Shown: positions 1 through 64,000 of the stretch, piece after piece
Numbering within the stretch: the stretch's first letter is position 1
Layout: the number at the start of each line of letters is the position of its first letter
NCBI GenBank assembly: GCA_015069095.1
Contig: SVJH01000002.1
Span: 7,650 to 71,649, forward strand
DNA from: Oscillospiraceae bacterium
Lineage (GTDB): Bacteria; Bacillota; Clostridia; UMGS1810
Direction: 5' to 3'
DNA: 64,000 nt
The notes under the pieces: model-generated
The model's database searches: none
What the model was told of the DNA's origin: nothing
The model's input: only the letters and a program-made list of their open reading frames with translations
Position numbers and translations under genes: made by a program

Positions 1-160
1 TCTAACTGATTAACAAACTGCAAAGAGACTGTGGTTGGAGCCTCTCGAAAACCATCAAGTGGTAGGTGATAAAAACCAATCCACAGCATCTAAACAATTA
101 TATCATAGTTCTTGGAGAGGAACTCTAAAAACTACTACATTTATTATACGAGGTGATAAA

Positions 161-1309
161 ATGGAAATTATCAATCTGAAAAAAGAAAATTACGAAGAAC
201 TTATAAGCGTTTTAAACGAAGTTTTTAGTGAACATAACAATAAAAAAATGGATTTTGAAAAAGAACTTCCGAAAATGTGCAAAAAAGATGATGAGCACAC
301 AGGGAAGCATTACGGGATAAAAGACGACGGAAAAATTGTTGCCGTTATTGGTATTTACCCTATAAAAGTAAACATTATGGGGAAAGAACTTATGTTTTCT
401 ACCGTTGGAAATGTTGCAACGCTAAAGAAATACGAAGGCAAAGGCTATATGAAAGCACTTATGACATTTGCGATGGATAAAATTGAAAAAATGGGTGTTG
501 ACGCCTCGCGTCTTGGCGGTGCACGTCAAAGATACAACAGATACGGCTACGAAATGTGCGCATCTCTTTATAAATTTGATGTAAATGATTATACAACAAA
601 AAGTTGCTATACCAATAGAAAAAATATACGATTTGAAAAAATAGAAAAAGATGATATAGACAAACTTGAATTTATAAAAAGTATAAGAAAAAACAACGGT
701 ATTTATGTTTATCGTTCGGATGACAATGACATTTTGGGCGAATATGAAGTACTTGTTGCGTGGCAAAATACACCATACATTTGCATAGATGAAAACGGAA
801 ATTATACAGGATTTATAAGTGCAAACGAAAAAGGCGATGTCATAAGCGACGTTTGTGCTAAAGATATCGACTCATTTATCGACATTATATACAACTGGCA
901 GATAAAGGTTGGCGAAAAAATCTGGTTTACAGTGGGCGAATATGATACCGAGATAATAAAATATTTTTCTTCTGTTTGCTCAAATATGTCAATTTATCCA
1001 CCTTGCCATTTTAAAATTATTAACTTTGACAAAGTGGCAGATGCTCTAATTAAACTTAAAGCATCATACACAAAACTTAGTGATACAGAATTTGTTTTAG
1101 GTATAAAAGACTATGGAAACCTTTTAATCTGTGTAAAAGACGGAAAAGCATTTTGCGAAAAATGCGACAAAAAGCCTCATATTACACTCGACAAACTTTC
1201 AGCCACAAGATTTTTATTTGGTCCGTTTTCGCCAAATACAGTATGTGATGTAAATCTTTCTCATATATTGCCGCTTCCGCTCACATGGAACACGCTTGAC
1301 AGATTGTAA
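161..1309 (+). CDS. GNAT-family N-acetyltransferase with C-terminal SCP2-like extension (Eis-like architecture)
   Basis: ORF 35..1309. Internal ATG at 161 is preceded by AGGTGA (151-156). Contains a GNAT-like segment VATLKKYEGKGYMKALM, and the length fits Eis-type GNATs. Confidence 0.65.
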   Translation: MEIINLKKENYEELISVLNEVFSEHNNKKMDFEKELPKMCKKDDEHTGKHYGIKDDGKIVAVIGIYPIKVNIMGKELMFSTVGNVATLKKYEGKGYMKALMTFAMDKIEKMGVDASRLGGARQRYNRYGYEMCASLYKFDVNDYTTKSCYTNRKNIRFEKIEKDDIDKLEFIKSIRKNNGIYVYRSDDNDILGEYEVLVAWQNTPYICIDENGNYTGFISANEKGDVISDVCAKDIDSFIDIIYNWQIKVGEKIWFTVGEYDTEIIKYFSSVCSNMSIYPPCHFKIINFDKVADALIKLKASYTKLSDTEFVLGIKDYGNLLICVKDGKAFCEKCDKKPHITLDKLSATRFLFGPFSPNTVCDVNLSHILPLPLTWNTLDRL

Positions 1310-1324
1310 CAACAAGTATTTAAC

Positions 1325-1612
1325 ATAAGTGCGTTGGTCTTAGAGATAAAATTAAAACCGAGTGAAAATAAATCACTCGGTAATTTTATTGTTTGAATAT
1401 TGTAGGGGAGGGGCTCTGTCCCCTCCCGTTTTTCTTGGGTGTTTTTGCTATTGTTGTAGGGAATGGCGCGAAACGACGTCCCGTAAAGCCTCCCTTGTGT
1501 AAAGGGAGGGGGACCACATTGGTGGTGGAGGGATTGTAAATGTTAAAATTGCTACAGAAACAATCCCTCAGTCTTTCCTTACGGAAATCCAGCTCCCTTT
1601 AGGCAAGGGAGC
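1325..1612 (-). repeat. Composite palindromic intergenic repeat (family B), homologous to the reverse complement of 35841-36105
   Basis: Shares these modules with 35841-36105: the CCGAGTGA..TCACTCGG hairpin, GGCGCGAAACGACGTCCCGTAAAG, two GGGAG-box hairpins (1489-1509, 1592-1612) and GAGGGATTG/CAATCCCTC arms. Contains an extra hairpin insert TGTAGGGGAGGGG..CCCCTCCC at about 1402-1433. Confidence 0.8.
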
Positions 1613-1703
1613 CTTTTTAAAAAATCCCTAACACGCACCAACATATGTGGGGTATTTTTAATTATAAAAAGCCGGAACTTTTCGTTCCGGCTCTTATTTT
1701 TTC

Positions 1704-2528
1704 TTATTTACCTACCATTGCGTTTGCAAGTGTGTAGTCAAGTACTGCAGCATCTGCTGTTTTTGTGTTTACTTCAAGTAGTGCATCTGTCTGTTTTTTA
1801 ACTGCTGTATATTTTGCACTCTTTAAGTTTGCATCTTCTTTAATTGCTGTTTCGCCTGCAGAAGCAACTTCTGCTACAAGTTTTGCATCTTTAAGAGATG
1901 CTGTATCTTTATATTTGTTAGCATCTGCTTTTCTTATTACAACAACCTGTTTGTTTAAAATGTATGGAACTGTAAAGTCAAGATTTTCTTCTCTTTCTTC
2001 TGTAATTGTAAATCCGTTCCAGATACAGTCAATTTTTTTAGAGTTTAATTCCATTTCTTTTGTATCCCAGTTGATTTCAACAAATTCAGGTTCTACGCCA
2101 AGTTTTTTACAAACTGCTTTTGCAAATTCTGTGTCAAATCCAACAAATTCGCCTTTGTCATTTGTAAAGTTCATTGGGTCGTAAACTGTGTAACCAATTA
2201 CAAGACTTCCTTTTCCTTTTACATATTCAAGGTCGCTTTCACCACTTGCTTTGTTTTCTGCTTCGCCAATTTCCTGTAAATTGTCTGTTAAATCATATTT
2301 TGCAGCAATTTCTTTAAGTGTTCCGTCTTCGTAAAGTTCTTTGATGATTTTGTTAACTTCAGGAACGATATCACTGCCTGTTCTAAATCCAATTCCGTAC
2401 TCTTCTACTGCAAGGTCAAGACCTTCAATAACCATCAAATCTGAGTAGCTGCCACCTGTTTTGCCACCGCAACCTGCAAATGCAAATAGCACACATACCG
2501 TCATAAGTAATGCAATAATTCTTTTCAT
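1704..2528 (-). CDS. Amino-acid ABC transporter substrate-binding lipoprotein (PBP family 3)
   Basis: Lipoprotein signal MKRIIALLMTVCVLFAFAGCGG. Motifs such as IDCIWNGFTIT are typical of polar amino-acid binding proteins. Confidence 0.8.
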   Translation of the reverse strand: MKRIIALLMTVCVLFAFAGCGGKTGGSYSDLMVIEGLDLAVEEYGIGFRTGSDIVPEVNKIIKELYEDGTLKEIAAKYDLTDNLQEIGEAENKASGESDLEYVKGKGSLVIGYTVYDPMNFTNDKGEFVGFDTEFAKAVCKKLGVEPEFVEINWDTKEMELNSKKIDCIWNGFTITEEREENLDFTVPYILNKQVVVIRKADANKYKDTASLKDAKLVAEVASAGETAIKEDANLKSAKYTAVKKQTDALLEVNTKTADAAVLDYTLANAMVGK

Positions 2529-2828
2529 TTTTATTCACCCTTCTGTCTACTTTTAAAATATTTTTTTACTTTGATATAAACTATTCAAAGTAATTTACAT
2601 CTCAATTATAAATCAATGCTTTATTTTAGTAAAGTAACAAAGTATATATTTGTACTTATTGCATAAAAATTTCCTTGCACAATTTTACAAAAATATACAA
2701 ATCAAACAAAATAGTAATATTATATATGAAAACCCGTGAAAAATTTATCAAACTATGGTAAAATATAGCCGTTAAGTAATATGCTTTAGGAACCTTTTAA
2801 GGTTCTTTTAAAAGAAAGGAGTATTAAA

Positions 2829-3521
2829 ATGATTTATTCTTCAGAAGTTGAAAGAATGTGCGTAGTAAGAAAAGGCGCAAACCATGGTCCTGCACCAATT
2901 CCGGAGGAAGGCAAATGGGTTGCATCAAAAGAAATTAAAGATATCAGCGGTTTAACACACGGTGTGGGCTGGTGTGCTCCTCAGCAGGGTGCTTGTAAGT
3001 TAACACTTAATGTTAAAGACGGTATCATTGAAGAAGCATTAGTTGAAACACTTGGTTGTTCTGGTATGACTCACTCTGCTGCTATGGCAAGTGAAATTCT
3101 TCCTGGTAAAACAATTCTTGAAGCATTAAACACAGACCTTGTTTGCGATGCTATAAACACTGCTATGAGAGAACTTTTCCTTCAGATTGTTTACGGAAGA
3201 ACTCAGACTGCTTTCTCTGAAGGCGGACTTCCAATCGGTGCTGGTCTTGAAGACCTTGGTAAAGGACTTAGAAGCCAGGTTGGTACAATGTACGGTACTA
3301 AAGTTAAAGGTTCAAGATACCTTGAAATGGCAGAAGGTTATGTTACAAAAATCGCTCTTGACGAAGATGATGAAATCATCGGATACGAATTTGTTCATCT
3401 TGGCAAAATGATGGATATGATTAAAAAAGGCGAAGATGCTAACGATGCTCTTAAAAAAGCAACAGGTACATACGGTAGAGTTAGCGATGCTAAAAAACTT
3501 ATCGACCCAAGACATGAATAA
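2829..3521 (+). CDS. NifU/IscU-like iron-sulfur scaffold-like protein (usual partner of the GGGtGRT protein)
   Basis: RBS AAAGGAG lies upstream of the ATG. Cys-containing segment GCSGMTHSAAMASE. The next gene follows 21 nt downstream. Confidence 0.6.
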   Translation: MIYSSEVERMCVVRKGANHGPAPIPEEGKWVASKEIKDISGLTHGVGWCAPQQGACKLTLNVKDGIIEEALVETLGCSGMTHSAAMASEILPGKTILEALNTDLVCDAINTAMRELFLQIVYGRTQTAFSEGGLPIGAGLEDLGKGLRSQVGTMYGTKVKGSRYLEMAEGYVTKIALDEDDEIIGYEFVHLGKMMDMIKKGEDANDALKKATGTYGRVSDAKKLIDPRHE

Positions 3522-3541
3522 TTAAAAGGAGGATTAGTAAG

Positions 3542-4543
3542 ATGGCTTTATTCGAAAGTTATGAAAGAAGAATAGATAATATAAATAAAGTATTAAATGC
3601 TAACGGCATTAAATCTTTGGAAGAAGCAAGAGCAATCTGCACAGAAAAAGGCTTCGATCCATACGAAATCGTAAAACAGATTCAGCCAATCGCTTTTGAA
3701 AATGCTGGTTGGGCATACGTTGTAGGTGCTGCACTTGCAATCAAAAAAGGCTGCAAAGATGCTGCTGACGCTGCAGAAGTTATCGGTGAAGGCCTTCAGG
3801 CTTTCTGTATCGACGGTTCTGTTGCTGACGACAGAAAAGTTGGTATCGGTCATGGTAACTTAGGTGCAATGCTTCTTAGAGAAGAAACAAAATGTTTCGC
3901 ATTCTTAGCAGGTCATGAATCTTTTGCTGCTGCTGAAGGTGCTATCGGTATTGCAAGAACAGCAAACAAAGTAAGAAAAGAGCCTTTAAGAGTTATTCTT
4001 AACGGTCTTGGAAAAGATGCTGCACAGATTATTTCAAGAATTAACGGATTTACATACGTTCAGACAAAATTTGACTACACAACAGGTAAAGTTAGCGTAG
4101 TTAAAGAAAAAGCATACTCTGACGGAGAAAGAAGCAAAGTAAGATGTTACGGTGCTGATGACGTTAGAGAAGGTGTTGCTATTATGCATCTTGAAGGTGT
4201 TGACGTATCAATCACTGGTAACTCAACAAACCCAACAAGATTCCAGCACCCAGTTGCAGGTACATACAAAAAAGAATGTATCGAACAGGGTAAAAAATAC
4301 TTCTCAGTTGCTTCAGGCGGCGGTACAGGAAGAACACTTCATCCAGATAACATGGCTGCTGGTCCTGCTTCTTACGGTATGACAGATACTATGGGAAGAA
4401 TGCACTCTGATGCTCAGTTTGCAGGTTCTTCTTCAGTTCCTGCTCACGTTGAAATGATGGGACTTATCGGCGCTGGTAACAACCCAATGGTTGGTATGAC
4501 TGTTGCTGTTGCTGTTGCAGTTTCTGAAGCAATGAATAAATAA
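3542..4543 (+). CDS. GGGtGRT-family protein (conserved, function unknown)
   Basis: Signature SGGGTGRTLHPDN is present. RBS AAAGGAGG upstream. The last ~98 nt are duplicated at 13527-13624. Confidence 0.8.
   Translation: MALFESYERRIDNINKVLNANGIKSLEEARAICTEKGFDPYEIVKQIQPIAFENAGWAYVVGAALAIKKGCKDAADAAEVIGEGLQAFCIDGSVADDRKVGIGHGNLGAMLLREETKCFAFLAGHESFAAAEGAIGIARTANKVRKEPLRVILNGLGKDAAQIISRINGFTYVQTKFDYTTGKVSVVKEKAYSDGERSKVRCYGADDVREGVAIMHLEGVDVSITGNSTNPTRFQHPVAGTYKKECIEQGKKYFSVASGGGTGRTLHPDNMAAGPASYGMTDTMGRMHSDAQFAGSSSVPAHVEMMGLIGAGNNPMVGMTVAVAVAVSEAMNK
4446..4543 (+). repeat. attL-like direct repeat (island-supplied 3' end of the GGGtGRT gene)
   Basis: 92 of 98 positions match 13527-13624 by hand alignment. 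Perfect 44-bp block at 4475-4518. Confidence 0.75.
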
Positions 4544-4604
4544 GATAAATCAATAGTTTTAGAACTTTTGAAAATTTCTTGAAAGTAAATATGTAGAATT
4601 TTTT

Positions 4605-4655
4605 AGTTAGACACATCATTTTAAGGTTTATACCTATGATGTGTCTAACTTTTTT
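4605..4655 (+). terminator. Rho-independent terminator after the reconstituted GGGtGRT gene
   Basis: 15-bp stem AGTTAGACACATCAT / ATGATGTGTCTAACT followed by a T6 run. Confidence 0.6.
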
Positions 4656-4680
4656 ATTTTTAGAAGGGATTATATTTACT

Positions 4681-5622
4681 ATGAAGAAATTACAAATGTC
4701 TAAAGCTGAAACAATTACTTTTGAGCAAGGTTGTAATATGTACCTTGATAACTGCAGACAACGAAATTTGCGCGAAGGAACTATCAATCATTATAAGCAA
4801 AGTTACACTCAATTTTATAAACATTTCAACCCGCAAATGCCAATCACTAATTTGACGCAAGACGTCTATAAACAATTTATTGTACATCTAAGAAAAACAC
4901 TTCACAATGACGTCAGTATCAATTCATACTTGCGCGATTTGATTGCTACATTGCACTTTTTAATGAATGAAGGATATTTGGAGCATTATAAAATGCAAGC
5001 AATAAAAGTTGATAAGGCTCACGTTGAAACTTATACGGATGAAGAATTAAAACTACTATTAAAAAAACCAAATATCAAAAAGTGTAGTTTTTCAGAATAT
5101 CAAAGTTGGGTAATGACAAATTTTCTATTTTGTACTGGAGTAAGACAAAGAAGTTTAATTTTCATTCAAGTAAAAGATGTTGATTTGGATAATAATATGG
5201 TAAAAATAAATGTAACCAAAAACAGAAAACCTCTTCTTGTGCCAATCAACCAAACAATGGCAAACATTTTAAATGAATACTTAAAATATAGACAACATAA
5301 AACAACAGATGATTATTTGTTTTGTAATGTATTCGGTTCTCAACTAGTTAAAAGCACTTGCTATCAACGTCTATATGAATATAATAAACGACGCGGAGTT
5401 GAAACAACAGGCATTCATAGATACAGACATACATATGCAAAACAATGGATATTAAATGGCGGAAATGTTGTTACTCTTTCAAAACTTTTGGGACATTCAA
5501 GTCTTCAAATAACACAAAATTATATAAATTTACTTGTTAGTGATATTGCAGAACAAGTCAACGAAATCAATTTACTTGATAAATTTGCAGGAAATCAAAG
5601 TATAAAAATGAAAAAGAATTAA
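4681..5622 (+). CDS. int: Tyrosine-type site-specific integrase
   Basis: C-terminal catalytic region HRYRHTYAKQW...LLGHSSLQITQNYINL (H-x-x-R ... Y). N-terminal SAM-like core-binding domain. ATG at 4681 chosen within ORF 4636..5622. Confidence 0.85.
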   Translation: MKKLQMSKAETITFEQGCNMYLDNCRQRNLREGTINHYKQSYTQFYKHFNPQMPITNLTQDVYKQFIVHLRKTLHNDVSINSYLRDLIATLHFLMNEGYLEHYKMQAIKVDKAHVETYTDEELKLLLKKPNIKKCSFSEYQSWVMTNFLFCTGVRQRSLIFIQVKDVDLDNNMVKINVTKNRKPLLVPINQTMANILNEYLKYRQHKTTDDYLFCNVFGSQLVKSTCYQRLYEYNKRRGVETTGIHRYRHTYAKQWILNGGNVVTLSKLLGHSSLQITQNYINLLVSDIAEQVNEINLLDKFAGNQSIKMKKN

Positions 5623-5924
5623 ACCATTTTAGAGGATAGAACAATCAATGTTTTATCCTCTATTTTAATGTGATAAAAACATCTTTTATTCCAAAAGAAA
5701 ACAAGCCGGAAACGTCTATAAAACATTTATTTAACATCTTTTTAACTACTCTGATTTGTTTGTTACCGTTACCCACTAAAACAGAATAAAAAAATTTTTT
5801 AAAAAAACTTTGAAATTACCATTATAACGACACTTAGAATTATTGTACATGCTATAATTAAATCATAGAAAGGGCGAGAAAATAATAATCGTCTAAAAAT
5901 AATTATATAAAGGAGGATTTTGAA

Positions 5925-6332
5925 ATGAACATCAAAATCAATGAACAAAAAAAGGTAATAGAGGTAATTGGAAAAGCTTTTTCAAAAAAAGCAAGCGTAT
6001 ACGGAACAGAAGAATACAAGATGCTTCAAGATGCGCGCAAAGACTATCCTACATTCAGAGTAATAACGATAACAAATGCAAAGAAAAAAGTTTGTTATAA
6101 GGGGCTTACTTATGAATACATGGAAATGTATATCGAAAAACACGATGATGAAAACAAGTCAAAAATGTTAGCGTATAAAAATCTCCGTGCTCTTGATGAA
6201 GAATCAGAAATCGCATTTGCCGAAGCCTGTTCTTATCAAGAAATAAAAGAATGGTTTCTAAATGAATTCACAGAGATTGCGGAATTTCACAAAAAACGCG
6301 AATCAATTCTTGCCAATAAAAAATCAGCCTAA
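5925..6332 (+). CDS. Hypothetical island protein, paralog 1
   Basis: RBS AAAGGAGG upstream. Shares EEY..LQ..RKDYP...GLTY.YM..YI.K...IK.WFL with the next ORF. Confidence 0.6.
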   Translation: MNIKINEQKKVIEVIGKAFSKKASVYGTEEYKMLQDARKDYPTFRVITITNAKKKVCYKGLTYEYMEMYIEKHDDENKSKMLAYKNLRALDEESEIAFAEACSYQEIKEWFLNEFTEIAEFHKKRESILANKKSA

Positions 6333-6353
6333 TTCAGAAAGGAGTTTAAGACT

Positions 6354-6788
6354 ATGAAAAACACATTGAAAATCAATCATAATGAAAGAAAAATTATAAT
6401 GGACAGAACTTTTGCAAAATTTGCAGAAAACACTAGAAGCGAAGAATATGCACATCTTCAAATGGTGCGCAAAGACTACCCTAATTACAACGTCTTAGTT
6501 CGTACAATAAAGAAAAATCCAAATAAAAATTGTTATGATGGTCTTACATATCAGTATATGAAAAATTATATTGATAAATACGAAGAAGTAAATCAAAAAG
6601 AAAAAGTGTTGGAAGAATTAGATAATATGCTTTTCATTTCTCGATGCCATTCAAAAGCGCTTCGTTATCCAAAAATCAAAAAATGGTTTTTAGATAAATA
6701 TCCCAACATTGTTAAATTTGGTATGCCTAAAGAAGAAATTGAAAAAACAATTAACCTTTCCAAAAACGAAGTCTCACTGTCTGCATAA
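6354..6788 (+). CDS. Hypothetical island protein, paralog 2
   Basis: RBS AAAGGAG upstream. Paralog of 5925..6332. Confidence 0.6.
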   Translation: MKNTLKINHNERKIIMDRTFAKFAENTRSEEYAHLQMVRKDYPNYNVLVRTIKKNPNKNCYDGLTYQYMKNYIDKYEEVNQKEKVLEELDNMLFISRCHSKALRYPKIKKWFLDKYPNIVKFGMPKEEIEKTINLSKNEVSLSA

Positions 6789-6870
6789 ACAGTCTATTTA
6801 GCTTTTTATTTAACACTAATATATTATATAATAATGTTAATTCATTAACTAAAAAAGAAAGGAACTAATT

Positions 6871-7512
6871 ATGTTAAAACTTGCGTCATATACTAAGTCA
6901 GAAATGACAGAAATATTTAAAACAAAAAATATGCAAGGTCTACAAAGAAAACTTCAAAGAATTGGTGTTTCTTTCAAAGTAACTGGCAAGGGAGATAATG
7001 CGATATTTACAATAACAAATATAGAAAATCCATTTAAAATATATTGTATGACAGAATTAGGTTTTGATGGTCGTTCAGACTTTTACAAAATAAGAAATTT
7101 TTATTATTACTATTTTAATGATGAAGAGTTCAGAAGCATGCCAAATGAAGTACAAGAAAATAGAATGCGATTAGAACATAAATACATATCGAGACAAACC
7201 ATTGCAAATTATATAAATAAACTTTGCAAAAAAAACTTTGTTACTAAAAATAACAGTTATATATATTATTTTGCACATAAAAACAATCAAAGAATAGTAG
7301 AAAAAAAAGAATACTGTGAAGCTTGGCATATGTATTGGAGTGATATTGGAAAAGGATATACTTCACGCGATGCAATCTATAATATGATAAGAAATTACGG
7401 TGGTGTTGCAAGAAAACAAGAGATTGCTGAAATAAATGGTATTTACAATAAAGATATAGAACTTTTACGTAATCTAATACAAGAAGATATGGAAAAAGAA
7501 TTAAGCGAATAA
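6871..7512 (+). CDS. Hypothetical island protein with a possible central helix-turn-helix
   Basis: RBS AAAGGAA upstream. Segment ISRQTIANYINKLCKKNFV resembles an HTH. No family recognised. Confidence 0.5.
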   Translation: MLKLASYTKSEMTEIFKTKNMQGLQRKLQRIGVSFKVTGKGDNAIFTITNIENPFKIYCMTELGFDGRSDFYKIRNFYYYYFNDEEFRSMPNEVQENRMRLEHKYISRQTIANYINKLCKKNFVTKNNSYIYYFAHKNNQRIVEKKEYCEAWHMYWSDIGKGYTSRDAIYNMIRNYGGVARKQEIAEINGIYNKDIELLRNLIQEDMEKELSE

Positions 7513-7572
7513 TTAAGTTTTATATTGGCAACATAATAAAATGCGTATCAAACAAAACTTCATAATAATCTA

Positions 7573-7615
7573 AATGCAAGTAGATTTTTAATTATACTAC
7601 TTGCATTTTTATTTT
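7573..7615 (+). terminator. Rho-independent terminator after the 6871..7512 gene
   Basis: Stem AATGCAAGTAG / CTACTTGCATT followed by a T-run. Confidence 0.55.
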
Positions 7616-7767
7616 GCGAAAACGAAGATAACACCGTTTTTTCATTTCAAAAGTCACTTAGAAAAAGATTAAAGCAAACACAAAAAAATATACGTCTATT
7701 AACCGGTTTTTCCCAAAATATGCCCGCATTCGTCTATAAATATGTTATATTTTAGAAAATAAATTGA

Positions 7768-7823
7768 GTCGGAATATTGACATTCATTATAAAACTAATG
7801 AATGTCAATATTCCGACTTTTTT
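7768..7823 (+). terminator. Perfect 21-bp stem hairpin plus T6 immediately upstream of the mod promoter region
   Basis: GTCGGAATATTGACATTCATT (7768-7788) pairs with AATGAATGTCAATATTCCGAC (7797-7817). 8-nt loop, then TTTTTT. Confidence 0.6.
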
Positions 7824-7892
7824 ATTGATATTGTCATCTAAATATGATATACTCAAAATATCGAAAGCAACAAAAATCCAAGGAGAATTAAA

Positions 7893-9548
7893 ATGGCTAA
7901 TTTTTTTGACACAGTTATTGAAGTTTTGAAACAGGACGAAAGGTTCTTTTCGGAAGAGGGCGAATTACTACGAAACACCGTGTATGAGTCGGCTATGAAA
8001 ATGGATAGCGACCTTTTGAAGTTGCTTTATAATAATGAAATGACAAGAGAACGCTTCTTTACTGATGTTGACGGTATTTCAGTTTTTGATAAAGTCGGCT
8101 TCGGATGGGTTATCAATAATCGTCAGTTTCTTCCCGATTCATATACTCGTTATAAAAACAAAATCGGATTAACGAATGGCAACGGCGATTACATTTCAAC
8201 ATCTAATGATGTTGAGCTTGTATTCCCGTACAAAGATTGCGTTTTGGCTGGCGGTCAAACAAAAGAAGACCAGAATCGTAGCGAAATTTTCTATAACGAA
8301 ACGCTTGCTCCTGATGAAGTGGATAGACTTCTTTATCCGAAAGTATTTACTAACGCTAAAAGATATACTACCAATGGGAAAGAAGAAATTGTTGAATTTA
8401 ACGAAAACGACAATTTAATTATAAAAGGAAATAATCTGCTTGTATTAGCTTCGTTGTTAAAGAGATTTGAGGGAAAAATTAAATGTGTCTATATTGACCC
8501 TCCGTTTAATACTCAAAAAGATGATTTTAAATATAATGACAACTTTAATCATTCAACTTGGTTATCATTTATGAGAAATAGATTGATGATAGCAAAAAAA
8601 TTATTAGCTCCAGATGGCAGTATATTTGTACATTTGGATTTTCATGAGAGTCATTATGCTAAAATTTTGATGGATGAAATATTTGGTAGAGAATGTTTTA
8701 GAAATAATATAGTTTGGTGCTATACAGGTCCATCAGGCTCAAATAATTTTCTCCCAAGAAAACACGATGACATACTTTATTATAGTAAAACAGAAAATAA
8801 CAAGTATCACATACAGTATATCGAACATAAAAGTGGTGTTCATAACAGCGGACAAGTTTTTGGAAGTACAGATGTTATAGACAACTTTAAAGCAGAAGCC
8901 GAGCAGAAGGGAAAGAAGTTAGAAGATTTTTGGTTAGACATATACTCAACCGATAGATATAGGTCTGAAATGCTTGGATTTGCTGGGCAAAAGCCTGAAA
9001 AGCTAATTCAAAGGATACTTAACATTTCAACCGATGAAAATGACATTGTTCTTGATTTTCATCTTGGTTCAGGAACAACTGCGGCAGTAGCACATAAAAT
9101 GAAACGAAAATATATATGTGTTGAACAAATGGAATCCCAAATTGAATTATCTATTGATAGGTTAATAAATGTTATTGACGGGGAACAAACTGGTATATCA
9201 AAAGATGTAGATTGGCAAGGCGGTGGTTCTTTCGTATATTGTGAACTTGCCAAACTGAACCAGAAGTATGTAGATGGTATTCAGACAGCAACAAACGATT
9301 CTGAAATTGTTTCTATTTGGGAAGAGATGTTAAAAACAGGATTTATCAGTTGTAAGGTTAAACCGAGCGAAATTGATATGGAAGATACCGATTTTTTGGA
9401 ATTATCTCTTGACGATAAAAAGCGTTTCCTTATGGAAATGCTTGATAAGAATCAGTTGTATGTAAATTATTGTGATATTGAAGATGAAACTTTTGCCGTG
9501 TCCGAAGCAGATAAGGCATTCACCAAAAGTTTCTATGGGGGGATGTAA
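7893..9548 (+). CDS. mod: Type III restriction-modification system methyltransferase (Mod, N6-adenine, beta class)
   Basis: Motif IV VYIDPPFNT precedes motif I FHLGSGTTAAVA. The res gene follows 2 nt after the stop. Confidence 0.85.
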   Translation: MANFFDTVIEVLKQDERFFSEEGELLRNTVYESAMKMDSDLLKLLYNNEMTRERFFTDVDGISVFDKVGFGWVINNRQFLPDSYTRYKNKIGLTNGNGDYISTSNDVELVFPYKDCVLAGGQTKEDQNRSEIFYNETLAPDEVDRLLYPKVFTNAKRYTTNGKEEIVEFNENDNLIIKGNNLLVLASLLKRFEGKIKCVYIDPPFNTQKDDFKYNDNFNHSTWLSFMRNRLMIAKKLLAPDGSIFVHLDFHESHYAKILMDEIFGRECFRNNIVWCYTGPSGSNNFLPRKHDDILYYSKTENNKYHIQYIEHKSGVHNSGQVFGSTDVIDNFKAEAEQKGKKLEDFWLDIYSTDRYRSEMLGFAGQKPEKLIQRILNISTDENDIVLDFHLGSGTTAAVAHKMKRKYICVEQMESQIELSIDRLINVIDGEQTGISKDVDWQGGGSFVYCELAKLNQKYVDGIQTATNDSEIVSIWEEMLKTGFISCKVKPSEIDMEDTDFLELSLDDKKRFLMEMLDKNQLYVNYCDIEDETFAVSEADKAFTKSFYGGM

Positions 9549-9550
9549 TT

Positions 9551-12139
9551 ATGCCATTCCTTTATGAACAACTTGATACTTTGCGAGATTTCGGAAGTTT
9601 CAGCGAAATACCGTCATACATACAAGAGAATATAAGCTCTCGTTTTGAATTAAGACCGTACCAGATAGGAGCATTTGAAAATTTTATAAACTACTTTGAA
9701 AATGACAAGATGTGCCGTAAGCCGACACAAACGCTTTTTCATATGGCGACTGGTTCGGGTAAAACAATGATAATGGCAGGACTAATGCTATACCTTTATA
9801 AAAAGGGGTATCGTAATTTTCTGTTCTTTGTAAATTTATCAAACATTGTCAATAAAACAAAAGACAATTTCTTGAACGCCAATTCAAGCAAATATCTATT
9901 TGCTGAAGAAGTGCGTATTGACGGAGAACGAGTACCGATTAAAGAAGTGAGCAATTTCCAGTATGCCGATGAAAATGCTATCAATATCTGTTTTACAACA
10001 ACACAAGGCTTACATACGGATATGTGGTTCGCAAAAGAAAATTCCCTTTCTTTTGATGACTTTGCCGACAAAAAAATTGTTCTCATTTCTGACGAAGCTC
10101 ACCACTTGAACGCCGACACAAAGAAATTGGGTAAAGATGAAGAAGAAAATTATCGCAGTTGGGAATATACTGTAAGACGAATTTTTGAAACGAACAAAAA
10201 TAATGTATTGCTTGAATTTACGGCGACTTGCGATATTGCTAATCCGATGATACGAGCAGAGTACGAAAATAAAATTGTTCACGATTATCCGCTTTCAAAA
10301 TTCAGAGCTGACGGCTACTCAAAAGAAATTAAAACTTTGCGTTCGGATTTGGCAGTTGAAGAACGCTCACTGCAGGCTTTGATTCTCAGCCAGTATAGAT
10401 ACAAAGTTTTCCAAGATTACAGACAGAATGTAAAGCCTGTCGTTTTCTTCCAATCAAAGCTCATAAGAGAAAACGCCGAGAATATGGAAAAGATTATTTC
10501 TATGGTTCAATCGCTTACAGGTGAGCGTATAAGACAACTTTTTGAACAATCAACAAGTGAAACGCTTGCGGAAGCTCACTGCTATTTTAAGGCGAACAAC
10601 ATTTCTTATGATGAATTGGCAAGTGAATTGAAAGACGATTTTTCAGCCGAGCATTGTATATCAGCAAATGATAATCAAGAAGTAGAACATAAGCAATTAC
10701 TTCTTAATTCACTTGAAGATAAGTCAAATCCGTACCGTGCCGTTTTTGCGGTTGATAAACTGAATGAGGGTTGGGATGTTCTCAATCTGTTTGACATCGT
10801 TCGTTTATACGAAACTCGAGACGGTAAAAATGGTGTTCCTGGAAAAACGACAATGAAAGAAGCACAGCTTATAGGGCGTGGTGCTAGATATTGTCCGTTC
10901 CAGATTGATGATGAACAAGAGAAATTTAAGAGAAAATACGATTCGGATATTGATAATCCGCTTCGCATTTGTGAAGAATTGTATTATCATTGTTGGAACG
11001 AACCTCGATACATAAGCGAACTTCATACGGCGTTGCGTGAAATCGGTATTGATATTGAGAACCAGACTGTCCGTACCTACGTGTTGAAAGACAGCTTTAA
11101 GGCTGACACTCTCTATAAAAAGGGATTAGTTTTCACAAACGAACGAGTTGAAAAAAGCAGAAAAGATGTTGACGGACTTTTGCCGTCTGTCAGAGAACAC
11201 CTTTATACTGTCAAGCTCGCAACAGGTAGCTCTGGCGAAGATACCATTTTCGGCAACAGTAAAACTACTGACCGTGCGAACAAAACATATACTTATCGTA
11301 CCACCATTTCAGAAATAGCAGATATTAACTATTCAATAGTACATAAGGCGTTATGTAAATATGGCGTGTTCAAGTTTAATACCTTGAAAAGTTATTTCCC
11401 GAATTTGAAATCTACAAAAGAATTCATAACAAGTTCTAACTATCTGGGCGATATCAAAATAGAAATAACATCAAGGTACGAAGAACCGACACCGAACATT
11501 CTTTTGACAGCTTGTGCGAATGTTCTCGGAAAAGTATCTGAATCCGTTTCAGCTATTGAAGTTAGCTATGTTGGAACAACAGAATTCAAGCCGACACGTA
11601 TTCACGAAATGTTTAAGAACAAGAAATGTAATTACACCGTTCGACAGGATGGTGGAGTTGGTTATTCTCAAAATGATATGACTGTTCCGAGCAGTTGGAA
11701 AATTGACTTATCAAAAGAAGATTGGTTCGCATTTGAAGATAACTTTGGAACGAGTGAAGAAAAGGCGTTTGTTGCCTATTTCAAAACATTCGTACCACAG
11801 CTAAAGGAAAAGTACGACAAAGTTTTCCTTATCAGAAACGAAAGACAATTACATATCTATTCGTTTGACGGCGGAGAACGATTTGAACCAGACTTCCTAT
11901 TGTTCTTACATAAACAGAACGCAGACGGCTACGAACAATTACAGGTGTTCATTGAACCGAAAGGAACGCACCTTGTTGGAAACGACAAATGGAAAGAAGA
12001 TTTCTTACTTGAATTGGAAGATAAAGCGGTTGCTACAAAAATCTTTGTTGACGACAACAATTATAAGATTTGGGGATTCCACTTTTTCAATCAAGATGTG
12101 CGTATGAATGAATTTTCGGACGATATGAGCAGATTGTAA
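9551..12139 (+). CDS. res: Type III restriction endonuclease Res subunit (SF2 helicase plus C-terminal PD-(D/E)xK nuclease)
   Basis: Walker A TGSGKT, DEAH box LISDEAHH, and C-terminal EPDFLLFL...FIEPKG nuclease motif. Confidence 0.85.
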   Translation: MPFLYEQLDTLRDFGSFSEIPSYIQENISSRFELRPYQIGAFENFINYFENDKMCRKPTQTLFHMATGSGKTMIMAGLMLYLYKKGYRNFLFFVNLSNIVNKTKDNFLNANSSKYLFAEEVRIDGERVPIKEVSNFQYADENAINICFTTTQGLHTDMWFAKENSLSFDDFADKKIVLISDEAHHLNADTKKLGKDEEENYRSWEYTVRRIFETNKNNVLLEFTATCDIANPMIRAEYENKIVHDYPLSKFRADGYSKEIKTLRSDLAVEERSLQALILSQYRYKVFQDYRQNVKPVVFFQSKLIRENAENMEKIISMVQSLTGERIRQLFEQSTSETLAEAHCYFKANNISYDELASELKDDFSAEHCISANDNQEVEHKQLLLNSLEDKSNPYRAVFAVDKLNEGWDVLNLFDIVRLYETRDGKNGVPGKTTMKEAQLIGRGARYCPFQIDDEQEKFKRKYDSDIDNPLRICEELYYHCWNEPRYISELHTALREIGIDIENQTVRTYVLKDSFKADTLYKKGLVFTNERVEKSRKDVDGLLPSVREHLYTVKLATGSSGEDTIFGNSKTTDRANKTYTYRTTISEIADINYSIVHKALCKYGVFKFNTLKSYFPNLKSTKEFITSSNYLGDIKIEITSRYEEPTPNILLTACANVLGKVSESVSAIEVSYVGTTEFKPTRIHEMFKNKKCNYTVRQDGGVGYSQNDMTVPSSWKIDLSKEDWFAFEDNFGTSEEKAFVAYFKTFVPQLKEKYDKVFLIRNERQLHIYSFDGGERFEPDFLLFLHKQNADGYEQLQVFIEPKGTHLVGNDKWKEDFLLELEDKAVATKIFVDDNNYKIWGFHFFNQDVRMNEFSDDMSRL

Positions 12140-12170
12140 TACCAAAAAAATCATTCTTGAAAGTGAAATT

Positions 12171-13292
12171 ATGGAAGATAGAAAACGAAAGAAATATCCA
12201 AATTTAAATCACGGTAGACAGCACAATCAAAAAATGAAACCGTATCTTATTATGCAATACTTGCTTAAATATACAGATGAAAACAGACCTATAAATGCAG
12301 ATAATCTAGCAGAAATCTTAAAAGAAGATTACGGAATATATGCAGAACGGCGTTCAATTTACAGGGATATAGAAGAAATCAACAAGGCAATTATAATGCT
12401 TGAACAAGAATGTACAATAGAAGAGGCATCTCGCATTCTTGAAGATGATGAATACAACAACGAAAAATTGATTCTTAAAAACAAATATGGATTTTACGCG
12501 CGCCCGCGCGACTATGAAGAAAACGACATACGTCTATTGGCAGAATGTGTCTATTCTGCAAAATTTTTAAGTCAATCTCAATCAAAAGCGCTTGCAGATA
12601 TAGTTTGTACTCTTGTTAATGAAAGGCAAGCAGAAAAAATCAAACACGATGTTCTTTTAGTTGACAGAGTAAGAACAAACAATGCTGAAGTATTAAATAA
12701 CATTTTGACAATTAACGAGGCGATAAGCAAAGAAATTGATGGAAAAAAACATATTCCTGAAAAAATTAGTTTTAAATATTTGAAACACTCCATAAGTGAT
12801 ATGAAAAAACAAGTGGAACGGCGCCACGGAGATACTTACATAACAAGTCCATTTGCATTGATTATCAACGATGGTAATTATTATCTTGTTGCTTTTGACG
12901 ATAAAAAAGAAAAACTCATAAATTATAGAGTTGACCGTATGAAGAATGTTCAGCGCATTGGCGAAAAAAGAAACGGAGAAAAAGAATTTTTTAATCTGAA
13001 TTTAAAATCATATACACAAAGAGTATTTTCAATGTACGGTGGAGAGGAAAAAAGAATAACATTAAAATTCATAACCCCGCTATTGGATGCGATTGTTGAC
13101 CGTTTCGGCACAAAAGATGTTCAGTATTCCAAGAGTGACGACAGACACTTTACTGTTACGGCAAAAGTTGAAGTTAGTGACCAATTTTTCGGTTGGATTT
13201 TGGGATTTGGTAAAAAAGTTCAGATTGTTTCACCGCCAGAAGTAAGACAAGAATTTGCCGCATACCTTGATAAGATAAGAGAGATGTATTAA
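12171..13292 (+). CDS. WYL-domain transcriptional regulator (HTH-WYL-WCX architecture, BrxR/CapW-like)
   Basis: N-terminal wHTH-like region. WYL-type core GNYYLVAFDDKKEKLINYRVDRM. Starts 31 nt downstream of res. Confidence 0.75.
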   Translation: MEDRKRKKYPNLNHGRQHNQKMKPYLIMQYLLKYTDENRPINADNLAEILKEDYGIYAERRSIYRDIEEINKAIIMLEQECTIEEASRILEDDEYNNEKLILKNKYGFYARPRDYEENDIRLLAECVYSAKFLSQSQSKALADIVCTLVNERQAEKIKHDVLLVDRVRTNNAEVLNNILTINEAISKEIDGKKHIPEKISFKYLKHSISDMKKQVERRHGDTYITSPFALIINDGNYYLVAFDDKKEKLINYRVDRMKNVQRIGEKRNGEKEFFNLNLKSYTQRVFSMYGGEEKRITLKFITPLLDAIVDRFGTKDVQYSKSDDRHFTVTAKVEVSDQFFGWILGFGKKVQIVSPPEVRQEFAAYLDKIREMY

Positions 13293-13376
13293 AGAAGTAT
13301 AAAAGATATTAAAAAGATGTTAGTTAGTTGTTTGAAAGATGTATAAAAGTTGTATGCTTTTGAATCAAAACAGGTT

Positions 13377-13405
13377 TTGACAAAATTATTATGCTATGAT
13401 ATAAT
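13377..13405 (+). promoter_or_regulatory. Near-consensus sigma-A promoter facing outward toward attR
   Basis: TTGACA (13377-13382), 17-nt spacer, TGaTATAAT extended -10 (13397-13405). Confidence 0.45.
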
Positions 13406-13526
13406 GTGATTGTAGAATTACATCATTGATGTGACTAACAAAAGAATAATACATACAATAAAACTTTAATTTATCAAAGTTTCCGCTTTGTTACAATTAT
13501 TATCAAGCCCATGAAATGGGCTTGAT

Positions 13527-13624
13527 ACGTTGAAATGATGGGACTTATCGGCGCAGGTAACAACCCAATGGTTGGTATGACTGTTGCTGTTGCTGTTGCT
13601 GTACAGGAAGCAATGAATAAATAA
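13527..13624 (+). repeat. attR-like direct repeat (displaced native 3' end of the GGGtGRT gene)
   Basis: Encodes ...EMMGLIGAGNNPMVGMTVAVAVAVQEAMNK plus a stop, with no gene body upstream. A hairpin (13503-13527) abuts it. Confidence 0.75.
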
Positions 13625-13655
13625 ATCCCTTCTTTTTAAAAAGAAGCAAAAAATT

Positions 13656-13681
13656 AAGGCACTCATTTGAGTGCCTTTTTA
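13656..13681. terminator. Bidirectional terminator (native GGGtGRT terminator and trkH terminator)
   Basis: Stem AAGGCACTC / GAGTGCCTT, flanked by an A-run and a T-run. Confidence 0.6.
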
Positions 13682-13723
13682 TTATGCAACAGAAACTGCC
13701 CCGTCCCCAATATGTTAAATGTG

Positions 13724-15166
13724 TTATTTTCTCCATGTAGATGGGCTAAACAAAAGAAGCATCGGGAATATTTCAAGTCTTCCTATAAGCATACACATAC
13801 TTAAAACATATTTAGATAAATCAGAAAACAAAGAAAAATTACCCGTTGGACCGACTAAATCAAGTCCCGGACCAATATTGTTAAGTGTTGCTGCAACAGC
13901 AGTAAAGTTAGTTGTAAAATTAAAATTATCAATACTTATAATTAAAAGTGCCATCATAAATATTGTAACATAAGATGCCATAAACACATTTACACCGCGC
14001 ACTGTTTCGTGGTCTATAATTCTGCCATTCATTTTTATTTTTAATGTAGTTCTTGGATGCGCAGTTGTTCTTATTTCCTTTTTTATACTCTTTAAAAGTA
14101 TTATTATTCTTGAAACTTTTATACCGCCACCCGTACTTCCGGCACACGCGCCGATAAACATAAGTAAAACAAGTATTACCCTTGAAAATTCAGGCCATAT
14201 ATTAAAATCGCAAGTTGTATATCCTGTTGTTGTTATAATTGAGCCTACCGAAAACGCAATATGTCTGAACGCTTCTTCTACGGTTTTAAAAAGATACGAA
14301 CTATTTATAAATATAAGGATTATTGCAGCAGCAATTATTCCCAAATATGCTCTTAATTCTTCAGATTTAAATATATCGCTTTTTCTTTCTCTGAAATACA
14401 AGATAAAATATAAAGAAAAGTTCACACCGAAAAGTATCATAAATATTGTTATTACATACTGAATGTACGGCGAGTACGTTGATATCCCTGAATTCAAGAC
14501 TGAAAATCCACCTGTACCTGCTGTACCAAACGACAATGTAAGCGCTTCAAAAAGCGTCATTTTACCAAAAAGCAACAAGACAATTTCTACAAGTGTCATT
14601 ACAAAATATATTCCGTAAAGAAGTATTGCCGTTGATTTTACCTTCGGCACAAGTTTACTTACAGATGGCCCCGGGCTTTCTGCTTTTAAAATATGAATAC
14701 TTCCTTTACCAAAAAGCGGTGTTACAGCCATCACAAATACAAGCACACCCATTCCGCCGAGCCAATGTGTAAAACTTCGCCACATAAGATGCGCTTTTGG
14801 AAGTGCCTCTACATCTTTAAGTATTGATGCTCCCGTTGTTGTAAAGCCTGATACTGTTTCAAAAAATGCATTTGCAAATGACGGGATATGCCCTGTTATC
14901 ATAAAAGGGAATGCGCCAAAAATACTTATTATTATCCAACTTAGTGCAACTGTAATAAAACCTTCTTTTGCATATGCTTCTTTTGATTTTGGCTTAAATA
15001 AAGTAAGAATTTTACCAACACAAAAACAAAGTGCAATACATATCAAATACGCTATAACTGAAGTTTGCTCTTTGTAACAAATCGCAGTTACAAAAGGAAC
15101 AATAAGCGCAAAAGATTCTATTTTAAGCACTGAGCCGAACATATAAAGTATCATTCTATAATTCAT
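13724..15166 (-). CDS. trkH: TrkH/KtrB-family potassium uptake membrane protein
   Basis: Polytopic membrane protein with repeated GFTTTG / GTGGFS / GSTGGGIK selectivity-filter-like motifs. Confidence 0.85.
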   Translation of the reverse strand: MNYRMILYMFGSVLKIESFALIVPFVTAICYKEQTSVIAYLICIALCFCVGKILTLFKPKSKEAYAKEGFITVALSWIIISIFGAFPFMITGHIPSFANAFFETVSGFTTTGASILKDVEALPKAHLMWRSFTHWLGGMGVLVFVMAVTPLFGKGSIHILKAESPGPSVSKLVPKVKSTAILLYGIYFVMTLVEIVLLLFGKMTLFEALTLSFGTAGTGGFSVLNSGISTYSPYIQYVITIFMILFGVNFSLYFILYFRERKSDIFKSEELRAYLGIIAAAIILIFINSSYLFKTVEEAFRHIAFSVGSIITTTGYTTCDFNIWPEFSRVILVLLMFIGACAGSTGGGIKVSRIIILLKSIKKEIRTTAHPRTTLKIKMNGRIIDHETVRGVNVFMASYVTIFMMALLIISIDNFNFTTNFTAVAATLNNIGPGLDLVGPTGNFSLFSDLSKYVLSMCMLIGRLEIFPMLLLFSPSTWRK

Positions 15167-15170
15167 AATG

Positions 15171-16538
15171 TTATTCCTCTGATAAAATATCGCTTATATC
15201 TTTTATTCCTTCTCTTAAAGTTACCACAACAACTGTGTCATTTGGATAAATCGCATCCTGCCCGTGAGGGATAATAACTTTTCCGCCTCTTGAAATTGAT
15301 GCTATAAGTATATTTTCTTTAAGTTTTATTTCGCTGAGTTTCTTGTTTGATACAGGCGAATTTTCGTTGATTTTAAACTCAAGCGCTTCGCCTTTTCCAT
15401 CAAGTATAAAATGCACAGTTTCAATATTACTGCTTCCCATAGAGTTGTTTTTTGCTCTTACAAATCTTACAATGTACTCTGCAGTAATGCTTTTTGGATA
15501 AATCATCGTTCCAAGTCCCAATGCATTTATTACATTGCCGTATTCTATTCTGTTAATTTTTGTAATAATTTTACCGCCTGTTTTGCTTTTTGCATAAAGT
15601 GATAAAAGTACATTTTCTTCGTCTACATTTATAAGTGATACGACAGAATCGTAATCTTTAAGACCTTCTTCATCAAGAAGACGGTTATCCGTTCCATCGC
15701 CACAAACTATTGTTGCTTTTGGTAAAAGTTGAATAAGTTCATCACATCTTGCTTCGTCTTTTTCTATTATTTTTACTTTTATTCCGGTTTTTAAAAGACG
15801 TTTTGCAAGATAATACGCAGTTTCGCCACCACCGACGATAAGTGTATCTTTAACTTTGTTTGTTCTTATGCCGATTTTTTTGAAAAATTCGTTTGTATCC
15901 TCAATTGATGCAACAATGCTTATAAGGTCGCCCGCTTTAATTACAAAATTACCTGATGGAATAAACGCCTCATCGCCACGTTCAACTCCGCATACAAGAA
16001 CATTTGTGCCGACTTTTGAAGGCATATCCATAATTTTTAAATTATTAAGTATATTTGATGACGGAACTTCAAATTTTAATATTTCTATTCTTCCTTTTGC
16101 AAAAGTATCGATATTTATTGCAGAAGGGAAGTTTAAAATTCTTGCAATTTCGCTTGCCGCATTTTGCTCAGGATTTACAATCATTGCAAGACCAAGTTCA
16201 TCTTTTATAATATTTACAGTTTTGTAGTATTCAGGTTTTCTAACCCTTGCAATAGTTTGCAGATTTCCAAGTTTTTTTGCAATAAGGCAAATCATAAGGT
16301 TAAGTTCGTCGCTTCCTGCAACAGCAATAAGTACATCTGCATTTTCAATAGATGCTTCTTTTAAAGTGTCAAGATCTGTTGCACTTCCAACAACGCCCAT
16401 TATATCGTATTCATTTACAATTTCGCTTACAACTTTTGAATTTGTATCTATAATTGTAATATCGTGTTCTTTTTCGTTAGAAAGTTTTTCGACAAGTTTT
16501 ACGCCGACTTTTCCGCATCCAACTATAATAATATTCAT
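15171..16538 (-). CDS. trkA: Trk system potassium uptake protein TrkA (tandem RCK/NAD-binding domains)
   Basis: Two Rossmann motifs, IIIVGCGKVG and LIVGGGETAY. Adjacent to trkH. Confidence 0.85.
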   Translation of the reverse strand: MNIIIVGCGKVGVKLVEKLSNEKEHDITIIDTNSKVVSEIVNEYDIMGVVGSATDLDTLKEASIENADVLIAVAGSDELNLMICLIAKKLGNLQTIARVRKPEYYKTVNIIKDELGLAMIVNPEQNAASEIARILNFPSAINIDTFAKGRIEILKFEVPSSNILNNLKIMDMPSKVGTNVLVCGVERGDEAFIPSGNFVIKAGDLISIVASIEDTNEFFKKIGIRTNKVKDTLIVGGGETAYYLAKRLLKTGIKVKIIEKDEARCDELIQLLPKATIVCGDGTDNRLLDEEGLKDYDSVVSLINVDEENVLLSLYAKSKTGGKIITKINRIEYGNVINALGLGTMIYPKSITAEYIVRFVRAKNNSMGSSNIETVHFILDGKGEALEFKINENSPVSNKKLSEIKLKENILIASISRGGKVIIPHGQDAIYPNDTVVVVTLREGIKDISDILSEE

Positions 16539-16674
16539 AACTTTTTCCTCATAATATTTTTTTACTACTTGATTATATCAAACACCATTTTTAATGTCAA
16601 GAAAATGAGAAATATAACCAAAAACCCTTCTTAAAAAAGAAGGGCATTTTTGGGTTTAAGGGGGGATTTATTAT

Positions 16675-17934
16675 TTAATTTGGCATCTCTTCTGCAAGTA
16701 TAAGTGCAATATCGATATTTTGTCCGCCTCTGTATACTTTAAGATTTATTGTATCGCCAGGTTTATACTGATTTTTAATATCGTTTAATTCGTCTACTGT
16801 TTTAACTTTTGTTCCGTTACATTCTGTTATAATATCGCCAACTTTAATTCCGGAAAGATTAGCAGGAGAGCCTGCACTCATAGAGTAAACATAAACACCT
16901 TCAACAAGACCGTAACGTTTTGCCTGCTGAGCTGTTATTGCACTTCCTGAAATACCTATTACAGGTCTTCCTTTAACGTAACCTGACTGCATAAGGTCGG
17001 ATAAAATAGGTGTTGCCTCTGCAGTTGGAATTGCAAATCCAAGTCCTTCAAGGTTAGATGACGAAATTTTTGCCGTGTTAATACCTATAACCTGACCGTA
17101 CTGATTAACAAGCGCACCGCCTGAATTACCAGGGTTGATTGCGGCGTCTGTCTGAATAAGTGTAAGTGTTTTGTTATCTATTGTAACACTTCTGTTAAGT
17201 GCGCTAATATAACCTACTGTTACTGTTCCTGCAAGTTCCTGTCCAAGAGGATTTCCGATTGCTACACAAAGTTCGCCAACTCTTAGGGCGTTACTGTCGC
17301 CAAATGTTGCATAAGGGAAAGAATCGCCTTCAATTTTTAAAAGAGCAAGGTCTGTTCTTTCATCGCTTCCTATAAGTGTTGCTGTGTATTCTGTTCCTGT
17401 GCTTAGTATTACCGAAAGAGAAGTTGCACCTTCTACAACGTGATGATTTGTAACAACGTATCCATCAGCTGAAATAAGAATACCCGAGCCGCTTCCCTGT
17501 TCAATTTCAGTTTGTGTGCCGTCAGGAGCAAATCCGTAATATGAATAAGGGAAAGAATTTGCGTAAGTTGTTTTATTTATAACACCGACAACTGCAGGAC
17601 CTACTTTATCGGCAATGTCAGGAATTTCCATTTTTTCGCCTGTCGGAGTTTGATTTAGCGGTGTTGCAACAGCGTTTGGAGTAATATTTTCAAGAGCTTT
17701 ATTTATACTTTCATCATTCTGTTTAATTGCAACCGAATTATTCTTAGAAAATCCTTCCACAAATTTAGTTATTGCAGGATTTAAAAGCGCATAACCCGAA
17801 ATAGAAATAACCATTGTTAGTGCAATTGATGCAGCAAGTGTTTTTACACCAAATTTTCTTTTTTCTTTTTTAGGCTGTTCTTCTTCTATTATATCTTTTT
17901 CAAAATCGTCTTCATTCCATTTAAATTCGTTCAT
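16675..17934 (-). CDS. htrA: HtrA/DegP-family serine protease with PDZ domain
   Basis: Catalytic triad contexts TNHHVV, DLALLKI and GNSGGALV. N-terminal TM segment and C-terminal PDZ domain. Confidence 0.85.
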   Translation of the reverse strand: MNEFKWNEDDFEKDIIEEEQPKKEKRKFGVKTLAASIALTMVISISGYALLNPAITKFVEGFSKNNSVAIKQNDESINKALENITPNAVATPLNQTPTGEKMEIPDIADKVGPAVVGVINKTTYANSFPYSYYGFAPDGTQTEIEQGSGSGILISADGYVVTNHHVVEGATSLSVILSTGTEYTATLIGSDERTDLALLKIEGDSFPYATFGDSNALRVGELCVAIGNPLGQELAGTVTVGYISALNRSVTIDNKTLTLIQTDAAINPGNSGGALVNQYGQVIGINTAKISSSNLEGLGFAIPTAEATPILSDLMQSGYVKGRPVIGISGSAITAQQAKRYGLVEGVYVYSMSAGSPANLSGIKVGDIITECNGTKVKTVDELNDIKNQYKPGDTINLKVYRGGQNIDIALILAEEMPN

Positions 17935-18107
17935 TTAATTTTCCTCCTTCAAGATATTATTTTCATCCTGTGATTACATCATACAACATAAATTTTAAAA
18001 AATTATGAATAAATTGTAAATTTTACAAGATAATTTTGTGAAAAGGCTCCCTTGTGCAAAGGGAGCCTTTTTATTTGACAAAAAACACATTTTATAGTAG
18101 AATGATT

Positions 18108-18283
18108 ATGCTACAACTTACAAATTTAATATTATTTCAAATAAAGGGTTACGCTAATGTAAAAAGCGTATACTCTGATTCGTCATACTCTTTGTTTGGA
18201 ATAATAATTTGTATGTAAGTTGTAGCAGACCGAATCAAAGTCCCTACGTTTTTTATGCGTCGGCTCTGGTCGGCGCATTTTTT
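18108..18283 (+). promoter_or_regulatory. Structured 5' leader with intrinsic terminator (copy A of a 3-member family), class unassigned
   Basis: Promoter TTGACA (18075-18080), 17-nt spacer, TAGAAT (18098-18103). 14-bp closing helix 18109-18122 / 18214-18227. Inner hairpin 18150-18155 / 18165-18170. Terminator 18255-18278 plus a T-run. Confidence 0.6.
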
Positions 18284-18302
18284 AATTTTGGAGGAATTTT
18301 GT

Positions 18303-18479
18303 ATGGAAATTATAGACGTAACAGGAATTAAACTTACACCCGGAAATGAAGGTAAAGACTGCCTTGGAAACGGCGAGCACTTTGACGAAAACGGAAACCT
18401 AATTGAGTGCTGTTGCAACGAATGTGATTATTTAATACGTTGCCTTAGCGAAGAAGAAAAACAAAGATTTATGATTTAA
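18303..18479 (+). CDS. Small cysteine-rich protein (58 aa, 6 Cys)
   Basis: RBS GGAGGA upstream of the ATG at 18303. Paralog at 35420-35599 differs mostly by synonymous changes. Confidence 0.7.
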   Translation: MEIIDVTGIKLTPGNEGKDCLGNGEHFDENGNLIECCCNECDYLIRCLSEEEKQRFMI

Positions 18480-18603
18480 CACCCAAACGGTTAATCGTTT
18501 GGGCTATTTTTTATCCTAAAATACTTTCCAAATTATTGACGATTTCGCCTTTAAATGTTATAATATAAAGTTAAGAAATAATATTTACTTAAAGGAGTTT
18601 ACT

Positions 18604-19470
18604 ATGCTTATTGCAGATAGTTGGAAAGATTATAAACTTATAGACTGTGCAAACGGCGAAAAAATAGAAAAATGGTGCGATATCGTTCTTTGTCGTCCTG
18701 ACCCTCAGGTTATTTGGCACGAAATGAGCGACGAAAAAATATGGAAAAACGTTGACGCTCGCTACCAAAGAAGTTCATCCGGCGGCGGAAAATGGGAATA
18801 TTTTAAAAAACTCCCTGAAGCATGGCAGATTAAATACAAAGATTTAACATTTAACGTAAAGCCTATGGGATTTAAGCATACAGGCATTTTTCCCGAACAG
18901 GCTGTTAACTGGGATTTTATAATGGATAAAATAAAAAATGCAAAAAGAGATATAAAAGTTCTTAACCTTTTTGCATACACAGGCGGTGCTACCATTGCAG
19001 CGGCAAAAGCAGGAGCAAGTGTTGTTCACGTTGATGCCGCAAAAGGTATGGTGCTTTGGGCAAAAGATAATGCTGTATCTTCTGGTCTTAAAGATGCGCC
19101 TATCCGCTACATTGTTGACGATGTTATAAAATTTGTTGAACGTGAAATAAGACGCGGCAACAAATACGATGCAATTATTATGGACCCTCCGACATACGGA
19201 AGAGGACCAAACGGCGAAGTATGGAAATTTGACGACGAACTTTGGGGACTTATTGACAGATGTGCAAAACTTTTATCAGACAACCCTTTGTTTATGATTG
19301 TCAACTCTTACACATCTTCTGTTTCATCAACTGTTGTATCAAACGTATTAAATCTTAGCATTGTTAAAAAATTCGGTGGCTATGTTACAAACGATGAAAT
19401 AGCACTTCCAATAGAGTCATCAAATCTTGTTCTTCCTTGCGGTGCAGCAACAAGATGGATTGCAGACTAA
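18604..19470 (+). CDS. Class I SAM-dependent methyltransferase (RlmI/RlmK C-terminal-like)
   Basis: Motifs VLNLFAYTGGATIAAA and AIIMDPPTYGRG. Confidence 0.7.
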   Translation: MLIADSWKDYKLIDCANGEKIEKWCDIVLCRPDPQVIWHEMSDEKIWKNVDARYQRSSSGGGKWEYFKKLPEAWQIKYKDLTFNVKPMGFKHTGIFPEQAVNWDFIMDKIKNAKRDIKVLNLFAYTGGATIAAAKAGASVVHVDAAKGMVLWAKDNAVSSGLKDAPIRYIVDDVIKFVEREIRRGNKYDAIIMDPPTYGRGPNGEVWKFDDELWGLIDRCAKLLSDNPLFMIVNSYTSSVSSTVVSNVLNLSIVKKFGGYVTNDEIALPIESSNLVLPCGAATRWIAD

Positions 19471-19495
19471 TACACATAAGTTATGAGGAGCAAAA

Positions 19496-20320
19496 ATGAT
19501 TAAAATAGAAAACCTTACCTTCAGTTATGAAAACGAAGATAAAAAAGTTCTTGATAATATAAATTTAACAGTTAACAAAGGCGAATTTTTGTGCGTTTTA
19601 GGTCATAACGGCTCAGGAAAAAGTACACTTGCAAAACATTTTAATGCTATACTTCTTCCAATGGGCGGAAACGTATATGTTGATAAATTTAACACACTTA
19701 ACGAAGACGAAATTTTAAAAATCCGCCAAAGAGTTGCTATGGTTTTTCAAAATCCAGACAACCAGATAGTTGCAACAATTGTTGAAGAAGATGTTGCATT
19801 TGCGGCAGAAAACTTAGGTATTGACCCCTTAGAAATAAGAAAAAGAGTAGACGAAGCACTTGATGCTGTGGGAATGTTAAAATTTAAAAAACACGCACCG
19901 CATATGCTTTCGGGCGGTCAAAAACAAAGAATTGCAATAGCAGGCGTTATTGCTATGAAGCCTGACTATATTGTGTTTGACGAGCCTACTGCAATGCTCG
20001 ACCCCGTAGGTAGAAGAGAAGTTATAAAAACTATTAAAAAGCTCAACAAAGAATACGGCATAACAATAATACTTATCACTCACAATATGGATGAAGCGGC
20101 AAAAGCCGACAGAATTATTGTTATGGATAAAGGAGAAATAGTAAAAGAAGGAACACCAAGAGAAATTTTTTGTGATGTTGAAAAAATGAGAGAACTTGGA
20201 CTTGATACACCTTCTGTTACATCACTTGCATACGAACTTTCAAAATGCGGTATAAACATAAAACGCGACATACTCGAAATTGACGAGTGTGTAGAGGAGA
20301 TTTTAAAACTATGTCAATAA
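19496..20320 (+). CDS. ecfA1: ECF transporter ATPase EcfA1
   Basis: Walker [10 protein letters not shown], signature LSGGQKQR, Walker B IVFDEPT. Confidence 0.85.
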
Positions 20321-21171
20321 CAATAAAAAATTTAACTCACATATATTCTGCGTCATCTCCTTTTGAAAGAGTTGCGCTTTCAGATGTTAACTTAACTATA
20401 AAAGATGGCGATTTTGTTGGTCTTATAGGTCATACAGGGAGCGGAAAAAGTACACTTATACAGCACTTTAACGGTCTTATTATGCCAAACGAAGGAAGCG
20501 TTATTGTTGATGGCGAAGATATATGCCAGAAAGGATACAACCTAAAAAACGTCCGTAAAAAAGTCGGCATTGTTTTTCAGTATCCCGAATATCAACTTTT
20601 TGAAGAAACGGTTTACAAAGATATTGCCTTCGGCCCTAAAAATATGGGTATGTCTGATGATGAAATTGACAAAACAATACACGAAGTTATAAAAATGGTA
20701 GGTCTTAAAGAAAAACATCTTGAAAAATCACCTTTTGAACTTTCGGGCGGTCAGAAAAGACGTGTTGCAATTGCAGGCGTTCTTGCAATGAACCCTAAAA
20801 TTCTTGTTCTTGATGAGCCTACGGCAGGTCTTGACCCAAAAGGAAGAGATGACATTTTAGATACAATTAAAAAAATCCACGAAAAAAAAGGCACAACTGT
20901 TGTTCTTGTTACTCATTCAATGGAAGATATAGTGAAATTTGCAAAAACTATTATCGTTATGAATGACGGAAAAGTTTTAATGCACGAGAGTACAGAAAAA
21001 GTTTTTTCTGACAGCGATTTTTTAGAAAATATCGGACTTAACGTGCCACAGATTACACAATTTGCAAACAAACTTAAAGAAAAAGGCATTGACCTTGGAA
21101 AAAATATATTTACGGTAGAAGATGCAAAAGATGCTATCATAAAATATTTAAGGGAGGTTAAAAAATGCTAA
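20311..21171 (+). CDS. ecfA2: ECF transporter ATPase EcfA2
   Basis: ATG at 20311 after GAGGAGA. Walker [10 protein letters not shown], signature LSGGQKRR. Overlaps the ecfA1 stop. Confidence 0.85.
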
Positions 21172-21983
21172 AAGACATTACACTTGGGCAATACTTCCCT
21201 ATAAATTCAATCATACACAAACTTGATGCAAGAATTAAAATACTTGCAGTTATAATTTACGTTATTGCAATATTTTTTGCAGAAAACCCTTTTTCGTACG
21301 TTTTTGTAGGAGCATTTACTCTTTTTGTTATTGCACTTTCAAAAGTTCCGATAAAACTTATACTTAAAAGTTTAAAACCGCTTATTTTTATCATTGTTTT
21401 TACATCGGTTATAAACATTCTTTTAACTGACGGAACACTTGTTAATATAAACGGCTACGTTTTAAAATGGGGATTTATTAAAATCACATACGAAGGAATT
21501 TTTACTGCACTTAAAATGGCATTTCGTCTTATATTTTTAGTTATGGGAACATCGCTTTTAACTTTTACAACATCGCCGATATCCCTTACAGACGGAATTG
21601 AAAAACTACTTAGTCCATTTAAAAAGATAGGCGTTCCTGCACACGAACTTGCCATGATGATGACTATTGCAATAAGATTTATCCCTACTTTAATTGAAGA
21701 AACAGATAAAATTATGAAAGCACAAAAAGCAAGAGGTGCAGACTTTGAAAGCGGAAACCTTATTTCAAGGGTTAAGGCTATGATACCTATTTTAGTTCCG
21801 CTCTTTATAAGTTCATTCCGCAGGGCAGATGAACTTGCTATTGCAATGGAAGCAAGATGCTATCATGGTGGCGAAGGAAGAACAAGAATGAAAGAACTTA
21901 AAATCAAAACACGAGATATTTTATCTTTATTTGTTATGATACTGTTTCCTGCACTTATAATTTTAATAAATATATTCTTATAG
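21165..21983 (+). CDS. ecfT: ECF transporter transmembrane component EcfT
   Basis: Polytopic membrane protein with ARG..FE and RRADELAIAMEARCY motifs. Operon position after ecfA2. Confidence 0.85.
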   Translation: MLKDITLGQYFPINSIIHKLDARIKILAVIIYVIAIFFAENPFSYVFVGAFTLFVIALSKVPIKLILKSLKPLIFIIVFTSVINILLTDGTLVNINGYVLKWGFIKITYEGIFTALKMAFRLIFLVMGTSLLTFTTSPISLTDGIEKLLSPFKKIGVPAHELAMMMTIAIRFIPTLIEETDKIMKAQKARGADFESGNLISRVKAMIPILVPLFISSFRRADELAIAMEARCYHGGEGRTRMKELKIKTRDILSLFVMILFPALIILINIFL

Positions 21984-21994
21984 GATGTGTTTTT

Positions 21995-22723
21995 TTGAGA
22001 TACTTAAAACTTACACTTTGCTATGACGGAACTTCGTATCACGGCTGGCAAATTCAGCCTAATCTTCCTACTGTTCAGGGCGAAGTTGAAAGAGCAATTA
22101 AAGAAATTTTTAAAGAAGATATAAAAGTTTCAGGTTCTTCAAGAACCGATGCAGGTGTTCACGCAAGAGAATATGTAGTAAGTTTTGCCACAGAATGTCT
22201 TATCCCGTGCGATAAAGTTCCGATTGCGCTTAACACAAAACTAAATGATGACGTGCGAGCAATTTCTTGCGAAGAAGTAGATATTTCTTTCCATGCGAGG
22301 AAAAGCGCAAAAAACAAAACTTACCGCTACACAATAAATAAATCTTACGATGTATTTAACAGATTTTACGAGTGGTATCTTCCTATTGCGCTTAATACCT
22401 CAGAAATGGAAAAAGCATCAAAACACTTTGTGGGAACACACGATTTTGCAGGATTTATGTCGCAGGGGTCGTCATTTGACACAACTGTAAAAACAATAAA
22501 CAGTGTTGATTTTAAATGTAAAGGCGAAAAAATTATAATCGATATAAACGGCGACGGATTTTTATACAATATGGTTAGAATTATCGTTGGAACTTTGGTA
22601 TTTGTCGGCATGGGAAATATAAAATCAGATGATATACCAAAAATCATTGAATCGAAAAAAAGGGAAAATGCAGGTATGACTGCACCACCTAACGGTCTTT
22701 CACTTTTAAAAGTGAATTATTAA
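21995..22723 (+). CDS. truA: tRNA pseudouridine(38-40) synthase TruA
   Basis: TTG start. SSRTDAGVHA catalytic Asp motif. Conserved ecf-truA synteny. Confidence 0.9.
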   Translation: MRYLKLTLCYDGTSYHGWQIQPNLPTVQGEVERAIKEIFKEDIKVSGSSRTDAGVHAREYVVSFATECLIPCDKVPIALNTKLNDDVRAISCEEVDISFHARKSAKNKTYRYTINKSYDVFNRFYEWYLPIALNTSEMEKASKHFVGTHDFAGFMSQGSSFDTTVKTINSVDFKCKGEKIIIDINGDGFLYNMVRIIVGTLVFVGMGNIKSDDIPKIIESKKRENAGMTAPPNGLSLLKVNY

Positions 22724-22733
22724 GGAGTACACT

Positions 22734-23837
22734 ATGAAAAAAATAAAGAAATCGCATATTATAATTGGCATAATACTTCTTGTAGTTTGTATTTTTGCAA
22801 TTATAATACAAACAAATCCCAATGTTTCATACTTTTTCTTAAAACTTGTAAATCCCGATTTTGACAAAAGGGTAATTACTTTTGAAAAAGCAGACTATTA
22901 TGGATTTGCAACAGTTAACGGAGACATTGTTGCAGCGTACAGGGACAACATTAAAATATACGATACCGACCTTAAAGAAAAAGAAACAATTTCTGTTTCG
23001 GGAGTTGACCCTACCGTTAAAACAAACGGGAAAAATATGGTTGTGTTTTATCCGTCAGAAAACAAGGCACTTGTAAAAATAGGCTCAGAAACTAAAAACA
23101 TAAGTACACCTTACTACATTTTAAATGCAACTGTTAACAAAAACGGATATTATGCACTTATTACTGAAGAAAAGGGCTTTAAGTCGCAGGTTATTGTTTG
23201 CGACAACAAAGGAAGCGAAATTTACAAATGGCACTCCTCTGACTATTACATTACAGACGTAAGTATTTCTGATGACAACAAACATATGGTGCTTACATCA
23301 CTTGCACCGGATAAAGATACAATAAAAAGCAGTATAATGGTATTTTCATTTACTGATGAAAAACCGATTGCACAAATTGTAAAAACAGATGTTACATATA
23401 TAAGTGCATCATTTATAAACAAAAATAAAATTGCCCTAATCGGCGATAAAAAAGCAGGCGTTTTCAATTTAAATCTTTCGCCCGTATGGGAAGAAGATTA
23501 CTCAACAAAACAACTTTTCACTTACAGCGCAGATGATAAAAACATAATTCTTGCACTTGGAAATACAAAAAGTGCATCTGAAAAAGTTTCTGTAAAAATT
23601 TATTCGCCATCCGGAAATCTTAAAGGAGAATTTATCCACAATGGCGAAATTACAGGTATTGATACTTCGCAAAATTCAATACTTGTATACGGGAAAAGAA
23701 ACCTGTATAATATAAGTGAGAGCGGAAAAGTAAAAAGACAACTTGATTTAAATATTGACATTCTTCACGCTTTTACAGTTAAAAACGGTGTATTTGTAGT
23801 ATCAAATTCAGTAGGAAAAATTTATTATTTGAGGTGA
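22734..23837 (+). CDS. Membrane-anchored hypothetical protein (possibly DUF5711-like beta-propeller)
   Basis: N-terminal TM helix followed by a beta-rich repetitive body. The family name is uncertain. Confidence 0.45.
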   Translation: MKKIKKSHIIIGIILLVVCIFAIIIQTNPNVSYFFLKLVNPDFDKRVITFEKADYYGFATVNGDIVAAYRDNIKIYDTDLKEKETISVSGVDPTVKTNGKNMVVFYPSENKALVKIGSETKNISTPYYILNATVNKNGYYALITEEKGFKSQVIVCDNKGSEIYKWHSSDYYITDVSISDDNKHMVLTSLAPDKDTIKSSIMVFSFTDEKPIAQIVKTDVTYISASFINKNKIALIGDKKAGVFNLNLSPVWEEDYSTKQLFTYSADDKNIILALGNTKSASEKVSVKIYSPSGNLKGEFIHNGEITGIDTSQNSILVYGKRNLYNISESGKVKRQLDLNIDILHAFTVKNGVFVVSNSVGKIYYLR

Positions 23838-23841
23838 TAAA

Positions 23842-24480
23842 ATGGGATTTTTAATTGATTTAATTGTTCTTTTGGCATTAGCGTACTTTTTAATGCGCGG
23901 CTACAAAAAAGGGTTTGTAATTTCTATTGTTGACACATTTTCATGCATTTTTGCATTTATCATTACAATGTGTACATATAAACTTGTTGTGCCGCACCTT
24001 GCCGCATCGGCTGTCGGAACGTTTATTTCTGAAAGAATAGAAGGAATTATTCTTGGTATATTTGCAAAAGAAGCAACTGCAATTGTAGATCAGCTAAGTA
24101 TTCCATCTGTTCTTAAAGCGAATATATCGCCTGACGCACTCATTAGCGATGCCGCATTAAATATTGCACAAAACATAACAAGTGCACTTATAACAATTTT
24201 AACTGTAATACTTCTTTTTATTGTTATAAGAATTCTGTTGAAACTACTTAAAAAACCTATAAAAACACTTGCGTCTATACCTGTAATAAAACAAATTGAC
24301 ACCGTACTTGGCGTTATAACAGGAATTATAGCAGGCTTTTTCTGGGTTTATTTAATAATGGCAGTAGTAGGACTTTTATCTTTTGTTCCTGCAGTAGCAA
24401 CAATTGCAGATCTTGTTAAATCTTCTTCTGTTGCATCAATTCTATACAATAACAATCTGCTTCTTTTAATGATTGGATAA
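23842..24480 (+). CDS. CvpA-family membrane protein
   Basis: N-terminus MGFLIDLIVLLALAYFLMRGYKKGF is typical of CvpA. Four or more TM helices. Confidence 0.65.
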   Translation: MGFLIDLIVLLALAYFLMRGYKKGFVISIVDTFSCIFAFIITMCTYKLVVPHLAASAVGTFISERIEGIILGIFAKEATAIVDQLSIPSVLKANISPDALISDAALNIAQNITSALITILTVILLFIVIRILLKLLKKPIKTLASIPVIKQIDTVLGVITGIIAGFFWVYLIMAVVGLLSFVPAVATIADLVKSSSVASILYNNNLLLLMIG

Positions 24481-24511
24481 TTAAACCTTGTTAAATCAAA
24501 AATGCTTTCCG

Positions 24512-24784
24512 TTAAGAATTAACGGAAAGCATTTTTTTATAGTTTTCATACTTTTGTTTTGTTGCAAGACCGCCACGAATGTGTCTTTCTTTTTTGTTTA
24601 TATCTAAAATTTCTTTAACTTCTTTATACATACTTTTGTTTATCTTTTTTAGTCGCTCTGAAATATCTTTATGTACTGTTGATTTTGAAATGCCAAATTT
24701 TTTTGCGGCGCCTCTTACTGTCGATTTGTTTTCTATTATATACTGCGCAAGTAGAATAACTCTTTCGGTTATGTAATCTTTCAA
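24512..24784 (-). CDS. spoIIID: Sporulation transcriptional regulator SpoIIID
   Basis: Strong similarity to the SpoIIID consensus (KDYI.ER....A.YII.N..TVR.AAK.FG.SKSTVHKD..ERL..IN). TTG start at 24784 after GGGGTGA. Confidence 0.9.
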   Translation of the reverse strand: MKDYITERVILLAQYIIENKSTVRGAAKKFGISKSTVHKDISERLKKINKSMYKEVKEILDINKKERHIRGGLATKQKYENYKKMLSVNS

Positions 24785-24847
24785 AAAATCACCCCATATA
24801 ACGATTTTATACATTATATGAGGTGATAATTTAAGTTATGAAATTTA

Positions 24848-25669
24848 TTATCTTACAAATAAATCTTTACGTTTATTAAAGTAAGACAAGTTTGCAAAAC
24901 ATACAACCATATTTATTGCAAATGGTATAAGCATAGTAATTAAAACTGATGTAGTAAGCAGTTCTTCGCTTGGTCCGTTGTAGATTGCTCTGTCAAACGG
25001 AACTATTGACATAAACGAATTAAATAAGCTGTATGCAAATATGTATGGTATAATCGATGAAATGAAAAAGTACAAGTTTATAAATAATGGGCCTGATTTT
25101 TTATATCCGCCAAGAGTAATTCTTGCAATAATTGCAAGTACAGCAAGGCAAAGACATGCAATCCCAAAAGTACTTATTGTACTTATAAGACCTTTCATAA
25201 ATTCTTCTGCTTCATCAAAAGTTGACATAATTTCATCTGCAAAACTTGCAATTATTTTATCTCCGCCGCTTTCAAGTTCGCTATCTAAAACATTAGATAT
25301 TGTAATTAGTCCGATTCCGCCTAAAAGTAACCCTGCAATGTTAACAAAAAGCATAAAGTAAATAATAAATTTAAACCATTTCATACCTCTTATTCCAACT
25401 GGCGAATATGGTTGATATGCCGGATTTACAGGCTGAGAATAAGTAGGATTATAAGGTGCGCTCTGAGAATATACAGGATTTTGCATCTCAATATTTTCCT
25501 GTGGTTGTGATGCCATAGTGTTTTGATTTGGCATTTGATTTTGTTGTGCTTGTTCTTTCGCGTTTGTTTCGACACTCTCAATTGGAGCATCCTGTTCTAA
25601 AATAGCACCACAGTTTAAGCAAAACTTTGAACCATCTTCTGCTTTATATCCGCAATTTGTACAAAACAT
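24848..25669 (-). CDS. Zinc-ribbon domain membrane protein with Q/P-rich linker
   Basis: N-terminal CxxC...CxxC (FCTNCG...CLNCG), a low-complexity linker, then several TM helices. Confidence 0.6.
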   Translation of the reverse strand: MFCTNCGYKAEDGSKFCLNCGAILEQDAPIESVETNAKEQAQQNQMPNQNTMASQPQENIEMQNPVYSQSAPYNPTYSQPVNPAYQPYSPVGIRGMKWFKFIIYFMLFVNIAGLLLGGIGLITISNVLDSELESGGDKIIASFADEIMSTFDEAEEFMKGLISTISTFGIACLCLAVLAIIARITLGGYKKSGPLFINLYFFISSIIPYIFAYSLFNSFMSIVPFDRAIYNGPSEELLTTSVLITMLIPFAINMVVCFANLSYFNKRKDLFVR

Positions 25670-25819
25670 AATTTAAGCCTCCTTAAAAGTACTGCTGTAA
25701 GTATATCACTTTTGCATATAAAAGTCAATAATTGCAAAAAATGAAACAAGTTATAGACAAAGTTATTTTTATGTTATATACTTAATTTGTACAATGCTTT
25801 TTAAGAAGGTGAATTGACA

Positions 25820-28054
25820 GTGAAAAAAAGATTATTACTTTCAACATTGATTATATGCATAGGGATTTTATTCTTTGGAGTTTTAAGTGTAAGTGCAACT
25901 GTTGTAAATAGCGGAACTTGCGGAACAAATGTACAATGGGCCTTAGATGACGAAGGAACACTTACAATAAGCGGAACGGGAGATATGAAGGATTACTCCA
26001 GCGGCGGAAGTGCTCCGTGGTTTTCTAAAAGAAGTTCCATTAAGAAATTAGTAATTGAAAACGGAATAACAAGTATTGGTAGCCGTACATTTACACTCAT
26101 TACAGGGATAACTGAATTGGAAATCCCAGACAGTGTTACAAGTATTGGTGATTATGCATTTTCAAATTGCACAGGTTTAAAAAATATTTCACTCGGCAAA
26201 GGCGTAAAAACCATAGGGGTTTCTGCTTTTGGCGCCTGCACAGAACTTATTGGTTTTTCCGCATCTGACAGTTTGGAAATTATTGGAGATGCTGCATTTG
26301 GAAATTGTGATAAATTAGAATATGTACATTTTGGAAACAATTTAAAAAGTATTGGTTTTAAAGCTTTTTCCGGTTGTGAAAATCTTGGTGCCATTACAAT
26401 TCCTGACAGCGTTACAAATATTGATGAACAAGCGTTTTCGTGGTGTGAAAAAGTAGCAAGTATAAAAATTGGAAAAGGCATAAGCACTATAGGAGTTTCT
26501 ACATTTAGTTATTGCTTTGCAGTAGAGGAAGTTACTATTGAAACTGGAGTTACCGCCATATCAGATAATGCATTTTACAGATGCGACGGTTTAAAAAATG
26601 TCTACTACACAGGAACACAATCACAATGGAATGAAATAGTAATATCATCTGTTGGAAATGACAATTTAACTTCGGCAACTATTACTTATGTAATTCCATT
26701 GGTTGCAAGCGGAGTTTGCGGAGAGAATGTAACATATAAACTTGACGAAGAAGGAACACTTACAATAAGCGGAACGGGAGATATGTACCACTGGAGCAGC
26801 ACCTCACCTTCGCCATGGAGTCCATACAACAATACGATTAAAAAAATTATCATTGAGGATAATATTACAAATATAGGAGCGCACTCATTTACAGATTGCG
26901 TTTCACTTACAGATGTTGATATTACTGATGATATTGTAAATGTCGGAGCATATTCATTTAGAAATTGCAAAAGTTTAATGTCAATTATTATACCTAAAAG
27001 CACTACAAGAATTGAATCCGGAGCATTTTACAACTGTATATCTCTTACGGATGTAACCCTTTTTGAAAGTGTTGAAAATATCGGTAATAGTGCATTTTCC
27101 GGTTGTACAAATCTTGCAAATATCAATATTCCAAAAAGTGTTACTAACATAGAAAATTCTGCTTTTTCTAACTGCTCAAATCTTACAAGTATAGATATTC
27201 CTGAAGGTATCACAAGTATTAAAAATGGTACTTTTTCCGGTTGTAGCAAATTAAACAGTATTGCTATCCCAAAAAGTGTTACAAATATTGGAGATTCAGC
27301 ACTTAGTTATACTGCACTTAGTGAAATTTACATTGCCAAAAATATAGAAAATATCGGGCACAGAGCTTTTGAACATTGTATGAATCTTAAAAGTATAACT
27401 GTTGATGACGACAATGCCTATTACTCTAGTGATATGCGTGGAACGTTATTTAACAAAGACAAAACTGTTTTAATTCAGTATCCTATTGGCTCAACTTTTG
27501 AAACGTATTCTATTCCAGATGGAGTTATAAGCATTGAATACAGTGCTTTTTGTGCAGGCATATATTTGAAATATGTAGATATTCCAAAAAGTGTTACAAC
27601 CATCAACTCTTGTGCGTTTTCAGAGTGCTACAATCTTAAAAACTTAAAAATATACCCAGCTGTAAAAATTATTGATAATAGTGCATTTTCAGGTTGTTAC
27701 AGTTATGATACCACATATTATTACGGAACAGAATCGCAATGGAAAGATATAGTAATCGGAAACACAAACACTTTATTTACAAACAATGTTGTATTTGTAA
27801 AATACACAAAAACCAAAATTTCCGACGACAAAAAATCATTTATTGTTGAACCTATAAATATCGACGAAGGAAAAACGGTAATTATTGCTCTTTACAAAAA
27901 CGATGATTTTGTTGAGATGCAAAGTAAAATATATAAATTGGAAAACCTTGAATTTACAACTACAAAAACATACGACACAGTAAAAATTATGGTGTGGGAA
28001 AACTTTGAAGACCTGATACCAATTACAATTGCCGAAACAATTGAATTAAGTTAA
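25820..28054 (+). CDS. Secreted BspA-type leucine-rich repeat (LRR_5) surface protein
   Basis: GTG at 25820 after GAAGGTGA. Signal peptide, then many ~23-aa repeats of the form IP.SVT.IG..AF..C..L. Confidence 0.8.
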   Translation: MKKRLLLSTLIICIGILFFGVLSVSATVVNSGTCGTNVQWALDDEGTLTISGTGDMKDYSSGGSAPWFSKRSSIKKLVIENGITSIGSRTFTLITGITELEIPDSVTSIGDYAFSNCTGLKNISLGKGVKTIGVSAFGACTELIGFSASDSLEIIGDAAFGNCDKLEYVHFGNNLKSIGFKAFSGCENLGAITIPDSVTNIDEQAFSWCEKVASIKIGKGISTIGVSTFSYCFAVEEVTIETGVTAISDNAFYRCDGLKNVYYTGTQSQWNEIVISSVGNDNLTSATITYVIPLVASGVCGENVTYKLDEEGTLTISGTGDMYHWSSTSPSPWSPYNNTIKKIIIEDNITNIGAHSFTDCVSLTDVDITDDIVNVGAYSFRNCKSLMSIIIPKSTTRIESGAFYNCISLTDVTLFESVENIGNSAFSGCTNLANINIPKSVTNIENSAFSNCSNLTSIDIPEGITSIKNGTFSGCSKLNSIAIPKSVTNIGDSALSYTALSEIYIAKNIENIGHRAFEHCMNLKSITVDDDNAYYSSDMRGTLFNKDKTVLIQYPIGSTFETYSIPDGVISIEYSAFCAGIYLKYVDIPKSVTTINSCAFSECYNLKNLKIYPAVKIIDNSAFSGCYSYDTTYYYGTESQWKDIVIGNTNTLFTNNVVFVKYTKTKISDDKKSFIVEPINIDEGKTVIIALYKNDDFVEMQSKIYKLENLEFTTTKTYDTVKIMVWENFEDLIPITIAETIELS

Positions 28055-28096
28055 AACAACCCCGTACAAATTTCATTGTACGGGGTTTTAAATACT

Positions 28097-29068
28097 TTAA
28101 TATTCATTTGCAAAAAATTCAAATGTTTTTCCGCTTGTACCGTAAAGAATTTCATCTCCGCCTGTGTGAGTAAGTATCAAGCCATTAACACCTATATCCC
28201 ACTCAAAAGAAGGGTTACATTCATAAGGCACAAATGAAGTAGTATCATCTTCGCTTCCTATCGGACCGCCAACAAGGTTGAAATGTAAGATATCGTTTTC
28301 GTCAACTTCCCATGTTCCTTCAAACTTTTCTAAAATTTCGCTATTTCCAATCCCATAAGAATATTTTGCACTTCCGTCAGGCTCAATTGTAAGATTAAGC
28401 GTTCTTTCCTCGCCATTTAAATCATAGGCAAAACACATCCAACTGCCGCAAAATACATAATCAGGCACTTCATCAAAAGCAACAAATTCAGGCAGTTTAT
28501 CATATGGCGTAAAGTCATAAACTAAGTTTTTGCTATTTTCAAGTTTTCCATCCTTGCCAGATTGAACAGGTGTGTATTCAATCTTTTCTGTGCCTTTTTT
28601 AGCAACTATGTATAGATTAGGAATTGTATCGCTAATATTTCCGCGAACTAAAATCGGCCCGTTTGCCTCTACAAGTTTTTCGCCCGCATATGGCATATAG
28701 TCAGCATCAAATTCACATTTATAAGCAGTTACAGTTACATCTTCATCTTTAGGTACAATAAGATACATTCTGAATCCTTCATTTTCGCCACACTTATCTA
28801 TATCTTTAATAAATGAAAAATCCTTTGTATAATCTAAATTTACAAGGTCATTGCAAGCCGTTTTTAAATCTCCTTCAAGATACCCAAGATATGCAACACC
28901 GATAAGTTTATTGCCATCTGATATTTTTTCTTTTAATCTTGTCAGTGATATATCTTCTTTTTTATCAGTTTCTTTAATACTTGCCTCATTAGGATTGTTA
29001 TTACATCCTGCAAAACCAAACGCAAGCACAAAAGTAAGTAGTAATAAAGTAAATCTTTTCATTTTCAT
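28097..29068 (-). CDS. Lipoprotein, function unknown
   Basis: Lipobox LAFGFAGC. Confidence 0.6.
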   Translation of the reverse strand: MKMKRFTLLLLTFVLAFGFAGCNNNPNEASIKETDKKEDISLTRLKEKISDGNKLIGVAYLGYLEGDLKTACNDLVNLDYTKDFSFIKDIDKCGENEGFRMYLIVPKDEDVTVTAYKCEFDADYMPYAGEKLVEANGPILVRGNISDTIPNLYIVAKKGTEKIEYTPVQSGKDGKLENSKNLVYDFTPYDKLPEFVAFDEVPDYVFCGSWMCFAYDLNGEERTLNLTIEPDGSAKYSYGIGNSEILEKFEGTWEVDENDILHFNLVGGPIGSEDDTTSFVPYECNPSFEWDIGVNGLILTHTGGDEILYGTSGKTFEFFANEY

Positions 29069-29092
29069 CTCTCCTTACACCACTATATTTAT

Positions 29093-29635
29093 CTATTTTC
29101 TTGTATAAGTCTGATAACTTACGCCCATAAGTCCGTCAAACGGATAGAAATTCTGCAAAAGAAGTGTATCGTCATCAATTAAAGTTGCATAAAATTCTTC
29201 CTCTTTATCAAAATCACTTTCTACAGGTACAAATTTTACACTCCATTTGTCATTTGCGCACATTTCATAAAGAGGCTTGTTAAGATACTCAATCTGCGCA
29301 GTAAATGACTTTTTATCGTTGTCCATTATATGCTCATAATATGCTATTCCTTCGCTGATTGAAAGATTAGTTGTAAATCCTGCTTCTTCGGAGGAAAACT
29401 CGTATCCTTCAACCTGTCCGCTTACAAACATCCACTCTCCGCTAAGAAGTTCTAAGTTTTCATAAGATTCATCTTCGATTATGCTTTCTATCTCTTTTTC
29501 ATCTTCTGTTTCGCTTACTTCCTGTTTTGTATCATCGTCCGCATCGTCTAAAATCGCATCGTCTGTTTTTGCACACGAAATAAAACTTATTATCATTAAA
29601 ATGCTAAGAATCAGTGCAAATAGTCTTTTTTTCAT
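29093..29635 (-). CDS. Lipoprotein, function unknown (acidic linker)
   Basis: Lipobox IISFISC followed by a D/E-rich region. Confidence 0.6.
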   Translation of the reverse strand: MKKRLFALILSILMIISFISCAKTDDAILDDADDDTKQEVSETEDEKEIESIIEDESYENLELLSGEWMFVSGQVEGYEFSSEEAGFTTNLSISEGIAYYEHIMDNDKKSFTAQIEYLNKPLYEMCANDKWSVKFVPVESDFDKEEEFYATLIDDDTLLLQNFYPFDGLMGVSYQTYTRK

Positions 29636-29962
29636 TATTACCGCCTCCTGTTTTTTACAGTTATACCGTCTTCGGTGTAAAAATTTTATCTGCTTATATT
29701 TTTATTATATCACTGCTAATTAAAAACGACAAGAAAAAAACAAAAAAAAGAACAAACCTTTTTTGATTTGTTCTTTTTGGGTAAAGTAGAACGATTGAAA
29801 TATTTTAATTTTTGTTTTGCGCAAACAAAACATCCATTTCTATTCTCTTTTATCTCTTATCTGGAAACGACAATTTTAGATAAGAGTGAAGAAAGAAAAG
29901 TGAAAAGATAAAAGTACAAAAAGAAACGACAACTTTCTTTTTAGAAAATTGTCGTTTCTTTT

Positions 29963-30038
29963 TGGAGCTGGTGATCGGACTTGAACCGACGATCTATTGA
30001 TTACGAATCAATTGCTCTACCGACTGAGCCACACCAGC
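29963..30038 (-). tRNA. tRNA-Thr (anticodon CGU)
   Basis: Cloverleaf read by hand: acceptor GCTGGTG/CACCAGC, anticodon loop TTCGTAA, T-loop GGTTCAAGTCC, encoded CCA. A terminator hairpin lies downstream at about 29923-29962. Confidence 0.85.
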
Positions 30039-30092
30039 AAAGTTATGTCATTATTCTATCACAAATTGCCAATTAAATCAACTATAATTTTG

Positions 30093-30230
30093 TCAAAACT
30101 TAGATTTATATATCTTTAATATCTTCCATGTTTTTATCGTATCTTTAAGCGCACAAAAAAGTTTTTTTACAGTTTTAAATACCGATACCAAGCAAAGCGC
30201 AAGTGCAACTTTTTTTATAAACTTTTCCAT
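30093..30230 (-). CDS. Candidate 45-aa cationic amphipathic/hydrophobic peptide
   Basis: ATG at 30230 preceded by AGAGGTGA. Hand translation: MEKFIKKVALALCLVSVFKTVKKLFCALKDTIKTWKILKIYKSKF. Below the ORF-track size cutoff. Confidence 0.3.
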   Translation of the reverse strand: MEKFIKKVALALCLVSVFKTVKKLFCALKDTIKTWKILKIYKSKF

Positions 30231-30323
30231 CTTCATCACCTCTTAAAAGTATTATGCAAAAACAAAAACTTTTTATACTACTTTACAAATAATACTACAA
30301 GTGATATAATATTGTCAAATATA

Positions 30324-30478
30324 AATCTTCAGGGCGGGGCGAAATTCCCCACCGGCAGTTATAGTCTGCGAGCTTTTTGCTGATTTGGTGAAATTCCAAA
30401 ACCGACGGTACAGTCCGGATGGAAGAAGAATTTTTATGTGTATTATTTTGCCCTGTTTTATATAAACAGGCTTTTTTT
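30324..30478 (+). promoter_or_regulatory. FMN riboswitch (RFN element) with terminator
   Basis: Conserved AGGGCGGGGCGAAATTCCCCACCGGC ... GATTTGGTGAAATTCCAAAACCGACGGTA ... CCGGATGGAAGAAG. Terminator CCTGTTT..AAACAGG plus a T-run. TGaTATAAT promoter upstream. Confidence 0.9.
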
Positions 30479-30529
30479 ATGCATAAATTTCAAAATGAAG
30501 ATTACATTTTTATTTTGGAGGTTATTTTA

Positions 30530-31063
30530 ATGAAAACACGAAAAATTGTAATGATAGGTATGCTGTCGGCACTTGCATTTTTACTGCAAGTTATAGGGAG
30601 CATTATATCGCTTAAAGTTGCAGGCTTTTTAGAAATCGAATTTTCCGACCTTCCTGCAATTATTGGTACGCTTGCGTACGGCCCTGTTGCCGGAGTTATT
30701 ATTGAATTTATTAAAAACCTATTACACACATTTATCACAAGCACAGGTTTTGTTGGCGAACTTGCAAACTTTGTTATGAATGGTATTTACGTTTTTACAG
30801 TCGGCGTTATATACAAATATAACAAAACTAAAGTAGGTGCATTTATTGCACTTGGCATTGGTACTTTAGCAATGGCAATAGGAGGAGCATTTGCAAATTT
30901 ATATATCATGCTTCCGCTTTATATGTCATCAGCACCATTTATGGCAAAACTTAATCTTGTACTCTTTACAATTACACCATTTAACATTGTAAAAGGACTT
31001 GTTACAGCAGTTATTACAATTCTTATTTACAAAAGAATTTCTCCGCTATTAAAAGATAAATAA
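30530..31063 (+). CDS. ribU: Riboflavin ECF transporter S component RibU
   Basis: ATG at 30530 after GGAGG. Small protein with about 5-6 TM helices, directly downstream of the FMN riboswitch. Confidence 0.8.
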   Translation: MKTRKIVMIGMLSALAFLLQVIGSIISLKVAGFLEIEFSDLPAIIGTLAYGPVAGVIIEFIKNLLHTFITSTGFVGELANFVMNGIYVFTVGVIYKYNKTKVGAFIALGIGTLAMAIGGAFANLYIMLPLYMSSAPFMAKLNLVLFTITPFNIVKGLVTAVITILIYKRISPLLKDK

Positions 31064-31135
31064 ACTATTTACTTTTTTTAAAAAATATGATAAAATATGC
31101 TTAATAAATTTAATATACCGAAAGGATGTTTTATA

Positions 31136-31789
31136 ATGGACAAACAAACAGTTATATCAAGAATTAAAGACGCAGGTATTGTTGCTGTTGTAAGAGCGGA
31201 AAACGGCGAAAAAGCAAGAAGAATTACAGACGCATGTATGGAAGGCGGCGTTCCTGCTATTGAAATGACATTTACAGTTCCTGGTGCTCACAAAGTTATC
31301 GAAGAACTTGCAAGTGTTTATAAAAACGGCGAAATGATTTTAGGTGCAGGTACAGTACTTGATGCTGAAACAGCAAGAATTGCAATTCTTTCTGGTGCAC
31401 AGTACATAGTAAGCCCTTACTACGACGAAGCAACTGTTAGACTTTGTAACAGATACGCAATCCCTTGCATGCCTGGTTGTATGACAATTGCCGATGTTGT
31501 TAAAGCACTTGAAATGGGTGTTGATATCATTAAATTATTCCCTGGCGATGCTTTTGGTCCTGGAATGGTTAAAGCAATCAAAGGCCCTATCCCACAGGCA
31601 AACATCATGCCAACAGGCGGTGTTGATGTAAACAACGTTGCAGAATGGATTAAAGCAGGTGTTGTTGCTGTTGGTGCAGGAAGTTCACTTACAGCAGGCG
31701 CTAAAACAGGCGACTGGAAAGCAATTACCGAAACAGGTAAATTATTTGTAGAAAATATTAAAATTGCAAGAGCAGCACTTAAAAAATAA
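31136..31789 (+). CDS. eda: KDPG / 4-hydroxy-2-oxoglutarate aldolase (Eda family)
   Basis: ATG at 31136 after AAAGGA. Motifs GIVAVVR, IEMTF, GAGTVL and PTGGV. Confidence 0.8.
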   Translation: MDKQTVISRIKDAGIVAVVRAENGEKARRITDACMEGGVPAIEMTFTVPGAHKVIEELASVYKNGEMILGAGTVLDAETARIAILSGAQYIVSPYYDEATVRLCNRYAIPCMPGCMTIADVVKALEMGVDIIKLFPGDAFGPGMVKAIKGPIPQANIMPTGGVDVNNVAEWIKAGVVAVGAGSSLTAGAKTGDWKAITETGKLFVENIKIARAALKK

Positions 31790-31904
31790 TATGACTTTAA
31801 TTTAGGGGATATTGCAAAATATCCCTTTTAATTTAAGTGTACGTTTTATGGTACACATTTTAAGATAAAATATCCTTACAATCTTAAAATCGGAGGCGAT
31901 AAAA

Positions 31905-32957
31905 ATGGCTAAAGAATCAAAAATGTCATCTGTTGATGCCAGAGTTGAAGGCAAAGACAAAGCAATAGAAGAAGCATTAAGACAAATTGAAAAAAACTTT
32001 GGAGAAGGCTCAATTATGCGTATGGGCGATGCTCCAATAAAGAAAATTGACGTTATTCCTACAGGTGCTCTAAGTCTTGATATGGCACTTGGAATAGGCG
32101 GTGTGCCACGTGGAAGAATTACCGAAATTTACGGGCCTGAATCTTCAGGTAAAACTACTGTTGCACTTCACATTATTGCAGAATCACAAAAACTTGGCGG
32201 TGAAGTTGCATTTATCGACGCCGAACACGCTCTTGACCCTACTTATGCAAGAAAACTTGGCGTTAATGTAGACAGACTTATTGTATCTCAGCCCGATTCC
32301 GGAGAAGATGCTCTTGAAATCTGTGAAGCGTTAGCTCGAAGTAACGCTTTTGATATAATCGTTATCGACTCTGTTGCGGCTCTTGTGCCAAAAGCAGAAA
32401 TCGCAGGCGTAATGGGCGAAAGCCATGTTGGTCTTCACGCGCGTCTTATGTCGCAGGCACTTAGAAAACTTACAAGTGTTATAAACAAAAGTAACACTGC
32501 ATGTGTATTTATCAACCAGATTAGAGAAAAAGTTGGTGTAATTTACGGAAGCCCTGAGGTTACAACAGGCGGACGTGCGCTTAAATACTATTCATCTGTA
32601 AGAATTGATGTCAGAAGAGGCGAAGCAATTAAAGACGGTGCAAGCCTAATCGGTAACAAAACAAGAGTTAAAGTTGTTAAAAACAAAATGGCTCCTCCGT
32701 TTAAAGAAGCCGAATTTGACATTATGTACGGCGAAGGTATATCTAAAGACGGATGTATTGTTGACGTTGCTGTTGATATGGATATTATCCAAAAAAGCGG
32801 TTCGTGGTTCTCTTACAATGGTGAAAGACTTGGTCAGGGAAGAGACAAAGTTAAAGATTACCTTAAATCTAATCCTGATTTTGCAAAAGAAATAAGCGAC
32901 AAAATTATGGAAGTTTACAACGAACAACTTGAAAAAATGTCAGGAAAAAATGACTGA
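31905..32957 (+). CDS. recA: Recombinase RecA
   Basis: Walker [10 protein letters not shown] and canonical RecA sequence throughout. Confidence 0.97.
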
Positions 32958-33568
32958 TGAAAATTACAGATATAAAAGTGCAATCGCACAATAAAGAAAG
33001 AGCATCTGTTTTTGTTGACGACGAGTACTCATTTTCTCTCGATTTAACTTCTGTTTTAAAATTTTCGCTTAAAAAAGGCAAGGAAATTACAGAAGATGAA
33101 ATTGAAAGATACAATCGCGAGGGGAATTTTGCAAAAATTCGCGACAAGGCGATGGATATTTTGTCAAAAAAAGCAGTTACAAAGAAAATGCTTTTGGAAA
33201 CCCTTATAAAAAAAGAGTATGACAAAAACCTTTCTAAAGAGGTTGTTGACGAACTTATAAAAATCGGTTGTATTGACGATTTGGAATTTGCAAAAAACTA
33301 CGCCCGTGATGCTTTTGAGTACAAAAAACACGGGAAAATGAGAATTACAACCGACCTTTTAAAAAAAGGCGTAGAAAAAAGTGATATTGATGAGGCGTTT
33401 TTAAGTCTTTCGTTTTCATACGACGACAATATTTTAGATATTATAAACACAAAGTTTAAAAATGCCGATTTTAAAGACATTAAAACTAAAAACAAAATTA
33501 TTAGATATCTTGCGTACAGAGGATATAACATATCAGATATTATGTCCTGCCTTGGCAAGATGGAATGA
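32957..33568 (+). CDS. recX: RecA regulator RecX
   Basis: ATG overlaps the recA stop (TGATG). Helical-repeat protein in conserved synteny. Confidence 0.7.
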   Translation: MKITDIKVQSHNKERASVFVDDEYSFSLDLTSVLKFSLKKGKEITEDEIERYNREGNFAKIRDKAMDILSKKAVTKKMLLETLIKKEYDKNLSKEVVDELIKIGCIDDLEFAKNYARDAFEYKKHGKMRITTDLLKKGVEKSDIDEAFLSLSFSYDDNILDIINTKFKNADFKDIKTKNKIIRYLAYRGYNISDIMSCLGKME

Positions 33569-33575
33569 GGTAAAA

Positions 33576-34166
33576 ATGATTGGCTATGTAAAAGGTAAAC
33601 TTGCCGAAAAGGAACTTACATTTGCTATAATCGATGTAAATGGTATCGGATTTAAAATTTTCACTTCGCTTACTTCTCTTGAAAGTGTAAATGTTGGCGA
33701 TGACGTTACTTTTCACACCTATCTTTACATAAAAGAAGGAATTATGGATTTATACGGTTTTTCAACTAAAGAAGAACTTAAAATGTTTGAACTTTTAATT
33801 TCCGTATCGGGCGTTGGTGCAAAGGGTGCAATTGCAATACTAAGCGTTGGCTCGCCTTCTAAAATTGCCGTTGCAATCGCAACAAGCGATATTAACCTTA
33901 TTAAAAGTGCATCGGGCATCGGTCCTAAAATTGCACAGAGAATTGCGCTTGAACTTAAAGATAAAATCTCAAACGAGGAACTTTCGCACGGGGTTGTATC
34001 TGATGATGTTCCTGTTATTTCAAAAGGTGCAAAAAATGAGGCTATAAGTGCTCTTATGGTACTTGGATATTCAAAAGGCGAAGCAGAAAAAGCAGTTGCA
34101 AATGCAAAATGTGAATCCGACGATGTTGAAGAAATTATTAAAGCCGCACTTAAGGCGCTTATGTAA
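33576..34166 (+). CDS. ruvA: Holliday junction helicase subunit RuvA
   Basis: Start MIGYVKGKL at 33576. HhH motifs (SVSGVGAKGA, ASGIGPKIA). Confidence 0.9.
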   Translation: MIGYVKGKLAEKELTFAIIDVNGIGFKIFTSLTSLESVNVGDDVTFHTYLYIKEGIMDLYGFSTKEELKMFELLISVSGVGAKGAIAILSVGSPSKIAVAIATSDINLIKSASGIGPKIAQRIALELKDKISNEELSHGVVSDDVPVISKGAKNEAISALMVLGYSKGEAEKAVANAKCESDDVEEIIKAALKALM

Positions 34167-34180
34167 GGAGGCTTTAAAAT

Positions 34181-35185
34181 ATGGACTTTGAAGAAAGAAT
34201 TGTTGCAACAGAGTTTACAAATAACGATGTTGACACAGAATTTAGTTTAAGACCAAAAACACTTGATGAATATGTTGGTCAGACAAAAATTAAGGAAAAT
34301 TTATCTATATATATTAAGGCCGCAAAAAGCAGAAACGAGGCTCTTGACCATGTGCTTTTATACGGACCGCCGGGGCTTGGAAAGACTACGCTTTCTAACA
34401 TTATTGCAAGTGAGATGGGTGTTAATATTAAAATAACATCCGGCCCTGCAATTGAAAAACCGGGAGACCTTGCCGCTATACTTACAAATTTATCGGAACA
34501 CGATGTGCTTTTTATTGATGAAATTCACAGACTCAGTCCAAGCATTGAGGAAGTTTTGTATCCTGCAATGGAAGACTATGCGCTTGATATTATTATTGGT
34601 AAAGGCCCAAGTGCAAGAAGTATCAGGCTTGACCTTCCAAAGTTTACGCTTGTTGGTGCAACTACAAAGGCGGGGAATATGACAGGACCGCTTCGTGATA
34701 GATTTGGCGTGCTTGCAAGGCTGGAACTTTACACAAATGAGGAACTTAAAGGCATTGTTACGCGTAGTGCTAAAATTTTAGGCATTGATATTACAGACGA
34801 TGGTGCAAATGAAATTGCATCACGCTCACGCGGGACACCAAGAATTGCAAACCGACTTTTAAAACGTGTTAGGGATTTCTCTGAAGTTGTGGGAAGTGGT
34901 GTTGTGGACAAGAAAATTGCTGATATTGCGCTTGAAAAGATTGAAGTTGACAAAATCGGGCTTGACAGAACAGATGCTAACATGATTCGTTCTATGATTA
35001 AAAATTTTGGTGGCGGACCTGTGGGACTTGATACGCTTGCCGCTACAATAGGCGAAGATGCCAACACTATTGAAGATGTGTACGAGCCGTATCTTTTGCA
35101 ACTTGGGTTTATAAACAGAACTCCACGAGGAAGAGTTGTTACAAAAGCGGCGTATGAGCATTTTGGTATTCCGTTTGAAAGTTAG
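34181..35185 (+). CDS. ruvB: Holliday junction helicase RuvB
   Basis: Walker [10 protein letters not shown], Walker B LFIDEIHR, canonical RuvB. Confidence 0.97.
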
Positions 35186-35198
35186 TTGTGTTTTAATT

Positions 35199-35284
35199 GT
35201 TCTTTTAAAAAAGAACCAAAACCATACTTTTTTTGTAAAAAAAGTATGCAAAAAAACTTACATATGCAAAACATTCGTTTTGCA
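35199..35284 (+). repeat. Three-hairpin intergenic repeat module (family A), copy 1
   Basis: Hairpins at 35199-35216, 35223-35248 and 35265-35284. Homologous to 60564-60650 and to the reverse complement of 36274-36359. Confidence 0.75.
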
Positions 35285-35419
35285 TCATATCTATGTCTCC
35301 CTTGCCTAAAGGGAGGTGCTTAGCGAAAGCAAAGCGGAGGGATTTAAAGCACTCAAGTTTTTGAGTGCTTTTTTTAAAATTCATATTTTGTAGGGGAGGG
35401 TCTTATGCGCCCTCCCGTT

Positions 35420-35599
35420 TTATTTTATTCTAAGCATTTTCTTTTCTTCTTCGCTAAGACAACGTATTAAATAATCACATTCGTTACAGCAGCACTCAAT
35501 TATGTTTCCATTTTCGTCATAATGCTCGCCGTTTCCAAGGCAGTCTTTACCTTCGTTTCCAGGTGTAAGTTTAATTCCTGTTACGTCTATGATTTCCAT
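35420..35599 (-). CDS. Small cysteine-rich protein (59 aa), paralog of 18303..18479
   Basis: ATG at 35599 after GGAGGAA. Over the first 53 codons, 9 synonymous versus 2 conservative differences relative to copy A (hand alignment). Confidence 0.7.
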   Translation of the reverse strand: MEIIDVTGIKLTPGNEGKDCLGNGEHYDENGNIIECCCNECDYLIRCLSEEEKKMLRIK

Positions 35600-35799
35600 G
35601 ATAAATTCCTCCAGAATTAAAAAATGCGCCGACCAAAGCCGACGCATGAAAAACGCAGGGACTTCGATCGTTTTAAATATTGCTACATAATTAAAACACC
35701 ATATTTCCAAAAAAGAGGGTATGACAAATCGAAGTGTACGCCTTTCTTAAAATAGCGTACCCCTTATTGGAAATATTATTTTAATTAATTATGTAGCAT
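35600..35799 (-). promoter_or_regulatory. Structured 5' leader with intrinsic terminator (copy B)
   Basis: Promoter TTGACA (35827-35832 rc), 17-nt spacer, TAAAAT (35804-35809 rc). Closing helix 35785-35799 / 35681-35694. Terminator 35624-35647. Confidence 0.6.
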
Positions 35800-35840
35800 A
35801 ACCATTTTACTATAAAATGTGTTTTTTGTCAAATGAAAAG

Positions 35841-36105
35841 GCTCCCTTGTGTAAAGGGAGCTGTCGAGCAAACGCGAGACTGAGGGATTGTTTTATTATT
35901 TTTCTTTCTTTTTGCTTTATTCCTATTTTAACAATTACAATCCCTCCGAGTTGCTACGCAACCCACCTCCCTTTACACAAGGGAGGCTTTACGGGACGTC
36001 GTTTCGCGCCGTCCCCTACAATGTTTAAACCAATAAAATAACCGAGTGATTTATTTTCACTCGATTTTAATTTTATCCTTAATACCAACTCACTTATGGA
36101 ATGAA
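35841..36105 (+). repeat. Composite palindromic intergenic repeat (family B), full-length copy
   Basis: GGGAG-box hairpins at 35841-35861 and 35966-35986 bracket GAGACTGAGGGATTG ... CAATCCCTCCGAG arms. The tail is homologous to 1325-1488 in reverse complement. Confidence 0.8.
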
Positions 36106-36117
36106 TTTTTAAAAAAG

Positions 36118-36261
36118 GCTCCCTTGCCTAAAGGGAGCTGTCGAGCAAATGCGAGACTGAGGGATTGCTCTACATTTTTCCATACAAAAAAGGCACTCGA
36201 ATGAGTGCCTTTAAATCCCTCCGTCAGTCTGCGTCCGACACCTCCCTTTAGGCAAGGGAGG
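36118..36261 (+). repeat. Composite palindromic intergenic repeat (family B), core copy
   Basis: Hairpins at 36118-36138 and 36241-36261 bracket GCGAGACTGAGGGATTG ... AATCCCTCCGTCAGTCTGCG arms. Confidence 0.8.
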
Positions 36262-36273
36262 CAAAAGTAGGAA

Positions 36274-36359
36274 GCAAAGCGTATGCTTTGCATATGTTAA
36301 GTTTTTTGTGTTCCTTTTTTTCAAAAAAGGAACGATTTTGGTTCTTTTTTAAAAAGAAC
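36274..36359 (-). repeat. Three-hairpin intergenic repeat module (family A), copy 2 (inverted)
   Basis: Hairpins at 36274-36291, 36310-36333 and 36341-36359. Confidence 0.75.
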
Positions 36360-36373
36360 ATAATACAAACGTC

Positions 36374-37843
<1,470 letters not shown>

Positions 37844-37872
37844 TTATACACTCCTTTTGATTATCTTTGGTA

Positions 37873-40665
37873 TTATAAAGTTTTAACAACACTTGCACAA
37901 CGTGCGCAAAGTGTTTTATGCTCACTGTCCTCACCAACAGTTTTTGAATACATCCAGCATCTTTCGCATTTTTCGCCTTCCGCCTGAGAAACTTCAACAT
38001 AAAGATTTTCGTTTGCTTCGCCACTGAATGCTTCTTTGTTTTCGCCTTCTGTAACAGATGCATCACTTACAATAAATACAGTTACAAGGTCATCTTCGTT
38101 TTTCTTTAAGAAATCGTATAGATTGCCGCTTGCGTAAAGTTTTACATTTGCATTTAATGAATGTCCGATAACTTTGTTGTTTCTTGCCATTTCAAGAGCT
38201 TTTGCAACGTCAGATCTTATTGATAAAAGTAAATCGTATTTTTCTTCGATTTCTTTATTGTTATATAATTCATTAACTTTTGGAAGGTCGTTAAACATAA
38301 CACTTTCTGTGTCATCGCCTGCTTTATGAGGCATTGATGCCCATATTTCTTCTGTTGTAAAGCAAAGAACAGGAGCAAGAAGTTTAACAAGTGCATCAAG
38401 CACAATATACATTGCACTCTGTGCGCTTCTTCTTTCTATACTGTCAGACTTTGTAGTGTAAAGTCTGTCTTTAATAATATCAAGATAGAAGTTACTCATA
38501 TCAACAACGCAGAAATTGTGGATTGCGTGCTGAAGAGAGTGGAATTCGTAAGTTCTGTATGAAGAAAGTGCTTTTTCGATTAAAGCATTAAGTTTAAGTA
38601 GTGCCCATTTATCGATTTCAACCATATCTTCATATTTAACAAGATCTGTATCTGGATTAAAGTCGTTTATGTTACCTAAGATATATCTTGCTGTGTTTCT
38701 TATTTTTCTGTAACTTTCAGAAAGTTGTTTAATAATATCCTGACTCATTCTTACGTCTGTTTTGTAGTCAGAAGATACAACCCAAAGTCTTAGGATATCT
38801 GCACCATTTTTGTTACAAACATCAATTGGGTCAACACCGTTTCCGAGTGATTTACTCATCTTTTTACCGTTGCCGTCTACAACCATACCATGAGTGATAA
38901 CTTCTTTGTATGGAGCGCCGTTACCCTGTGCAACACTTGTTAAAAGTGATGACTGGAACCAACCTCTGTACTGGTCGTTACCTTCAAGATACAAATCGCA
39001 AGGAGATTTTAAATCGTCTCTTAAATCCATAACAGCGTAGTGAGATGAACCAGAGTCAAACCAAACGTCCATGATATCTGTTTCTTTTGTGAACACGTCA
39101 TGACCACATTTTGCGCATTTATATCCATCGCCAAGAATTTCTTTAGCGCTGTATTTGTACCAAGCGCTTGAACCTTCTTTAGAGAATAGGTCTGCTACAA
39201 TTTTGATTGTATCTTTATTTACAAGATGCTCACCGCATTTTTCACAATAGAAAATTGGAATTGGAACACCCCATTTTCTTTGACGTGAAATACACCAGTC
39301 GCTTCTTTCTTCAACCATTTTTGTAATTCTTTCTTCGCCCCATTTTGGAAGCCAAGAAACAGTTTTAATAGCATCAACAGCATCTTTTTTGAATTTATCA
39401 ACAGATGCGAACCACTGTTCAGTTGCTCTAAATACTATTGGGTTATGACATCTCCAGCAGTGTGGATACTGGTGGATAATTGGCACTGCTGCAGCAAGAG
39501 AATTTGTGCTTCTTAGTTCGTCTAAAATAGCATCGTTTGCTTTTTCGTAGAATAATCCTTCAAACTTGCCTGCATCTTTTGTCATATAACCTTTTGAGTC
39601 TACAGGAACAACGATTGGAATTTCTTTATAGTTCTGGCAAGCGATAAAGTCTTCTGCACCATGAGCAGGAGCTGTGTGAACACATCCTGTACCTGCATCA
39701 AGTGTAACGTGGTCACCAACAATTACAAGTGATGTTTTATCCATAAACGGATGTGAGCAAGTTACATATTCAAGGTCTGCTCCATTAAATTCTTTAACGA
39801 TTTCATATCCGTCGATATTTGCTACCTCACAAAAAGCATCTGCCAAATCTTTTGCAACAACGTAGTATTCGCCGTTTGCACTTATAAGTGCATAAGTAAA
39901 GTTAGGATTTACACAAATTGCTTCGTTTGCAGGAAGTGTCCATGTTGTAGTTGTCCAGATTACAAAGTAAACTTTTGATGTATCAACATCATCAAACAAA
40001 CCTTTGCCATCTTTCAATTTAAATTTAACATAAATTGAAGTTGTTTTGTCTTCTGCGTATTCAATTTCTGCTTCTGCAAGTGCAGTTTCACAGTCCGGAC
40101 ACCAGTAAACAGGTTTCATACCTTTGTAGATAACATCGTTTTCTACCATTTTACCGAAAACTTCAATCTGCCTGCCTTCAAATTCAGGAAGAAGTGTGAT
40201 GTAAGGATTGTTGTAATCGCCAATTGAACCTAAGCGTTTAAACTGACCTTTTTGAGTATCGATATAGTCCATTGCAAACTGACGGCAGATTTCTCTAAAC
40301 TCTACAGGATCAACATCGTCTTTGTTGATTTTAAGTTTTTTGATTGCCTGAATTTCAATTGGAAGACCATGAGTATCCCAACCTGGAACGTAAGGCGCTT
40401 TAAATCCGTCCATATTTTTGAAACGAACTATAATATCTTTTAAAATTTTATTTAGTGCGTGGCCTAAATGAATGTTACCGTTAGCAAACGGAGGACCATC
40501 GTGAAGATGATATTCCTTCTTGCCTTCGTTTTTCTTCATTAGTTTTTCATAAAAGCCTTCATCATCCCATTTTTTAACGAGTACCGGTTCTTTTTCAGGA
40601 AGATTTGCTCTCATTGAAAATTCGGTACTTGGAAGATTAAGTGTTTTACTGTAATCCATTTCCAC
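37873..40665 (-). CDS. ileS: Isoleucine--tRNA ligase
   Basis: HIGH motif (NIHLGHALN), KMSKS, C-terminal zinc-binding CxxC pairs. GTG start at 40665, or ATG at 40659. Confidence 0.97.
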   Translation of the reverse strand: MEMDYSKTLNLPSTEFSMRANLPEKEPVLVKKWDDEGFYEKLMKKNEGKKEYHLHDGPPFANGNIHLGHALNKILKDIIVRFKNMDGFKAPYVPGWDTHGLPIEIQAIKKLKINKDDVDPVEFREICRQFAMDYIDTQKGQFKRLGSIGDYNNPYITLLPEFEGRQIEVFGKMVENDVIYKGMKPVYWCPDCETALAEAEIEYAEDKTTSIYVKFKLKDGKGLFDDVDTSKVYFVIWTTTTWTLPANEAICVNPNFTYALISANGEYYVVAKDLADAFCEVANIDGYEIVKEFNGADLEYVTCSHPFMDKTSLVIVGDHVTLDAGTGCVHTAPAHGAEDFIACQNYKEIPIVVPVDSKGYMTKDAGKFEGLFYEKANDAILDELRSTNSLAAAVPIIHQYPHCWRCHNPIVFRATEQWFASVDKFKKDAVDAIKTVSWLPKWGEERITKMVEERSDWCISRQRKWGVPIPIFYCEKCGEHLVNKDTIKIVADLFSKEGSSAWYKYSAKEILGDGYKCAKCGHDVFTKETDIMDVWFDSGSSHYAVMDLRDDLKSPCDLYLEGNDQYRGWFQSSLLTSVAQGNGAPYKEVITHGMVVDGNGKKMSKSLGNGVDPIDVCNKNGADILRLWVVSSDYKTDVRMSQDIIKQLSESYRKIRNTARYILGNINDFNPDTDLVKYEDMVEIDKWALLKLNALIEKALSSYRTYEFHSLQHAIHNFCVVDMSNFYLDIIKDRLYTTKSDSIERRSAQSAMYIVLDALVKLLAPVLCFTTEEIWASMPHKAGDDTESVMFNDLPKVNELYNNKEIEEKYDLLLSIRSDVAKALEMARNNKVIGHSLNANVKLYASGNLYDFLKKNEDDLVTVFIVSDASVTEGENKEAFSGEANENLYVEVSQAEGEKCERCWMYSKTVGEDSEHKTLCARCASVVKTL

Positions 40666-40708
40666 TGTATTTACAACCCCTTTAAAGTTTATTTACTAAA
40701 TCAACTGC

Positions 40709-41482
40709 TTAAACATAATACTTTACCGTAATATTTATGCGACCTTTTTTTGTAAGTGAATTTTCAGTGTTTATTATAGCCTTGCCAAAACCTTTGGCGC
40801 TTATAATATCACCATCACAAACTGTATGCGATGCATTTTCAACTGTAAGATAGTTTACATTTACATATCCCTTTTTTATAAGGTCTGATGCAACCGATCT
40901 GCTCTTTTTTGTAAATGCACTAACAACAGCATCAAGACGCATTGATGCAACGGTATAATGCACATCTTTAAATTGTTTTATAAAATTATAACAGTTTTCT
41001 TTAAAAATTTCAACAAAAATATTTGAATGTGCTATTTTTTTTAGATTATATATTAAAAATTCGGCAATTTCACTGTGGCAAAAGCACACTGCAAACGTGT
41101 CTAAAATAAGGATATCGCCTATTTTTTCTCTTTTTATGCCAAGTGATAAAATCGAGCCTAAATAATCACGATGCGAAAAAACTTTTTTATCTTTTGTGTA
41201 TATTTTAATGGGAGTTATAGGATAAATCTTTTCTCCATAATTGCAAAAAGGAGAGAAAGACAATATCTTTCTCTCAGCGTCAGTATATCCGCCAAAAAAT
41301 TCAAAATTTTCCTCGCCCGAAAATGCCATACTTAATTTTGCTATTTCAGATGGTGTTAAAAACGATGTATAAGTGTAAATATCTTTATTTGCACTTCTTA
41401 AATATAAATCGTACACCTTTGAAAAAATAATTTTTTCTTCATCACTGTTTGCAAAATTTAAAATTTTTTCTTTATTTATCAT
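40709..41482 (-). CDS. ylmH: YlmH-family S4-domain RNA-binding protein
   Basis: C-terminal S4 domain (MRLDAVVSAF...DLIKKGYVNVN). Synteny with sepF. Confidence 0.75.
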   Translation of the reverse strand: MINKEKILNFANSDEEKIIFSKVYDLYLRSANKDIYTYTSFLTPSEIAKLSMAFSGEENFEFFGGYTDAERKILSFSPFCNYGEKIYPITPIKIYTKDKKVFSHRDYLGSILSLGIKREKIGDILILDTFAVCFCHSEIAEFLIYNLKKIAHSNIFVEIFKENCYNFIKQFKDVHYTVASMRLDAVVSAFTKKSRSVASDLIKKGYVNVNYLTVENASHTVCDGDIISAKGFGKAIINTENSLTKKGRINITVKYYV

Positions 41483-41931
41483 TCAAGTTCAAATACTCCG
41501 TGAATTTTAAGTTCATCGCTAAAATCGCCCATAATGCCTACGTTGTAAGGTGCAAGCATTAAAATTCCGTTAGAGATTTTTTGCATACTTCCGCCAAGTG
41601 CATAAACTGCACCAGATAAAAAGTTTACAATTTTAACGGCAATTTCTCTGTCAAGTTTTTCTAAGTTTACAACAACAGGTTTTTTGCTTTTTAAATGGTC
41701 TGCAATTTCCTGTGCATCCTGATAATTTGTAGGCTGAATAATAACAACCTTAAGTTGCGTTGTTGTGTGAATATTTACAACTTTGCTTCTTTTTGAACTA
41801 AAAGAAGATGAGCTGTATGAAACTGAATCGTCATTTTCTGTATTTGCAAGTGTTGCTTCGTCAATTTCGTTTTCAATTTCCTGTTCAGGAATTCCTAAAA
41901 ATCCTGTAAGTTTGTTCATAAAGTTACCCAT
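41479..41931 (-). CDS. sepF: Cell division protein SepF
   Basis: Conserved C-terminal domain with P.NY.DAQEIADHLK...VVVNL...D...A.KIV.FLSGAVYAL.G. Confidence 0.9.
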   Translation of the reverse strand: MGNFMNKLTGFLGIPEQEIENEIDEATLANTENDDSVSYSSSSFSSKRSKVVNIHTTTQLKVVIIQPTNYQDAQEIADHLKSKKPVVVNLEKLDREIAVKIVNFLSGAVYALGGSMQKISNGILMLAPYNVGIMGDFSDELKIHGVFELE

Positions 41932-41945
41932 TATTTACTTCTCCT

Positions 41946-42623
41946 TTATCTTTTAAAAAGATTTCTTCCAACACGTATAATATTTGCACCTTCTAAAAGT
42001 GCTATATGATAATCCTGACTCATTCCCATAGATAGATATTTCATACTAATATTATCGTATTTTTTATCCTTTATGTCAATATATAAATTGTACAATTTTT
42101 TGAAAATAGCGTGAACATTTTCTTCTGTTTCTAAAAGAGGCGCCATTGTCATAAATCCTTCGATTTTTACATTTTCAATCGTTTTTGCTTCTTCTAAAAA
42201 CTCGTATGCGTCATCTATTGGCACGCCAAACTTACTTTCTTCGCCCGAAACGTTGATTTCTATTAAAACTCTTTGCACTTTGCCTATTTTTTTTGCGCAT
42301 CGTGATATTTCATTTAAAAGTTTTATAGAATCAACAGAATGTATAAGTTCAACTTTGTCTATGATGTATTTTACTTTGTTTGTCTGAAGATGCCCGATTA
42401 AGTGCCATGAGGTGCCTTCTACCTTGTCGTATTTTTCCAAAAGTTCCTGAACTCTGTTTTCGCCAAGTGTGGTTATACCAAGTTTTACTGCCTCATTTAA
42501 AGTATCGGTATCAACAGTTTTAGATACACCAAGAATTAAAATATCGTCAAGGCTTCTTCCTGTTTCTTTAAGTGCTTCTTTCGCCTTTTGTTTAATTTCT
42601 TCGTAATTTTTCTTTAAATCCAA
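41946..42623 (-). CDS. yggS: YggS/YlmE-family PLP-binding protein
   Basis: LGVSKT lysine motif, HLIGHLQTNKVK, and synteny. Confidence 0.9.
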   Translation of the reverse strand: MDLKKNYEEIKQKAKEALKETGRSLDDILILGVSKTVDTDTLNEAVKLGITTLGENRVQELLEKYDKVEGTSWHLIGHLQTNKVKYIIDKVELIHSVDSIKLLNEISRCAKKIGKVQRVLIEINVSGEESKFGVPIDDAYEFLEEAKTIENVKIEGFMTMAPLLETEENVHAIFKKLYNLYIDIKDKKYDNISMKYLSMGMSQDYHIALLEGANIIRVGRNLFKR

Positions 42624-42634
42624 CTTAAATTACC

Positions 42635-43867
42635 TCACTTTACAAGCATTCCGTCATACACATTTTTCCCAGAAACAACAACTTCATCATAAAGATTAAG
42701 CGTAACTGCCGGGATAGATGTATCAACAAACGGGTTGTATTCTTTAACTATTGCGCTTGTGCCGTCATTATAAATAATTTTTGTTTCAACAAATCTTATT
42801 GTTTTTCCTTTTAGCGCATATACACCTGTTTTTCCGTCTACTTTTTTAATTGCTTCGCTTGGAATTACAAGTCCTGAATACATTTTTTTAATAAGTGTAA
42901 TGTCGGTTTTTCTAAGTGTTGATATGTCAACATCGTACTGCTCGGATGAAACACAAATAATTTTCATATCGCCCTTGTCGTCTGAAATGCTTTCAACTTT
43001 TCCTAAAAAGTTTTTGTTGATTGTGTTAAAACGAAGGAAAACTTCCTCGCCGACTTTAAAATCTTTTGCTCTTTTACTGTCAACTTCAATTGCTGCATAC
43101 CAGGTGTAATTATCAATAATTTTGCACGATGCTTTTTCTTCCTTTTCTTCATCGTAAATTTTACTAAATTCCTGTGCACTTATTGAATTTACAATATTTT
43201 TTGTAAGGATTTTTTCAAATCCGTCTGTTTTTAGCATAAATATTCCTGAAGACGGCGAATAAAGTTCTGTTTTTAAGTTTTCCAGACTTTTTTCGTATGA
43301 TGCTTTTTCTTTTTCAAGTTCTAAAAGTTCTGCCTTTATTTTTTCGCCGGTTGTATCGCTTTTTTTGCTCGATGCAAGTTCTATTTTAGATTTTACACTG
43401 CTGATATTTCTTGCATCTTTTTTAACGGAATATTTTGCGTACTCTTTTATATAGTTTGTTAAATCGTCTTCAATTTTAACTTTATCATCTGCAAATGCTT
43501 CGTCTGCACCGGCAAATGATTGTATCTGCTCAATTCGTTCTGTAACTTTAGTAAGACGTGCCTGCATTTCTTTTGTGCTTTCGCTATTGTCATTTTTGTA
43601 AAAAGTTGCAACATTTTTTGCTTTTTTTACATATTCGCCGTCAGAAACGTGCGACTGAACAATACCGTCTGAAAACTCAAACTGATTCCCCGAAAAGTCA
43701 ATAACCGCCTTTTCGTTTCTTATAATAATCGCTCTGTGCACCGATTTATCTTCTATTGTTGAAGAAAGTGCCATTTGTGTTTTCATTTTCGGATTTAAAA
43801 GTAAATATAAGCAAATAACAGCAACAATAACTACCAAAGTTACAATTATTTTCTTTTTGCTTTTCAA
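42635..43867 (-). CDS. HlyD-like membrane-fusion-fold protein (N-terminal TM, coiled coil, beta-barrel)
   Basis: Architecture inferred from the sequence only. Exact family uncertain. Confidence 0.5.
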   Translation of the reverse strand: MKSKKKIIVTLVVIVAVICLYLLLNPKMKTQMALSSTIEDKSVHRAIIIRNEKAVIDFSGNQFEFSDGIVQSHVSDGEYVKKAKNVATFYKNDNSESTKEMQARLTKVTERIEQIQSFAGADEAFADDKVKIEDDLTNYIKEYAKYSVKKDARNISSVKSKIELASSKKSDTTGEKIKAELLELEKEKASYEKSLENLKTELYSPSSGIFMLKTDGFEKILTKNIVNSISAQEFSKIYDEEKEEKASCKIIDNYTWYAAIEVDSKRAKDFKVGEEVFLRFNTINKNFLGKVESISDDKGDMKIICVSSEQYDVDISTLRKTDITLIKKMYSGLVIPSEAIKKVDGKTGVYALKGKTIRFVETKIIYNDGTSAIVKEYNPFVDTSIPAVTLNLYDEVVVSGKNVYDGMLVK

Positions 43868-43876
43868 AATATCACC

Positions 43877-44101
43877 TTAATCATTATTTATATTAACACT
43901 TCTTCTTGGAACAACGGTTGATACTGCGTGTTTGAAAATAAGTTGTTCTTTTCCGTCAGATTCAAGAAGGATTGTGTAACTATCAAAACTTTTTACCTGT
44001 CCTCTTATCTGAAATCCGTTTGTTAAAAATACAGTAACGTCTATTTTTTCTTTTCTTACTGCATTAAGGTATAAATCCTGCAAATTCTGTACTTTACTCA
44101 T
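43877..44101 (-). CDS. hfq: RNA chaperone Hfq
   Basis: Sm motifs LQD.YLN..RKE...V.VFL.NG..I.G.V..FD.Y..LL and FKHA.STV. Confidence 0.95.
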   Translation of the reverse strand: MSKVQNLQDLYLNAVRKEKIDVTVFLTNGFQIRGQVKSFDSYTILLESDGKEQLIFKHAVSTVVPRRSVNINND

Positions 44102-45042
44102 AATAAAATTCCACCTTTAAAATTTTTTATATAATTTATAATATCGCATATGTTGTCATCATTCAAATCAAACCATTTGATATCTTTATTTCGTTTAAAC
44201 CATGTAAGTTGTCGTTTTGCATAGTGGCGTGATTCTCTTTTTAAAATATGCACCATTTCATCGAATGTACAAAGTCCTTTTATATAGTAAATTACCTCTT
44301 TGTAACCAATTGCAGAAAGTGCTGTTTCGCTAAATGGGGTGTCGCCCTTATATAAACTTAAAACCTCTTTAAAAAGACCGTCGTCTATCATTTTGTCAAC
44401 ACGAGCATCTATTCTGTCATATAACTTTTGTCTTTCTCTTGTAAGCCCAATCATAATAGGGTTATACTTTGAAGATGTTTTTTTAATTTGACTGTTATTT
44501 TCAGAAACTGTTTTTCCTGTCATTTCATATATTTCAAGTGCGCGTATAACGCGTTTTACATTGTTAAAATGAATACTTTCGGCGCTTTTTTTATCTACTT
44601 TTTCAAGTAGTGCGTGCAGATACTCATTTCCTTTTTCTTTTGCAATCTGATTATATTTTTCGCGTATTTTTTCATCTTTAAATGATGCGCCAAATTCAAA
44701 ATCGGAAAAAAGCGAGTCTACATAAAGCCCCGTTCCGCCTGCAACAACAGGAGTTTTGCCTCTTTTTATAATATCATCTATGATGCGCGTAGCATCTTTT
44801 TTATATGCCGCTGCGCTGTACGTTTTGTCAATATCTAAAATGTCTATCATATGATGCGGTACGCCATCTGTTTCATCTTTTGTTATTTTTGCCGTGCCGA
44901 TATCCATTTTTTTGTAAATCTGCATAGAATCGGCGCTTACAATTTCGCCGTCAAATTCTTTTGCAATTTTTATAGAAGTTTCGGTTTTTCCAACGCCCGT
45001 AGGTCCAACTATAACTATTACACTGTTTTCCATGGGCATCAC
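44098..45042 (-). CDS. miaA: tRNA dimethylallyltransferase MiaA
   Basis: P-loop GPTGVGKT and SADSMQIYK motif. Confidence 0.95.
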   Translation of the reverse strand: MMPMENSVIVIVGPTGVGKTETSIKIAKEFDGEIVSADSMQIYKKMDIGTAKITKDETDGVPHHMIDILDIDKTYSAAAYKKDATRIIDDIIKRGKTPVVAGGTGLYVDSLFSDFEFGASFKDEKIREKYNQIAKEKGNEYLHALLEKVDKKSAESIHFNNVKRVIRALEIYEMTGKTVSENNSQIKKTSSKYNPIMIGLTRERQKLYDRIDARVDKMIDDGLFKEVLSLYKGDTPFSETALSAIGYKEVIYYIKGLCTFDEMVHILKRESRHYAKRQLTWFKRNKDIKWFDLNDDNICDIINYIKNFKGGILL

Positions 45043-45046
45043 CTTT

Positions 45047-46996
45047 CTATACTATTCTTTTAAAGTTTTTTTCAAGTTCTTTCTTTGTCATTTTTATTTC
45101 AATAGGTCTTCCATGTGGGCAAGTGTTAATATTTTCAAGGCTAAACACATCTGATACAAGTTTTTCCATTTCTTGCTTTGAAAGCACATGATTTCCCTTA
45201 ATCGCCCTTTTGCAAGCCATTGTGTGAAGCATCTCAAGTTCTGCATCTGTATGCAGTTTTCCGTTATTTTCGGAAAGTATTTTTAATACATCGTGGAAAA
45301 TATCGCTTATCGATGCATCAACAAGTGTTTCAGGTACACTTCTTATTATGATAACATTTGCACCAAATTCTTCTAATTCAAATCCTACTTTGCTAAAGAA
45401 CTCAACATTTTGCATAACGAGGTCAAATTCAATCGGAGTAAGGTCAACCGTTACAGGAATAAGCATCGGCTGAGAGTAAACTTTATTTTCGTTTAAATCT
45501 TTTAAAAACTGTTCAAAATAAAGTCTTTCGTGTGCGGCGTGCTGGTCGATAATATGCATTTCATCGCCCATTTCCACTATTATGTATGTAGAAAAAATTT
45601 GTCCTGCAATTTTATAATCAATATTTGGCTGATAAACTTTTTTTGCAGGTTCTTCATTTTTATAAGCTGTCGTTTCTACTGTCTTTTCTTCCAAAACGAT
45701 TTCCTTTATAGGTTCAACCGTTTTTTCTTCTATTTTAGGTTTTACACCGGCTTCTTCTTTAATAATTTCTTTTTGACTTTGCTCTTTGTATTCCTTTTTA
45801 AAAGTATCAACAGCGTCCGATATATATTTGCTTTCTTTTTTAGGAATAATGTCGCTGATTGTCATTTTTTTAGGTGCTTCATCAGCCTTTGGCGATTTAA
45901 TAAACGCATCTTTTAAAAAGTTTATTTCTGTTTGTTTTACATTTTTAACTCTATTTTCAAAAACAATCTTCGGCTTTTCTATTTTCATTTCGGGAATGTG
46001 TTTTTTCTCATTGAGTGCATTTTTTGCAGCCCAGTAGAGTGCATCAAAAACCTTTTTATCGTCCGAAAATCTTACTTCCATTTTAGTAGGGTGTACGTTT
46101 ACATCTACAAAAGTGCTGTTTACTTTAACAAACAAAACAGCAAACGGAAACTGACCTGTCATAAGCGTATTTTTAAACGCCTCAGAAAGTGCAACTGACA
46201 TTGTTTTGCTTTGAATGTTTCTTCCGTTTAAAAAGAAAACCTGATAGTTTCTGTTCTTTTTAGCAAGTGATGAATTTCCTATAAAACCTGTAACCTCTAT
46301 GTTTTCATCAGAAAAATCAACCGGCAAAAGATGTTTTAGGTAGTCTTTTCCGTATACGGCATAAATTGCGTTTTTTAAATCTCCGTCACCAAGTGATGAA
46401 ATTTTGTTTGATGTTCCAATGTATTTTATCGAAACAGAAGGATTACCAAGTATAATTTTATTTATTACATCCGAAACATAACTTGCCTCGGTTGCATCTT
46501 TTTTTAAGAATTTTTGTCTTGCAGGAGTATTGTAAAAAAGATTTCTTACAATTATTGTTGTACCAACTGCACATCCTGCATCTTCTTCCTCCAAAACTTT
46601 TCCGCCTTCAATTAAAAGTCGACGTCCTGCTAAGGAATCTTTTGTTTTAGTGTATATTTCAACTTTTGCAACAGAAGCAATAGACGATAGCGCCTCGCCT
46701 CGAAAACCAAGCGTATAAATTCTTGATAGGTCGTCACTTGTTTTTATTTTGCTTGTTGCGTGTGGCAAAAATGCTGTTTTTACATCGTCCTTTTCAATTC
46801 CGCATCCGTCATCTGTAACTCGGATATATGACATTCCGCCGTTTTTTATTTCAACAGTAATGTTTTTTGCACCGGCATCTATTGAGTTTTCCACAAGTTC
46901 TTTAACCACCGATGAAGGTCTTTCAACAACTTCACCCGCGGCTATCATATTTGCTACGGAAATATCAAGAACGTTAATTTTCGCCATAAATTTCAC
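45047..46996 (-). CDS. mutL: DNA mismatch repair protein MutL
   Basis: GHKL ATPase N-terminus (IAAGEVVERP, ELVENSIDAG). GTG start at 46996, or ATG at 46987. Overlaps the end of mutS. Confidence 0.95.
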   Translation of the reverse strand: MKFMAKINVLDISVANMIAAGEVVERPSSVVKELVENSIDAGAKNITVEIKNGGMSYIRVTDDGCGIEKDDVKTAFLPHATSKIKTSDDLSRIYTLGFRGEALSSIASVAKVEIYTKTKDSLAGRRLLIEGGKVLEEEDAGCAVGTTIIVRNLFYNTPARQKFLKKDATEASYVSDVINKIILGNPSVSIKYIGTSNKISSLGDGDLKNAIYAVYGKDYLKHLLPVDFSDENIEVTGFIGNSSLAKKNRNYQVFFLNGRNIQSKTMSVALSEAFKNTLMTGQFPFAVLFVKVNSTFVDVNVHPTKMEVRFSDDKKVFDALYWAAKNALNEKKHIPEMKIEKPKIVFENRVKNVKQTEINFLKDAFIKSPKADEAPKKMTISDIIPKKESKYISDAVDTFKKEYKEQSQKEIIKEEAGVKPKIEEKTVEPIKEIVLEEKTVETTAYKNEEPAKKVYQPNIDYKIAGQIFSTYIIVEMGDEMHIIDQHAAHERLYFEQFLKDLNENKVYSQPMLIPVTVDLTPIEFDLVMQNVEFFSKVGFELEEFGANVIIIRSVPETLVDASISDIFHDVLKILSENNGKLHTDAELEMLHTMACKRAIKGNHVLSKQEMEKLVSDVFSLENINTCPHGRPIEIKMTKKELEKNFKRIV

Positions 46997-49580
46997 TTAT
47001 CCTTTTTTGGAGTTTGTATATTTCATTCATTGCTTCAATAGGCGTTAGGGTAGAGATATCAATGTTTTTAAGTGTAGTAATTATTTCGTTATCTTGCATC
47101 ATATCGCCATCAAATTTATTTACACTTATATTTTTTATCTCTTTTGTTTCGCCTTTTTCAATAGATTTAAGAACCTCTTTTGCTCTTTTTATAACTTCAT
47201 CGGGAACACCGGCAAGGTATGCAACCTCTATACCGAAACTGTCATCCGTTCCGCCTTTTACGATTTTACGAAGGAAAGTGATGTCATCGCCGTGTTTTTT
47301 TACAGCAATTGAATAGTTATTTATGCCTTCGTTTTCTTCAAGAGCAATAAGTTCGTGATAATGTGTTGCAAAAAGTGTTTTTGCACCGATTTTTTCTTTG
47401 TCGCTTATATACTCTGCAGTTGCCCATGCAATGCTTAGTCCGTCAAAGGTAGATGTTCCTCTGCCTATTTCGTCAAGTATTACAAGGCTTTTGTTTGTTG
47501 CATTTTTAAGTATATTTGCAACTTCGTTCATTTCAAGCATAAATGTACTTTGCCCTGCAGCAAGGTCATCCGATGCCCCTACACGAGTGAAAATTTTGTC
47601 TACAATACCAATTCTGCAACTTTTTGCAGGAACAAAACTTCCTATCTGCGCCATAAGTGTAATTATTGCAACCTGACGCATATATGTTGATTTACCAGCC
47701 ATATTAGGACCGGTAATAATTGAAAATCTGTTTTTATCTGTATCAAGATATATATCGTTTGGAACAAAAAGCGAATCTGTAAGATATCTTTCAACAATAG
47801 GATGTCTTCCGTCTTTTATGTCAATGATATCGCTATCATCAACAGTCGGTTTAACATAGCCGTTATCAGATGCTGCTGATGCAAGTGCAACTAAAACGTC
47901 TATTGTGGCAATTATTTTTGCCTGAGATAAAAGAGTATCTATTCTTTCAAACACAACATTTCTTACTGCAGAAAAATCTTCGTATTCTATATCGTTGATT
48001 TTTTCTTTTGCTCCAAGAATTGTGTTTTCAACATTTTTAAGTTCTTCTGTTATGTATCTTTCACAGTTTGCAAGTGTCTGACGTCGTATGTAGCGGTCAG
48101 GCGCTTTATCAATATTTGATTTTGAAAGTTCTATGTAATATCCAAAAACTCTGTTATATGCAACTTTAAGGTTTTTAATTCCCGTTTCTTCTCTTTCTTT
48201 TGCTTCAATTTCGGCAATTATTTTTGAACCCGATGAAAGAGTAAGTTTTATTTTGTCAAGTCTTTCGTCAAAGCCGTCGCGTATCATACCGCCTTCTCTT
48301 ACGGTAATCGGAGGCTCGTCCACAAATGCGCTTGAAATAAGTGAGCAAACATTTTCCATAGCGTCGCTGTTTTCATAAAGACTTTTTAAAATTTCGCTTT
48401 TTGAATTTTTTATAGCATCAAAAATAACAGGGAAAAGTTCCAAACTGTTTTTTAGCGAAACAAGATCCCTTGCATTTGCACTGCCATAAACAACTTTTGA
48501 AACGATTTTTTCAATATCGTTTATTCGTCTTAAATGGTCAATAAGTTCTTCTCTTAAAAGTACATCGCCAAAAAATTCTTCTACACCAAAAAGACGTCTG
48601 TTAATTTCGTCAGTATCAAGAAGCGGTTGTTCTATCCATTTTTTTAAAAGACGCGAACCCATACTTGTTTTTGTTTTGTCGAGTATAGAGTAAAGTGAGC
48701 CTTTTTTTGATTTATCACGGAGTGTTTCTGTGATTTCAAGATTTCTTCTTGATGCGACATCAATTTCCATAAACTGATTTGCCTGGTAGTAGTTTATGCT
48801 CATAATGTGTTTTAAATCTACTTTTTGAGTTTCTTTAAGATATTTAAGCGCACTTCCAACCGCCATAATTGCATACGGTTTATCGCTTATTTCAATAACA
48901 CTCTTGTGAGCGCATCCAAATTTTTTATCTAAAACTTCCCTGCAACTTTCAAGTTCAAATTCCTTATCGGGATAATACGTTAGCGAGTAGTCAAAACGTT
49001 TTTTCAGATTATTAAACAGTTTTTCAAAATTTAATGAATTGTCGCACGCAATAATTTCTTTTGGTTTAAAACACGCAAGTGTGTTTATAAGTCTGTTTTC
49101 CGATAAATCATTTTTTCCGTCTGTTGCAAACATTTCGCCTGTTGAAACGTCGGCAAAACAAACGCCAAAGTTTTCTTTATCAATATAAACACACGCTAAA
49201 AAGTTATTGCTTGTTTCATTTTCAAAAATGTCAACTGCAGCAGTACCGGGAGTTACAACTCGTATAACTTCTCTTTTTACAATGTCCTTTGCTAAACTTG
49301 GGTCTTCTGCCTGCTCGCATATTGCAACTTTGTAGCCTTTTGATACAAGTTTTGCAATGTAGCCTTGCGCACTGTGATGAGGAACTCCGCACATAGGTGC
49401 TCGCTCATCTAATCCGCAGTTTCTGCCTGTAAGTGTAAGTTCAAGTTCTTCTGATGCCTTATGTGCATCGTTAAAAAACATTTCATAAAAGTCGCCAAGT
49501 CTGTAAAACAAAATACAGTCTTTGTACTGCTCTTTAATCTGCATATACTGACGCATCATCGGCGTTAAGCCTTTTTGCAT
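46974..49580 (-). CDS. mutS: DNA mismatch repair protein MutS
   Basis: TPMMRQY, GDFYE and Walker A GPNMAGKST. Confidence 0.97.
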   Translation of the reverse strand: MQKGLTPMMRQYMQIKEQYKDCILFYRLGDFYEMFFNDAHKASEELELTLTGRNCGLDERAPMCGVPHHSAQGYIAKLVSKGYKVAICEQAEDPSLAKDIVKREVIRVVTPGTAAVDIFENETSNNFLACVYIDKENFGVCFADVSTGEMFATDGKNDLSENRLINTLACFKPKEIIACDNSLNFEKLFNNLKKRFDYSLTYYPDKEFELESCREVLDKKFGCAHKSVIEISDKPYAIMAVGSALKYLKETQKVDLKHIMSINYYQANQFMEIDVASRRNLEITETLRDKSKKGSLYSILDKTKTSMGSRLLKKWIEQPLLDTDEINRRLFGVEEFFGDVLLREELIDHLRRINDIEKIVSKVVYGSANARDLVSLKNSLELFPVIFDAIKNSKSEILKSLYENSDAMENVCSLISSAFVDEPPITVREGGMIRDGFDERLDKIKLTLSSGSKIIAEIEAKEREETGIKNLKVAYNRVFGYYIELSKSNIDKAPDRYIRRQTLANCERYITEELKNVENTILGAKEKINDIEYEDFSAVRNVVFERIDTLLSQAKIIATIDVLVALASAASDNGYVKPTVDDSDIIDIKDGRHPIVERYLTDSLFVPNDIYLDTDKNRFSIITGPNMAGKSTYMRQVAIITLMAQIGSFVPAKSCRIGIVDKIFTRVGASDDLAAGQSTFMLEMNEVANILKNATNKSLVILDEIGRGTSTFDGLSIAWATAEYISDKEKIGAKTLFATHYHELIALEENEGINNYSIAVKKHGDDITFLRKIVKGGTDDSFGIEVAYLAGVPDEVIKRAKEVLKSIEKGETKEIKNISVNKFDGDMMQDNEIITTLKNIDISTLTPIEAMNEIYKLQKRISEIYGEN

Positions 49581-49607
49581 ATCATTTTACCTTCTTATCT
49601 TTAAAAA

Positions 49608-50012
49608 TTAGTGGTTGTGTCCGCAACTTCCGCCGCAAGAAGAACAACTTCCTGTGCATCCGCCTTCGTTATCTTTACCAGATACATAATAAGATAAAAT
49701 ATTGTTAATCTGTTCCATCATATTTGCAAATCCCTGCTGAGCAGCAACGTATGCTTTTATTTTATCGTTTTTCATAATTTTATCAAATGCCGCCTGTGCT
49801 GCAACTTTTAATGCTTCAAAATCTTCTTTTGTGATATCAGGATTTACCGCTTTTTCGTTAAGTGTCTGTCTTGTTGTGTGGTATTCCATCATAAGTTCCA
49901 CTGCTTCTTTGTCGTCAAGTTGTGCTTCCTCTGTTGATTTAAGTGTTTTATATTCTTCACTTTCAACAATCATAACTCCAAGTTCTTTTGCTTTTTCAAA
50001 AATATCTGCCAT
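49608..50012 (-). CDS. YlbF/YmcA-family regulator with Cys/Gly-rich C-terminal tail
   Basis: Helical YlbF-like body. Tail is GGCTGSCSSCGGSCGHNH. Confidence 0.65.
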   Translation of the reverse strand: MADIFEKAKELGVMIVESEEYKTLKSTEEAQLDDKEAVELMMEYHTTRQTLNEKAVNPDITKEDFEALKVAAQAAFDKIMKNDKIKAYVAAQQGFANMMEQINNILSYYVSGKDNEGGCTGSCSSCGGSCGHNH

Positions 50013-50024
50013 TTTTATCTCCTC

Positions 50025-51467
50025 CTAAATAATTTCGCCAAACAATGACCAAGTTTGTGCTTTTGTAACTTTTATTTTAATTATTTTACCAACTAAGTTT
50101 TTATCGCCTTTAAAGTTGACGATTTTTCCGCCTTCTGTTCTTCCTGTTAAATAGTTTATATCTGTTTTGCTTTCGCCTTCAACAAGTATTTCGTATTCCT
50201 TGTTTTCGTATTCGTCGTTTATTTCTTTACTTATGCGGTTTTGAACTTCTAAAAGACGGTTAAAGTTTTTCTTTTTTTCTTCGGGCGTAAGTACATCTTC
50301 CATAACCGAGGCAGGTGTGCCTTTTCGTTTTGAATAAATAAATGAAAATACGCTGTCATATCTTACTTTTTCAAGTACATCGATAGTATGCTCAAAATCC
50401 TCGTTTGTTTCGCCTGGGAAACCTACGATTATATCTGTTGTAAGAGTGATGTTTGGTATTTTTTCTTTTACCTTTTTAATTTTTTCAAGATACTCTTCTT
50501 TTGTGTATTTTCTGTTCATTTTTTTAAGGATATTATCACTTCCGCACTGAATTGGAAGATGAAGCTGAGCGCACACTTTTTTGTTAGATGCAATTTCATC
50601 TATAAGTTTGTCGCTTAAATCCTTTGGATGACTTGTCATAAAACGTATTCTTTCAATGCCTTCAACCTTTGACACCTCGCCTAAAAGGTCGGGAAAATCG
50701 ATGTAATTTTCAATATCGTGGCCGTATGAGTTTACATTTTGTCCAAGAAGTGTAATTTCTTTAATGCCTTTTTCGGCAATAGATTTTACCTCGGATATAA
50801 TGTCTTCTTTAAGACGGCTTCTCTCTCTGCCTCTTACATATGGCACAATACAATATGTGCAAAAATTGTTGCATCCGTACATAACAGATACACCTTGCGA
50901 CACAGTGCCTGTGTGCGAAATTGGCATATCTTCGTAAATTACGCCATCGCTTTTTGTTATATCAATAATTCTTTCTTTTTCCGTAAGAACATTTTTAAGA
51001 ATTTCGCCGAATCGGTATAGCGCGTGCGTTCCAAATACAATATCTACATGTTTGTATTTTTTTCTTATCTGATCTGCAATATGCTCCTGTTGCATCATAC
51101 AACCGCAAACACCAATGATAAGGTCTTCTTTTTTTCTTTTAAGCGCTTTTAGAGCGCCGATATTTCCAAAAACTTTAAGTTCTGCATTTTCTCTTACTGC
51201 GCAGGTGTTGTAAATGATGATGTCGGCTTTTTCTTTGTCGAGCGTCTTTTCATATCCCGCCATAGAAAGCATACCTAAAAGTTTTTCACTATCGTTAACA
51301 TTTTGCGCACATCCGTAAGTTTCAATAAATGCAAATTTTGGAGATTTTGTCATATTTTTTATATCTAATAAAAATCCTTTTTGCCTTTCGATTTCGGCAT
51401 TTGGAATAACAATTTTTTCTCTTTTTGACATTCTTTTTTTCTTACCTTCCAAAAATAGATTATTCAT
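50025..51467 (-). CDS. miaB: tRNA-i6A37 methylthiotransferase MiaB
   Basis: UPF0004 Cys triad (ETYGCAQN...), radical-SAM CNNFCTYC, TRAM domain. Alternative start ATG at 51431. Confidence 0.9.
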   Translation of the reverse strand: MNNLFLEGKKKRMSKREKIVIPNAEIERQKGFLLDIKNMTKSPKFAFIETYGCAQNVNDSEKLLGMLSMAGYEKTLDKEKADIIIYNTCAVRENAELKVFGNIGALKALKRKKEDLIIGVCGCMMQQEHIADQIRKKYKHVDIVFGTHALYRFGEILKNVLTEKERIIDITKSDGVIYEDMPISHTGTVSQGVSVMYGCNNFCTYCIVPYVRGRERSRLKEDIISEVKSIAEKGIKEITLLGQNVNSYGHDIENYIDFPDLLGEVSKVEGIERIRFMTSHPKDLSDKLIDEIASNKKVCAQLHLPIQCGSDNILKKMNRKYTKEEYLEKIKKVKEKIPNITLTTDIIVGFPGETNEDFEHTIDVLEKVRYDSVFSFIYSKRKGTPASVMEDVLTPEEKKKNFNRLLEVQNRISKEINDEYENKEYEILVEGESKTDINYLTGRTEGGKIVNFKGDKNLVGKIIKIKVTKAQTWSLFGEII

Positions 51468-51546
51468 AGTTTATTATATCATATTTCAAAGAATATGTAA
51501 ACTGATTTTTTTGAAAAAATACAATAAAAAAAGACCTTTCGGTCTT

Positions 51547-51750
51547 TTAATAAAAATATAGCATAAGTGCGTTTTCAATTCTTTTTTCAAGTTCTTTATC
51601 ATTGAGTGTATCGGCACATAAAATAATATCTTTTATATCACTTATAAGTGCCTTTTTTCGTCTTTTTGCCCTTTCTTCGTCGCTGATTTTTTCAATTTCA
51701 ACTTCTGTAAAATATTCAACTTTGTAAAATTTATCTTTATATAAACTCAT
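51547..51750 (-). CDS. Small hypothetical protein (67 aa) downstream of leader copy C
   Basis: ATG at 51750 after GGAGAAAG. No recognisable family. Confidence 0.5.
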   Translation of the reverse strand: MSLYKDKFYKVEYFTEVEIEKISDEERAKRRKKALISDIKDIILCADTLNDKELEKRIENALMLYFY

Positions 51751-51764
51751 AAAACTTTCTCCAA

Positions 51765-51973
51765 AATTAAAAAATGCGCCCACCAAAGCGAGCGCATAAA
51801 AAACGCAGGGACTTCGGTTAGGTCGCTAAACTCTAAAATACGTGCTACGAATAAAAAATACGAAAGCGGTATTAAAACCGAAGTATACGCTTTTTGTAGC
51901 GTATACACTTCCGTTATTTTTTATTCATACATATCAGCACAAAATTATTCCATTTTCAATTTTAGAGTTTAGC
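51765..51973 (-). promoter_or_regulatory. Structured 5' leader with intrinsic terminator (copy C)
   Basis: Promoter TTGCCA (52003-52008 rc), 17-nt spacer, TAAAAT (51980-51985 rc). Perfect 15-bp closing helix 51959-51973 / 51825-51839. Terminator 51774-51797 plus a U-run. Confidence 0.6.
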
Positions 51974-52072
51974 ATATTTATTTTACTACATTTTTTTAAT
52001 TTTGGCAAGTAATTTTAAAAAATACCGCAAAATTAAACAAAAATAAAGGGCATTTTAAAAATGCCCTTTCCT

Positions 52073-52600
52073 TTAACTTAAAAGTTTAATTATTTCCTGA
52101 TAAATCTCCTCGCTGTTTTGCTTAAATTTTTCGGCAATACTACTTGCCACATTAAACGAACCAACCGTAAGTTCAAGGTTAAAAATTCTTTCGCCAAGGT
52201 CGTTTATTTCGCACTGCACCATAGTTTCGCCCTTTTCATTAACAGGGTACACCTTTGCAGTAACAAGCGAATCTAAATAAACCTGACGGTTTACTTCGTC
52301 AATTTTTTTAATAAATTTTTCCCTTACAGAAAAAGGAATATCGTTATAGAAAAATTTAAGCGTATCTTCGCCCGTATCAGTAATCGAAAACACCTTGTTT
52401 GAGTCAATTTCAAAAACCTCTAAATTTTCGCTTTCAACAAGCGTGTGAGTAAGATGTCCAAGCTCAAAAAAATCAGTTTCAACAACAGACGAAATGATTT
52501 CCGAAATTATTGGTGCGCTTGCACTTGTTTTTAAATTTTTAACTACAAACAAAACTGAAAGTTTAAGTTCATATTCACTTGGACGGTATACAAAATCCAT
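52073..52600 (-). CDS. Hypothetical protein (possibly DUF4364 family)
   Basis: 175 aa, next to an HPr-like gene as in many Clostridia. Family assignment is from memory only. Confidence 0.4.
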   Translation of the reverse strand: MDFVYRPSEYELKLSVLFVVKNLKTSASAPIISEIISSVVETDFFELGHLTHTLVESENLEVFEIDSNKVFSITDTGEDTLKFFYNDIPFSVREKFIKKIDEVNRQVYLDSLVTAKVYPVNEKGETMVQCEINDLGERIFNLELTVGSFNVASSIAEKFKQNSEEIYQEIIKLLS

Positions 52601-52652
52601 TTTTATAAATCTCCTCTAAAGAAAAAATAGCTGATTATTCAGCTATTTAAAC

Positions 52653-52880
52653 TTAAATAATATATGGTGTAAGTTCACCTTTTAGATCATCGCAAGCATC
52701 TGCGTGAACATCTACTTTTATTTCTTTTGTTAAATCAAGACTGAAAATACCCATAATTGATTTTGCATCAACAACGTATCTTCCTGAAGTTAAATCGATT
52801 TCATAATCGTACTTTGTAACAATGTTTACAAAATTCTTTACATCGTTAATCTGACCTAATTTAATGTTGAATGTTACCAT
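52653..52880 (-). CDS. HPr-family phosphocarrier-like protein
   Basis: 75 aa. The motif VDAKSIMGIFSL resembles the HPr Ser46 region. Confidence 0.6.
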   Translation of the reverse strand: MVTFNIKLGQINDVKNFVNIVTKYDYEIDLTSGRYVVDAKSIMGIFSLDLTKEIKVDVHADACDDLKGELTPYII

Positions 52881-53084
52881 AATTATCTACCTCCTTTAAC
52901 TTTACCTATATAATACAGTATTTACCTTATTATGTCAATTGATTTTTTTATATTGAAAAAATTTTGTAAATAAAGTATAATAATGATAGCCTGACAGGAA
53001 TTGCCCGAACCTGCCTTAACAGGTGTAATTTTGGCATATTTTAGTTTGCTGTCAGGCTATTATATCACAAAGGAATTGATAAAT

Positions 53085-54377
53085 TTGTCTAAAAAAGTAG
53101 CATTTGCAACACTTGGATGCAAAGTTAATCAATACGAAACAGAGGCAATGAGCCTTCTTTTTAAAAATAAAGGGTACACGCTTTGCGATTTTGATGAGAT
53201 TTGCGACATTTATGTAATAAATACCTGCACAGTTACAAATATGGGCGATAGGAAATCACGCCAGATGATACGAAAAGCAAAAAAAACAAATCCAAACGCA
53301 ATTATTGCCGCTGTAGGATGTTACGCACAGGTTAGCAGTGATGAAATTAAAAAAATCGACGGTGTAGATGTTGTGCTTGGCACAAACGACAGAAAACACA
53401 TAGTTGAATATATTGAAAACTTAAAGGAAAACGAGCAGTTTGAAAACGTATGCGAAATAAGAAAAGTAACAGATTTTGAAGACCTCGAAATTGAAAGTTA
53501 TGATGAAATGGAAAGGGCATACATTAAAATTGAAGAGGGCTGCAACGAATTTTGTTCGTACTGCATCATTCCATATGCAAGAGGTCCTGTTCGAAGCAGA
53601 AGTATAGATTCTATAATAAACGAGGCAAAACGCCTTGTAAATAACGGATTTTGTGAAATTATACTTACGGGAATTCACATTGCATCATACGGAAAAGACT
53701 TAAAGGACGGCACTTTACTTATTGATGTTGTTGAAAATCTTGCGAAAATCGAAGGTTTAAAAAGAATACGTTTAGGCTCGATTGAACCGAGAATTTTAAA
53801 AGAAGATTTTATCATACGCCTAAAAAATACAAAAAAAGTTTGTCCGCATTTTCACATTTCGCTTCAGTCCGGATGCGACGCAACTCTTAAAAGAATGAAC
53901 AGAAAATACACATGTGATGAGTATTTAGAAAGCGTAAGTTTACTTAGAAAACACTTTGAAAATCCTAATATTGCAACAGATATTATGGTAGGTTTTCCGC
54001 TTGAAACCGATGAGGATTTTTTAGAATCTGTTGATTTTATGAAAAAAGTAAACTTTTCAGATGCTCACGTTTTTGCTTATTCAAACCGTAAAGGCACTCG
54101 TGCTGACAAAATGGAAGGGCAGATTCCGCCAAATATTAAAGATGAGCGAAGCAAAATAATGAGCGAAACTGTTGCAGTTTTAAAAGAAAATTATATGAAA
54201 TCTTTTATCGGCAAAAGTTTAAACGTACTTTTTGAGCAAAGAAAAGATAAGTTTTTTGAAGGTACAAGCGACAATTACATTAAAGTTTTCGTCCAAACAG
54301 ACTTAGACCTTACAGGAAAAATTATAGACGTGCAAATTACAGACATAGAAGACGATTATTTAATCGGCACAATTTAG
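53085..54377 (+). CDS. mtaB: tRNA-t6A37 methylthiotransferase MtaB
   Basis: FATLGCKVNQYE, radical-SAM CNEFCSYC. Start placed at TTG 53085 within ORF 53001..54377 (uncertain). Confidence 0.85.
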   Translation: MSKKVAFATLGCKVNQYETEAMSLLFKNKGYTLCDFDEICDIYVINTCTVTNMGDRKSRQMIRKAKKTNPNAIIAAVGCYAQVSSDEIKKIDGVDVVLGTNDRKHIVEYIENLKENEQFENVCEIRKVTDFEDLEIESYDEMERAYIKIEEGCNEFCSYCIIPYARGPVRSRSIDSIINEAKRLVNNGFCEIILTGIHIASYGKDLKDGTLLIDVVENLAKIEGLKRIRLGSIEPRILKEDFIIRLKNTKKVCPHFHISLQSGCDATLKRMNRKYTCDEYLESVSLLRKHFENPNIATDIMVGFPLETDEDFLESVDFMKKVNFSDAHVFAYSNRKGTRADKMEGQIPPNIKDERSKIMSETVAVLKENYMKSFIGKSLNVLFEQRKDKFFEGTSDNYIKVFVQTDLDLTGKIIDVQITDIEDDYLIGTI

Positions 54378-54423
54378 TTTAAAAACCGCCAAAATGGATA
54401 AAATTTCCATTGAGGTGGTTTTT

Positions 54424-54534
54424 TTGTACAAAGAAATTTTACTGAAAATAAATTTAATTCTATACGAAGAAAACATAATTGATTTTAACGAATATGAAAG
54501 GTTAAAACAAAAAATTTTAAATGACAATTTTTAA
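54424..54534 (+). CDS. Candidate 36-aa SHOCT-like micro-ORF overlapping the recombinase start
   Basis: TTG at 54424 after GAGGTGG. Peptide ...LILYEENIIDFNEYERLKQKILNDNF. Its stop overlaps the ATG at 54521. Confidence 0.3.
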   Translation: MYKEILLKINLILYEENIIDFNEYERLKQKILNDNF

Positions 54535-55963
54535 TAAAACGCTTCGTGTTGCGTATTATGCAAGAGTATCAACGCACGAAGAGGGACAGATTTCATCACT
54601 CGAAAACCAAAAAAATCACTACGAAAATATGATAAACCAAAACAAAAACTGGACTCTTTGCAAAGGCTACATTGACGAGGGGATAAGCGGAGTTTTAGCA
54701 GGCAAAAGAGAGAATTTTCAAAAGATGATTTCAGATGCAAAAAACGGACTTTTTGACCTTATAATTACAAAGGAAATCAGCCGTTTTTCAAGAAACACGC
54801 TCGAGAGTATATCGTACACGCGTACTCTTTTAAAATATAACGTCGGTGTGTATTTTGAAAACGACGGCATTTCTACTCTTTCATCTGACGGCGAACTTCG
54901 TCTTACAATTATGAGCGCCATTTATCAGGACGAGGTGCGAAGGATTTCCGAAAGGGTTAAATTCGGGCTTAGTGAAGCAATTAAAAATCAAAAAGTTCTT
55001 GGCACAAATACAATAGGATATGTAAAAAAAGATGGCGTTTTATTGCTTGACGAAGAAGGCGCAAAGGTTGTTAAGGAGATTTTTCATCTTTATGTTGACA
55101 AAAAAATCGGCATACGCCAGATAAGCTTAGATCTTGCAAGCCAAGGATATTTTAACACAAATGGCAACCCTTACTCTTTTTCGAGCATAAGAAACATTCT
55201 TACAAATCCAAAATACAAAGGCTACTACTGTGGCAGAAAGTATGAAAATGTTGACATTTTTGACAGAAAAAAAGTAAAACTCGAAAAGGAAAAATGGATA
55301 CTAAAAAAAGACGAAAACATACCAAAAATTATTGACGAAGACATGTGGAATAGGGCAAACAAGTTACTTAGCGAGCGCGGAGGAGATAAAAATTCGTTCT
55401 CAACAATATATGCTTTTAGCGGAAAAATTTACTGCAAAAACGATTTGTCGCCCCTTTACAGAACTGTAATTTGCCAAAAAGAAGCATGGAAATGCAAAGA
55501 AAAACGCGAAAATAAGTGCAAAAGTCCCATTATTTACACAAGCGAAATTGTATGTATAATTGAAAAAATGTTAAATGTAGATTATGAAAAAATTAAGATG
55601 TTTTTCAAAAATGCTCTTAAAAACGCAAAAACAAAAAATAATAATTGTGCAAAAATTAAAAGTGCGCTTAAATCGCTTTTTGAAAATAATATAATTTCTA
55701 AAGATGAATACAAAGAAAAATTAAATGAAATTAAGTTGAAAACAACCGATAACAACACAGGCAAAGAAATAAATATCGATGATATTATTTTAAATAAAAA
55801 AGATGTTTTGTTTTCTGACATAATTGAAAAAGTATATGTTGGTATGTCAAATGGGTATACCATACTTAACATTGAACTAAAAAACTATACAAAGTACAAT
55901 GTTAAATATATAAAAAAAGGAAGCAGAATACTTAGCGAGCCTGTTATTGAAAAGGTATTGTAG
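54521..55963 (+). CDS. Large serine recombinase
   Basis: N-terminal resolvase domain YYARVSTHEEGQISSLENQ (catalytic Ser), recombinase domain, Cys-containing C-terminal region. Confidence 0.85.
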   Translation: MTIFNKTLRVAYYARVSTHEEGQISSLENQKNHYENMINQNKNWTLCKGYIDEGISGVLAGKRENFQKMISDAKNGLFDLIITKEISRFSRNTLESISYTRTLLKYNVGVYFENDGISTLSSDGELRLTIMSAIYQDEVRRISERVKFGLSEAIKNQKVLGTNTIGYVKKDGVLLLDEEGAKVVKEIFHLYVDKKIGIRQISLDLASQGYFNTNGNPYSFSSIRNILTNPKYKGYYCGRKYENVDIFDRKKVKLEKEKWILKKDENIPKIIDEDMWNRANKLLSERGGDKNSFSTIYAFSGKIYCKNDLSPLYRTVICQKEAWKCKEKRENKCKSPIIYTSEIVCIIEKMLNVDYEKIKMFFKNALKNAKTKNNNCAKIKSALKSLFENNIISKDEYKEKLNEIKLKTTDNNTGKEINIDDIILNKKDVLFSDIIEKVYVGMSNGYTILNIELKNYTKYNVKYIKKGSRILSEPVIEKVL

Positions 55964-56072
55964 TGGCTGACGTCCTCGACAGCTTGTTTATCATTTATAA
56001 TATAAAATTTATTTTACACAAAACAAAAAGACCGCATAAGCGGTCTTTTCGTTTATATAATCCCTAAAGGAA

Positions 56073-59000
56073 TTAAGCTAAGATGTTAGCAACGTCGAAT
56101 TCAAGTCCGATGATTTCCTGAACAGCGCCATCGTTTGTTCTAACGATTACTACATTGTAGAATGGATCTGTAACGTCATCGCATTTTGTTAGAGCTGTAA
56201 GAGCTCCACCGATTTCGATTTCTTTGCTTCTACCCTGGAATGTTGCTAAGTAAGACTGAGCATTAGCATATCCTGGTAGAGAAATTAAACCAGAAACTGG
56301 TGTTTCGTCTTCGTATGCAATAGCATCAATAACTTCGATATCAAGTGTTTTGTTTGTTCTATCAACGTATTTACCGATGAAGTAAGCATCATCTTCTTCA
56401 GCTGTTTCATCACTTACGTTGTATTTGTCAACTGCTGCTGCTTCGAATGCTGTATCGAATGCAAATGTGATTGACTGATCAGCTTCGTAGTTAAATGTGA
56501 TGTTACCAACTACTGCATATGTGTCAACAAGACCTGCAGCGTCAGCATTGTAAAGAAGAACTGTACCGAATGCGAAATCACCAAGATCAGCATCTTTTGT
56601 TTCTTCTTCGTCAACTACGATTGTAGCTTCAGCACCGTTAACAACTACTGTTAATGTAACTGTATCAGCGTCTGTTTCTTCGTTGATACCTGTTTCAACA
56701 GCTGTAACGATTGCAAGAGGTGTACCTACTGCGAAAGCAGATTCAGCATCTTTAACAACCATAGCTTCGTACTGGTTGTCATCGTTTTTGTTGTAAAGAA
56801 CAGCACCGTATTCACTGTCGTTTACAAGGTAAGAAAGATCTTTAACTGTAGAAAGTGTTAAATCATCCCAGTCAATATCGAAGATTACGATATCGTCAGC
56901 AAGGTTTTTGCCGTCTAATTTCTGTGTAGCTTCTTTATATAGAGAATCTTCTTTTTCAAAAGCATTAACTTCTGCAGTTACTGCAGGAATGATTTCTGTG
57001 ATTTCACCAGCTGCATTTGTGTTGAACTGGATAAGTCTTTCTTTAGCATTTGCATCGTTAGCAACGATTTCTGTTGTGTCTTCATCAAATGCATTGTCAA
57101 GTTTTTCCCAGATAGCTGTGCCTGTTCCAGGGAATGTAGCCCATGCTGTGTTAGCAAGAACAGCACCGATTTCTGTAGCAGCATCTTTAATAGATACTCT
57201 TGCATAATCGTCTGTACCAGCGTTTACAAATTTAACTTTTTCAGCAAATGTGTATGTCTGGATTTTTCCATCTTCAGAAAGAAGAGTGATTGTAGCGTTA
57301 GAAGCTCTTGTAGCGAATGCACCGATGATGAACGCATAGTTACCATCAGAAGCTTTAGAACCTTCAAAACCTACGATTTTGCCGTTGATACCTAAGAAGA
57401 ATGTACCTTCAGCAGAAACTTCAAGAGCATTTTCCATGTAGTTGATGTCTGTAGAGTTCATCATTGAAGCTTCATATTCATATTTGTTACCAGCGATTGT
57501 GTAAACAGGGTCACCAGCAGAAGTTGTACCTTCACCTTTGATGATACCATCAACTTTAGACTGACCAAGTGTGATGATGTCAAGTGAATCATATTCAGCC
57601 TGTGCAAAGTTTACAGAACCAAGTAGTGGAGATGGAGAAGCAACGATTGCTAATACGTCGTATTCAGCAAGTGTAGCAAAATCTACATCAGCACCGTTAA
57701 CATCTTTAACTGTTACTAAAGCTTCTTCGTTATCGATGTCAAGGTCAATTCTATCAAGGTCTGTGTTGTATGTTGTGATAACGCCGTTTTTAGCGTCAAC
57801 TTCTTCAACTACAACGTGGATGTAAGATGTGATATCGATTACATCATATCTGTTGTCGTTATCCCAGTCGATAAGTTCGATGTTACCAACTAGAGATTCG
57901 TCAACGATCATAGCTTTAACAGCTGTTAAATCTGCATTTGTAAGAACTTCATCGTTAAGAACGATTGTGTACACGTTTTCAAGTGTAGCTGTTGTTGTTT
58001 TAGAAGCGCCTTCTTTGTAGTATTTGATAACATTCTTTTCGCCGTGTGCTGTGTCAGCGTCAAGATCACAAGCTGCACCGTTGATATCAGCGATATCAAG
58101 AACAAGTGTGTTTGTTGTAGCAGCATCAGCTTCGATAGCTACTAAATCAAATTTGTTTGTGCCGTATTTTTTAGCGTATGCAATAGCATTTGTAGCTGTG
58201 TAACCAGCAGCAAGACCTTTTTCGTCTCTAAGTGTTACTGCATTGTCGTCAGGATCAAGTTTACCATTTTTGTTATCTTCTAATCTTAGGTATTTGTCAG
58301 CGTTGTCATAGTCATCTGTTACGTGGATAGCAACATAACCTTTATCCATTTTGCTTTCAGCTGGAGCGTAAGCTACTTTAGCATCAGCAACAACGATACC
58401 GCCAACTTTGTAGATGTCAAGTTTAGAAAGTAGAGTTACTTTATCCTGATCATCTGTCTGTTTCATGATTGTGTACTGAACGTCTGTACCAAAACCTGTC
58501 TGTTCAACTACAGGAATGTCAAGAGCGTTGTATGTCATAACAGCAACTGCACTTCTTTTAGCGCCTTCGCCTACGCTGCCATCAACAGCTGTAAGTAGAC
58601 CGTAAGAAGATGCTACGCTGATGTGACCCTGAGGCCAGTTACCTTTAGAAATTGCAAGAGGTTCATAACCTAATGCTCTAACAAGCATTGTAACAGCTTC
58701 TTCATATTTAACTGGATCTGATGGTCCGAAGTTTCCATCGCCATAACCTTTAATGATACCAGCCTGAGAAGCAGCGTTTACATAACCTGTTGCCCAGTGA
58801 GAAGCAGGAACGTCTGCGAATTCAGATACGCCTGCAGCGTTAAGATCCAAAAGTCTGCAAACTACAACAGCATATTCAGCTCTTGTGATTGTAGCGTCTG
58901 GATTGAAGTTACCTTTATCATCACCTGTGAAGAATCCAAGGTCAGATAAAGTTTTGATTGCACCTGCATAATCAGCATCATCTGCTACGTCTGGATATAC

Positions 59001-59084
59001 AGCAGCGAAAGCAAAAGAGCTCATCATCATTGCAAATACAACAACTAGTGCTAAAACTTTTTTGAGATTTTTCATAATTCTCAA
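56073..59084 (-). CDS. S-layer homology (SLH) domain cell-surface protein
   Basis: Signal peptide followed by three SLH repeats (e.g. FADVPASHWATGYVNAASQAGIIKGYGDGNFGP). The likely ATG start lies a few codons inside the TTG ORF start. Confidence 0.85.
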   Translation of the reverse strand: MRIMKNLKKVLALVVVFAMMMSSFAFAAVYPDVADDADYAGAIKTLSDLGFFTGDDKGNFNPDATITRAEYAVVVCRLLDLNAAGVSEFADVPASHWATGYVNAASQAGIIKGYGDGNFGPSDPVKYEEAVTMLVRALGYEPLAISKGNWPQGHISVASSYGLLTAVDGSVGEGAKRSAVAVMTYNALDIPVVEQTGFGTDVQYTIMKQTDDQDKVTLLSKLDIYKVGGIVVADAKVAYAPAESKMDKGYVAIHVTDDYDNADKYLRLEDNKNGKLDPDDNAVTLRDEKGLAAGYTATNAIAYAKKYGTNKFDLVAIEADAATTNTLVLDIADINGAACDLDADTAHGEKNVIKYYKEGASKTTTATLENVYTIVLNDEVLTNADLTAVKAMIVDESLVGNIELIDWDNDNRYDVIDITSYIHVVVEEVDAKNGVITTYNTDLDRIDLDIDNEEALVTVKDVNGADVDFATLAEYDVLAIVASPSPLLGSVNFAQAEYDSLDIITLGQSKVDGIIKGEGTTSAGDPVYTIAGNKYEYEASMMNSTDINYMENALEVSAEGTFFLGINGKIVGFEGSKASDGNYAFIIGAFATRASNATITLLSEDGKIQTYTFAEKVKFVNAGTDDYARVSIKDAATEIGAVLANTAWATFPGTGTAIWEKLDNAFDEDTTEIVANDANAKERLIQFNTNAAGEITEIIPAVTAEVNAFEKEDSLYKEATQKLDGKNLADDIVIFDIDWDDLTLSTVKDLSYLVNDSEYGAVLYNKNDDNQYEAMVVKDAESAFAVGTPLAIVTAVETGINEETDADTVTLTVVVNGAEATIVVDEEETKDADLGDFAFGTVLLYNADAAGLVDTYAVVGNITFNYEADQSITFAFDTAFEAAAVDKYNVSDETAEEDDAYFIGKYVDRTNKTLDIEVIDAIAYEDETPVSGLISLPGYANAQSYLATFQGRSKEIEIGGALTALTKCDDVTDPFYNVVIVRTNDGAVQEIIGLEFDVANILA

Positions 59085-59404
59085 ATCCTCCTTAAAATAT
59101 GTATTGAAAGAGATGTTTTTTTGTGCTTAAGCCGTATCTCTTTCATAACCGGCTCGAGCCACATCAAACACTGTGGTCTGACTATGTGTTCATTTTAGCA
59201 TAGGAATCCTACGCCGTCAAGAACAATTTATTGTTGTAACATAAATGTAAAAATAGCGAAATATCAATTACATTTATGAAAAACACTTGTAATATTTTGT
59301 AATATTTCTGTCATTTTACGGCACTTTTTTTACTAAATTATGACAGAAAGCACAAAATTTTACGCTTTATTTTACAATTTTAATTGTCAAAAGTCAATAT
59401 AAAT

Positions 59405-60535
59405 TTACATTCTTTGTGAAAAATCCTTAATTTTTTGTTCTTTAAACTGACTAAATGTGCCATTTTCGATATTTTCTCGTATTTCTTTCATTAAATTATT
59501 ATAGAAATAAAGGTTATGAAGCACGCAAAGTCTCATTGCAAGCATCTCTTTTGCTTTAAACAGATGACGGATGTACGCTCTTGAATAATTTTTGCAAGCA
59601 GGACAGTTGCAGTTTTCATCAATAGGGCGCATATCGCGTTCGTATTTTGCGTTCATTAAATTCATATAACCGTTATTTGTAAACAAATTTGCATGGCGGG
59701 CATTTCTTGATGCTATTACACAATCGAAAAAGTCAACTCCGCGCTCTACCGCCTCCAAAATATTTATTGGTGTGCCTACGCCCATTAAATATCTCGGTTT
59801 ATCTTCCGGCGCGTATGGAAGAACGTCATCAAGAACTCTGTACATTTCTTCGTGCGTTTCACCAACACTAAGTCCGCCTATTGCGTAACCGTCAAGGTCG
59901 AGGCGTGCAATTTTTTTCATATTGTCAATTCTTATATCAGAAAAAGTTGCACCCTGATTTATACCAAACAAAAGTTGGTTTTTGTTTATTGTGTCATTAA
60001 GCGAGTTTAGTCGTTTCATTTCGGCTTTGCATCGCTCCAGCCAGCGTATTGTAAGTTCGCTCGATTTTTTTGTGTAATCGTACTTAGCAGGAAGTCCTAT
60101 ACATTCGTCAAACGCCATTGCGATTGTTGATGCAAGGTTTGACTGGATTTGCATACTTTCTTCAGGGCCCATAAAAATTTTGTGTCCGTCTATATGCGAT
60201 GCAAAGTATACGCCTTCTTCTTTTATTTTACGAAGGCTCGAAAGCGAAAACACCTGAAAGCCACCGCTATCGGTAAGGATTGGTCTATCCCAGTTAATGA
60301 ATTTATGAAGACCGCCAAGTTCTTTTATTACTTTGTCGCCGGGACGAAGGTGCAGGTGGTATGTGTTTGAAAGTTCTACCTGACATTCAACTTCTTTAAG
60401 GTCTACTGTTGATACTGCGCCCTTTATTGCGCCAAGTGTACCAACATTCATAAACACAGGTGTTTCAATTGTACCGTGTACTGTTGTAAAAGTTCCTCGG
60501 CGTGCGTTTTTATCTTTAGTTAATATTTTAAACAT
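59405..60535 (-). CDS. tgt: Queuine tRNA-ribosyltransferase
   Basis: Canonical Tgt motifs (TDSGGFQ, zinc site CxCxxC). Confidence 0.97.
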   Translation of the reverse strand: MFKILTKDKNARRGTFTTVHGTIETPVFMNVGTLGAIKGAVSTVDLKEVECQVELSNTYHLHLRPGDKVIKELGGLHKFINWDRPILTDSGGFQVFSLSSLRKIKEEGVYFASHIDGHKIFMGPEESMQIQSNLASTIAMAFDECIGLPAKYDYTKKSSELTIRWLERCKAEMKRLNSLNDTINKNQLLFGINQGATFSDIRIDNMKKIARLDLDGYAIGGLSVGETHEEMYRVLDDVLPYAPEDKPRYLMGVGTPINILEAVERGVDFFDCVIASRNARHANLFTNNGYMNLMNAKYERDMRPIDENCNCPACKNYSRAYIRHLFKAKEMLAMRLCVLHNLYFYNNLMKEIRENIENGTFSQFKEQKIKDFSQRM

Positions 60536-60563
60536 AATTTTCTTCCTTATATATATAATAACC

Positions 60564-60650
60564 CTTCTTTTTACAAAAGAAGCAAAATCATTCCTTTTTT
60601 GAAAAAAAAGAACACAAAAAACTTACATCAAAGCAAAACATACGTTTTGC
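60564..60650 (+). repeat. Three-hairpin intergenic repeat module (family A), copy 3
   Basis: About 90 nt homologous to 35199-35284 and to the reverse complement of 36274-36359. Flanked by the 16-bp direct repeat TTTTCTTCCTTATATA (60538-60553 and 60664-60679). Confidence 0.75.
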
Positions 60651-60780
60651 TTAGTAAAAAATTTTTTCTTCCTTATATAATATATATGCAAAAACTTTTG
60701 TTTTGCCTACTCACAGTTTTTCGCATCAGACGAAAACCACCATAACTTTTCAATCTTCACTTATTTATTCGATGATAAAA

Positions 60781-61806
60781 TCATTGAATAAACATTGCGT
60801 CGCCGAAACTGAAAAATCTGTATTCTTTTTCTACCGCTTCTTTATATGCTTTGTCGATATTCTCCTTTGTTGCAAGTGCACTTACGAGCATAAGGAGTGT
60901 TGATTCAGGTAAATGGAAATTTGTTATTAGTTTATCCACTATTTTAAATTTATAAGGTGGATAAATAAAAATGTCCGTTTCGCCGCTTGCTTCTTTTAAA
61001 ATTCCGTTTTCGTCGGCTACCGTTTCAAGCACTCTTGTAGATGTTGTTCCGACAGAAATTATTTTTCCGCCGTTTTTCTTTGCGTTATTTATTTTATCAG
61101 CCGTTTCTTTTGATATTTCATAATATTCCGAATGCATTTTATGCTCCGTTACATCTTCAACTTTTACAGGACGGAATGTTCCAAGTCCCACATGAAGTGT
61201 TAAATATGCTATATGTACGCCTTTTTCCTCAATTTTTGCTAAAAGTTCTTTTGTAAAGTGAAGTCCTGCAGTTGGTGCTGCGGCGCTTCCTTTATTTTTT
61301 GAATAAACTGTCTGATATCTTTCTTTGTCCTCAAGTTTATGGGTTATGTACGGCGGAAGAGGCATCTGACCAAGTTCATCGAGGACATTTTCAAAAAGTC
61401 CTTCATAGTAAAACTTAACACGTCTGTTTCCGCCTTCTAAAGTATCTAAAATTTCAGCTTTTAGTTTTCCTTCGCCAAAATCAAATCTTGCACCTTTTTT
61501 TGCTTTTTTTCCGGGTTTTAGTATTACTTCCCATTCATCTTTTGCAAGTTGCTTTAAAAGAAGAAACTCAATTTTACCACCGCTTTCTTCTTTTTTGCCG
61601 TAAAGACGTGCCGGAATTACTCTTGTATCGTTAAGAACAAGGCAATCGCCTTCATTTAAGTAGTTTATTATGTCATAAAAGTTTTTATGCTCTGTTTTTC
61701 CGCTTTTTTTATCAAGCACTAAAAGACGTGATGAAGTTCTGTCTAAAAGCGGGTCCTGTGCTATAAGTCGCTCAGGTAAATCGTAGTAAAAATCACTTGT
61801 TTTCAT
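60781..61806 (-). CDS. queA: S-adenosylmethionine:tRNA ribosyltransferase-isomerase
   Basis: Canonical QueA sequence (DFDY-like N-terminus, PTAGLHFT). Confidence 0.95.
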
Positions 61807-61818
61807 TAAATACTCCTA

Positions 61819-63087
61819 TTACTCTACTGTTGTTCCCGGAAAATAGTGTGTTAAAATTTCTTCTGCACTAAATCCTGATTCTGCCATTTTCTTTGCTCCG
61901 AACTGGCTCATACCTATTCTGTGTCCCCAGCCGTGCCCCGAGAATGTAAATGTATCTGATTCCACAAAATCAGAAAGCGTTTCTTTTTCTTCGTCTATAC
62001 TTTCTAAAAGATTTAAAGCATTACCTTTTATAAATCCGTTAAAGCTATTGGCAGTTTCCTTTATTGAAACTTCGTTTGTATTGCTTTCTAAAATTGTATA
62101 ATACTGACTTTTAAGTCCTAAAAATGTTCTTGTTCTTTCATTTTTTAATGTATATTCGCCTTTTGTTCCTTTTATAATTACTTCGTAAACCGTACCATTA
62201 TCCACTTTGTCAATTTTAATTCCTGTAACGCTTCCGATATCTACACCTGCGTTTTTAAGTTTTTTCTCAATATCGCTTTTAGAAAGTGTAACAGTCCAAT
62301 TACTTGACGATTCTTTTTCGTCTTCGTATGTATCGTCAACACTTACAAGATACGGGAAATTGCTTCCCCAAACGTATTTTACGTTTGCCGTTTTTCCGCC
62401 CGACGAGGAATAAAAGAAAGTCTGGGCGATTTTGCCGTCATATTTTACTATCTGACCTCTTGTTTCTTCTACTGCTTCAATTGTACTTGCAGTTTCGTTT
62501 GAAATTCCCGGATAAACCTGACTAAGTTGTGTTGCGCAAAGGTTAAATCCTTTTGATGCGTACTTTTTCCAGTTGTTTATTGCATATGTTCTTGCACAAA
62601 TTGCCTGTGCTTTAAGTGCCTCTTTATGCCAGGAAGGACTCATTTCTTTTCCTATTACAGAATAAAGATATTCTTCAATGTTAACTTCGTTTATTACAGA
62701 AAAAGAACTTCCCGTCTGTTTTAAAATTATAAAACCTCTGTATGCACTGCCATTAACTTTAACAATATTGTCAAACGAATAAAACTCAAGCGGATACCCT
62801 AATGTGTTCTGATAAACACCGCTTACATTTAAAAATCCGTCATCATCAATAAGAACATAAAGTTCCGTTTGTTCAAGTTGAGCAATTTCAACAAATTCCA
62901 AATTTTCCGTTGTATAGCCTACAATAAATCCTGAATCACTGTTTAAAGTAACACTTTTTTTAGCAGTCGAGTCAAAAAACAAACCTATTTTTATATTTTC
63001 GTACTCTGTACCTGTAAAATCTGTTGCATAGGCTGAAACTGAAAACAATATTATTAAAACTGAAATAAGGATTAAAATCTTTTTCAC
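61819..63087 (-). CDS. spoIID: Stage II sporulation protein D (SpoIID/LytB domain)
   Basis: Motifs EEYLY.V...EM, ALKAQAI.ARTYA, SSSGG.T and GHG.G.SQ.GA. GTG at 63087 after AAGGAAGG, chosen within ORF ..63114. Confidence 0.85.
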   Translation of the reverse strand: MKKILILISVLIILFSVSAYATDFTGTEYENIKIGLFFDSTAKKSVTLNSDSGFIVGYTTENLEFVEIAQLEQTELYVLIDDDGFLNVSGVYQNTLGYPLEFYSFDNIVKVNGSAYRGFIILKQTGSSFSVINEVNIEEYLYSVIGKEMSPSWHKEALKAQAICARTYAINNWKKYASKGFNLCATQLSQVYPGISNETASTIEAVEETRGQIVKYDGKIAQTFFYSSSGGKTANVKYVWGSNFPYLVSVDDTYEDEKESSSNWTVTLSKSDIEKKLKNAGVDIGSVTGIKIDKVDNGTVYEVIIKGTKGEYTLKNERTRTFLGLKSQYYTILESNTNEVSIKETANSFNGFIKGNALNLLESIDEEKETLSDFVESDTFTFSGHGWGHRIGMSQFGAKKMAESGFSAEEILTHYFPGTTVE

Positions 63088-63231
63088 TTTTTCTTCCTTC
63101 CTTCTGCTTCTCAATTTTTACATATTTCGCACAATTATACAATAAGAATAAAATATCAAATAAAAGTTGTCAAGTTTTTTTGAATATTTGTAATAAAATA
63201 TTGACTTTTTAATAATATAATGGTATTATTT

Positions 63232-63470
63232 AAAAAAGATAGAGGCGCAATTGTTAATAAGTAGTTTTTAACAAGGTTTGGCAAAGCCGTTTTAAGTTAA
63301 ATACAAAAGGTAACATTGCCGAAGAACATTTTTTATGCCGGAAAATGTATCTGGGCATACGCAAAATATGCGTATGACTGTCACTTTTATAGTGTTGTGC
63401 TAAAAGTGTTGTGCTATCGCCATATATATTGTATATACAGGCGGAGGCATAAAGCATCCGTCTTTTAATT
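63232..63470 (+). promoter_or_regulatory. Lysine riboswitch (L-box) with terminator
   Basis: Conserved elements AGAGGCGC, TTGCCGAAG, CTGGG, CTGTCAC and GTGCTATC in the expected order. Terminator hairpin at about 63440-63463 plus a T-run. Upstream of asd. Confidence 0.8.
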
Positions 63471-63494
63471 ATTTTAGAAGGAAGTGTATTTAAA

Positions 63495-64000
63495 ATGAAA
63501 AAATACAATGTAGCCGTTGTTGGCGCAACAGGTATGGTTGGAAGAACTTTTTTAAAAGTACTTGAAGAACTTAATCTTCCTGTTGAAAATTATTACTTAA
63601 TGGCATCTAAAAGAAGTGCCGGAAGCAAAATTAACTTTATGGGCAAAGAATATGTTATAGAAGAACTTACAGAAAATTCTTTTGATAAAGATATCGATAT
63701 TGCTCTATTTAGTGCAGGTGGCTCTACAAGTGAAAAATTTGCTCCTATTGCAGCTTCAAAAGGCGTTGTTGTTATTGACAACTCAAGCGCATGGAGAATG
63801 GACCCTACTGTTCCGCTTGTTGTTCCTGAAGTTAACCCTGAAGACATTAAATGGAACAAAGGTATTATTGCAAACCCTAACTGTTCTACAATTCAGGCTA
63901 TGGTTGCACTTAAACCACTACACGATAAATACAAAATAAAAAGAGTTGTTTACTCTACATATCAGGCCGTTTCAGGCGCTGGTGTTGCAGGTTGGGAAGA
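63495..64000 (+). CDS. asd: Aspartate-semialdehyde dehydrogenase (5' part, runs off the window)
   Basis: ATG at 63495 after GAAGGAAG. Hand translation MKKYNVAVVGATGMVGRTF...IANPNCSTI (active-site Cys). Confidence 0.9.
   Translation, partial: MKKYNVAVVGATGMVGRTFLKVLEELNLPVENYYLMASKRSAGSKINFMGKEYVIEELTENSFDKDIDIALFSAGGSTSEKFAPIAASKGVVVIDNSSAWRMDPTVPLVVPEVNPEDIKWNKGIIANPNCSTIQAMVALKPLHDKYKIKRVVYSTYQAVSGAGVAGWE

Follow-up and report, generated by a model that had tools for sequence, protein, structure and literature searches.

Integration into the 3′ ends of protein-coding genes is classical, as are CIMEs and accretion in tandem (PMC5704250). Among the IMEs and mobilizable islands that reside at such ends are the streptococcal IMEs at rpsI, rplL, rpmE and rpmG, SGI1 at trmE, and the Vibrio MGIs at yicC (e.g. 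MGIVchMoz6, with a type II R–M system; PMC5704250, Table 1). In ICEKp1, ICEclc and ICEEc1, state-dependent switching of the int promoter has been measured (Liu et al., NAR 2026, PMC13023037). Mobile defense islands, finally, are known from P4-like satellite hotspots (PMC9122126), from integration hotspots of E. coli (PMC10121019), and as pipolins (PMC11551731). The locus described here lies in a 64-kb stretch of DNA, all of which was analyzed and which we call the window. Positions 4544–13526 very probably constitute a site-specific integrative genomic island (Table 1). An earlier note on this DNA had proposed as much, and the proposal is supported by empty sites, by the pairing of the integrase with one gene end, by a repeat that is not dispersed, and by an intact integrase. 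Integration that rebuilds the tail of the target is ordinary integrase behavior; the 3′ end of a gene of the GGGtGRT family, a conserved family of uncharacterized function, is previously unreported as an att target. The note suspected this, and the literature that mentions the family bears it out: neither there nor in the searchable published target lists does GGGtGRT appear as an att site.

Table 1. Features of the island and its boundaries (positions in the window)
Feature	Position	Strand	Evidence or remark
GGGtGRT-family target gene, 333 aa	3542–4543	+	Pfam PF14057, E 4.8e-196, profile 1–327 of 327
attL, left copy of 98-bp imperfect direct repeat	4446–4543	+	last 98 nt of GGGtGRT gene
Candidate crossover core	4475–4496; second copy 13556–13577	+	mismatch profile, nucleotide conservation, dyad
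Putative island-supplied terminator hairpin, 15-bp perfect stem and T-run	4605–4650	+	folding z-score -5.45
Tyrosine integrase (int), 313 aa	4681–5622 (ORF 4636–5622)	+	Pfam Phage_integrase 8e-28 and SAM-like domains
11-bp-phased array (AACATCTATTT x3.3, reverse of AGATGT)	5711–5746	-	int–o135 spacer
o135 and o144, paralogous ORFs	5925–6332 and 6354–6788	+	39% identical to each other
o213	6871–7512	+	tblastn matches in 6 loci; conserved in closest islands
Hairpin, perfect 23-bp stem and T-run	7767–7818	+	z-score -13.3; splits conserved module from cargo
Mod, type III R–M methyltransferase, cargo	7893–9548	+	Pfam N6_N4_Mtase 3.8e-52, TypeIII_RM_meth 5.8e-24
Res, type III R–M restriction subunit, cargo	9551–12139	+	Pfam ResIII 1.1e-33
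WYL/WCX-domain regulator	12171–13292	+	Pfam WYL 2.3e-9, WCX 7.4e-11; PADLOC WYL 6.4e-28
11-bp-phased array (AGATGTATAAA x6.7)	13282–13355	+	just upstream of outward promoter
Predicted outward sigma-70 promoter, TTGACA-17-TATAAT and extended TG	13377–13405	+	12/12 consensus match
Third exact GTTAGWCACATCA copy	13427–13439	-	in inverted repeat ACATCA-N3-TGATGTG, just downstream of promoter
Perfect 12-bp inverted repeat abutting att repeat	13501–13527	+	hairpin search
attR, right copy of repeat	13527–13624	+	gene-less fragment, residues 302–333, in-frame stop
Putative native bidirectional terminator	13656–13677	.	hairpin and T-run, z-score -3.88

The two copies of the bounding repeat are offset by 9081 bp and, compared without gaps, are identical at 92 of 98 positions; their longest perfect run is 44 bp (4475–4518 = 13556–13599). 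This is the geometry that the earlier note gave, exact in every respect. The left copy completes the GGGtGRT reading frame, which is full-length after the insertion. The right copy matches GGGtGRT residues 302–333 only; island DNA lies upstream of it in place of a gene body, and, again as first described, it keeps its in-frame stop (TAA) and is followed by a terminator hairpin. An independent repeat search of the whole window recovered this 98-nt pair (94% identity) and no further copies, so the repeat is not the generic dispersed sequence that had been envisaged as an alternative. A repeat of any origin unrelated to site-specific recombination (chance or dispersion, transposon target duplication, segmental duplication) we regard as refuted. 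Nothing beyond the bare existence of the repeat speaks for it; against it stand the copy number and the identity just given, a length that far exceeds any target-site duplication, and the recurrence of this gene end, in identical register, beside inserts with an integrase in at least 20 further species. In 22 attL/attR pairs from 20 loci, the repeat starts at the identical codon (~302, HVEMMG). The least-mismatched stretch over these pairs is GGTAACAACCCAATGGT (4475–4491), which has at least 90% nucleotide conservation among species and overlaps a dyad, TAACAACC-CAAT-GGTTGGTA, read from the sequence at 4477–4496, whose arms match at 7 of 8 positions. GGTAACAACCCAATGGT is likely the crossover core. 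Codon constraint (Asn-Asn-Pro-Met) is part of the cause of its freedom from mismatches, a point that we count against the island reading.

Relatives of this bacterium do not all carry the 9 kb, and alleles of the kind that the earlier note suggested seeking were found. At three empty sites (L004, L005 and L094), GGGtGRT runs directly into the terminator/TrkH side, with the same right-flank synteny and without the island; in related species, further GGGtGRT sites are unoccupied (L091 and L092/93). The native terminator, which in the window is shared by the convergent trkH (13724–15166, minus strand) and the gene end that the island displaced, occupies the same place in L004 and L005. Upstream of GGGtGRT lies a NifU-like partner gene (2829–3521), conserved in 58 related loci. 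Site specificity was assessed in GTDB species genomes, on loci from different species, 79 of which, out of some 80, were evaluable. At all 79, the relative of the integrase (62–88% identity) immediately follows a GGGtGRT gene or 3′ fragment, on the same strand, at a median distance of 148 bp from the gene end; the pairing of integrase and gene end in other genomes, another check that had been proposed, is thus confirmed. At least 20 of the loci have a second GGGtGRT 3′ fragment, 1–13 kb downstream, beginning at the same codon. Tandem arrays are present at six loci (L020, L032, L035, L056, L064 and L066), and those of L032, L064 and L066 include integrase-less, CIME-like units. Cargo varies among the related islands and is partly defense: GmrSD, AbiLi, AriA, HEC-06, TIR, DndB-HEPN, methyltransferases and surface proteins all occur. 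The island is a member of a large integrase lineage whose hosts are uncultured Clostridia of animal guts (Oscillospiraceae, Acutalibacteraceae and Christensenellaceae); the lineage targets this one gene end, swaps its cargo, and accretes in tandem.

Which of the two gene tails belonged to the host is a subtler matter. The left copy ends in AVSEAMNK and the right in AVQEAMNK, as the earlier note stated; its further claim, that VQEAMNK is native and VSEAMNK supplied by the island, is only partly secure. The genes of unoccupied L091 and L094 have the VQEAMNK tail, and attR agrees with the 3′ terminus of the L091 gene at 98 of 99 positions. Two islands in different hosts, L014 and L017, have in common an odd attL tail, VQECMNK, and attR of L017 reads VQEAMNK. 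Against the claim, VSEAMNK is the tail at L004 and L005, the closest pair of empty sites, and for this reason the S/Q difference must also be a natural polymorphism. Their protein, tail included, is 100% identical to that of the window's attL gene, which favors a reversed polarity, in which crossover occurred at the gene's very 3′ end, the whole left copy is native, and the right copy, up to ~13606, is an island-borne mimic from a former host of the VQEAMNK type. We consider this quite improbable. The tails of L091 and L094 and the common island-type tail of L014 and L017 argue against it, and the 44-bp block contains two positions at which L004 and L005 match neither copy in the window. Moreover, mismatches in the 22 pairs are comparatively frequent in the last 18 nt and nearly absent from 4475–4491.

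If the left tail came with the island, as we prefer to think, the Xer-like integrase would have recombined an island attP, carrying a ~98-bp copy of the final 32 GGGtGRT codons, with the chromosomal attB, strand exchange taking place most probably inside GGTAACAACCCAATGGT. One product, attL, would then consist of the host gene body with a tail and a terminator from the island; the other, attR, of an island-borne head followed by the displaced native tail and native terminator. GGGtGRT would stay intact because its body acquires a tail from the island. The crossover position we infer, as we do the promoter switch, ongoing activity and defense role discussed below.

The tyrosine integrase that the earlier note placed directly inside the left boundary is there, and is intact. 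It is a two-domain, Xer-like protein without an arm-binding domain. Its active-site motifs are GVRQRS (from residue 153), TKNRK (179), HRYRHT (246), LGHSS (270) and TQNYI (278), with invariant residues seen across 19 relatives. Matches to the NCBIfam XerA, XerC and XerD models fall below their cut-offs, the closest solved structures are those of XerA and XerD, and the nearest phage integrases are <30% identical. Translation most likely starts at ATG 4681; we prefer this codon because 4636 is inside the terminator hairpin, and because the ATGAAGAAA start is conserved in related islands.

Both ends of the island have features that may control int. The hairpin at the left, predicted in the earlier note as an island-supplied terminator, follows the GGGtGRT stop, precedes the ribosome-binding site of int, and is conserved in seven islands. 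A motif search finds two copies of GTTAGACACATCA in it, and in a five-island alignment 2 of its 18 predicted pairs covary via G–U intermediates. When integrated, int would have no promoter of its own and would be shielded by this hairpin from GGGtGRT read-through. The predicted promoter at the right end points across attR; after excision, it would read across attP into int, favoring re-integration. An equivalent promoter, 104–151 bp before the att repeat, is found at all 10 attR ends from WYL-type islands and L020; the 11 other attR ends have none. The array in the int–o135 spacer is possibly protein-binding. In the right arm, the AAAGATGT motif is conserved in L016, L017, L065, L072 and L073, and hairpins of other sequence replace the 12-bp inverted repeat, at the same position, in L016, L017, L035, L064 and L073. 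All three exact copies of GTTAGWCACATCA in the window are at the island ends, and the GATGTG core is invariant in six islands. The third copy may be an operator or an arm site, since it falls within an inverted repeat that closely follows the promoter. That the promoter and the terminators are predicted only, from consensus matches or from folding, we count against the island reading.

The backbone of the island would comprise int, o135, o144, o213 and the WYL/WCX regulator, surrounding a cargo slot occupied, in this case, by a type III R–M system. The o135/o144 module is conserved in islands of this type and directly follows int in 21 of 80 related loci. Neither protein has a match in Pfam, NCBIfam or PADLOC; against PHROGs they give sub-threshold matches only (best E 5.7e-4, to a family of unknown function), and an AF2 model of o144 (pLDDT 79.6) has no fold match in the PDB or BFVD. 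No match to o213 was found in family databases or the PDB. The regulator is full-length in 17 related loci, usually as the last gene before attR, and represents a conserved right-end module. Mod matches PADLOC MTase_III (6.3e-180), Res matches REase_III (2.2e-127, over residues 16–859), and proteins identical to Res have HI_1054 domains on record. Mod and Res have no homologues in the other 80 loci. The most likely benefit to the host, judging from the cargo, is restriction of phages and foreign DNA, because the slot holds a complete type III system. The GC content of the island, 0.322, contrasts little with that of the flanks, 0.343–0.363, which again we count against the island reading.

How such an island moves, or whether it still does, can be approached from what it contains. 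Searches that included Pfam, NCBIfam and PHROGs recognized no excisionase/RDF, relaxase, transfer, replication or packaging gene in it, and neither a circular attP junction nor an attB of this exact strain was found in JGI metagenome contigs. Every contig with the exact integrase has the same flanks, and so these contigs stem from one insertion event. These observations, together with the missing int promoter, would fit a fixed remnant, integrated once in the lineage and now inherited vertically with a silent int; it would testify to the mobility of the family without being active itself. We think this unlikely: the integrase ORF is intact with every conserved catalytic motif, a perfect 44-bp block, with the core inside it, survives in both att copies, the regulatory hairpin is undamaged and conserved, as is the promoter, and the island is missing from closely related strains. 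The element might, instead, depend on a helper, and have a transfer module that is not recognizable, in the manner of a PICI-like phage satellite or an oriT-only integrative mobilizable element; replication, excision or hijacking would then be the task of o135, o144, o213 and the 11-bp-phased arrays. The conserved backbone of uncharacterized small proteins beside int suggests as much, as do the iteron-like phasing of the arrays, the weak coupling of integrase identity to host-gene identity (Spearman rho 0.37), which counts for the island reading too, and the occurrence in tandem, in one genome (L056), of two integrase lineages ~70% identical. A review of IMEs (PMC5704250) points out that many islands in which the integration module stands alone could be satellites or oriT-only IMEs. 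Even so, this explanation is tentative, a possibility on the doubtful side: Pfam and PHROGs give no capsid, terminase, primase/Rep, relaxase or coupling-protein match in this island or among 140 proteins of related islands, the integrase family turns up on a single contig among the 2.9 million of IMG/VR, and the o144 model resembles no known fold.

Returning to the described systems, the island is like IMEs and MGIs (PMC5704250) in having a single tyrosine integrase at one end, in accreting in tandem with CIME-like units (L032, L064 and L066), and in carrying R–M and other defense genes as cargo. It is unlike them in its target, GGGtGRT (PF14057); in having no recognizable relaxase, oriT, RDF or replication gene; in its hosts, uncultured gut Clostridia; and in its integrase, which is short, Xer-like and distant from those in phage records. 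With mobile defense islands it shares a conserved backbone around a variable slot, whose contents change from one close relative to the next, known defense genes among them. Its backbone proteins, however, are unrelated to theirs and uncharacterized, the family's cargo is partly non-defense (LRR/BspA, BNR, Sel1 and an ABC transporter), and satellite or PolB hallmark genes are absent. The regulator resembles those of the BrxR/CapW type in combining WYL and WCX in a protein of ~370 aa encoded beside defense cargo. It differs in that Pfam detects no N-terminal HTH, matches to PDB sequences are weak (E 0.006), and the gene is downstream, not upstream, of the cargo and belongs to the island backbone rather than to a particular defense system. 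ICEKp1, ICEclc and ICEEc1 are proteobacterial conjugative elements of large size that reside at tRNA genes; the GGGtGRT island is 9 kb in length, has a protein-coding target and no transfer genes, and its steps are predicted from sequence and conservation. Like those elements, it has int at one end and in the orientation of the host's target gene, a stem–loop terminator in the int 5′ leader, a native host terminator displaced to the far end, and an outward promoter at its 3′ end that would read across attP into int once the element is circular.

The last 98 nucleotides of the GGGtGRT gene recur at an offset of 9081 bp as an imperfect direct repeat, identical at 92 of 98 positions, exactly as the earlier note had aligned them by hand; the longest uninterrupted match is the same perfect 44-bp block (4475-4518, equal to 13556-13599). 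Run blind over the whole window, a repeat search returned this pair once more, as a family of two copies only, so the repeat is not a dispersed element. The left and right copies, termed 'attL' and 'attR', each repeat the target gene's 3' end. At attL the gene keeps a full-length ORF despite the insertion, and matches its Pfam profile throughout. At attR only residues 302-333 are present; the stop codon is kept and the upstream gene body is absent, and each copy is followed by a terminator hairpin with a T-run; the kept stop, the missing gene body and the two terminators had been claimed. A NifU-like gene and GGGtGRT form the left flank, and convergent trkH and trkA genes the right. The NifU-like protein (230 aa) is encoded directly 5' of GGGtGRT, and because this pairing is kept in 58 of 80 related loci, it suggests a two-gene unit. 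Further to the left, about 1.3 kb before the window start, the contigs L001, L002 and L006 carry an IS110-family transposase gene between spoVA genes and the acetyltransferase gene with which the window opens.

The segment between the repeats, 4544-13526, is an insertion. Empty-site alleles of the kind the earlier note anticipated do occur. The exact GGGtGRT protein is encoded on 21 metagenome contigs, of which the majority have this island and two (L004 and L005) are empty, going from GGGtGRT directly to the native terminator and trkH. A third contig, L094, whose protein is 99% identical, is likewise empty, running directly from GGGtGRT into the native terminator and trkH, and right-flank synteny in all three is the same as in the window. 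Long contigs from related species (L091, 96% protein identity, and L092/93, 93%) have a single gene end and carry no integrase. Exact-pattern scans of JGI metagenome contigs returned neither the attP junction of the excised circle nor the exact-strain attB; assemblies rarely catch such rare circles.

Insertion at this gene end is the rule for the integrase family. We aligned 19 relatives of the integrase, and then scanned one genome per GTDB species. The scan gave 80 loci whose integrases are 62-88% identical; every locus is from uncultured Clostridia of animal guts. The earlier note had proposed that the integrase and the 44-bp core be sought together in other genomes, and integrase and gene end are indeed found together: the GGGtGRT gene, or a 3' fragment of it, lies just upstream on the same strand in 79 of the 80. 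The remaining locus has no DNA upstream of the integrase, hence the count is 79 of 79 for the evaluable loci, which come from different species. The gap between integrase and GGGtGRT has a median of 148 bp, and is no more than 300 bp in 68 loci. In 20 loci a second, or a second and third, GGGtGRT 3' fragment lies 1-13 kb downstream, its homology starting always at the same codon (~302) and ending at, or just past, the stop. Between integrase identity and host-gene identity the correlation is weak (rho 0.37), which fits multiple island lineages and horizontal movement. At some loci (L020, L032, L035, L056, L064 and L066) islands are stacked in tandem arrays at this one gene end. Two integrase lineages ~70% identical are combined in some of these arrays, and short, att-bounded units without an integrase ('CIME-like' units) are present in some.

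Where within the repeat strand exchange takes place can be narrowed by comparison. In a comparison of 22 repeat pairs, mismatches are fewest at 4475-4491 (GGTAACAACCCAATGGT), three mismatched cells in total, and this stretch is at least 90% conserved between species at the nucleotide level. The region holds a dyad, TAACAACC-CAAT-GGTTGGTA, of a kind that would suit the needs of a simple Xer-like recombinase, and we infer that crossover occurs here. It also codes for Gly-Asn-Asn-Pro-Met-Val, so codon constraint adds to its conservation.

The earlier note took the tail VQEAMNK as native, and VSEAMNK as supplied by the island. Two unoccupied sites favor this polarity: the gene end of L091 matches the right copy in the window at 98/99 positions, and L094 ends VQEAMNK. 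It is favored, too, by a pair of close island relatives whose hosts differ, L014 and L017. They have in common an unusual attL tail, VQECMNK, and the attR tail of L017 is VQEAMNK; the attL tail therefore travels with the island. The two closest empty sites, L004 and L005, stand on the other side, for they end VSEAMNK; a RecA-type deletion may have taken place in their lineage. The proposed polarity is probably right, and we conclude from these tails that the S/Q difference is a natural polymorphism as well.

Features of the island and its surroundings (window positions)
Feature	Position	Strand	Remarks
NifU-like gene	2829-3521		230-aa product; weak NifU_N match
GGGtGRT gene	3542-4543		complete ORF ending in left copy; PF14057, E 4.8e-196, full profile
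attL (left repeat copy)	4446-4543		tail VSEAMNK
Hairpin after left copy	4605-4650		terminator with T-run
Tyrosine integrase ORF	4636-5622	+	Pfam PF00589, 8e-28
Inverse AGATGT array	5711-5746		x3.3, 11-bp phasing; between int and o135
o135, o144, then o213	after int	+	o135/o144 are paralogous ORFs without assigned function
Terminator	7767-7818		perfect 23-bp stem; between o213 and Mod
Type III Mod	7893-9548	+	Pfam; PADLOC MTase_III, 6.3e-180
Type III Res	9551-12139	+	Pfam; PADLOC REase_III, 2.2e-127
WYL/WCX regulator	12171-13292	+	Pfam WYL and WCX domains
AGATGT array	13282-13355		x6.7, 11-bp phasing; just 5' of outward promoter
Promoter, TTGACA-17-TATAAT	13377-13405	points outward	perfect match; consensus prediction
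Structured non-coding sequence	13412-13527		~115 nt, after promoter; ends in att-boundary hairpin
attR (right repeat copy)	13527-13624		tail VQEAMNK
Hairpin after right copy	13656-13677		terminator with T-run
tRNA-Thr(CGU)	29963-30038		
FMN riboswitch	30321-30434		
Lysine riboswitch	63232-63424		

All genes of the island lie on the plus strand. The first, just inside the left end, encodes the tyrosine integrase that the earlier note had recognized; it is intact, with the catalytic R-K-H-R-H-Y set. Its start is almost certainly the ATG at 4681, giving a product of 313 aa, since the ATG further upstream falls within the terminator hairpin, and the start ATGAAGAAA, preceded by a ribosome-binding site, is conserved in related islands. 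The protein is short, two-domain and Xer-like, and its best matches among solved structures are XerA and XerD. It has the active-site motifs GVRQRS, TKNRK, HRYRHT, LGHSS and TQNYI, and none of the catalytic positions (R, H-x-x-R, H and Y) varies among the 19 integrase relatives. The island has a GC of 0.322, the whole window 0.343. This shift is modest, so composition alone would not reveal the island, and we rejected the idea that it is a compositional outlier.

The cargo of the window island is, by its gene features, a predicted type III restriction-modification system. The mod gene (N6/N4 methyltransferase, with the N-terminal domain of type III enzymes) and the res gene (ResIII helicase-nuclease) are adjacent, co-oriented and 2 bp apart, and their PADLOC matches are near full length. 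Phase-variable repeats were sought in mod and none found; tblastn detected neither Mod nor Res in any of the other 80 loci. A WYL regulator of BrxR/CapW type would have an N-terminal wHTH besides its WYL domain and its WCX domain for dimerization. The WYL protein has WYL and WCX; it matched no HTH model, a sub-threshold Clr5 match apart, and its PDB sequence matches were weak.

The remaining genes are harder to place. o135 and o144 have no Pfam, NCBIfam or PADLOC match, and in PHROGs they match, below threshold, only families that are themselves without assigned function. A weak PDB sequence match to an Int N-terminal domain (2kiw, E 0.09) found no support. An AF2 model of o144, built from a 41-sequence alignment, reached a pLDDT of 79.6; no fold match was found for it in the PDB (best E 0.27) or BFVD (best E 0.12). 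o213 has neither a family match nor a PDB match, and the three intergenic gaps searched for small Xis-like ORFs hold only implausible, low-complexity ones. A second module of o213/o135/o144 type occurs away from the GGGtGRT site on the minus strand of one related contig (L012:4549-5900), ~2.5-3.5 kb upstream of the NifU-like gene and in inverted orientation.

The window-type island is found in ~10 bounded loci (by tblastn and clustering), with the order int, paralogues of o135/o144 type, o213 in some cases, a variable slot, WYL and attR. There is at least one further island type, with a different, unannotated backbone; the backbone of the non-WYL islands (a 462-aa protein, a 158-aa protein and others) is essentially without annotation. 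We took a census of the proteins of 20 bounded islands, 140 in all, of which 8 are WYL regulators. Known defense genes in it include GmrSD, AbiLi, AriA, HEC-06, TIR, Macro and AbiU2, DndB-HEPN with a Dam methylase, and other methyltransferases; surface and other genes include LRR/BspA, BNR, Sel1, SLH and an ABC transporter. Small serine recombinases (Resolvase/DNA invertase, ~190-237 aa) account for 16 of the 140, or about one to an island (inside L016, L017, L035, L064, L072, L073, L026, L047, L049, L051, L056, L068 and L087); the window island is without one.

Features of the island ends are conserved across islands. A hairpin, AGTTAGACACATCAT-N16-ATGATGTGTCTAACT, followed by a T-run, separates the stop of GGGtGRT from the ribosome-binding site of int. 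It is kept in seven islands, and in a five-island alignment 2 of 18 predicted pairs covary, via G-U intermediates. From 4544 to 4681 the plus strand has no promoter-like site. At the other end, the perfect outward promoter has an equivalent 104-151 bp before the att repeat at 10 of 10 attR ends (nine WYL-type islands and the first of the tandem islands in L020), and at none of the 11 other attR ends examined. An inverted repeat, ACATCA-N3-TGATGTG, lies 3' of the promoter, and shares with the left hairpin the motif GTTAGWCACATCA, which has three exact copies in the window, all at island ends. The hairpin abutting the att repeat keeps its stem between islands while its sequence varies. The structured sequence that follows the promoter may be a small RNA or a leader; Rfam has no match in the island, which sets the promoter-to-hairpin unit (13377-13527) apart from known RNA families. 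The phased arrays of AGATGT, a motif that five related islands also keep in their right arms, could be sites for an excision factor (RDF), regulator sites or iterons. As an island-specific motif, AAGATGTW was rejected: its enrichment is window-wide (21 vs 8 expected), with 8 in the island, and is not decisive.

Repeats of other kinds occur elsewhere in the window. A small, dispersed palindromic element with conserved flanks (GGCTCCCTTGYSYAAAGGGAGC) is present at 1475, 18032, 35297, 35827, 36104 and 36242, with further matches in the related contigs L091 and L094, and looks like a REP-like or terminator repeat family. A 64-nt direct repeat (35603-35666 and 51753-51816, 88% identity) has its copies 16 kb apart, and at ~26100-27700 there are six copies of a 37-nt unit, irregularly spaced by 135-729 nt, which may be repeat modules of one gene.

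What might these islands be as a group? On one joint reading, which we put forward tentatively and think rather unlikely to hold as a whole, they are a distinct, undescribed class of small mobile elements of uncultured gut Oscillospirales, served by an Xer-like integrase clade of their own, thousands of members strong, and their uncharacterized backbone (the o135/o144 paralogues, o213, the WYL regulator, the phased AGATGT arrays and the right-end promoter-hairpin unit) encodes a new strategy for excision, regulation or transfer. Within it, the promoter-hairpin unit might also make an RNA of ~120 nt. If this reading is true, the GGGtGRT locus is the main exchangeable hotspot for cargo and defense in these bacteria.

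Mobile elements are poorly annotated in uncultured animal-gut Clostridia, and the GGGtGRT 3' end, together with a recognizable integrase clade, offers a precise and conserved landmark for islands and their cargo. Because the cargo slots mix known defense genes with many unannotated ones, the islands are also a hunting ground for new defense systems. Finally, a compact Xer-like integrase with a candidate core of ~20 bp, situated in a gene present across these Clostridia, could become an integration tool for organisms without genetics.

The window island has the defining features of an integrative island, and its predicted gene content appears to lack those we looked for from ICEs, IMEs, prophages and satellites. 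In the island and the 140 related-island proteins there is no Pfam, NCBIfam or PHROGs match to relaxase, coupling-protein or T4SS genes, and no capsid, terminase or replication gene was recognized (no PHROGs structural or replication match). A prophage origin was rejected, the nearest integrases in phage records being <30% identical; IMG/VR holds a single contig with the integrase family (L090), which is the same tandem-island locus as L056. Integration at the 3' end of a protein-coding gene is, as the earlier note held, classical for tyrosine-integrase islands (cf. PMC5704250), and of 13 papers found to name the GGGtGRT family none concerns integration, in keeping with that note's impression. 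The classical mechanism gains a new target gene; besides the target, the uncharacterized backbone is new, and so are the integrase clade's size and fidelity. In taking a protein-coding gene's 3' end as its target, the window island is like the streptococcal IMEs found at genes for ribosomal proteins, like SGI1 at trmE, and like the Vibrio MGIs at yicC, some of which carry restriction-modification systems (PMC5704250). The tandem arrays of GGGtGRT-end islands match the pattern of accretion and CIMEs described for IMEs (PMC5704250). A further likeness is to ICEKp1, ICEclc and ICEEc1. When these are integrated, a leader stem-loop attenuates read-through from the host promoter, as shown experimentally; when they are excised, a promoter at the 3' end reads across attP into int (PMC13023037). 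The window island, too, has a leader terminator stem-loop at one end and an outward promoter at the other, both conserved across islands, and we predict a promoter switch of the same kind, which would extend the recently described layout of large proteobacterial ICEs, by prediction only, to small Firmicute islands.

Follow-up and report, generated by a model that had tools for sequence, protein, structure and literature searches.

Three leaders of a previously undescribed RNA family from uncultured gut Clostridia, proposed to act as transcription attenuators

The described systems that come closest to the leaders presented here are the S-box (SAM-I) and other Firmicute riboswitch platforms. 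In them, as in our leaders, a sigma-A promoter precedes a leader of about 200 nt in which three helices exclude one another; the intrinsic terminator lies about 20 nt ahead of the Shine-Dalgarno sequence, and the anti-antiterminator takes up the 5' strand of the antiterminator. In the S-box this anti-antiterminator is the aptamer closing helix, whereas in the new family it is a loop-to-tail pseudoknot of 15-20 bp; moreover, the new family has no conserved ligand pocket, a hypervariable rod, a non-metabolic regulon and no Rfam match. T-box leaders are also present in Firmicutes in many copies per genome, with a long rod-like 5' domain and a competition between antiterminator and terminator, but the new family lacks the UGGN bulge and specifier-loop features and its downstream genes are unrelated to amino acids. 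The T-box sequence with its antiterminator bulge (..GGUGGNACC..) is found in 0 of 115 elements, and the T-box model RF00230 has no match in the copy A region at E-values up to 10.

Formation of the terminator in the infC leader depends on a long-range pairing, and in pyr leaders the anti-antiterminator is stabilised by a protein that acts in trans. The infC leader is about 200 nt long and controlled by transcription attenuation (PMC1865079), a length and a proposed mode of control that recur in the new leaders. Unlike infC and pyr leaders, the new family is multi-copy, precedes unrelated genes and is devoid of the PyrR binding-loop consensus (ARUCCAGAGAGGYU, 0 of 115 elements); the TRAP motif, taken as six or more spaced (G/U)AG triplets, is likewise found in none of the 115. 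A loop-to-tail pseudoknot that competes with the expression platform is known from the ZTP/pfl, preQ1-II and SAM-II riboswitches, but there it is 4-8 bp long and ligand-dependent, with invariant pocket nucleotides, and here it has 15-20 bp, worth about -20 kcal/mol alone. Finally, the c-di-GMP riboswitches of Clostridioides difficile are multi-copy leaders that end in terminators upstream of surface and adhesin-like protein genes; the new leaders resemble them in the type of regulon and in this multi-copy, terminator-ending layout, but their fold differs and shows no similarity to the GEMM-I or GEMM-II models.

Three members of a large leader RNA family

The window, that is the whole stretch of 64,000 nt of Oscillospiraceae DNA analysed, contains three promoter-leader-terminator units: A (18075-18302, plus strand), B (35600-35832, minus strand) and C (51751-52008, minus strand). 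The genome that carries the window is found again in at least 23 assemblies. No further copy was detected in the window with nhmmer or with a covariance model, and a weak covariance-model match at 35260-35375 (plus strand) was discarded as merely a neighbouring terminator and a palindrome. A block common to the three leaders, AAGTCCCTRCGTTTTTYATGCG, occurs exactly three times, with none expected in 100 shuffles. This is the shared 3' block of the earlier note, whose description of copy A is also borne out by a promoter TTGACA-17-TAGAAT (18075-18103, 11/12 matches), a terminator stem-loop at 18255-18278 and the ATG at 18303 of a 58-aa ORF. The same architecture, as it had been reported, recurs at copies B and C, where scans placed the promoters TTGACA-17-TAAAAT (35804-35832) and TTGCCA-17-TAAAAT (51980-52008) and the intrinsic terminators (35618-35647 with stem-loop 35624-35647, and 51768-51797 with stem-loop 51774-51797, each including a U-run), all on the minus strand.

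Copy A, on the plus strand, begins with a hairpin followed by a T-run (GGCTCCCTT..AAGGGAGCC, 18045-18067) that adjoins the 5' side of the -35 box. This hairpin is the upstream edge of a cassette common to A and B, as the alignment of the two copies begins at 18046, and its counterpart in copy B scored as terminator-like. From the position of the -10 box, transcription would start at about 18109, and sequence, fold and covariance model together delimit a leader RNA (18108-18284) that runs to the end of the terminator U-run. The intrinsic terminator (18255-18284) has a 10-bp stem. It is followed by a Shine-Dalgarno sequence, GGAGG (18290-18294), by the ORF (18303-18479) and by a second terminator (18482-18503) that closes the cassette. 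The leader RNAs of B and C, delimited in the same way, occupy 35618-35799 and 51768-51975 on the minus strand. A and B are recent duplicates of this cassette of about 415 bp, 90% identical, and therefore are not independent witnesses; independent support for the fold is provided by more than 100 relatives outside the window.

The window leaders had been presented as a family of three. Instead, an exact-pattern scan identified at least 117 copies with the 3' module in about 100 species-level metagenome-assembled genomes (MAGs) of uncultured gut Clostridia, with a consensus that reads ..GUUUGGCGAC-NAUCGGAGUUUGCGUUUUUUAUGCG..terminator. The same pattern had no match in viral contigs, so that the element is not a phage element. 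A covariance model of the pseudoknot helix and terminator, built without the window copies, matches all three over its full length (model positions 1-122, E about 1e-10): A at 18153-18283 (65.4 bits), B at 35619-35754 (65.3 bits) and C at 51769-51903 (63.6 bits). Leaders A, B and C thus truly belong to a family of 5' leader RNAs that is large and has not been described before. They are its lowest-scoring complete members and therefore represent a divergent subfamily, which also includes loci L126 and L127; the relatives of this subfamily were obtained via homologues of the cysteine-rich protein encoded downstream of copy A, and its block AAGTCCCTRCGTTTTTYATGCG had no match in the metagenome scan. 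A CsrA-type GGA is present in the main family and absent from the window copies. The earlier note recognised no known class, and Rfam searches agree with it. At the gathering threshold Rfam 15 finds in the window only FMN, lysine and tRNA models, all of them elsewhere, and leaves the leaders unmatched. A scan of 17950-18550 at E up to 10 gives no plus-strand match on the copy A leader, its top matches lying on the upstream hairpin and the few that overlap the leader being minus-strand chance matches. On 18 typical family loci the element is again unmatched by Rfam, and no description of the family turned up in the literature searched, neither by topic nor by sequence string.

The 58-aa protein encoded downstream of copy A is rich in cysteines and has 94 homologues, and the A/B differences in its ORF are mostly synonymous, which together indicate that the ORF is a real gene. 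Copy B precedes a 59-aa paralogue of this protein by sequence comparison (35420-35599, minus strand). Copy C precedes a 67-aa orphan (51547-51750, minus strand) that is followed by its own terminator (51529-51548, minus strand, terminator scan) and for which only identical copies are on record. The small ORFs of the window matched no Pfam or NCBIfam family. About half of 125 copies of the element have a start codon and its Shine-Dalgarno sequence 15-30 nt past the U-run, and in 18 of the 125 no ORF is found nearby. Pfam matches among 80 downstream ORFs include Cu_amine_oxidN1, LRR_5, zinc ribbons, SLH and MazEF, and no synthetases; the downstream genes thus encode surface, zinc-ribbon, toxin-antitoxin and small orphan proteins without a common metabolite, transport theme or metabolic pathway. 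At some loci promoter-leader-terminator units follow one another in tandem with nothing between (three units each at L090 and L104, and also L045 and L024). The tandem units without an intervening ORF at L090 and L104 fit a stand-alone RNA as well.

Rod, pseudoknot and competing helices

Every leader is a long rod of variable sequence, 35-50 bp in all, that rises from a promoter-proximal foot. The closing helix P1 is formed in copy A by the arms UGCUACAACUUACA (18109-18122) and UGUAAGUUGUAGCA (18214-18227), in B by 35785-35799 and 35681-35694, and in C by 51959-51973 and 51825-51839. The three closing helices read as the earlier note quoted them and dominate the minimum-free-energy folds of A, B and C (z = -8.1, -6.3 and -8.1; 0 of 200 shuffles fold as well). 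At P1 positions 9-16 pairing amounts to 88%; when the partners are shuffled it is 51%, and in 1000 such shuffles it never exceeds 57%. The P1 foot, GCCAAAC/GUUUGGCGAC, is conserved and the remaining P1 sequence varies freely. Conservation is limited to this foot, a 5' UUAAUAU bulge, the strand beta and the 3' module, and nearly all conserved bases, except for the P1 base and the bulge, are accounted for by three competing helices. No conserved unpaired nucleotides were found in the rod or junction among the family elements; the strands of the three-way junction and a small hairpin, P2a, vary in both sequence and length, and a short class of elements lacks them. G.U pairs number 618 on the transcribed strand and 136 on the other, a 4.5-fold excess, which indicates selection on RNA and not on DNA repeats, and for 112 of 115 elements the rod is more stable when read forward, the reverse strand folding on average 10.8 kcal/mol worse.

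The rod carries an apical hairpin, UACGCU-AAUGUAAAA-AGCGUA in copy A (18150-18170), whose loop and 3' arm form beta. Beta is complementary over 15-20 nt to alpha', the segment that follows the rod just upstream of the terminator. In copy A these strands are AAAAAGCGUAUACUCUGAUUCG (18161-18182) and CGAAUCAAAGUCCCUACGUUUUUU (18231-18254), in copy B GAAAGGCGUACACUUCGAU (35728-35746) and AUCGAAGUCCCUGCGUUUUU (35649-35668), and in copy C AAAAAGCGUAUACUUCGGUU (51876-51895) and AACCGAAGUCCCUGCGUUUUUU (51798-51819), as located by pairing energies and, for alpha' of B and C, also by the fold. The second helix described earlier (UGAUUCG/CGAAUCA in A, ACUUCGAU/AUCGAAGU in B and ACUUCGGUU/AACCGAAGU in C) exists and crosses the rod, but it is merely the distal part of this pairing, which extends to 17-20 bp and in its remaining part pairs the inner hairpin, by its A-run and 3' arm, with (U/C)ACG/UGCG and the U-run. 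This extended pairing is worth -20.8, -21.0 and -24.0 kcal/mol in A, B and C, and the comparison of strands between copies gives -20.5, -21.0 and -21.0 kcal/mol for the cognate pairs. The pseudoknot energies disregard how a stiff rod would constrain the strands, and the pseudoknot enters them as a large hairpin loop. Cross pairs between window copies are weaker (-11.4 to -18.4 kcal/mol); since the cognate strands pair best within the window, pairing in trans across the family is judged less likely than pairing in cis.

Three helices that exclude one another are supported by covariation: the beta:alpha' pseudoknot, which would be the anti-antiterminator, an antiterminator in which the 5' part of alpha' and the linker pair with the terminator's loop and 3' arm, and the terminator itself. 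The pseudoknot helix is paired in 90.6-96.3% of its cells, and in 8-9 of its 15 pairs both partners have changed; the antiterminator is paired in 80.8% of its cells, and both partners have changed in 7 of its 10 pairs. Alignment A5 was fitted to the model, so that pair counts are biased towards the model structure. The terminator helix reaches 98.7-99.5%, a conservation that is partly ascertainment, as the family was gathered by an exact pattern that fixes the terminator base. One terminator column covaries alike with its terminator partner and with its antiterminator partner. The covariation score was matched in 0 of 500 shuffles, and slid controls all collapse. The claim that the helices are maintained by compensatory change therefore stands, but its independent support comes from the more than 100 relatives found in the wider search, A and B being duplicates. 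The antiterminator loses its 5' strand to the pseudoknot, which is therefore the key element.

Of 115 elements, 99 favour the pseudoknot over the antiterminator in energy at the decision point, the difference being only about 4 kcal/mol. Without the pseudoknot, RNAfold picks the antiterminator in B, where 35659-35669, overlapping alpha', pairs with 35630-35640 in the minimum-free-energy fold, and in C, where 51811-51822, also overlapping alpha', pairs with 51779-51789 (both on the minus strand). The antiterminator of copy A is weak: RNAfold picks the terminator there, and neither its fold nor the state energies revealed an antiterminator helix. The antiterminator had no place in the earlier note's description.

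Alternative readings of the leaders

The word riboswitch, as used in the earlier note, would imply a small-molecule sensor. A small molecule or ion might bind the pseudoknotted fold, for instance a helix of A-run and U-run with a third U-rich strand, and stabilise either the pseudoknot (an OFF switch) or the closed rod (an ON switch). The layout is that of an expression platform, with a promoter, a structured leader, a pseudoknot overlapping the antiterminator and a terminator, the two states are about 4 kcal/mol apart, and there are several copies per genome (three in 64 kb), as is the case for second-messenger riboswitches, which occur in multiple copies per genome and control surface proteins. 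Yet outside the three competing helices only the P1 base and the bulge are conserved, the three-way junction and P2a being variable or absent; a pseudoknot of 15-20 bp and about -20 kcal/mol would need no ligand to form, and Rfam riboswitch models score nothing on the copy A leader at E up to 10. The absence of a conserved pocket and the incoherence of the regulon, with neither a metabolite nor a transport theme downstream, leave a metabolite riboswitch without support, and we regard both versions of it as doubtful. Leader-peptide attenuation was rejected, as no ORF is conserved, a 5' AUG being present in few elements with random ORF lengths; a leader peptide starting from an AUG in the terminator arm was rejected as well, since this AUG is not kept in variants L002 and L123. 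That the units are stand-alone small RNA genes, with a constitutive terminator and an RNA of about 180-210 nt acting in trans, the ORFs being expressed by leak or never, is improbable. Each unit does have its own strong promoter and its own terminator, its ground state combines pseudoknot and terminator, and the tandem units and the 18 copies without a nearby ORF are as this reading would predict. However, in about half of the copies the Shine-Dalgarno sequence and start codon keep a tight distance from the U-run, the proteins encoded by the ORFs are real and conserved, and a covarying antiterminator would be purposeless in a constitutively terminated RNA. Furthermore, a same-strand scan found no promoter of consensus strength between terminator and ORF at A, B or C, the other matches reaching only 9/12 and lying inside the leaders, upstream of the terminators. 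The arms could also be inverted repeats in the DNA, of an invertible promoter-proximal switch of the cwpV type, a MITE or a cruciform. They are long and flank about 100-150 bp between promoter and terminator, a flip of the interior would take beta out of the transcript, the window contains a serine recombinase gene (54521-55963), and the regulon is rich in surface proteins, like that of the phase-variable switches of C. difficile. But the G.U pairs that are commoner on the transcribed strand are mismatches in DNA, the reverse strand folds less well, the interior, itself fully helical, is inverted in 0 of about 115 complete elements gathered by a pattern blind to the interior, and the arm sequences differ among copies, unlike those of MITE copies. 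A DNA-level element is thus largely refuted, and exceedingly improbable.

Control in trans by another RNA is suggested by five related loci (L113, L038, L042, L028 and L097), in which the terminator of the element precedes 35-45 nt antisense to the consensus 3' module and, beyond these, a strong terminator. Such an 'anti-leader' small RNA, antisense to the P1 foot, linker and alpha', would pair with nascent leaders, block the antiterminator and enforce termination throughout the regulon. In the four loci that were scored, L097 being truncated where its locus ends, the duplex formed with the consensus module is worth -30 to -43 kcal/mol, compared with -15 to -29 for the module of the same locus and about -19 for shuffled sequences, and such an RNA would explain why the P1 foot is conserved beside a freely varying rest of P1. 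However, the arrangement is present in only about 4% of the sampled loci, no such sequence lies within the window, no version was seen for the window subfamily, and repression is a predicted effect. In addition, the beta:alpha' pairing is specific to each copy, and therefore the core switch works in cis. No conserved regulator was found in the gene neighbourhoods of these loci. We consider this control in trans unlikely. Still less likely is a complete RNA-only circuit, in which dozens of genes for accessory and surface proteins per genome would share one pseudoknot-gated attenuator and be shut off in trans by an anti-leader RNA that is the 'cargo' of a divergent leader escaping its own product. 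If true, a large clade of uncultured gut Clostridia would possess a hierarchical RNA regulon that is self-immune, and neither a protein nor a metabolite sensor would act on the single leaders.

A possible switch and its significance

The reading that we favour, with a probability of about 60%, is that all three units belong to a new RNA family and attenuate transcription in cis. At A, B and C a promoter, a leader and an intrinsic terminator lie upstream of and close to an ORF, and a covarying alternative helix, weak in copy A, overlaps the terminator. The earlier description of a cis-acting structured leader with a promoter, a conserved fold and an intrinsic terminator is thus supported by the anatomy of the window copies and by covariation in the family; read-through and its regulation, like the transcription start site, are deduced from sequence. 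In this attenuator a strong sigma-A-type promoter would start the RNA at the foot of the long rod, and the rod presents the apical hairpin, in which beta matches alpha' after the rod. Formation of the pseudoknot would prevent that of the antiterminator, so that the terminator would fold and transcription stop; this OFF state would be the thermodynamic ground state. Were beta instead locked in its own hairpin, the antiterminator would form first and RNA polymerase would enter the gene (ON). In Bacillus, NusG-dependent pausing occurs at TTNTTT, and by analogy polymerase would pause on the U-tract of alpha', where the decision between the two states falls.

The signal could be a trans-acting macromolecule, either a protein or the anti-leader RNA of related genomes, that holds or blocks beta or alpha', and this is our tentative first choice. 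Factor-free kinetic sensing of elongation rate, NTP level or temperature is possible and less favoured, and a small-molecule ligand is more doubtful still. That the leader is a constitutive partial terminator or a small RNA is unlikely. The family is in this sense an orphan switch, whose effector could be a protein, an RNA, a metabolite or the elongation rate itself.

The design is unusual, as the hairpin loop of a hypervariable rod invades the tail and thereby would license the terminator, and it offers a clean, testable model for the control of termination by strand displacement. The family also supplies a covariance model with which the regulon can be annotated in genomes of bacteria that have not yet been grown. 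If the attenuator reading is true, a major uncultured clade of gut and rumen Clostridia (Oscillospiraceae, Acutalibacteraceae and Christensenella-like MAGs) would control many surface, envelope and small accessory proteins by one leader RNA, and these regulated proteins would be those likeliest to meet the host, phages and neighbouring cells.

Three leaders in the window and a larger family

An earlier note, made from the sequence alone, had described copy A as a promoter, a leader, a terminator and a short ORF. All are present: the near-consensus promoter TTGACA-17-TAGAAT (18075–18103, +), a terminator composed of a 10-bp stem and a T-run (18255–18278, +) and a 58-aa ORF (start 18303, +); as it had also claimed, this layout is repeated in copies B (35600–35832) and C (51751–52008), both on the minus strand. 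The block it reported as shared, AAGTCCCTRCGTTTTTYATGCG, occurs exactly three times in the window, with none expected by chance, and the closing helices it quoted dominate the folds of A, B and C (z = −8.1, −6.3 and −8.1). No fourth copy was found within the window by nhmmer and the covariance model. Copies A and B belong to a duplicated cassette of ~415 bp (18046–18460, + and 35442–35861, −) that comprises an upstream hairpin, the promoter, the leader and a Cys-rich ORF, and are therefore not independent witnesses. They are 90% identical overall, 86% in the rod and 92–93% in the flanks; the more diverged rod carries indels and nonetheless keeps its pairing, and the changes in the ORF are mostly synonymous.

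The earlier note had proposed a family of three members, which is right for the window, but the family is far larger. A related leader in another genome (locus L005) was reached via homologues of the Cys-rich ORF (94 proteins), and the 3′-module pattern CGTTTTTYATGCG-N10–16-GGCGCATTTTTT, run against one genome for each species, gave at least 117 matching stretches elsewhere, in which conservation of the terminator foot is partly ascertainment, as the pattern fixes it. Among the matches listed, ~100 species are represented, all uncultured gut or rumen MAGs, and the labels are Clostridia-type for all but two (L034, binned as Alphaproteobacteria, and L067, labelled 'bacterium' only). The same pattern was absent from 2.9 million viral contigs. 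The wider search that the note had proposed yielded relatives, with helices supported by covariation. A covariance model built from non-window members only matched A, B and C over the model's full length (63.6–65.4 bits, E ~1e-10); they are the weakest-scoring complete members and form a divergent subfamily with L126 and L127. More distant variants lie in L002 (1975–2190; 39 bits), where the leader adjoins a rolling-circle Rep gene, and in L123–L125 (~1000–1180; 76 bits for L123). In this set the terminators are GGUGCG..CGCAC and GUGCAC..GUGCAC, with pseudoknot strands altered to match; in L123–L125, UGCA/UGCG is swapped for ACACAU/AUGUGU, the terminator is now GUGCAC, and pairing is retained. 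The existence of these variants indicates that the family is wider than the exact-pattern scan shows.

Leader anatomy and competing helices

A strong extended −10 promoter is followed, 5–7 nt on, by the foot of the closing helix P1, (A)UGCCAAAC...GUUUGGCGAC. This foot is conserved, while the remainder of P1 and P2 are free to vary; beyond the foot, P1 is 88% paired versus 51% with shuffled partners. Between P1 and P2 the 5′ strand carries the A/U-rich segment UUAAUAU, often as an asymmetric bulge, ~13–19 nt into the RNA in most members (~18127–18133 in copy A); its conservation, at least 90%, exceeds that of its pairing partner, and it may serve as a hinge, a protein site or a −10-like pause signal. 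Leaders fall into two size classes, of ~150–170 nt, with the tip GCGUUUUUUA/UAAAAAUGC, and of ~195–225 nt, with a three-way junction bearing a small, variable, U-rich hairpin and a P3–P4 arm that terminates in GAAUUUG-AUAAAAAUG-CAAAUUC. After the rod, the 3′ module consists of (U/A)AUCGGAGUUUGCGUUUUUU, the terminator AUGCGUCUGC-UUCG-GUAGGCGCAU and U6. Beta (AAAAAUGCAAAUUCC), a segment of the tip, and alpha′ (GGAGUUUGCGUUUUU), just upstream of the terminator, are complementary, with a mean duplex energy of −20.7 kcal/mol versus −12.9 for shuffled interiors. The second helix of the earlier note is real, but is merely the distal part of this longer pseudoknot pairing in the window subfamily.

Pairing was assessed in 82 distinct tip-plus-3′-module sequences and in 107 model-aligned real sequences, the latter alignment being biased towards the model's structure. 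In these two alignments, respectively, pairing in the pseudoknot helix stands at 90.6% and 96.3%, and both partners have changed in 8 and 9 of its 15 pairs; the terminator is 98.7% and 99.5% paired. None of 500 shuffles attained the covariation score, and slid-register controls all collapse to 32–58% paired. For the antiterminator, CUAUCGGAGU with GCUUCGGUAG, pairing is 80.8%, and 7 of 10 pairs show changes in both partners. Covariation therefore supports three predicted competing helices, the pseudoknot, the antiterminator and the terminator. One shared terminator column varies with its terminator partner (UA 28, AU 23, GU 22, GC 18) and also with its antiterminator partner (AU 36, UA 13, UG 8, GC 6); covariation of one column with both partners reads as the signature of a switch.

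Each element was folded with the rod's 3′ arms blocked, using an energy model that ignores rod geometry. The full-length ground state was pseudoknot plus terminator in all nine examples displayed; at the moment when the 3′ strand of the antiterminator emerges, 99 of 115 elements have a lower energy with the pseudoknot than with hairpin plus antiterminator, by only ~4 kcal/mol. Without the pseudoknot, RNAfold chooses the antiterminator in copies B and C; copy A has a poor antiterminator. We propose that formation of the pseudoknot would license termination (OFF), and that retention of beta in its own hairpin would let the antiterminator form first (ON). As for the signal, a small molecule ranks third among the candidates, a metabolite pocket being disfavoured because the conserved bases all serve the three helices, apart from the P1 foot and the 5′ UUAAUAU bulge, because the junction is variable and dispensable, and because the regulon has no metabolic theme. 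On the same grounds a trans-acting macromolecule ranks first, and a factor-free kinetic sensor second.

Selection on RNA, probable cis action and a candidate trans-acting RNA

Rods hold 618 G.U pairs when read on the transcribed strand versus 136 on the other strand, and in 112 of 115 elements folding from the transcribed strand gives the more stable rod, the mean difference being 10.8 kcal/mol. An inverted interior was found in none of ~115 complete elements collected with an interior-blind pattern. Selection thus acts on RNA, not DNA, and the strand asymmetry in G.U pairs and stability, together with the absence of inverted interiors, leads us to reject an inverton, a MITE or a cruciform. 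A large serine recombinase ORF (54521–55963, +) could lie at the edge of a mobile element; nothing was found that connects it with the leaders. Two kinds of short palindromic repeats that look like REP-type terminator repeats lie beside leaders in unrelated MAGs: GGGAGGG-N7-CCCTCCC (window 35394–35416; also L012, L066 and L114) and GCTCCCTT-N4-AAGGGAGC (window 18045–18067 and 35841–35861; also L027).

The downstream gene is probably controlled in cis. Within the window, each beta pairs most stably with its own alpha′ (−20.5, −21.0 and −21.0 kcal/mol versus −11.4 to −18.4 for cross pairs), so the predicted pairing is specific to each copy and acts in cis. About half of 125 copies have a start codon with a Shine–Dalgarno sequence 15–30 nt past the U-run. 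No consensus-strength promoter was found between terminator and ORF in the window, where the remaining same-strand promoter matches (9/12) lie inside leaders, upstream of the terminators. In some loci there are tandem units or the ORF is missing; in tandem promoter–leader–terminator arrays (three units in L090 and L104; also L038, L024, L045, L066 and L114) there is no ORF between complete units, and the gene is behind the last unit only. Among 80 downstream ORFs, Cu_amine_oxidN1 was found in 7, BspA-type LRR in 5 and zinc ribbons in 5, with further SLH, Flg_new, CHAP, MazE/MazF, superinfection immunity and YpsA domains; the majority of the small ORFs have no family, and that of copy C is an orphan. 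The small Cys-rich proteins behind copies A and B (18303–18479, + and 35420–35599, −) carry the motif C-x14-CCC-x2-C-x6-C, have 94 homologues in gut metagenomes and match no Pfam or NCBIfam family; some homologues have no leader (L001), and in L002 one is the second gene behind the variant leader.

At five loci (L113 ~2130–2200; L038 ~1189–1270 and 1510–1590; L042; L028 ~2707–2790; L097), the leader terminator is followed, instead of by an ORF, by 35–45 nt antisense to the family-consensus 3′ module (P1 foot, linker and alpha′), then by a strong terminator. In the four scored loci (all but L097, where the locus ends too early), predicted duplexes reach −30 to −43 kcal/mol with the consensus module and −15 to −29 with the locus's own module, shuffles giving ~−19. 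This stretch is a candidate trans-acting 'anti-leader' sRNA, which would be borne by a divergent leader that largely escapes it.

Relation to known regulatory leaders

The earlier note could not match the leader by eye to any of the known classes it listed, and indeed Rfam 15 has no family that covers the element, whether in the window or in 18 typical loci; in membership tests it qualified neither for any Rfam family nor as a T-box, PyrR or TRAP leader. Searches of a paper library by topic and by sequence string found no description of it. Ordinary riboswitches of the window genome are readily detected by Rfam, as shown by an FMN riboswitch (30321–30434, +; 115.8 bits) and a lysine riboswitch (63232–63424, +; 99.7 bits); Rfam also detects a tRNA (29966–30038, −). 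In its proposed mechanism the new leader resembles the terminator/antiterminator/anti-antiterminator platforms found in Firmicute riboswitches, as well as protein-dependent attenuators. The kind of mechanism is known but the family is new, set apart by its very long loop-to-tail pseudoknot, its hypervariable rod and a regulon made up of surface and accessory proteins.

Follow-up and report, generated by a model that had tools for sequence, protein, structure and literature searches.

Several described bacterial leader RNAs come close to the one reported here. The S-box (SAM-I) riboswitch places a promoter-proximal structured domain ahead of a terminator and a gene, and lets three tiers of structure compete (anti-antiterminator, antiterminator and terminator). 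A kink in a SAM-I helix lets the terminal loop fold back into a pseudoknot. In the ZTP riboswitch (pfl motif), a long-range pseudoknot links distant parts of the leader, and its 3' strand is shared with the expression platform that precedes an intrinsic terminator; this strand overlaps the terminator, so ligand prevents termination. T-box leaders have a long hinged stem near the 5' end, choose between a terminator and an antiterminator, and stand as one leader type before many different genes. In the H-type pseudoknot riboswitches (preQ1-II, SAM-II, fluoride), stabilisation of the pseudoknot sequesters a regulatory strand, and A-rich and U-rich segments may pair or form triples.

By prediction, the leader described here has much in common with these. 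It was found in a 64,000-nucleotide stretch of DNA from an Oscillospiraceae bacterium (GCA_015069095.1, SVJH01000002.1:7650-71649; hereafter the window) and is referred to as copy C. One-sided bulges in its rod-like hairpin could serve as a SAM-I-like kink, but it differs from the S-box in having no Rfam match and no four-way junction, in its putative sensing element, which is the tip of a rod of ~39 bp, and in its cargo, which is not sulphur metabolism. The lack of an Rfam match also separates it from ZTP, as does the strand captured by its pseudoknot: this is the antiterminator strand, so that termination, rather than its prevention, would be expected. Unlike a T-box, it has no specifier loop, T-box sequence, UGGN bulge or aminoacyl-tRNA-related cargo; the T-box model RF00230 gave no match in the window at the gathering threshold or in a permissive scan, and membership of that family is not met. 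The H-type riboswitches are compact (~50-80 nt), whereas the pseudoknot strands of the new leader lie a ~39-bp rod apart and their pairing can be extended by invasion of a hairpin. The new family belongs to none of Rfam 15, the S-box or ZTP, and the geometry of its putative sensor is unusual.

Copy C and its surroundings consist of the following parts.

52069-52045, minus strand: terminator of the upstream DUF4364 gene (direct sequence reading)
51980..52008, minus strand: sigma-70-type promoter of copy C (sequence reading and an independent consensus scan)
52008-52003, minus strand: -35 box TTGCCA, followed by a 17-nt spacer
51985-51980, minus strand: -10 box TAAAAT
about 51973-51975, minus strand: inferred transcription start
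51825..51973, minus strand: long rod hairpin (fold z = -7.2; its base helix covaries across the family)
51973-51959 / 51839-51825, minus strand: base (closing) helix of the rod, GCUAAACUCUAAAAU / AUUUUAGAGUUUAGC, 15 bp and perfect (sequence reading and MFE fold)
51883..51906, minus strand: tip hairpin P2, GUAUACGCU / AGCGUAUAC, with the A-rich loop ACAAAA (sequence reading)
51886..51895, minus strand: AAAAAGCGUA, covering the 3' strand of P2 and the 3' part of its loop, complementary to UGCGUUUUUU at 51807-51798
51876..51884, minus strand: 5' strand of the pseudoknot, ACUUCGGUU, in the 3'-side bulge adjoining P2; its partner is 51819-51811
51820..51824, minus strand: linker GACCU, 5 nt, from the rod base to the switch strand (sequence reading)
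51798..51819, minus strand: conserved 3' block, 22 nt (repeat search, alignment and covariation)
51819-51811, 51810-51808 and 51807-51798, minus strand: the three parts of the block, namely switch strand AACCGAAGU, CCC and UGCGUUUUUU
51769..51797, minus strand: intrinsic terminator of copy C; hairpin 51797-51774 with 10 pairs, U-tail (T-run) to 51769
51762-51755, minus strand: ribosome-binding site (RBS) GGAGAAAG of the 67-aa gene
51750 (ATG) to 51547 (stop), minus strand: 67-aa ORF downstream of copy C
51529..51548, minus strand: terminator of the 67-aa gene, end of the cassette
51501-51473: miaB promoter, beyond the terminator of the 67-aa gene

The base helix encloses an interior of 119 nt, longer than those of the other two copies in the window (A and B), with a small side hairpin and bulges on the 5' side; the path from base to tip comprises ~41 bp. 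By MFE folding, the 231-nt leader is far more stable than its shuffles (z = -7.2). The conserved 23-mer GAAGTCCCTGCGTTTTTTATGCG, at 51815-51793, occurs three times in the window when up to two mismatches are allowed, and the number expected from 100 shuffles is zero. The original prediction, made from the sequence alone, had claimed for copy C a promoter (TTGCCA, 17 nt, TAAAAT), a perfect 15-bp closing helix (51959-51973/51825-51839), an extended interior, a sequence block shared with the other copies (GAAGUCCCUGCGUUUUUUAUGCG, present here on the minus strand) and a terminator (51774-51797). All of these held: the promoter by reading and consensus scan, the helix by reading and MFE fold, and the terminator as 10 pairs followed by a T-run.

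The other copies in the window precede genes for small Cys-rich proteins:

18110..18283, plus strand: leader copy A, 5' of a 58-aa Cys-rich ORF (109.5 bits with our covariance model)
35619..35797, minus strand: leader copy B, 5' of a 59-aa Cys-rich ORF (105.1 bits)

A pattern search of the whole assembly revealed a fourth copy, D, on a different contig of the same genome and 5' of a third Cys-rich paralogue. The rods of copies A-D have diverged in sequence and retained their pairing, which argues for selection on RNA structure and not for recent copying. Copies A and B have flanking palindromic repeats in common.

To define the family we built a covariance model, R1, from eight sequences, spanning the rod tip through CGUUUUUU with P2 and the long-range pairing annotated. 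A loose pattern search of related genomes had yielded true relatives in other genera. R1 matched 36 of the 67 genomes of the family to which the window belongs; this family makes up its whole order, with the same 67 genomes, and an order-level search therefore adds nothing. Among 399 Clostridia genomes sampled evenly over the class, 58 had matches (31 of 217 genera, about 12 families), with one to six copies per carrier. Named GTDB genomes, scanned with a pattern and then with R1, contributed 30 additional copies, all in MAGs labelled Clostridia, Oscillospiraceae, Acutalibacteraceae, Ruminococcus, Ornithomonoglobus, Ructibacterium or Eubacteriales. The pooled loci (90 hits, 87 distinct copies) form alignment A6. 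Because the sequences in A6 are related to each other, the shuffle counts given below are not probabilities.

The Rfam 15 models, run over the whole window at gathering thresholds, found only FMN, lysine and tRNA elements, all of them elsewhere. In permissive scans, copy C, copy A and a consensus-like relative produced chance hits only, all below threshold, and none of the Rfam ribozyme families matched. A search of the open literature by cargo, topic and conserved sequence found no match. The supplements of one large microbiome-RNA catalogue could be searched only in part (200 of 408 files), and an unnamed entry there cannot be excluded. The window's own sequence appears in databases only in faecal and gut DNA metagenomes, and no RNA-seq runs containing it were found. 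The computational evidence makes copy C a genuine member of a leader RNA family (~200 nt) that is widespread in gut Clostridia and had not been described before.

In one case the leader is found on an IMG/VR contig, predicted to be viral, with a CI-like repressor as its neighbour; it precedes a 45-aa protein that is found behind another leader as well. It follows that some cassettes are carried by prophages. Deposited phage genomes contained no match to the leader.

The protein encoded behind copy C is unrelated to those behind copies A and B, as the original prediction had stated: BLASTP gave no alignment between the 67-aa and the Cys-rich proteins, even at E <= 100. The 67-aa protein has no Pfam match, and a word-indexed protein search with its ORF returned only the ORF itself. 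An exhaustive search of 1.8 billion representatives placed its family in 6 clusters. The five further clusters are 47-63% identical to it and share the invariant pattern YFTE...EE..RR...L..DI..I. The ORF thus encodes a genuine but rare protein family. Relatives of 48-60% identity retain the leader upstream. Two of them are annotated with long N-termini that are in fact translated leader, with RILEFSDLTEVPAFF identical; the string MYTL.KAYTS...RILEFSDLTEVPAFF in these N-termini matches a spurious frame in the window at 51908-51747. Since the translated-leader segments are identical in orthologues that are themselves only 48-60% identical, the leader is better conserved than the protein. Gene callers evidently mistranslate the leader into false N-terminal extensions of its cargo proteins, which is an annotation issue in its own right.

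The anatomy of the family comprises, in order, base helix, variable middle, upper helix, P2, 3'-side bulge, linker, conserved block and terminator. The base helix has the form GCUACA.../...UGUAGC, with a bulged G on the 3' strand, and covaries (ACCACA/UGUGGU, GCUAAA/UUUAGC, GCUAUA/UAUAGC, GCAACA/UGUUGC, GCCACG/CGUGGC). The variable middle contains one or two large bulges, which are on the 5' strand only and comprise 6-12 nt with none opposite, often AAUUGAAU or UUGAAUAUU in sequence; some copies, copy C among them, have a small hairpin inserted there. The upper helix consists of 13-16 bp, with double-sided changes in nine out of ten pairs. P2 is GUACGCU / AGCGUAC with the loop ...UGUAAAAA; it is 96.6% paired over the 87 sequences and shows compensatory changes from C-G to U-A. 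The 3'-side bulge has the consensus ACUYYGNUU-CGUCAUA. A linker with a median length of 7 nt joins the rod to the block, which is composed of the switch strand, CAC or CCC, and then UGCGUUUUUU. We also considered a pairing between the conserved UAUGRU and GUCAUA segments, and rejected it; UAUGRU belongs to the base helix in the main subfamily.

Could the motif be no regulator at all, but DNA that is mobile or repeated (for example a palindrome of the MITE type, or a cassette spread by duplication), or else a self-cleaving ribozyme? In favour of this are the up to six copies per genome and the tandem arrays, the palindromic repeats around copies A and B, and the viral contig with its CI-like repressor; ribozymes, too, can have variable stems together with conserved loops and a pseudoknot. 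Against it, the rods differ between copies with their pairing kept, as expected under selection on RNA structure, and the motif always has the same strand and place with respect to promoter, terminator and gene. Reading of the sequence around copy C revealed no terminal repeats or target duplications, and neither an Rfam ribozyme family nor a deposited phage genome matched. We consider this explanation very unlikely, and return to the leader as a structured RNA acting on its own gene.

The first 9-10 nt of the 3'-side bulge are complementary to the switch strand of the block. The two strands vary together, within this genome and beyond it:

copies B and D: bulge ACUUCGAUU, switch strand GAUCGAAGU; the reference
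copy A: bulge ACUCUGAUU, switch strand AAUCAAAGU; one C-G pair of B and D replaced by U-A
copy C: bulge ACUUCGGUU, switch strand AACCGAAGU; one A-U pair of B and D replaced by G-C
other genera: bulge ACUUUGUUUC with switch strand GAAACAAAGU, or ACUCUGAC with GUCAGAGU; different sequences

On A6 the pseudoknot is 97.6% paired over 87 sequences, and all 8 counted pairs show double-sided changes. None of 500 shuffles reached the observed value, and sliding the partners by 1-3 columns reduced the pairing to 34-51%. A6 is a model alignment and was itself fitted to the pseudoknot pairing; for this reason we also carried out an alignment-free check, in which cognate bulge:switch duplexes had a mean energy of -10.6 kcal/mol, compared with -5.9 kcal/mol for non-cognate ones. 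The pseudoknot is established at the level of comparative, that is computational, analysis.

The block can pair further than this. Together with the pseudoknot and a 1x3 internal loop, the pairing of UGCGUUUUUU with AAAAAGCGUA gives one duplex of ~20 bp, and RNAduplex returned this extended tip:block register in every duplex inspected, that of copy C included. Mean energies over the 87 copies are -19.9 kcal/mol for the full tip:block duplex, -10.3 kcal/mol for the pseudoknot alone and -7.2 kcal/mol for P2. The extension is 98% paired yet nearly invariant, and therefore cannot be proven by covariation. In one locus (L043) the block has changed from C to U and the P2 3' strand, in step, from G to A, and the remaining changes in the block are transitions that preserve a G-U or A-U pair. 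The extension can form only when P2 is open, and P2 itself covaries. Judged from sequence alone, both the P2-closed and the extended state appear to be under selection.

A second partner for the block is found in the terminator. The distal part of the terminator 5' arm and the loop resemble the bulge strand, and the first bases of the terminator, UGCGU, repeat the UGCGU of the block. Switch strands pair with their own terminators at -10.7 kcal/mol, compared with -8.3 kcal/mol for the strands of other copies (Wilcoxon p = 3e-9). Runs of seven or more contiguous switch:terminator pairs are possible in 52 of the 87 copies, compared with 15% of shuffles; the matches fall within the 5' arm or the 5' arm plus loop in 80 of 87. 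Pairing of the block with the terminator 3' arm was no better than in shuffles (mean z = +0.16) and was discarded.

We then folded a truncated transcript of each copy, which began with the switch strand and stopped shortly beyond the loop of the terminator. The MFE structure was an antiterminator hairpin in all 87 copies (mean -14.1 kcal/mol), with an outer helix between the switch strand and the arm plus loop, an inner helix in which GCGU pairs with GCGU or GCGC, and a loop consisting of the U6 tract. This count asks for at least 5 nt of a generous switch-strand window to be paired with the terminator; with a stricter definition of the strand, the outer helix is present in 78 of 87 copies and the inner helix in 87 of 87. 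In copy C, ACCGAAGU (51818-51811) pairs with GCUUUGGU (51789-51782) and GCGU (51806-51803) with GCGC (51795-51792), giving -14.2 kcal/mol for the antiterminator versus -14.9 kcal/mol for the terminator. On a plain MAFFT alignment, which was not fitted to any structure, the antiterminator is 78.9% paired, compared with 28-54% when slid; its covariation there is modest, and the register varies between subfamilies.

Over the family, the full tip duplex minus P2 amounts to ~-12.7 kcal/mol, the antiterminator to ~-14 kcal/mol and the terminator-containing segment to a mean of ~-19 kcal/mol. The competing structures are thus nearly isoenergetic, as would fit a switch. Attenuation calls for a terminator and a mutually exclusive antiterminator that has a strand in common with the sensing domain; computationally, all are present, and the strand in question is the one that also forms the pseudoknot. 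Three other candidates were rejected. The P2 5' strand could form an antiterminator of only 3-5 bp, with fewer pairs in this genome. Anti-Shine-Dalgarno pairing by GUCCCU was poor on checking by hand, and we prefer the antiterminator. As for a leader peptide, copy A has, by eye, a frame of 37 codons from the start site, but that of copy B stops after 4 codons.

The leader is tightly framed by transcription signals. In nearly all copies the first base of the rod is preceded, at a distance of ~6-7 nt, by a -10-like hexamer (mostly TATAAT), indicating that transcription begins where the rod does, at its foot. Every one of the 87 distinct copies has a strong intrinsic terminator (-11 to -22 kcal/mol), which begins 0-2 nt past the U6 tract. 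An ORF with an RBS follows on the same strand in 75 of 87 leaders. In 66 of 87 the RBS and start codon are no more than 45 nt from the terminator (median 25 nt), and the orientation is always the same; in these 66 there is therefore no room for a separate promoter. The conserved structured domain thus lies between promoter and gene on the strand of the gene, as an attenuation leader must. Behind seven of the 87 leaders comes, ~140-190 nt on, a second complete leader that has a promoter to itself; a further three lack an ORF. These tandem and gene-less leaders behave as stand-alone transcription units; they may be decayed cassettes, tandem attenuators or sources of a terminated RNA with a function of its own, all of which are mere possibilities.

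The last of these leads to a rival explanation for the whole family, in which the terminated RNA of ~170-220 nt is itself the product, a trans-acting sRNA that may be bound by Hfq, and its position before a gene is incidental or secondary. Each copy does have its own promoter and a strong terminator, and the seven tandem leaders and the three without an ORF stand alone. The terminator hairpin is flanked by a U-rich tract on its 5' side and a U-tail on its 3' side, as this explanation would require; such an arrangement resembles the Hfq-binding module of enterobacterial sRNAs. A gene for Hfq is present in the window. However, the candidate seed, the switch strand, is not the same in all copies of one genome, and it covaries with a partner inside the leader, which points to pairing in cis; the expectation of a shared seed is not met. 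Moreover, in 66 of 87 copies the RBS is so close to the terminator (45 nt or less) that a further promoter could not fit in between, and mimicry of a pseudoknot strand by the terminator arm makes sense only if that terminator is controlled. We regard the sRNA explanation as unlikely, and rank it below the passive module discussed later. Control of the adjacent gene in cis remains our preferred reading.

The genes behind the leaders are diverse. The commonest cargo, in 29 of the 75 leaders with an ORF, is a protein of the YpsA/SLOG family (PF06908). Cys-rich mini-proteins follow four leaders, lipoproteins with an Ada-type zinc domain follow a few, and MazE/AbrB-like, bacterial PH and rhodanese proteins also occur (one representative of each was scanned). 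Several leaders precede secreted proteins, judged by sequence without a domain search, and many precede small helical orphans. Apart from the cargo gene, we found no recurrent neighbour around the leaders, regulators included, and no coherent cargo function, ligand or binding protein that would indicate a signal.

These results bear on the remaining claims of the original prediction. That the RNA and not the protein is the conserved unit is supported and extended, by the orthologues that keep the leader and by the family-wide search. A covariance-model search and a catalogue of downstream genes, proposed there as the check, have now been run: the leader is widespread and its cargo falls into many unrelated families. 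The claim would have been refuted by a motif not preferentially located upstream of genes; this was not observed, as 66 of 87 copies have an RBS and ORF within 45 nt. That the leaders control a small regulon held in part, in that it fits this genome with its four small genes, whereas across the family the cargo is broad. That the leader is a functional regulatory module remains an inference without direct demonstration.

How might the leader work? The balance of the evidence tips towards copy C being a cis-acting transcription-attenuation leader of a new RNA family, gated by the pseudoknot; this rests on computation, with no transcript or biochemical data. In this reading, the block would be the antiterminator strand and the rod tip the anti-antiterminator. 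The switch strand would pair with the bulge, and UGCGUUUUUU would extend the pairing by displacing one strand of P2. With the block held by the tip, the terminator would form and the cargo gene would be off. With the block free when the terminator 5' arm emerges, the antiterminator would form first, polymerase would read through and the gene would be transcribed. Because the pseudoknot captures the antiterminator strand, its formation would cause termination. The bulge could serve as a toehold for invasion of P2 by the block, and the outcome would then shift with any influence that stabilises or opens P2. Taking pseudoknot riboswitches as an analogy, we guess that the conserved tip and hinge recognise a factor, which may stabilise the pseudoknot and so turn the genes off. 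Computation shows the anatomy of the leader, that its pseudoknot covaries and that the competing helices are present in every copy; control of termination in vivo, sensing of a specific factor (ligand or protein) and the sign of the response are all inferred.

The main rival to this switch is a passive, signal-independent 5' module. The rod would then stabilise or process the transcript, as a 5' stem-loop or RNase III site, and the terminator would allow a fixed low level of read-through or respond generically to temperature, NTP level or the speed of polymerase at the U6 tract. In support of this, no ligand or coherent cargo function has been found, the leader promoters look constitutive, the rod is a long near-perfect duplex, and three structures so close in energy could simply partition in a fixed ratio. 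On the other hand, conservation over about 12 families is strong in places where a passive stem needs none (the P2 loop, the CGUCAUA remainder of the bulge and the one-sided rod bulges), and a covarying long-range pseudoknot with a mimic in the terminator arm is elaborate for a fixed attenuator. We think a passive module unlikely, and continue with the pseudoknot-gated switch.

The switch faces a geometrical difficulty. The median distance from the foot of the rod up to the bulge is 39 bp, whereas the switch strand starts ~7 nt from that foot. With a 39-bp rod and a ~7-nt linker, the pseudoknot is impossible on a straight rod. Bending at the one-sided bulges would be needed, which is inferred and unproven. 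Candidate hinges are the one-sided bulges 13-16 bp below P2. The shortest members of the family (L050 and L051, about 130 nt) have 13 bp, an 8-nt bulge and another 13 bp, and could fold into a U. Rod length and linker length are not correlated (Spearman -0.01). It is conceivable that bending of the hinge is itself the regulated step.

A bolder reading, which we put forward only as a possibility, is that the leader represents a new riboswitch class with a hinged-rod sensor. The tip would reach the switch strand only when the rod folds back at the conserved bulges, and an unknown small molecule or protein, bound to the tip or the hinge, would govern termination by way of a toehold-like invasion of P2. 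The signal could be a nucleotide-derived messenger without a known riboswitch, given that YpsA/SLOG, the commonest cargo, is a fold predicted to bind nucleotides.

The family is present in about one in seven of the sampled Clostridia genomes, mostly those of uncultured gut species, and would therefore constitute a common, uncatalogued control element of the gut microbiome. Its proposed design, in which a 22-nt strand is contested by a distant hairpin tip and a terminator arm, follows a strand-displacement logic that may be reusable in synthetic biology. The leader links genes of no known function (YpsA/SLOG proteins, Cys-rich and helical mini-proteins, and secreted wall-associated proteins) into a proposed co-regulated set. 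Such gene sets are the usual route to the ligand of an orphan riboswitch, and from there to a signalling or stress pathway. If the bolder reading is true, dozens of orphan small proteins of gut Clostridia would be tied into one regulon.

Complete copies of the leader, an RNA of about 200 nt, occur in tandem arrays of two or three with a spacing of 140-190 nt. The arrays were found at the following collected loci (L-numbers):
L195:1264-1858, tandem leader array
L176:281-660, tandem leader array
L130:3397-3811, tandem leader array
L065:5497-5863, tandem leader array
L180:283-663, tandem leader array
L093:536-949, tandem leader array
In the arrays that were read (L176, L130, L195 and L065), each leader has its own promoter and terminator. 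Most arrays contain no gene between the leaders, and the pairs in L180 and L093 are separated only by short ORFs of 31-32 aa.

A leader scoring 90.7 bits against the family covariance model is present on a predicted viral contig (IMG/VR, IMGVR_UViG_3300029305_011494; L204:11783-12313), where it lies downstream of a CI/LexA-like repressor gene. The cargo 3' of this leader encodes a protein of 45 aa (MNITTEMYTKLFNELTD...), whose small family is also represented behind the L114 leader. Some of the helical mini-proteins encoded behind leaders appear to form two loose recurring groups, a likeness judged only by eye. By the same visual comparison, the cargo ORFs of L114, L204, L068 and L057 start M..Y..(M/L)Y..LFN......IL, and those behind copy C in the window and at L065:5742, L194 and L048 end L.D.E(K).E....L..Y.

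The leader RNA itself has been translated by gene callers (proteins P0002 and P0005). Public relatives of the 67-aa protein encoded behind copy C carry false N-terminal extensions (…RILEFSDLTEVPAFF…), which are translated leader plus terminator. Two spurious frames run through copy C:
51747-51908, minus strand
51547-51786, minus strand

Rfam matches within the window were limited to the two riboswitches and the tRNA listed here with other features:
30321-30434, plus strand, FMN riboswitch
63232-63424, plus strand, lysine riboswitch
29966-30038, minus strand, tRNA
about 43895-44083, minus strand, Hfq gene (107 bits vs PF17209), near mutS and miaB
4446-4543 and 13527-13624, 98-nt direct repeat, two copies 94% identical and 9.1 kb apart

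Leader copies A, B and D (the last on another contig) are flanked by GC-rich palindromic repeats (GCTCCCTTGTGCAAAGGGAGC and composites), and the same repeats fill the spacer around 35.2-36.4 kb of the window:
18032-18073, 35827-35993, 36104-36289 and 1475-1619 (window), GC-rich palindromic repeats
L004:1-130, GC-rich palindromic repeats
These repeats are a separate family and no part of the leader.
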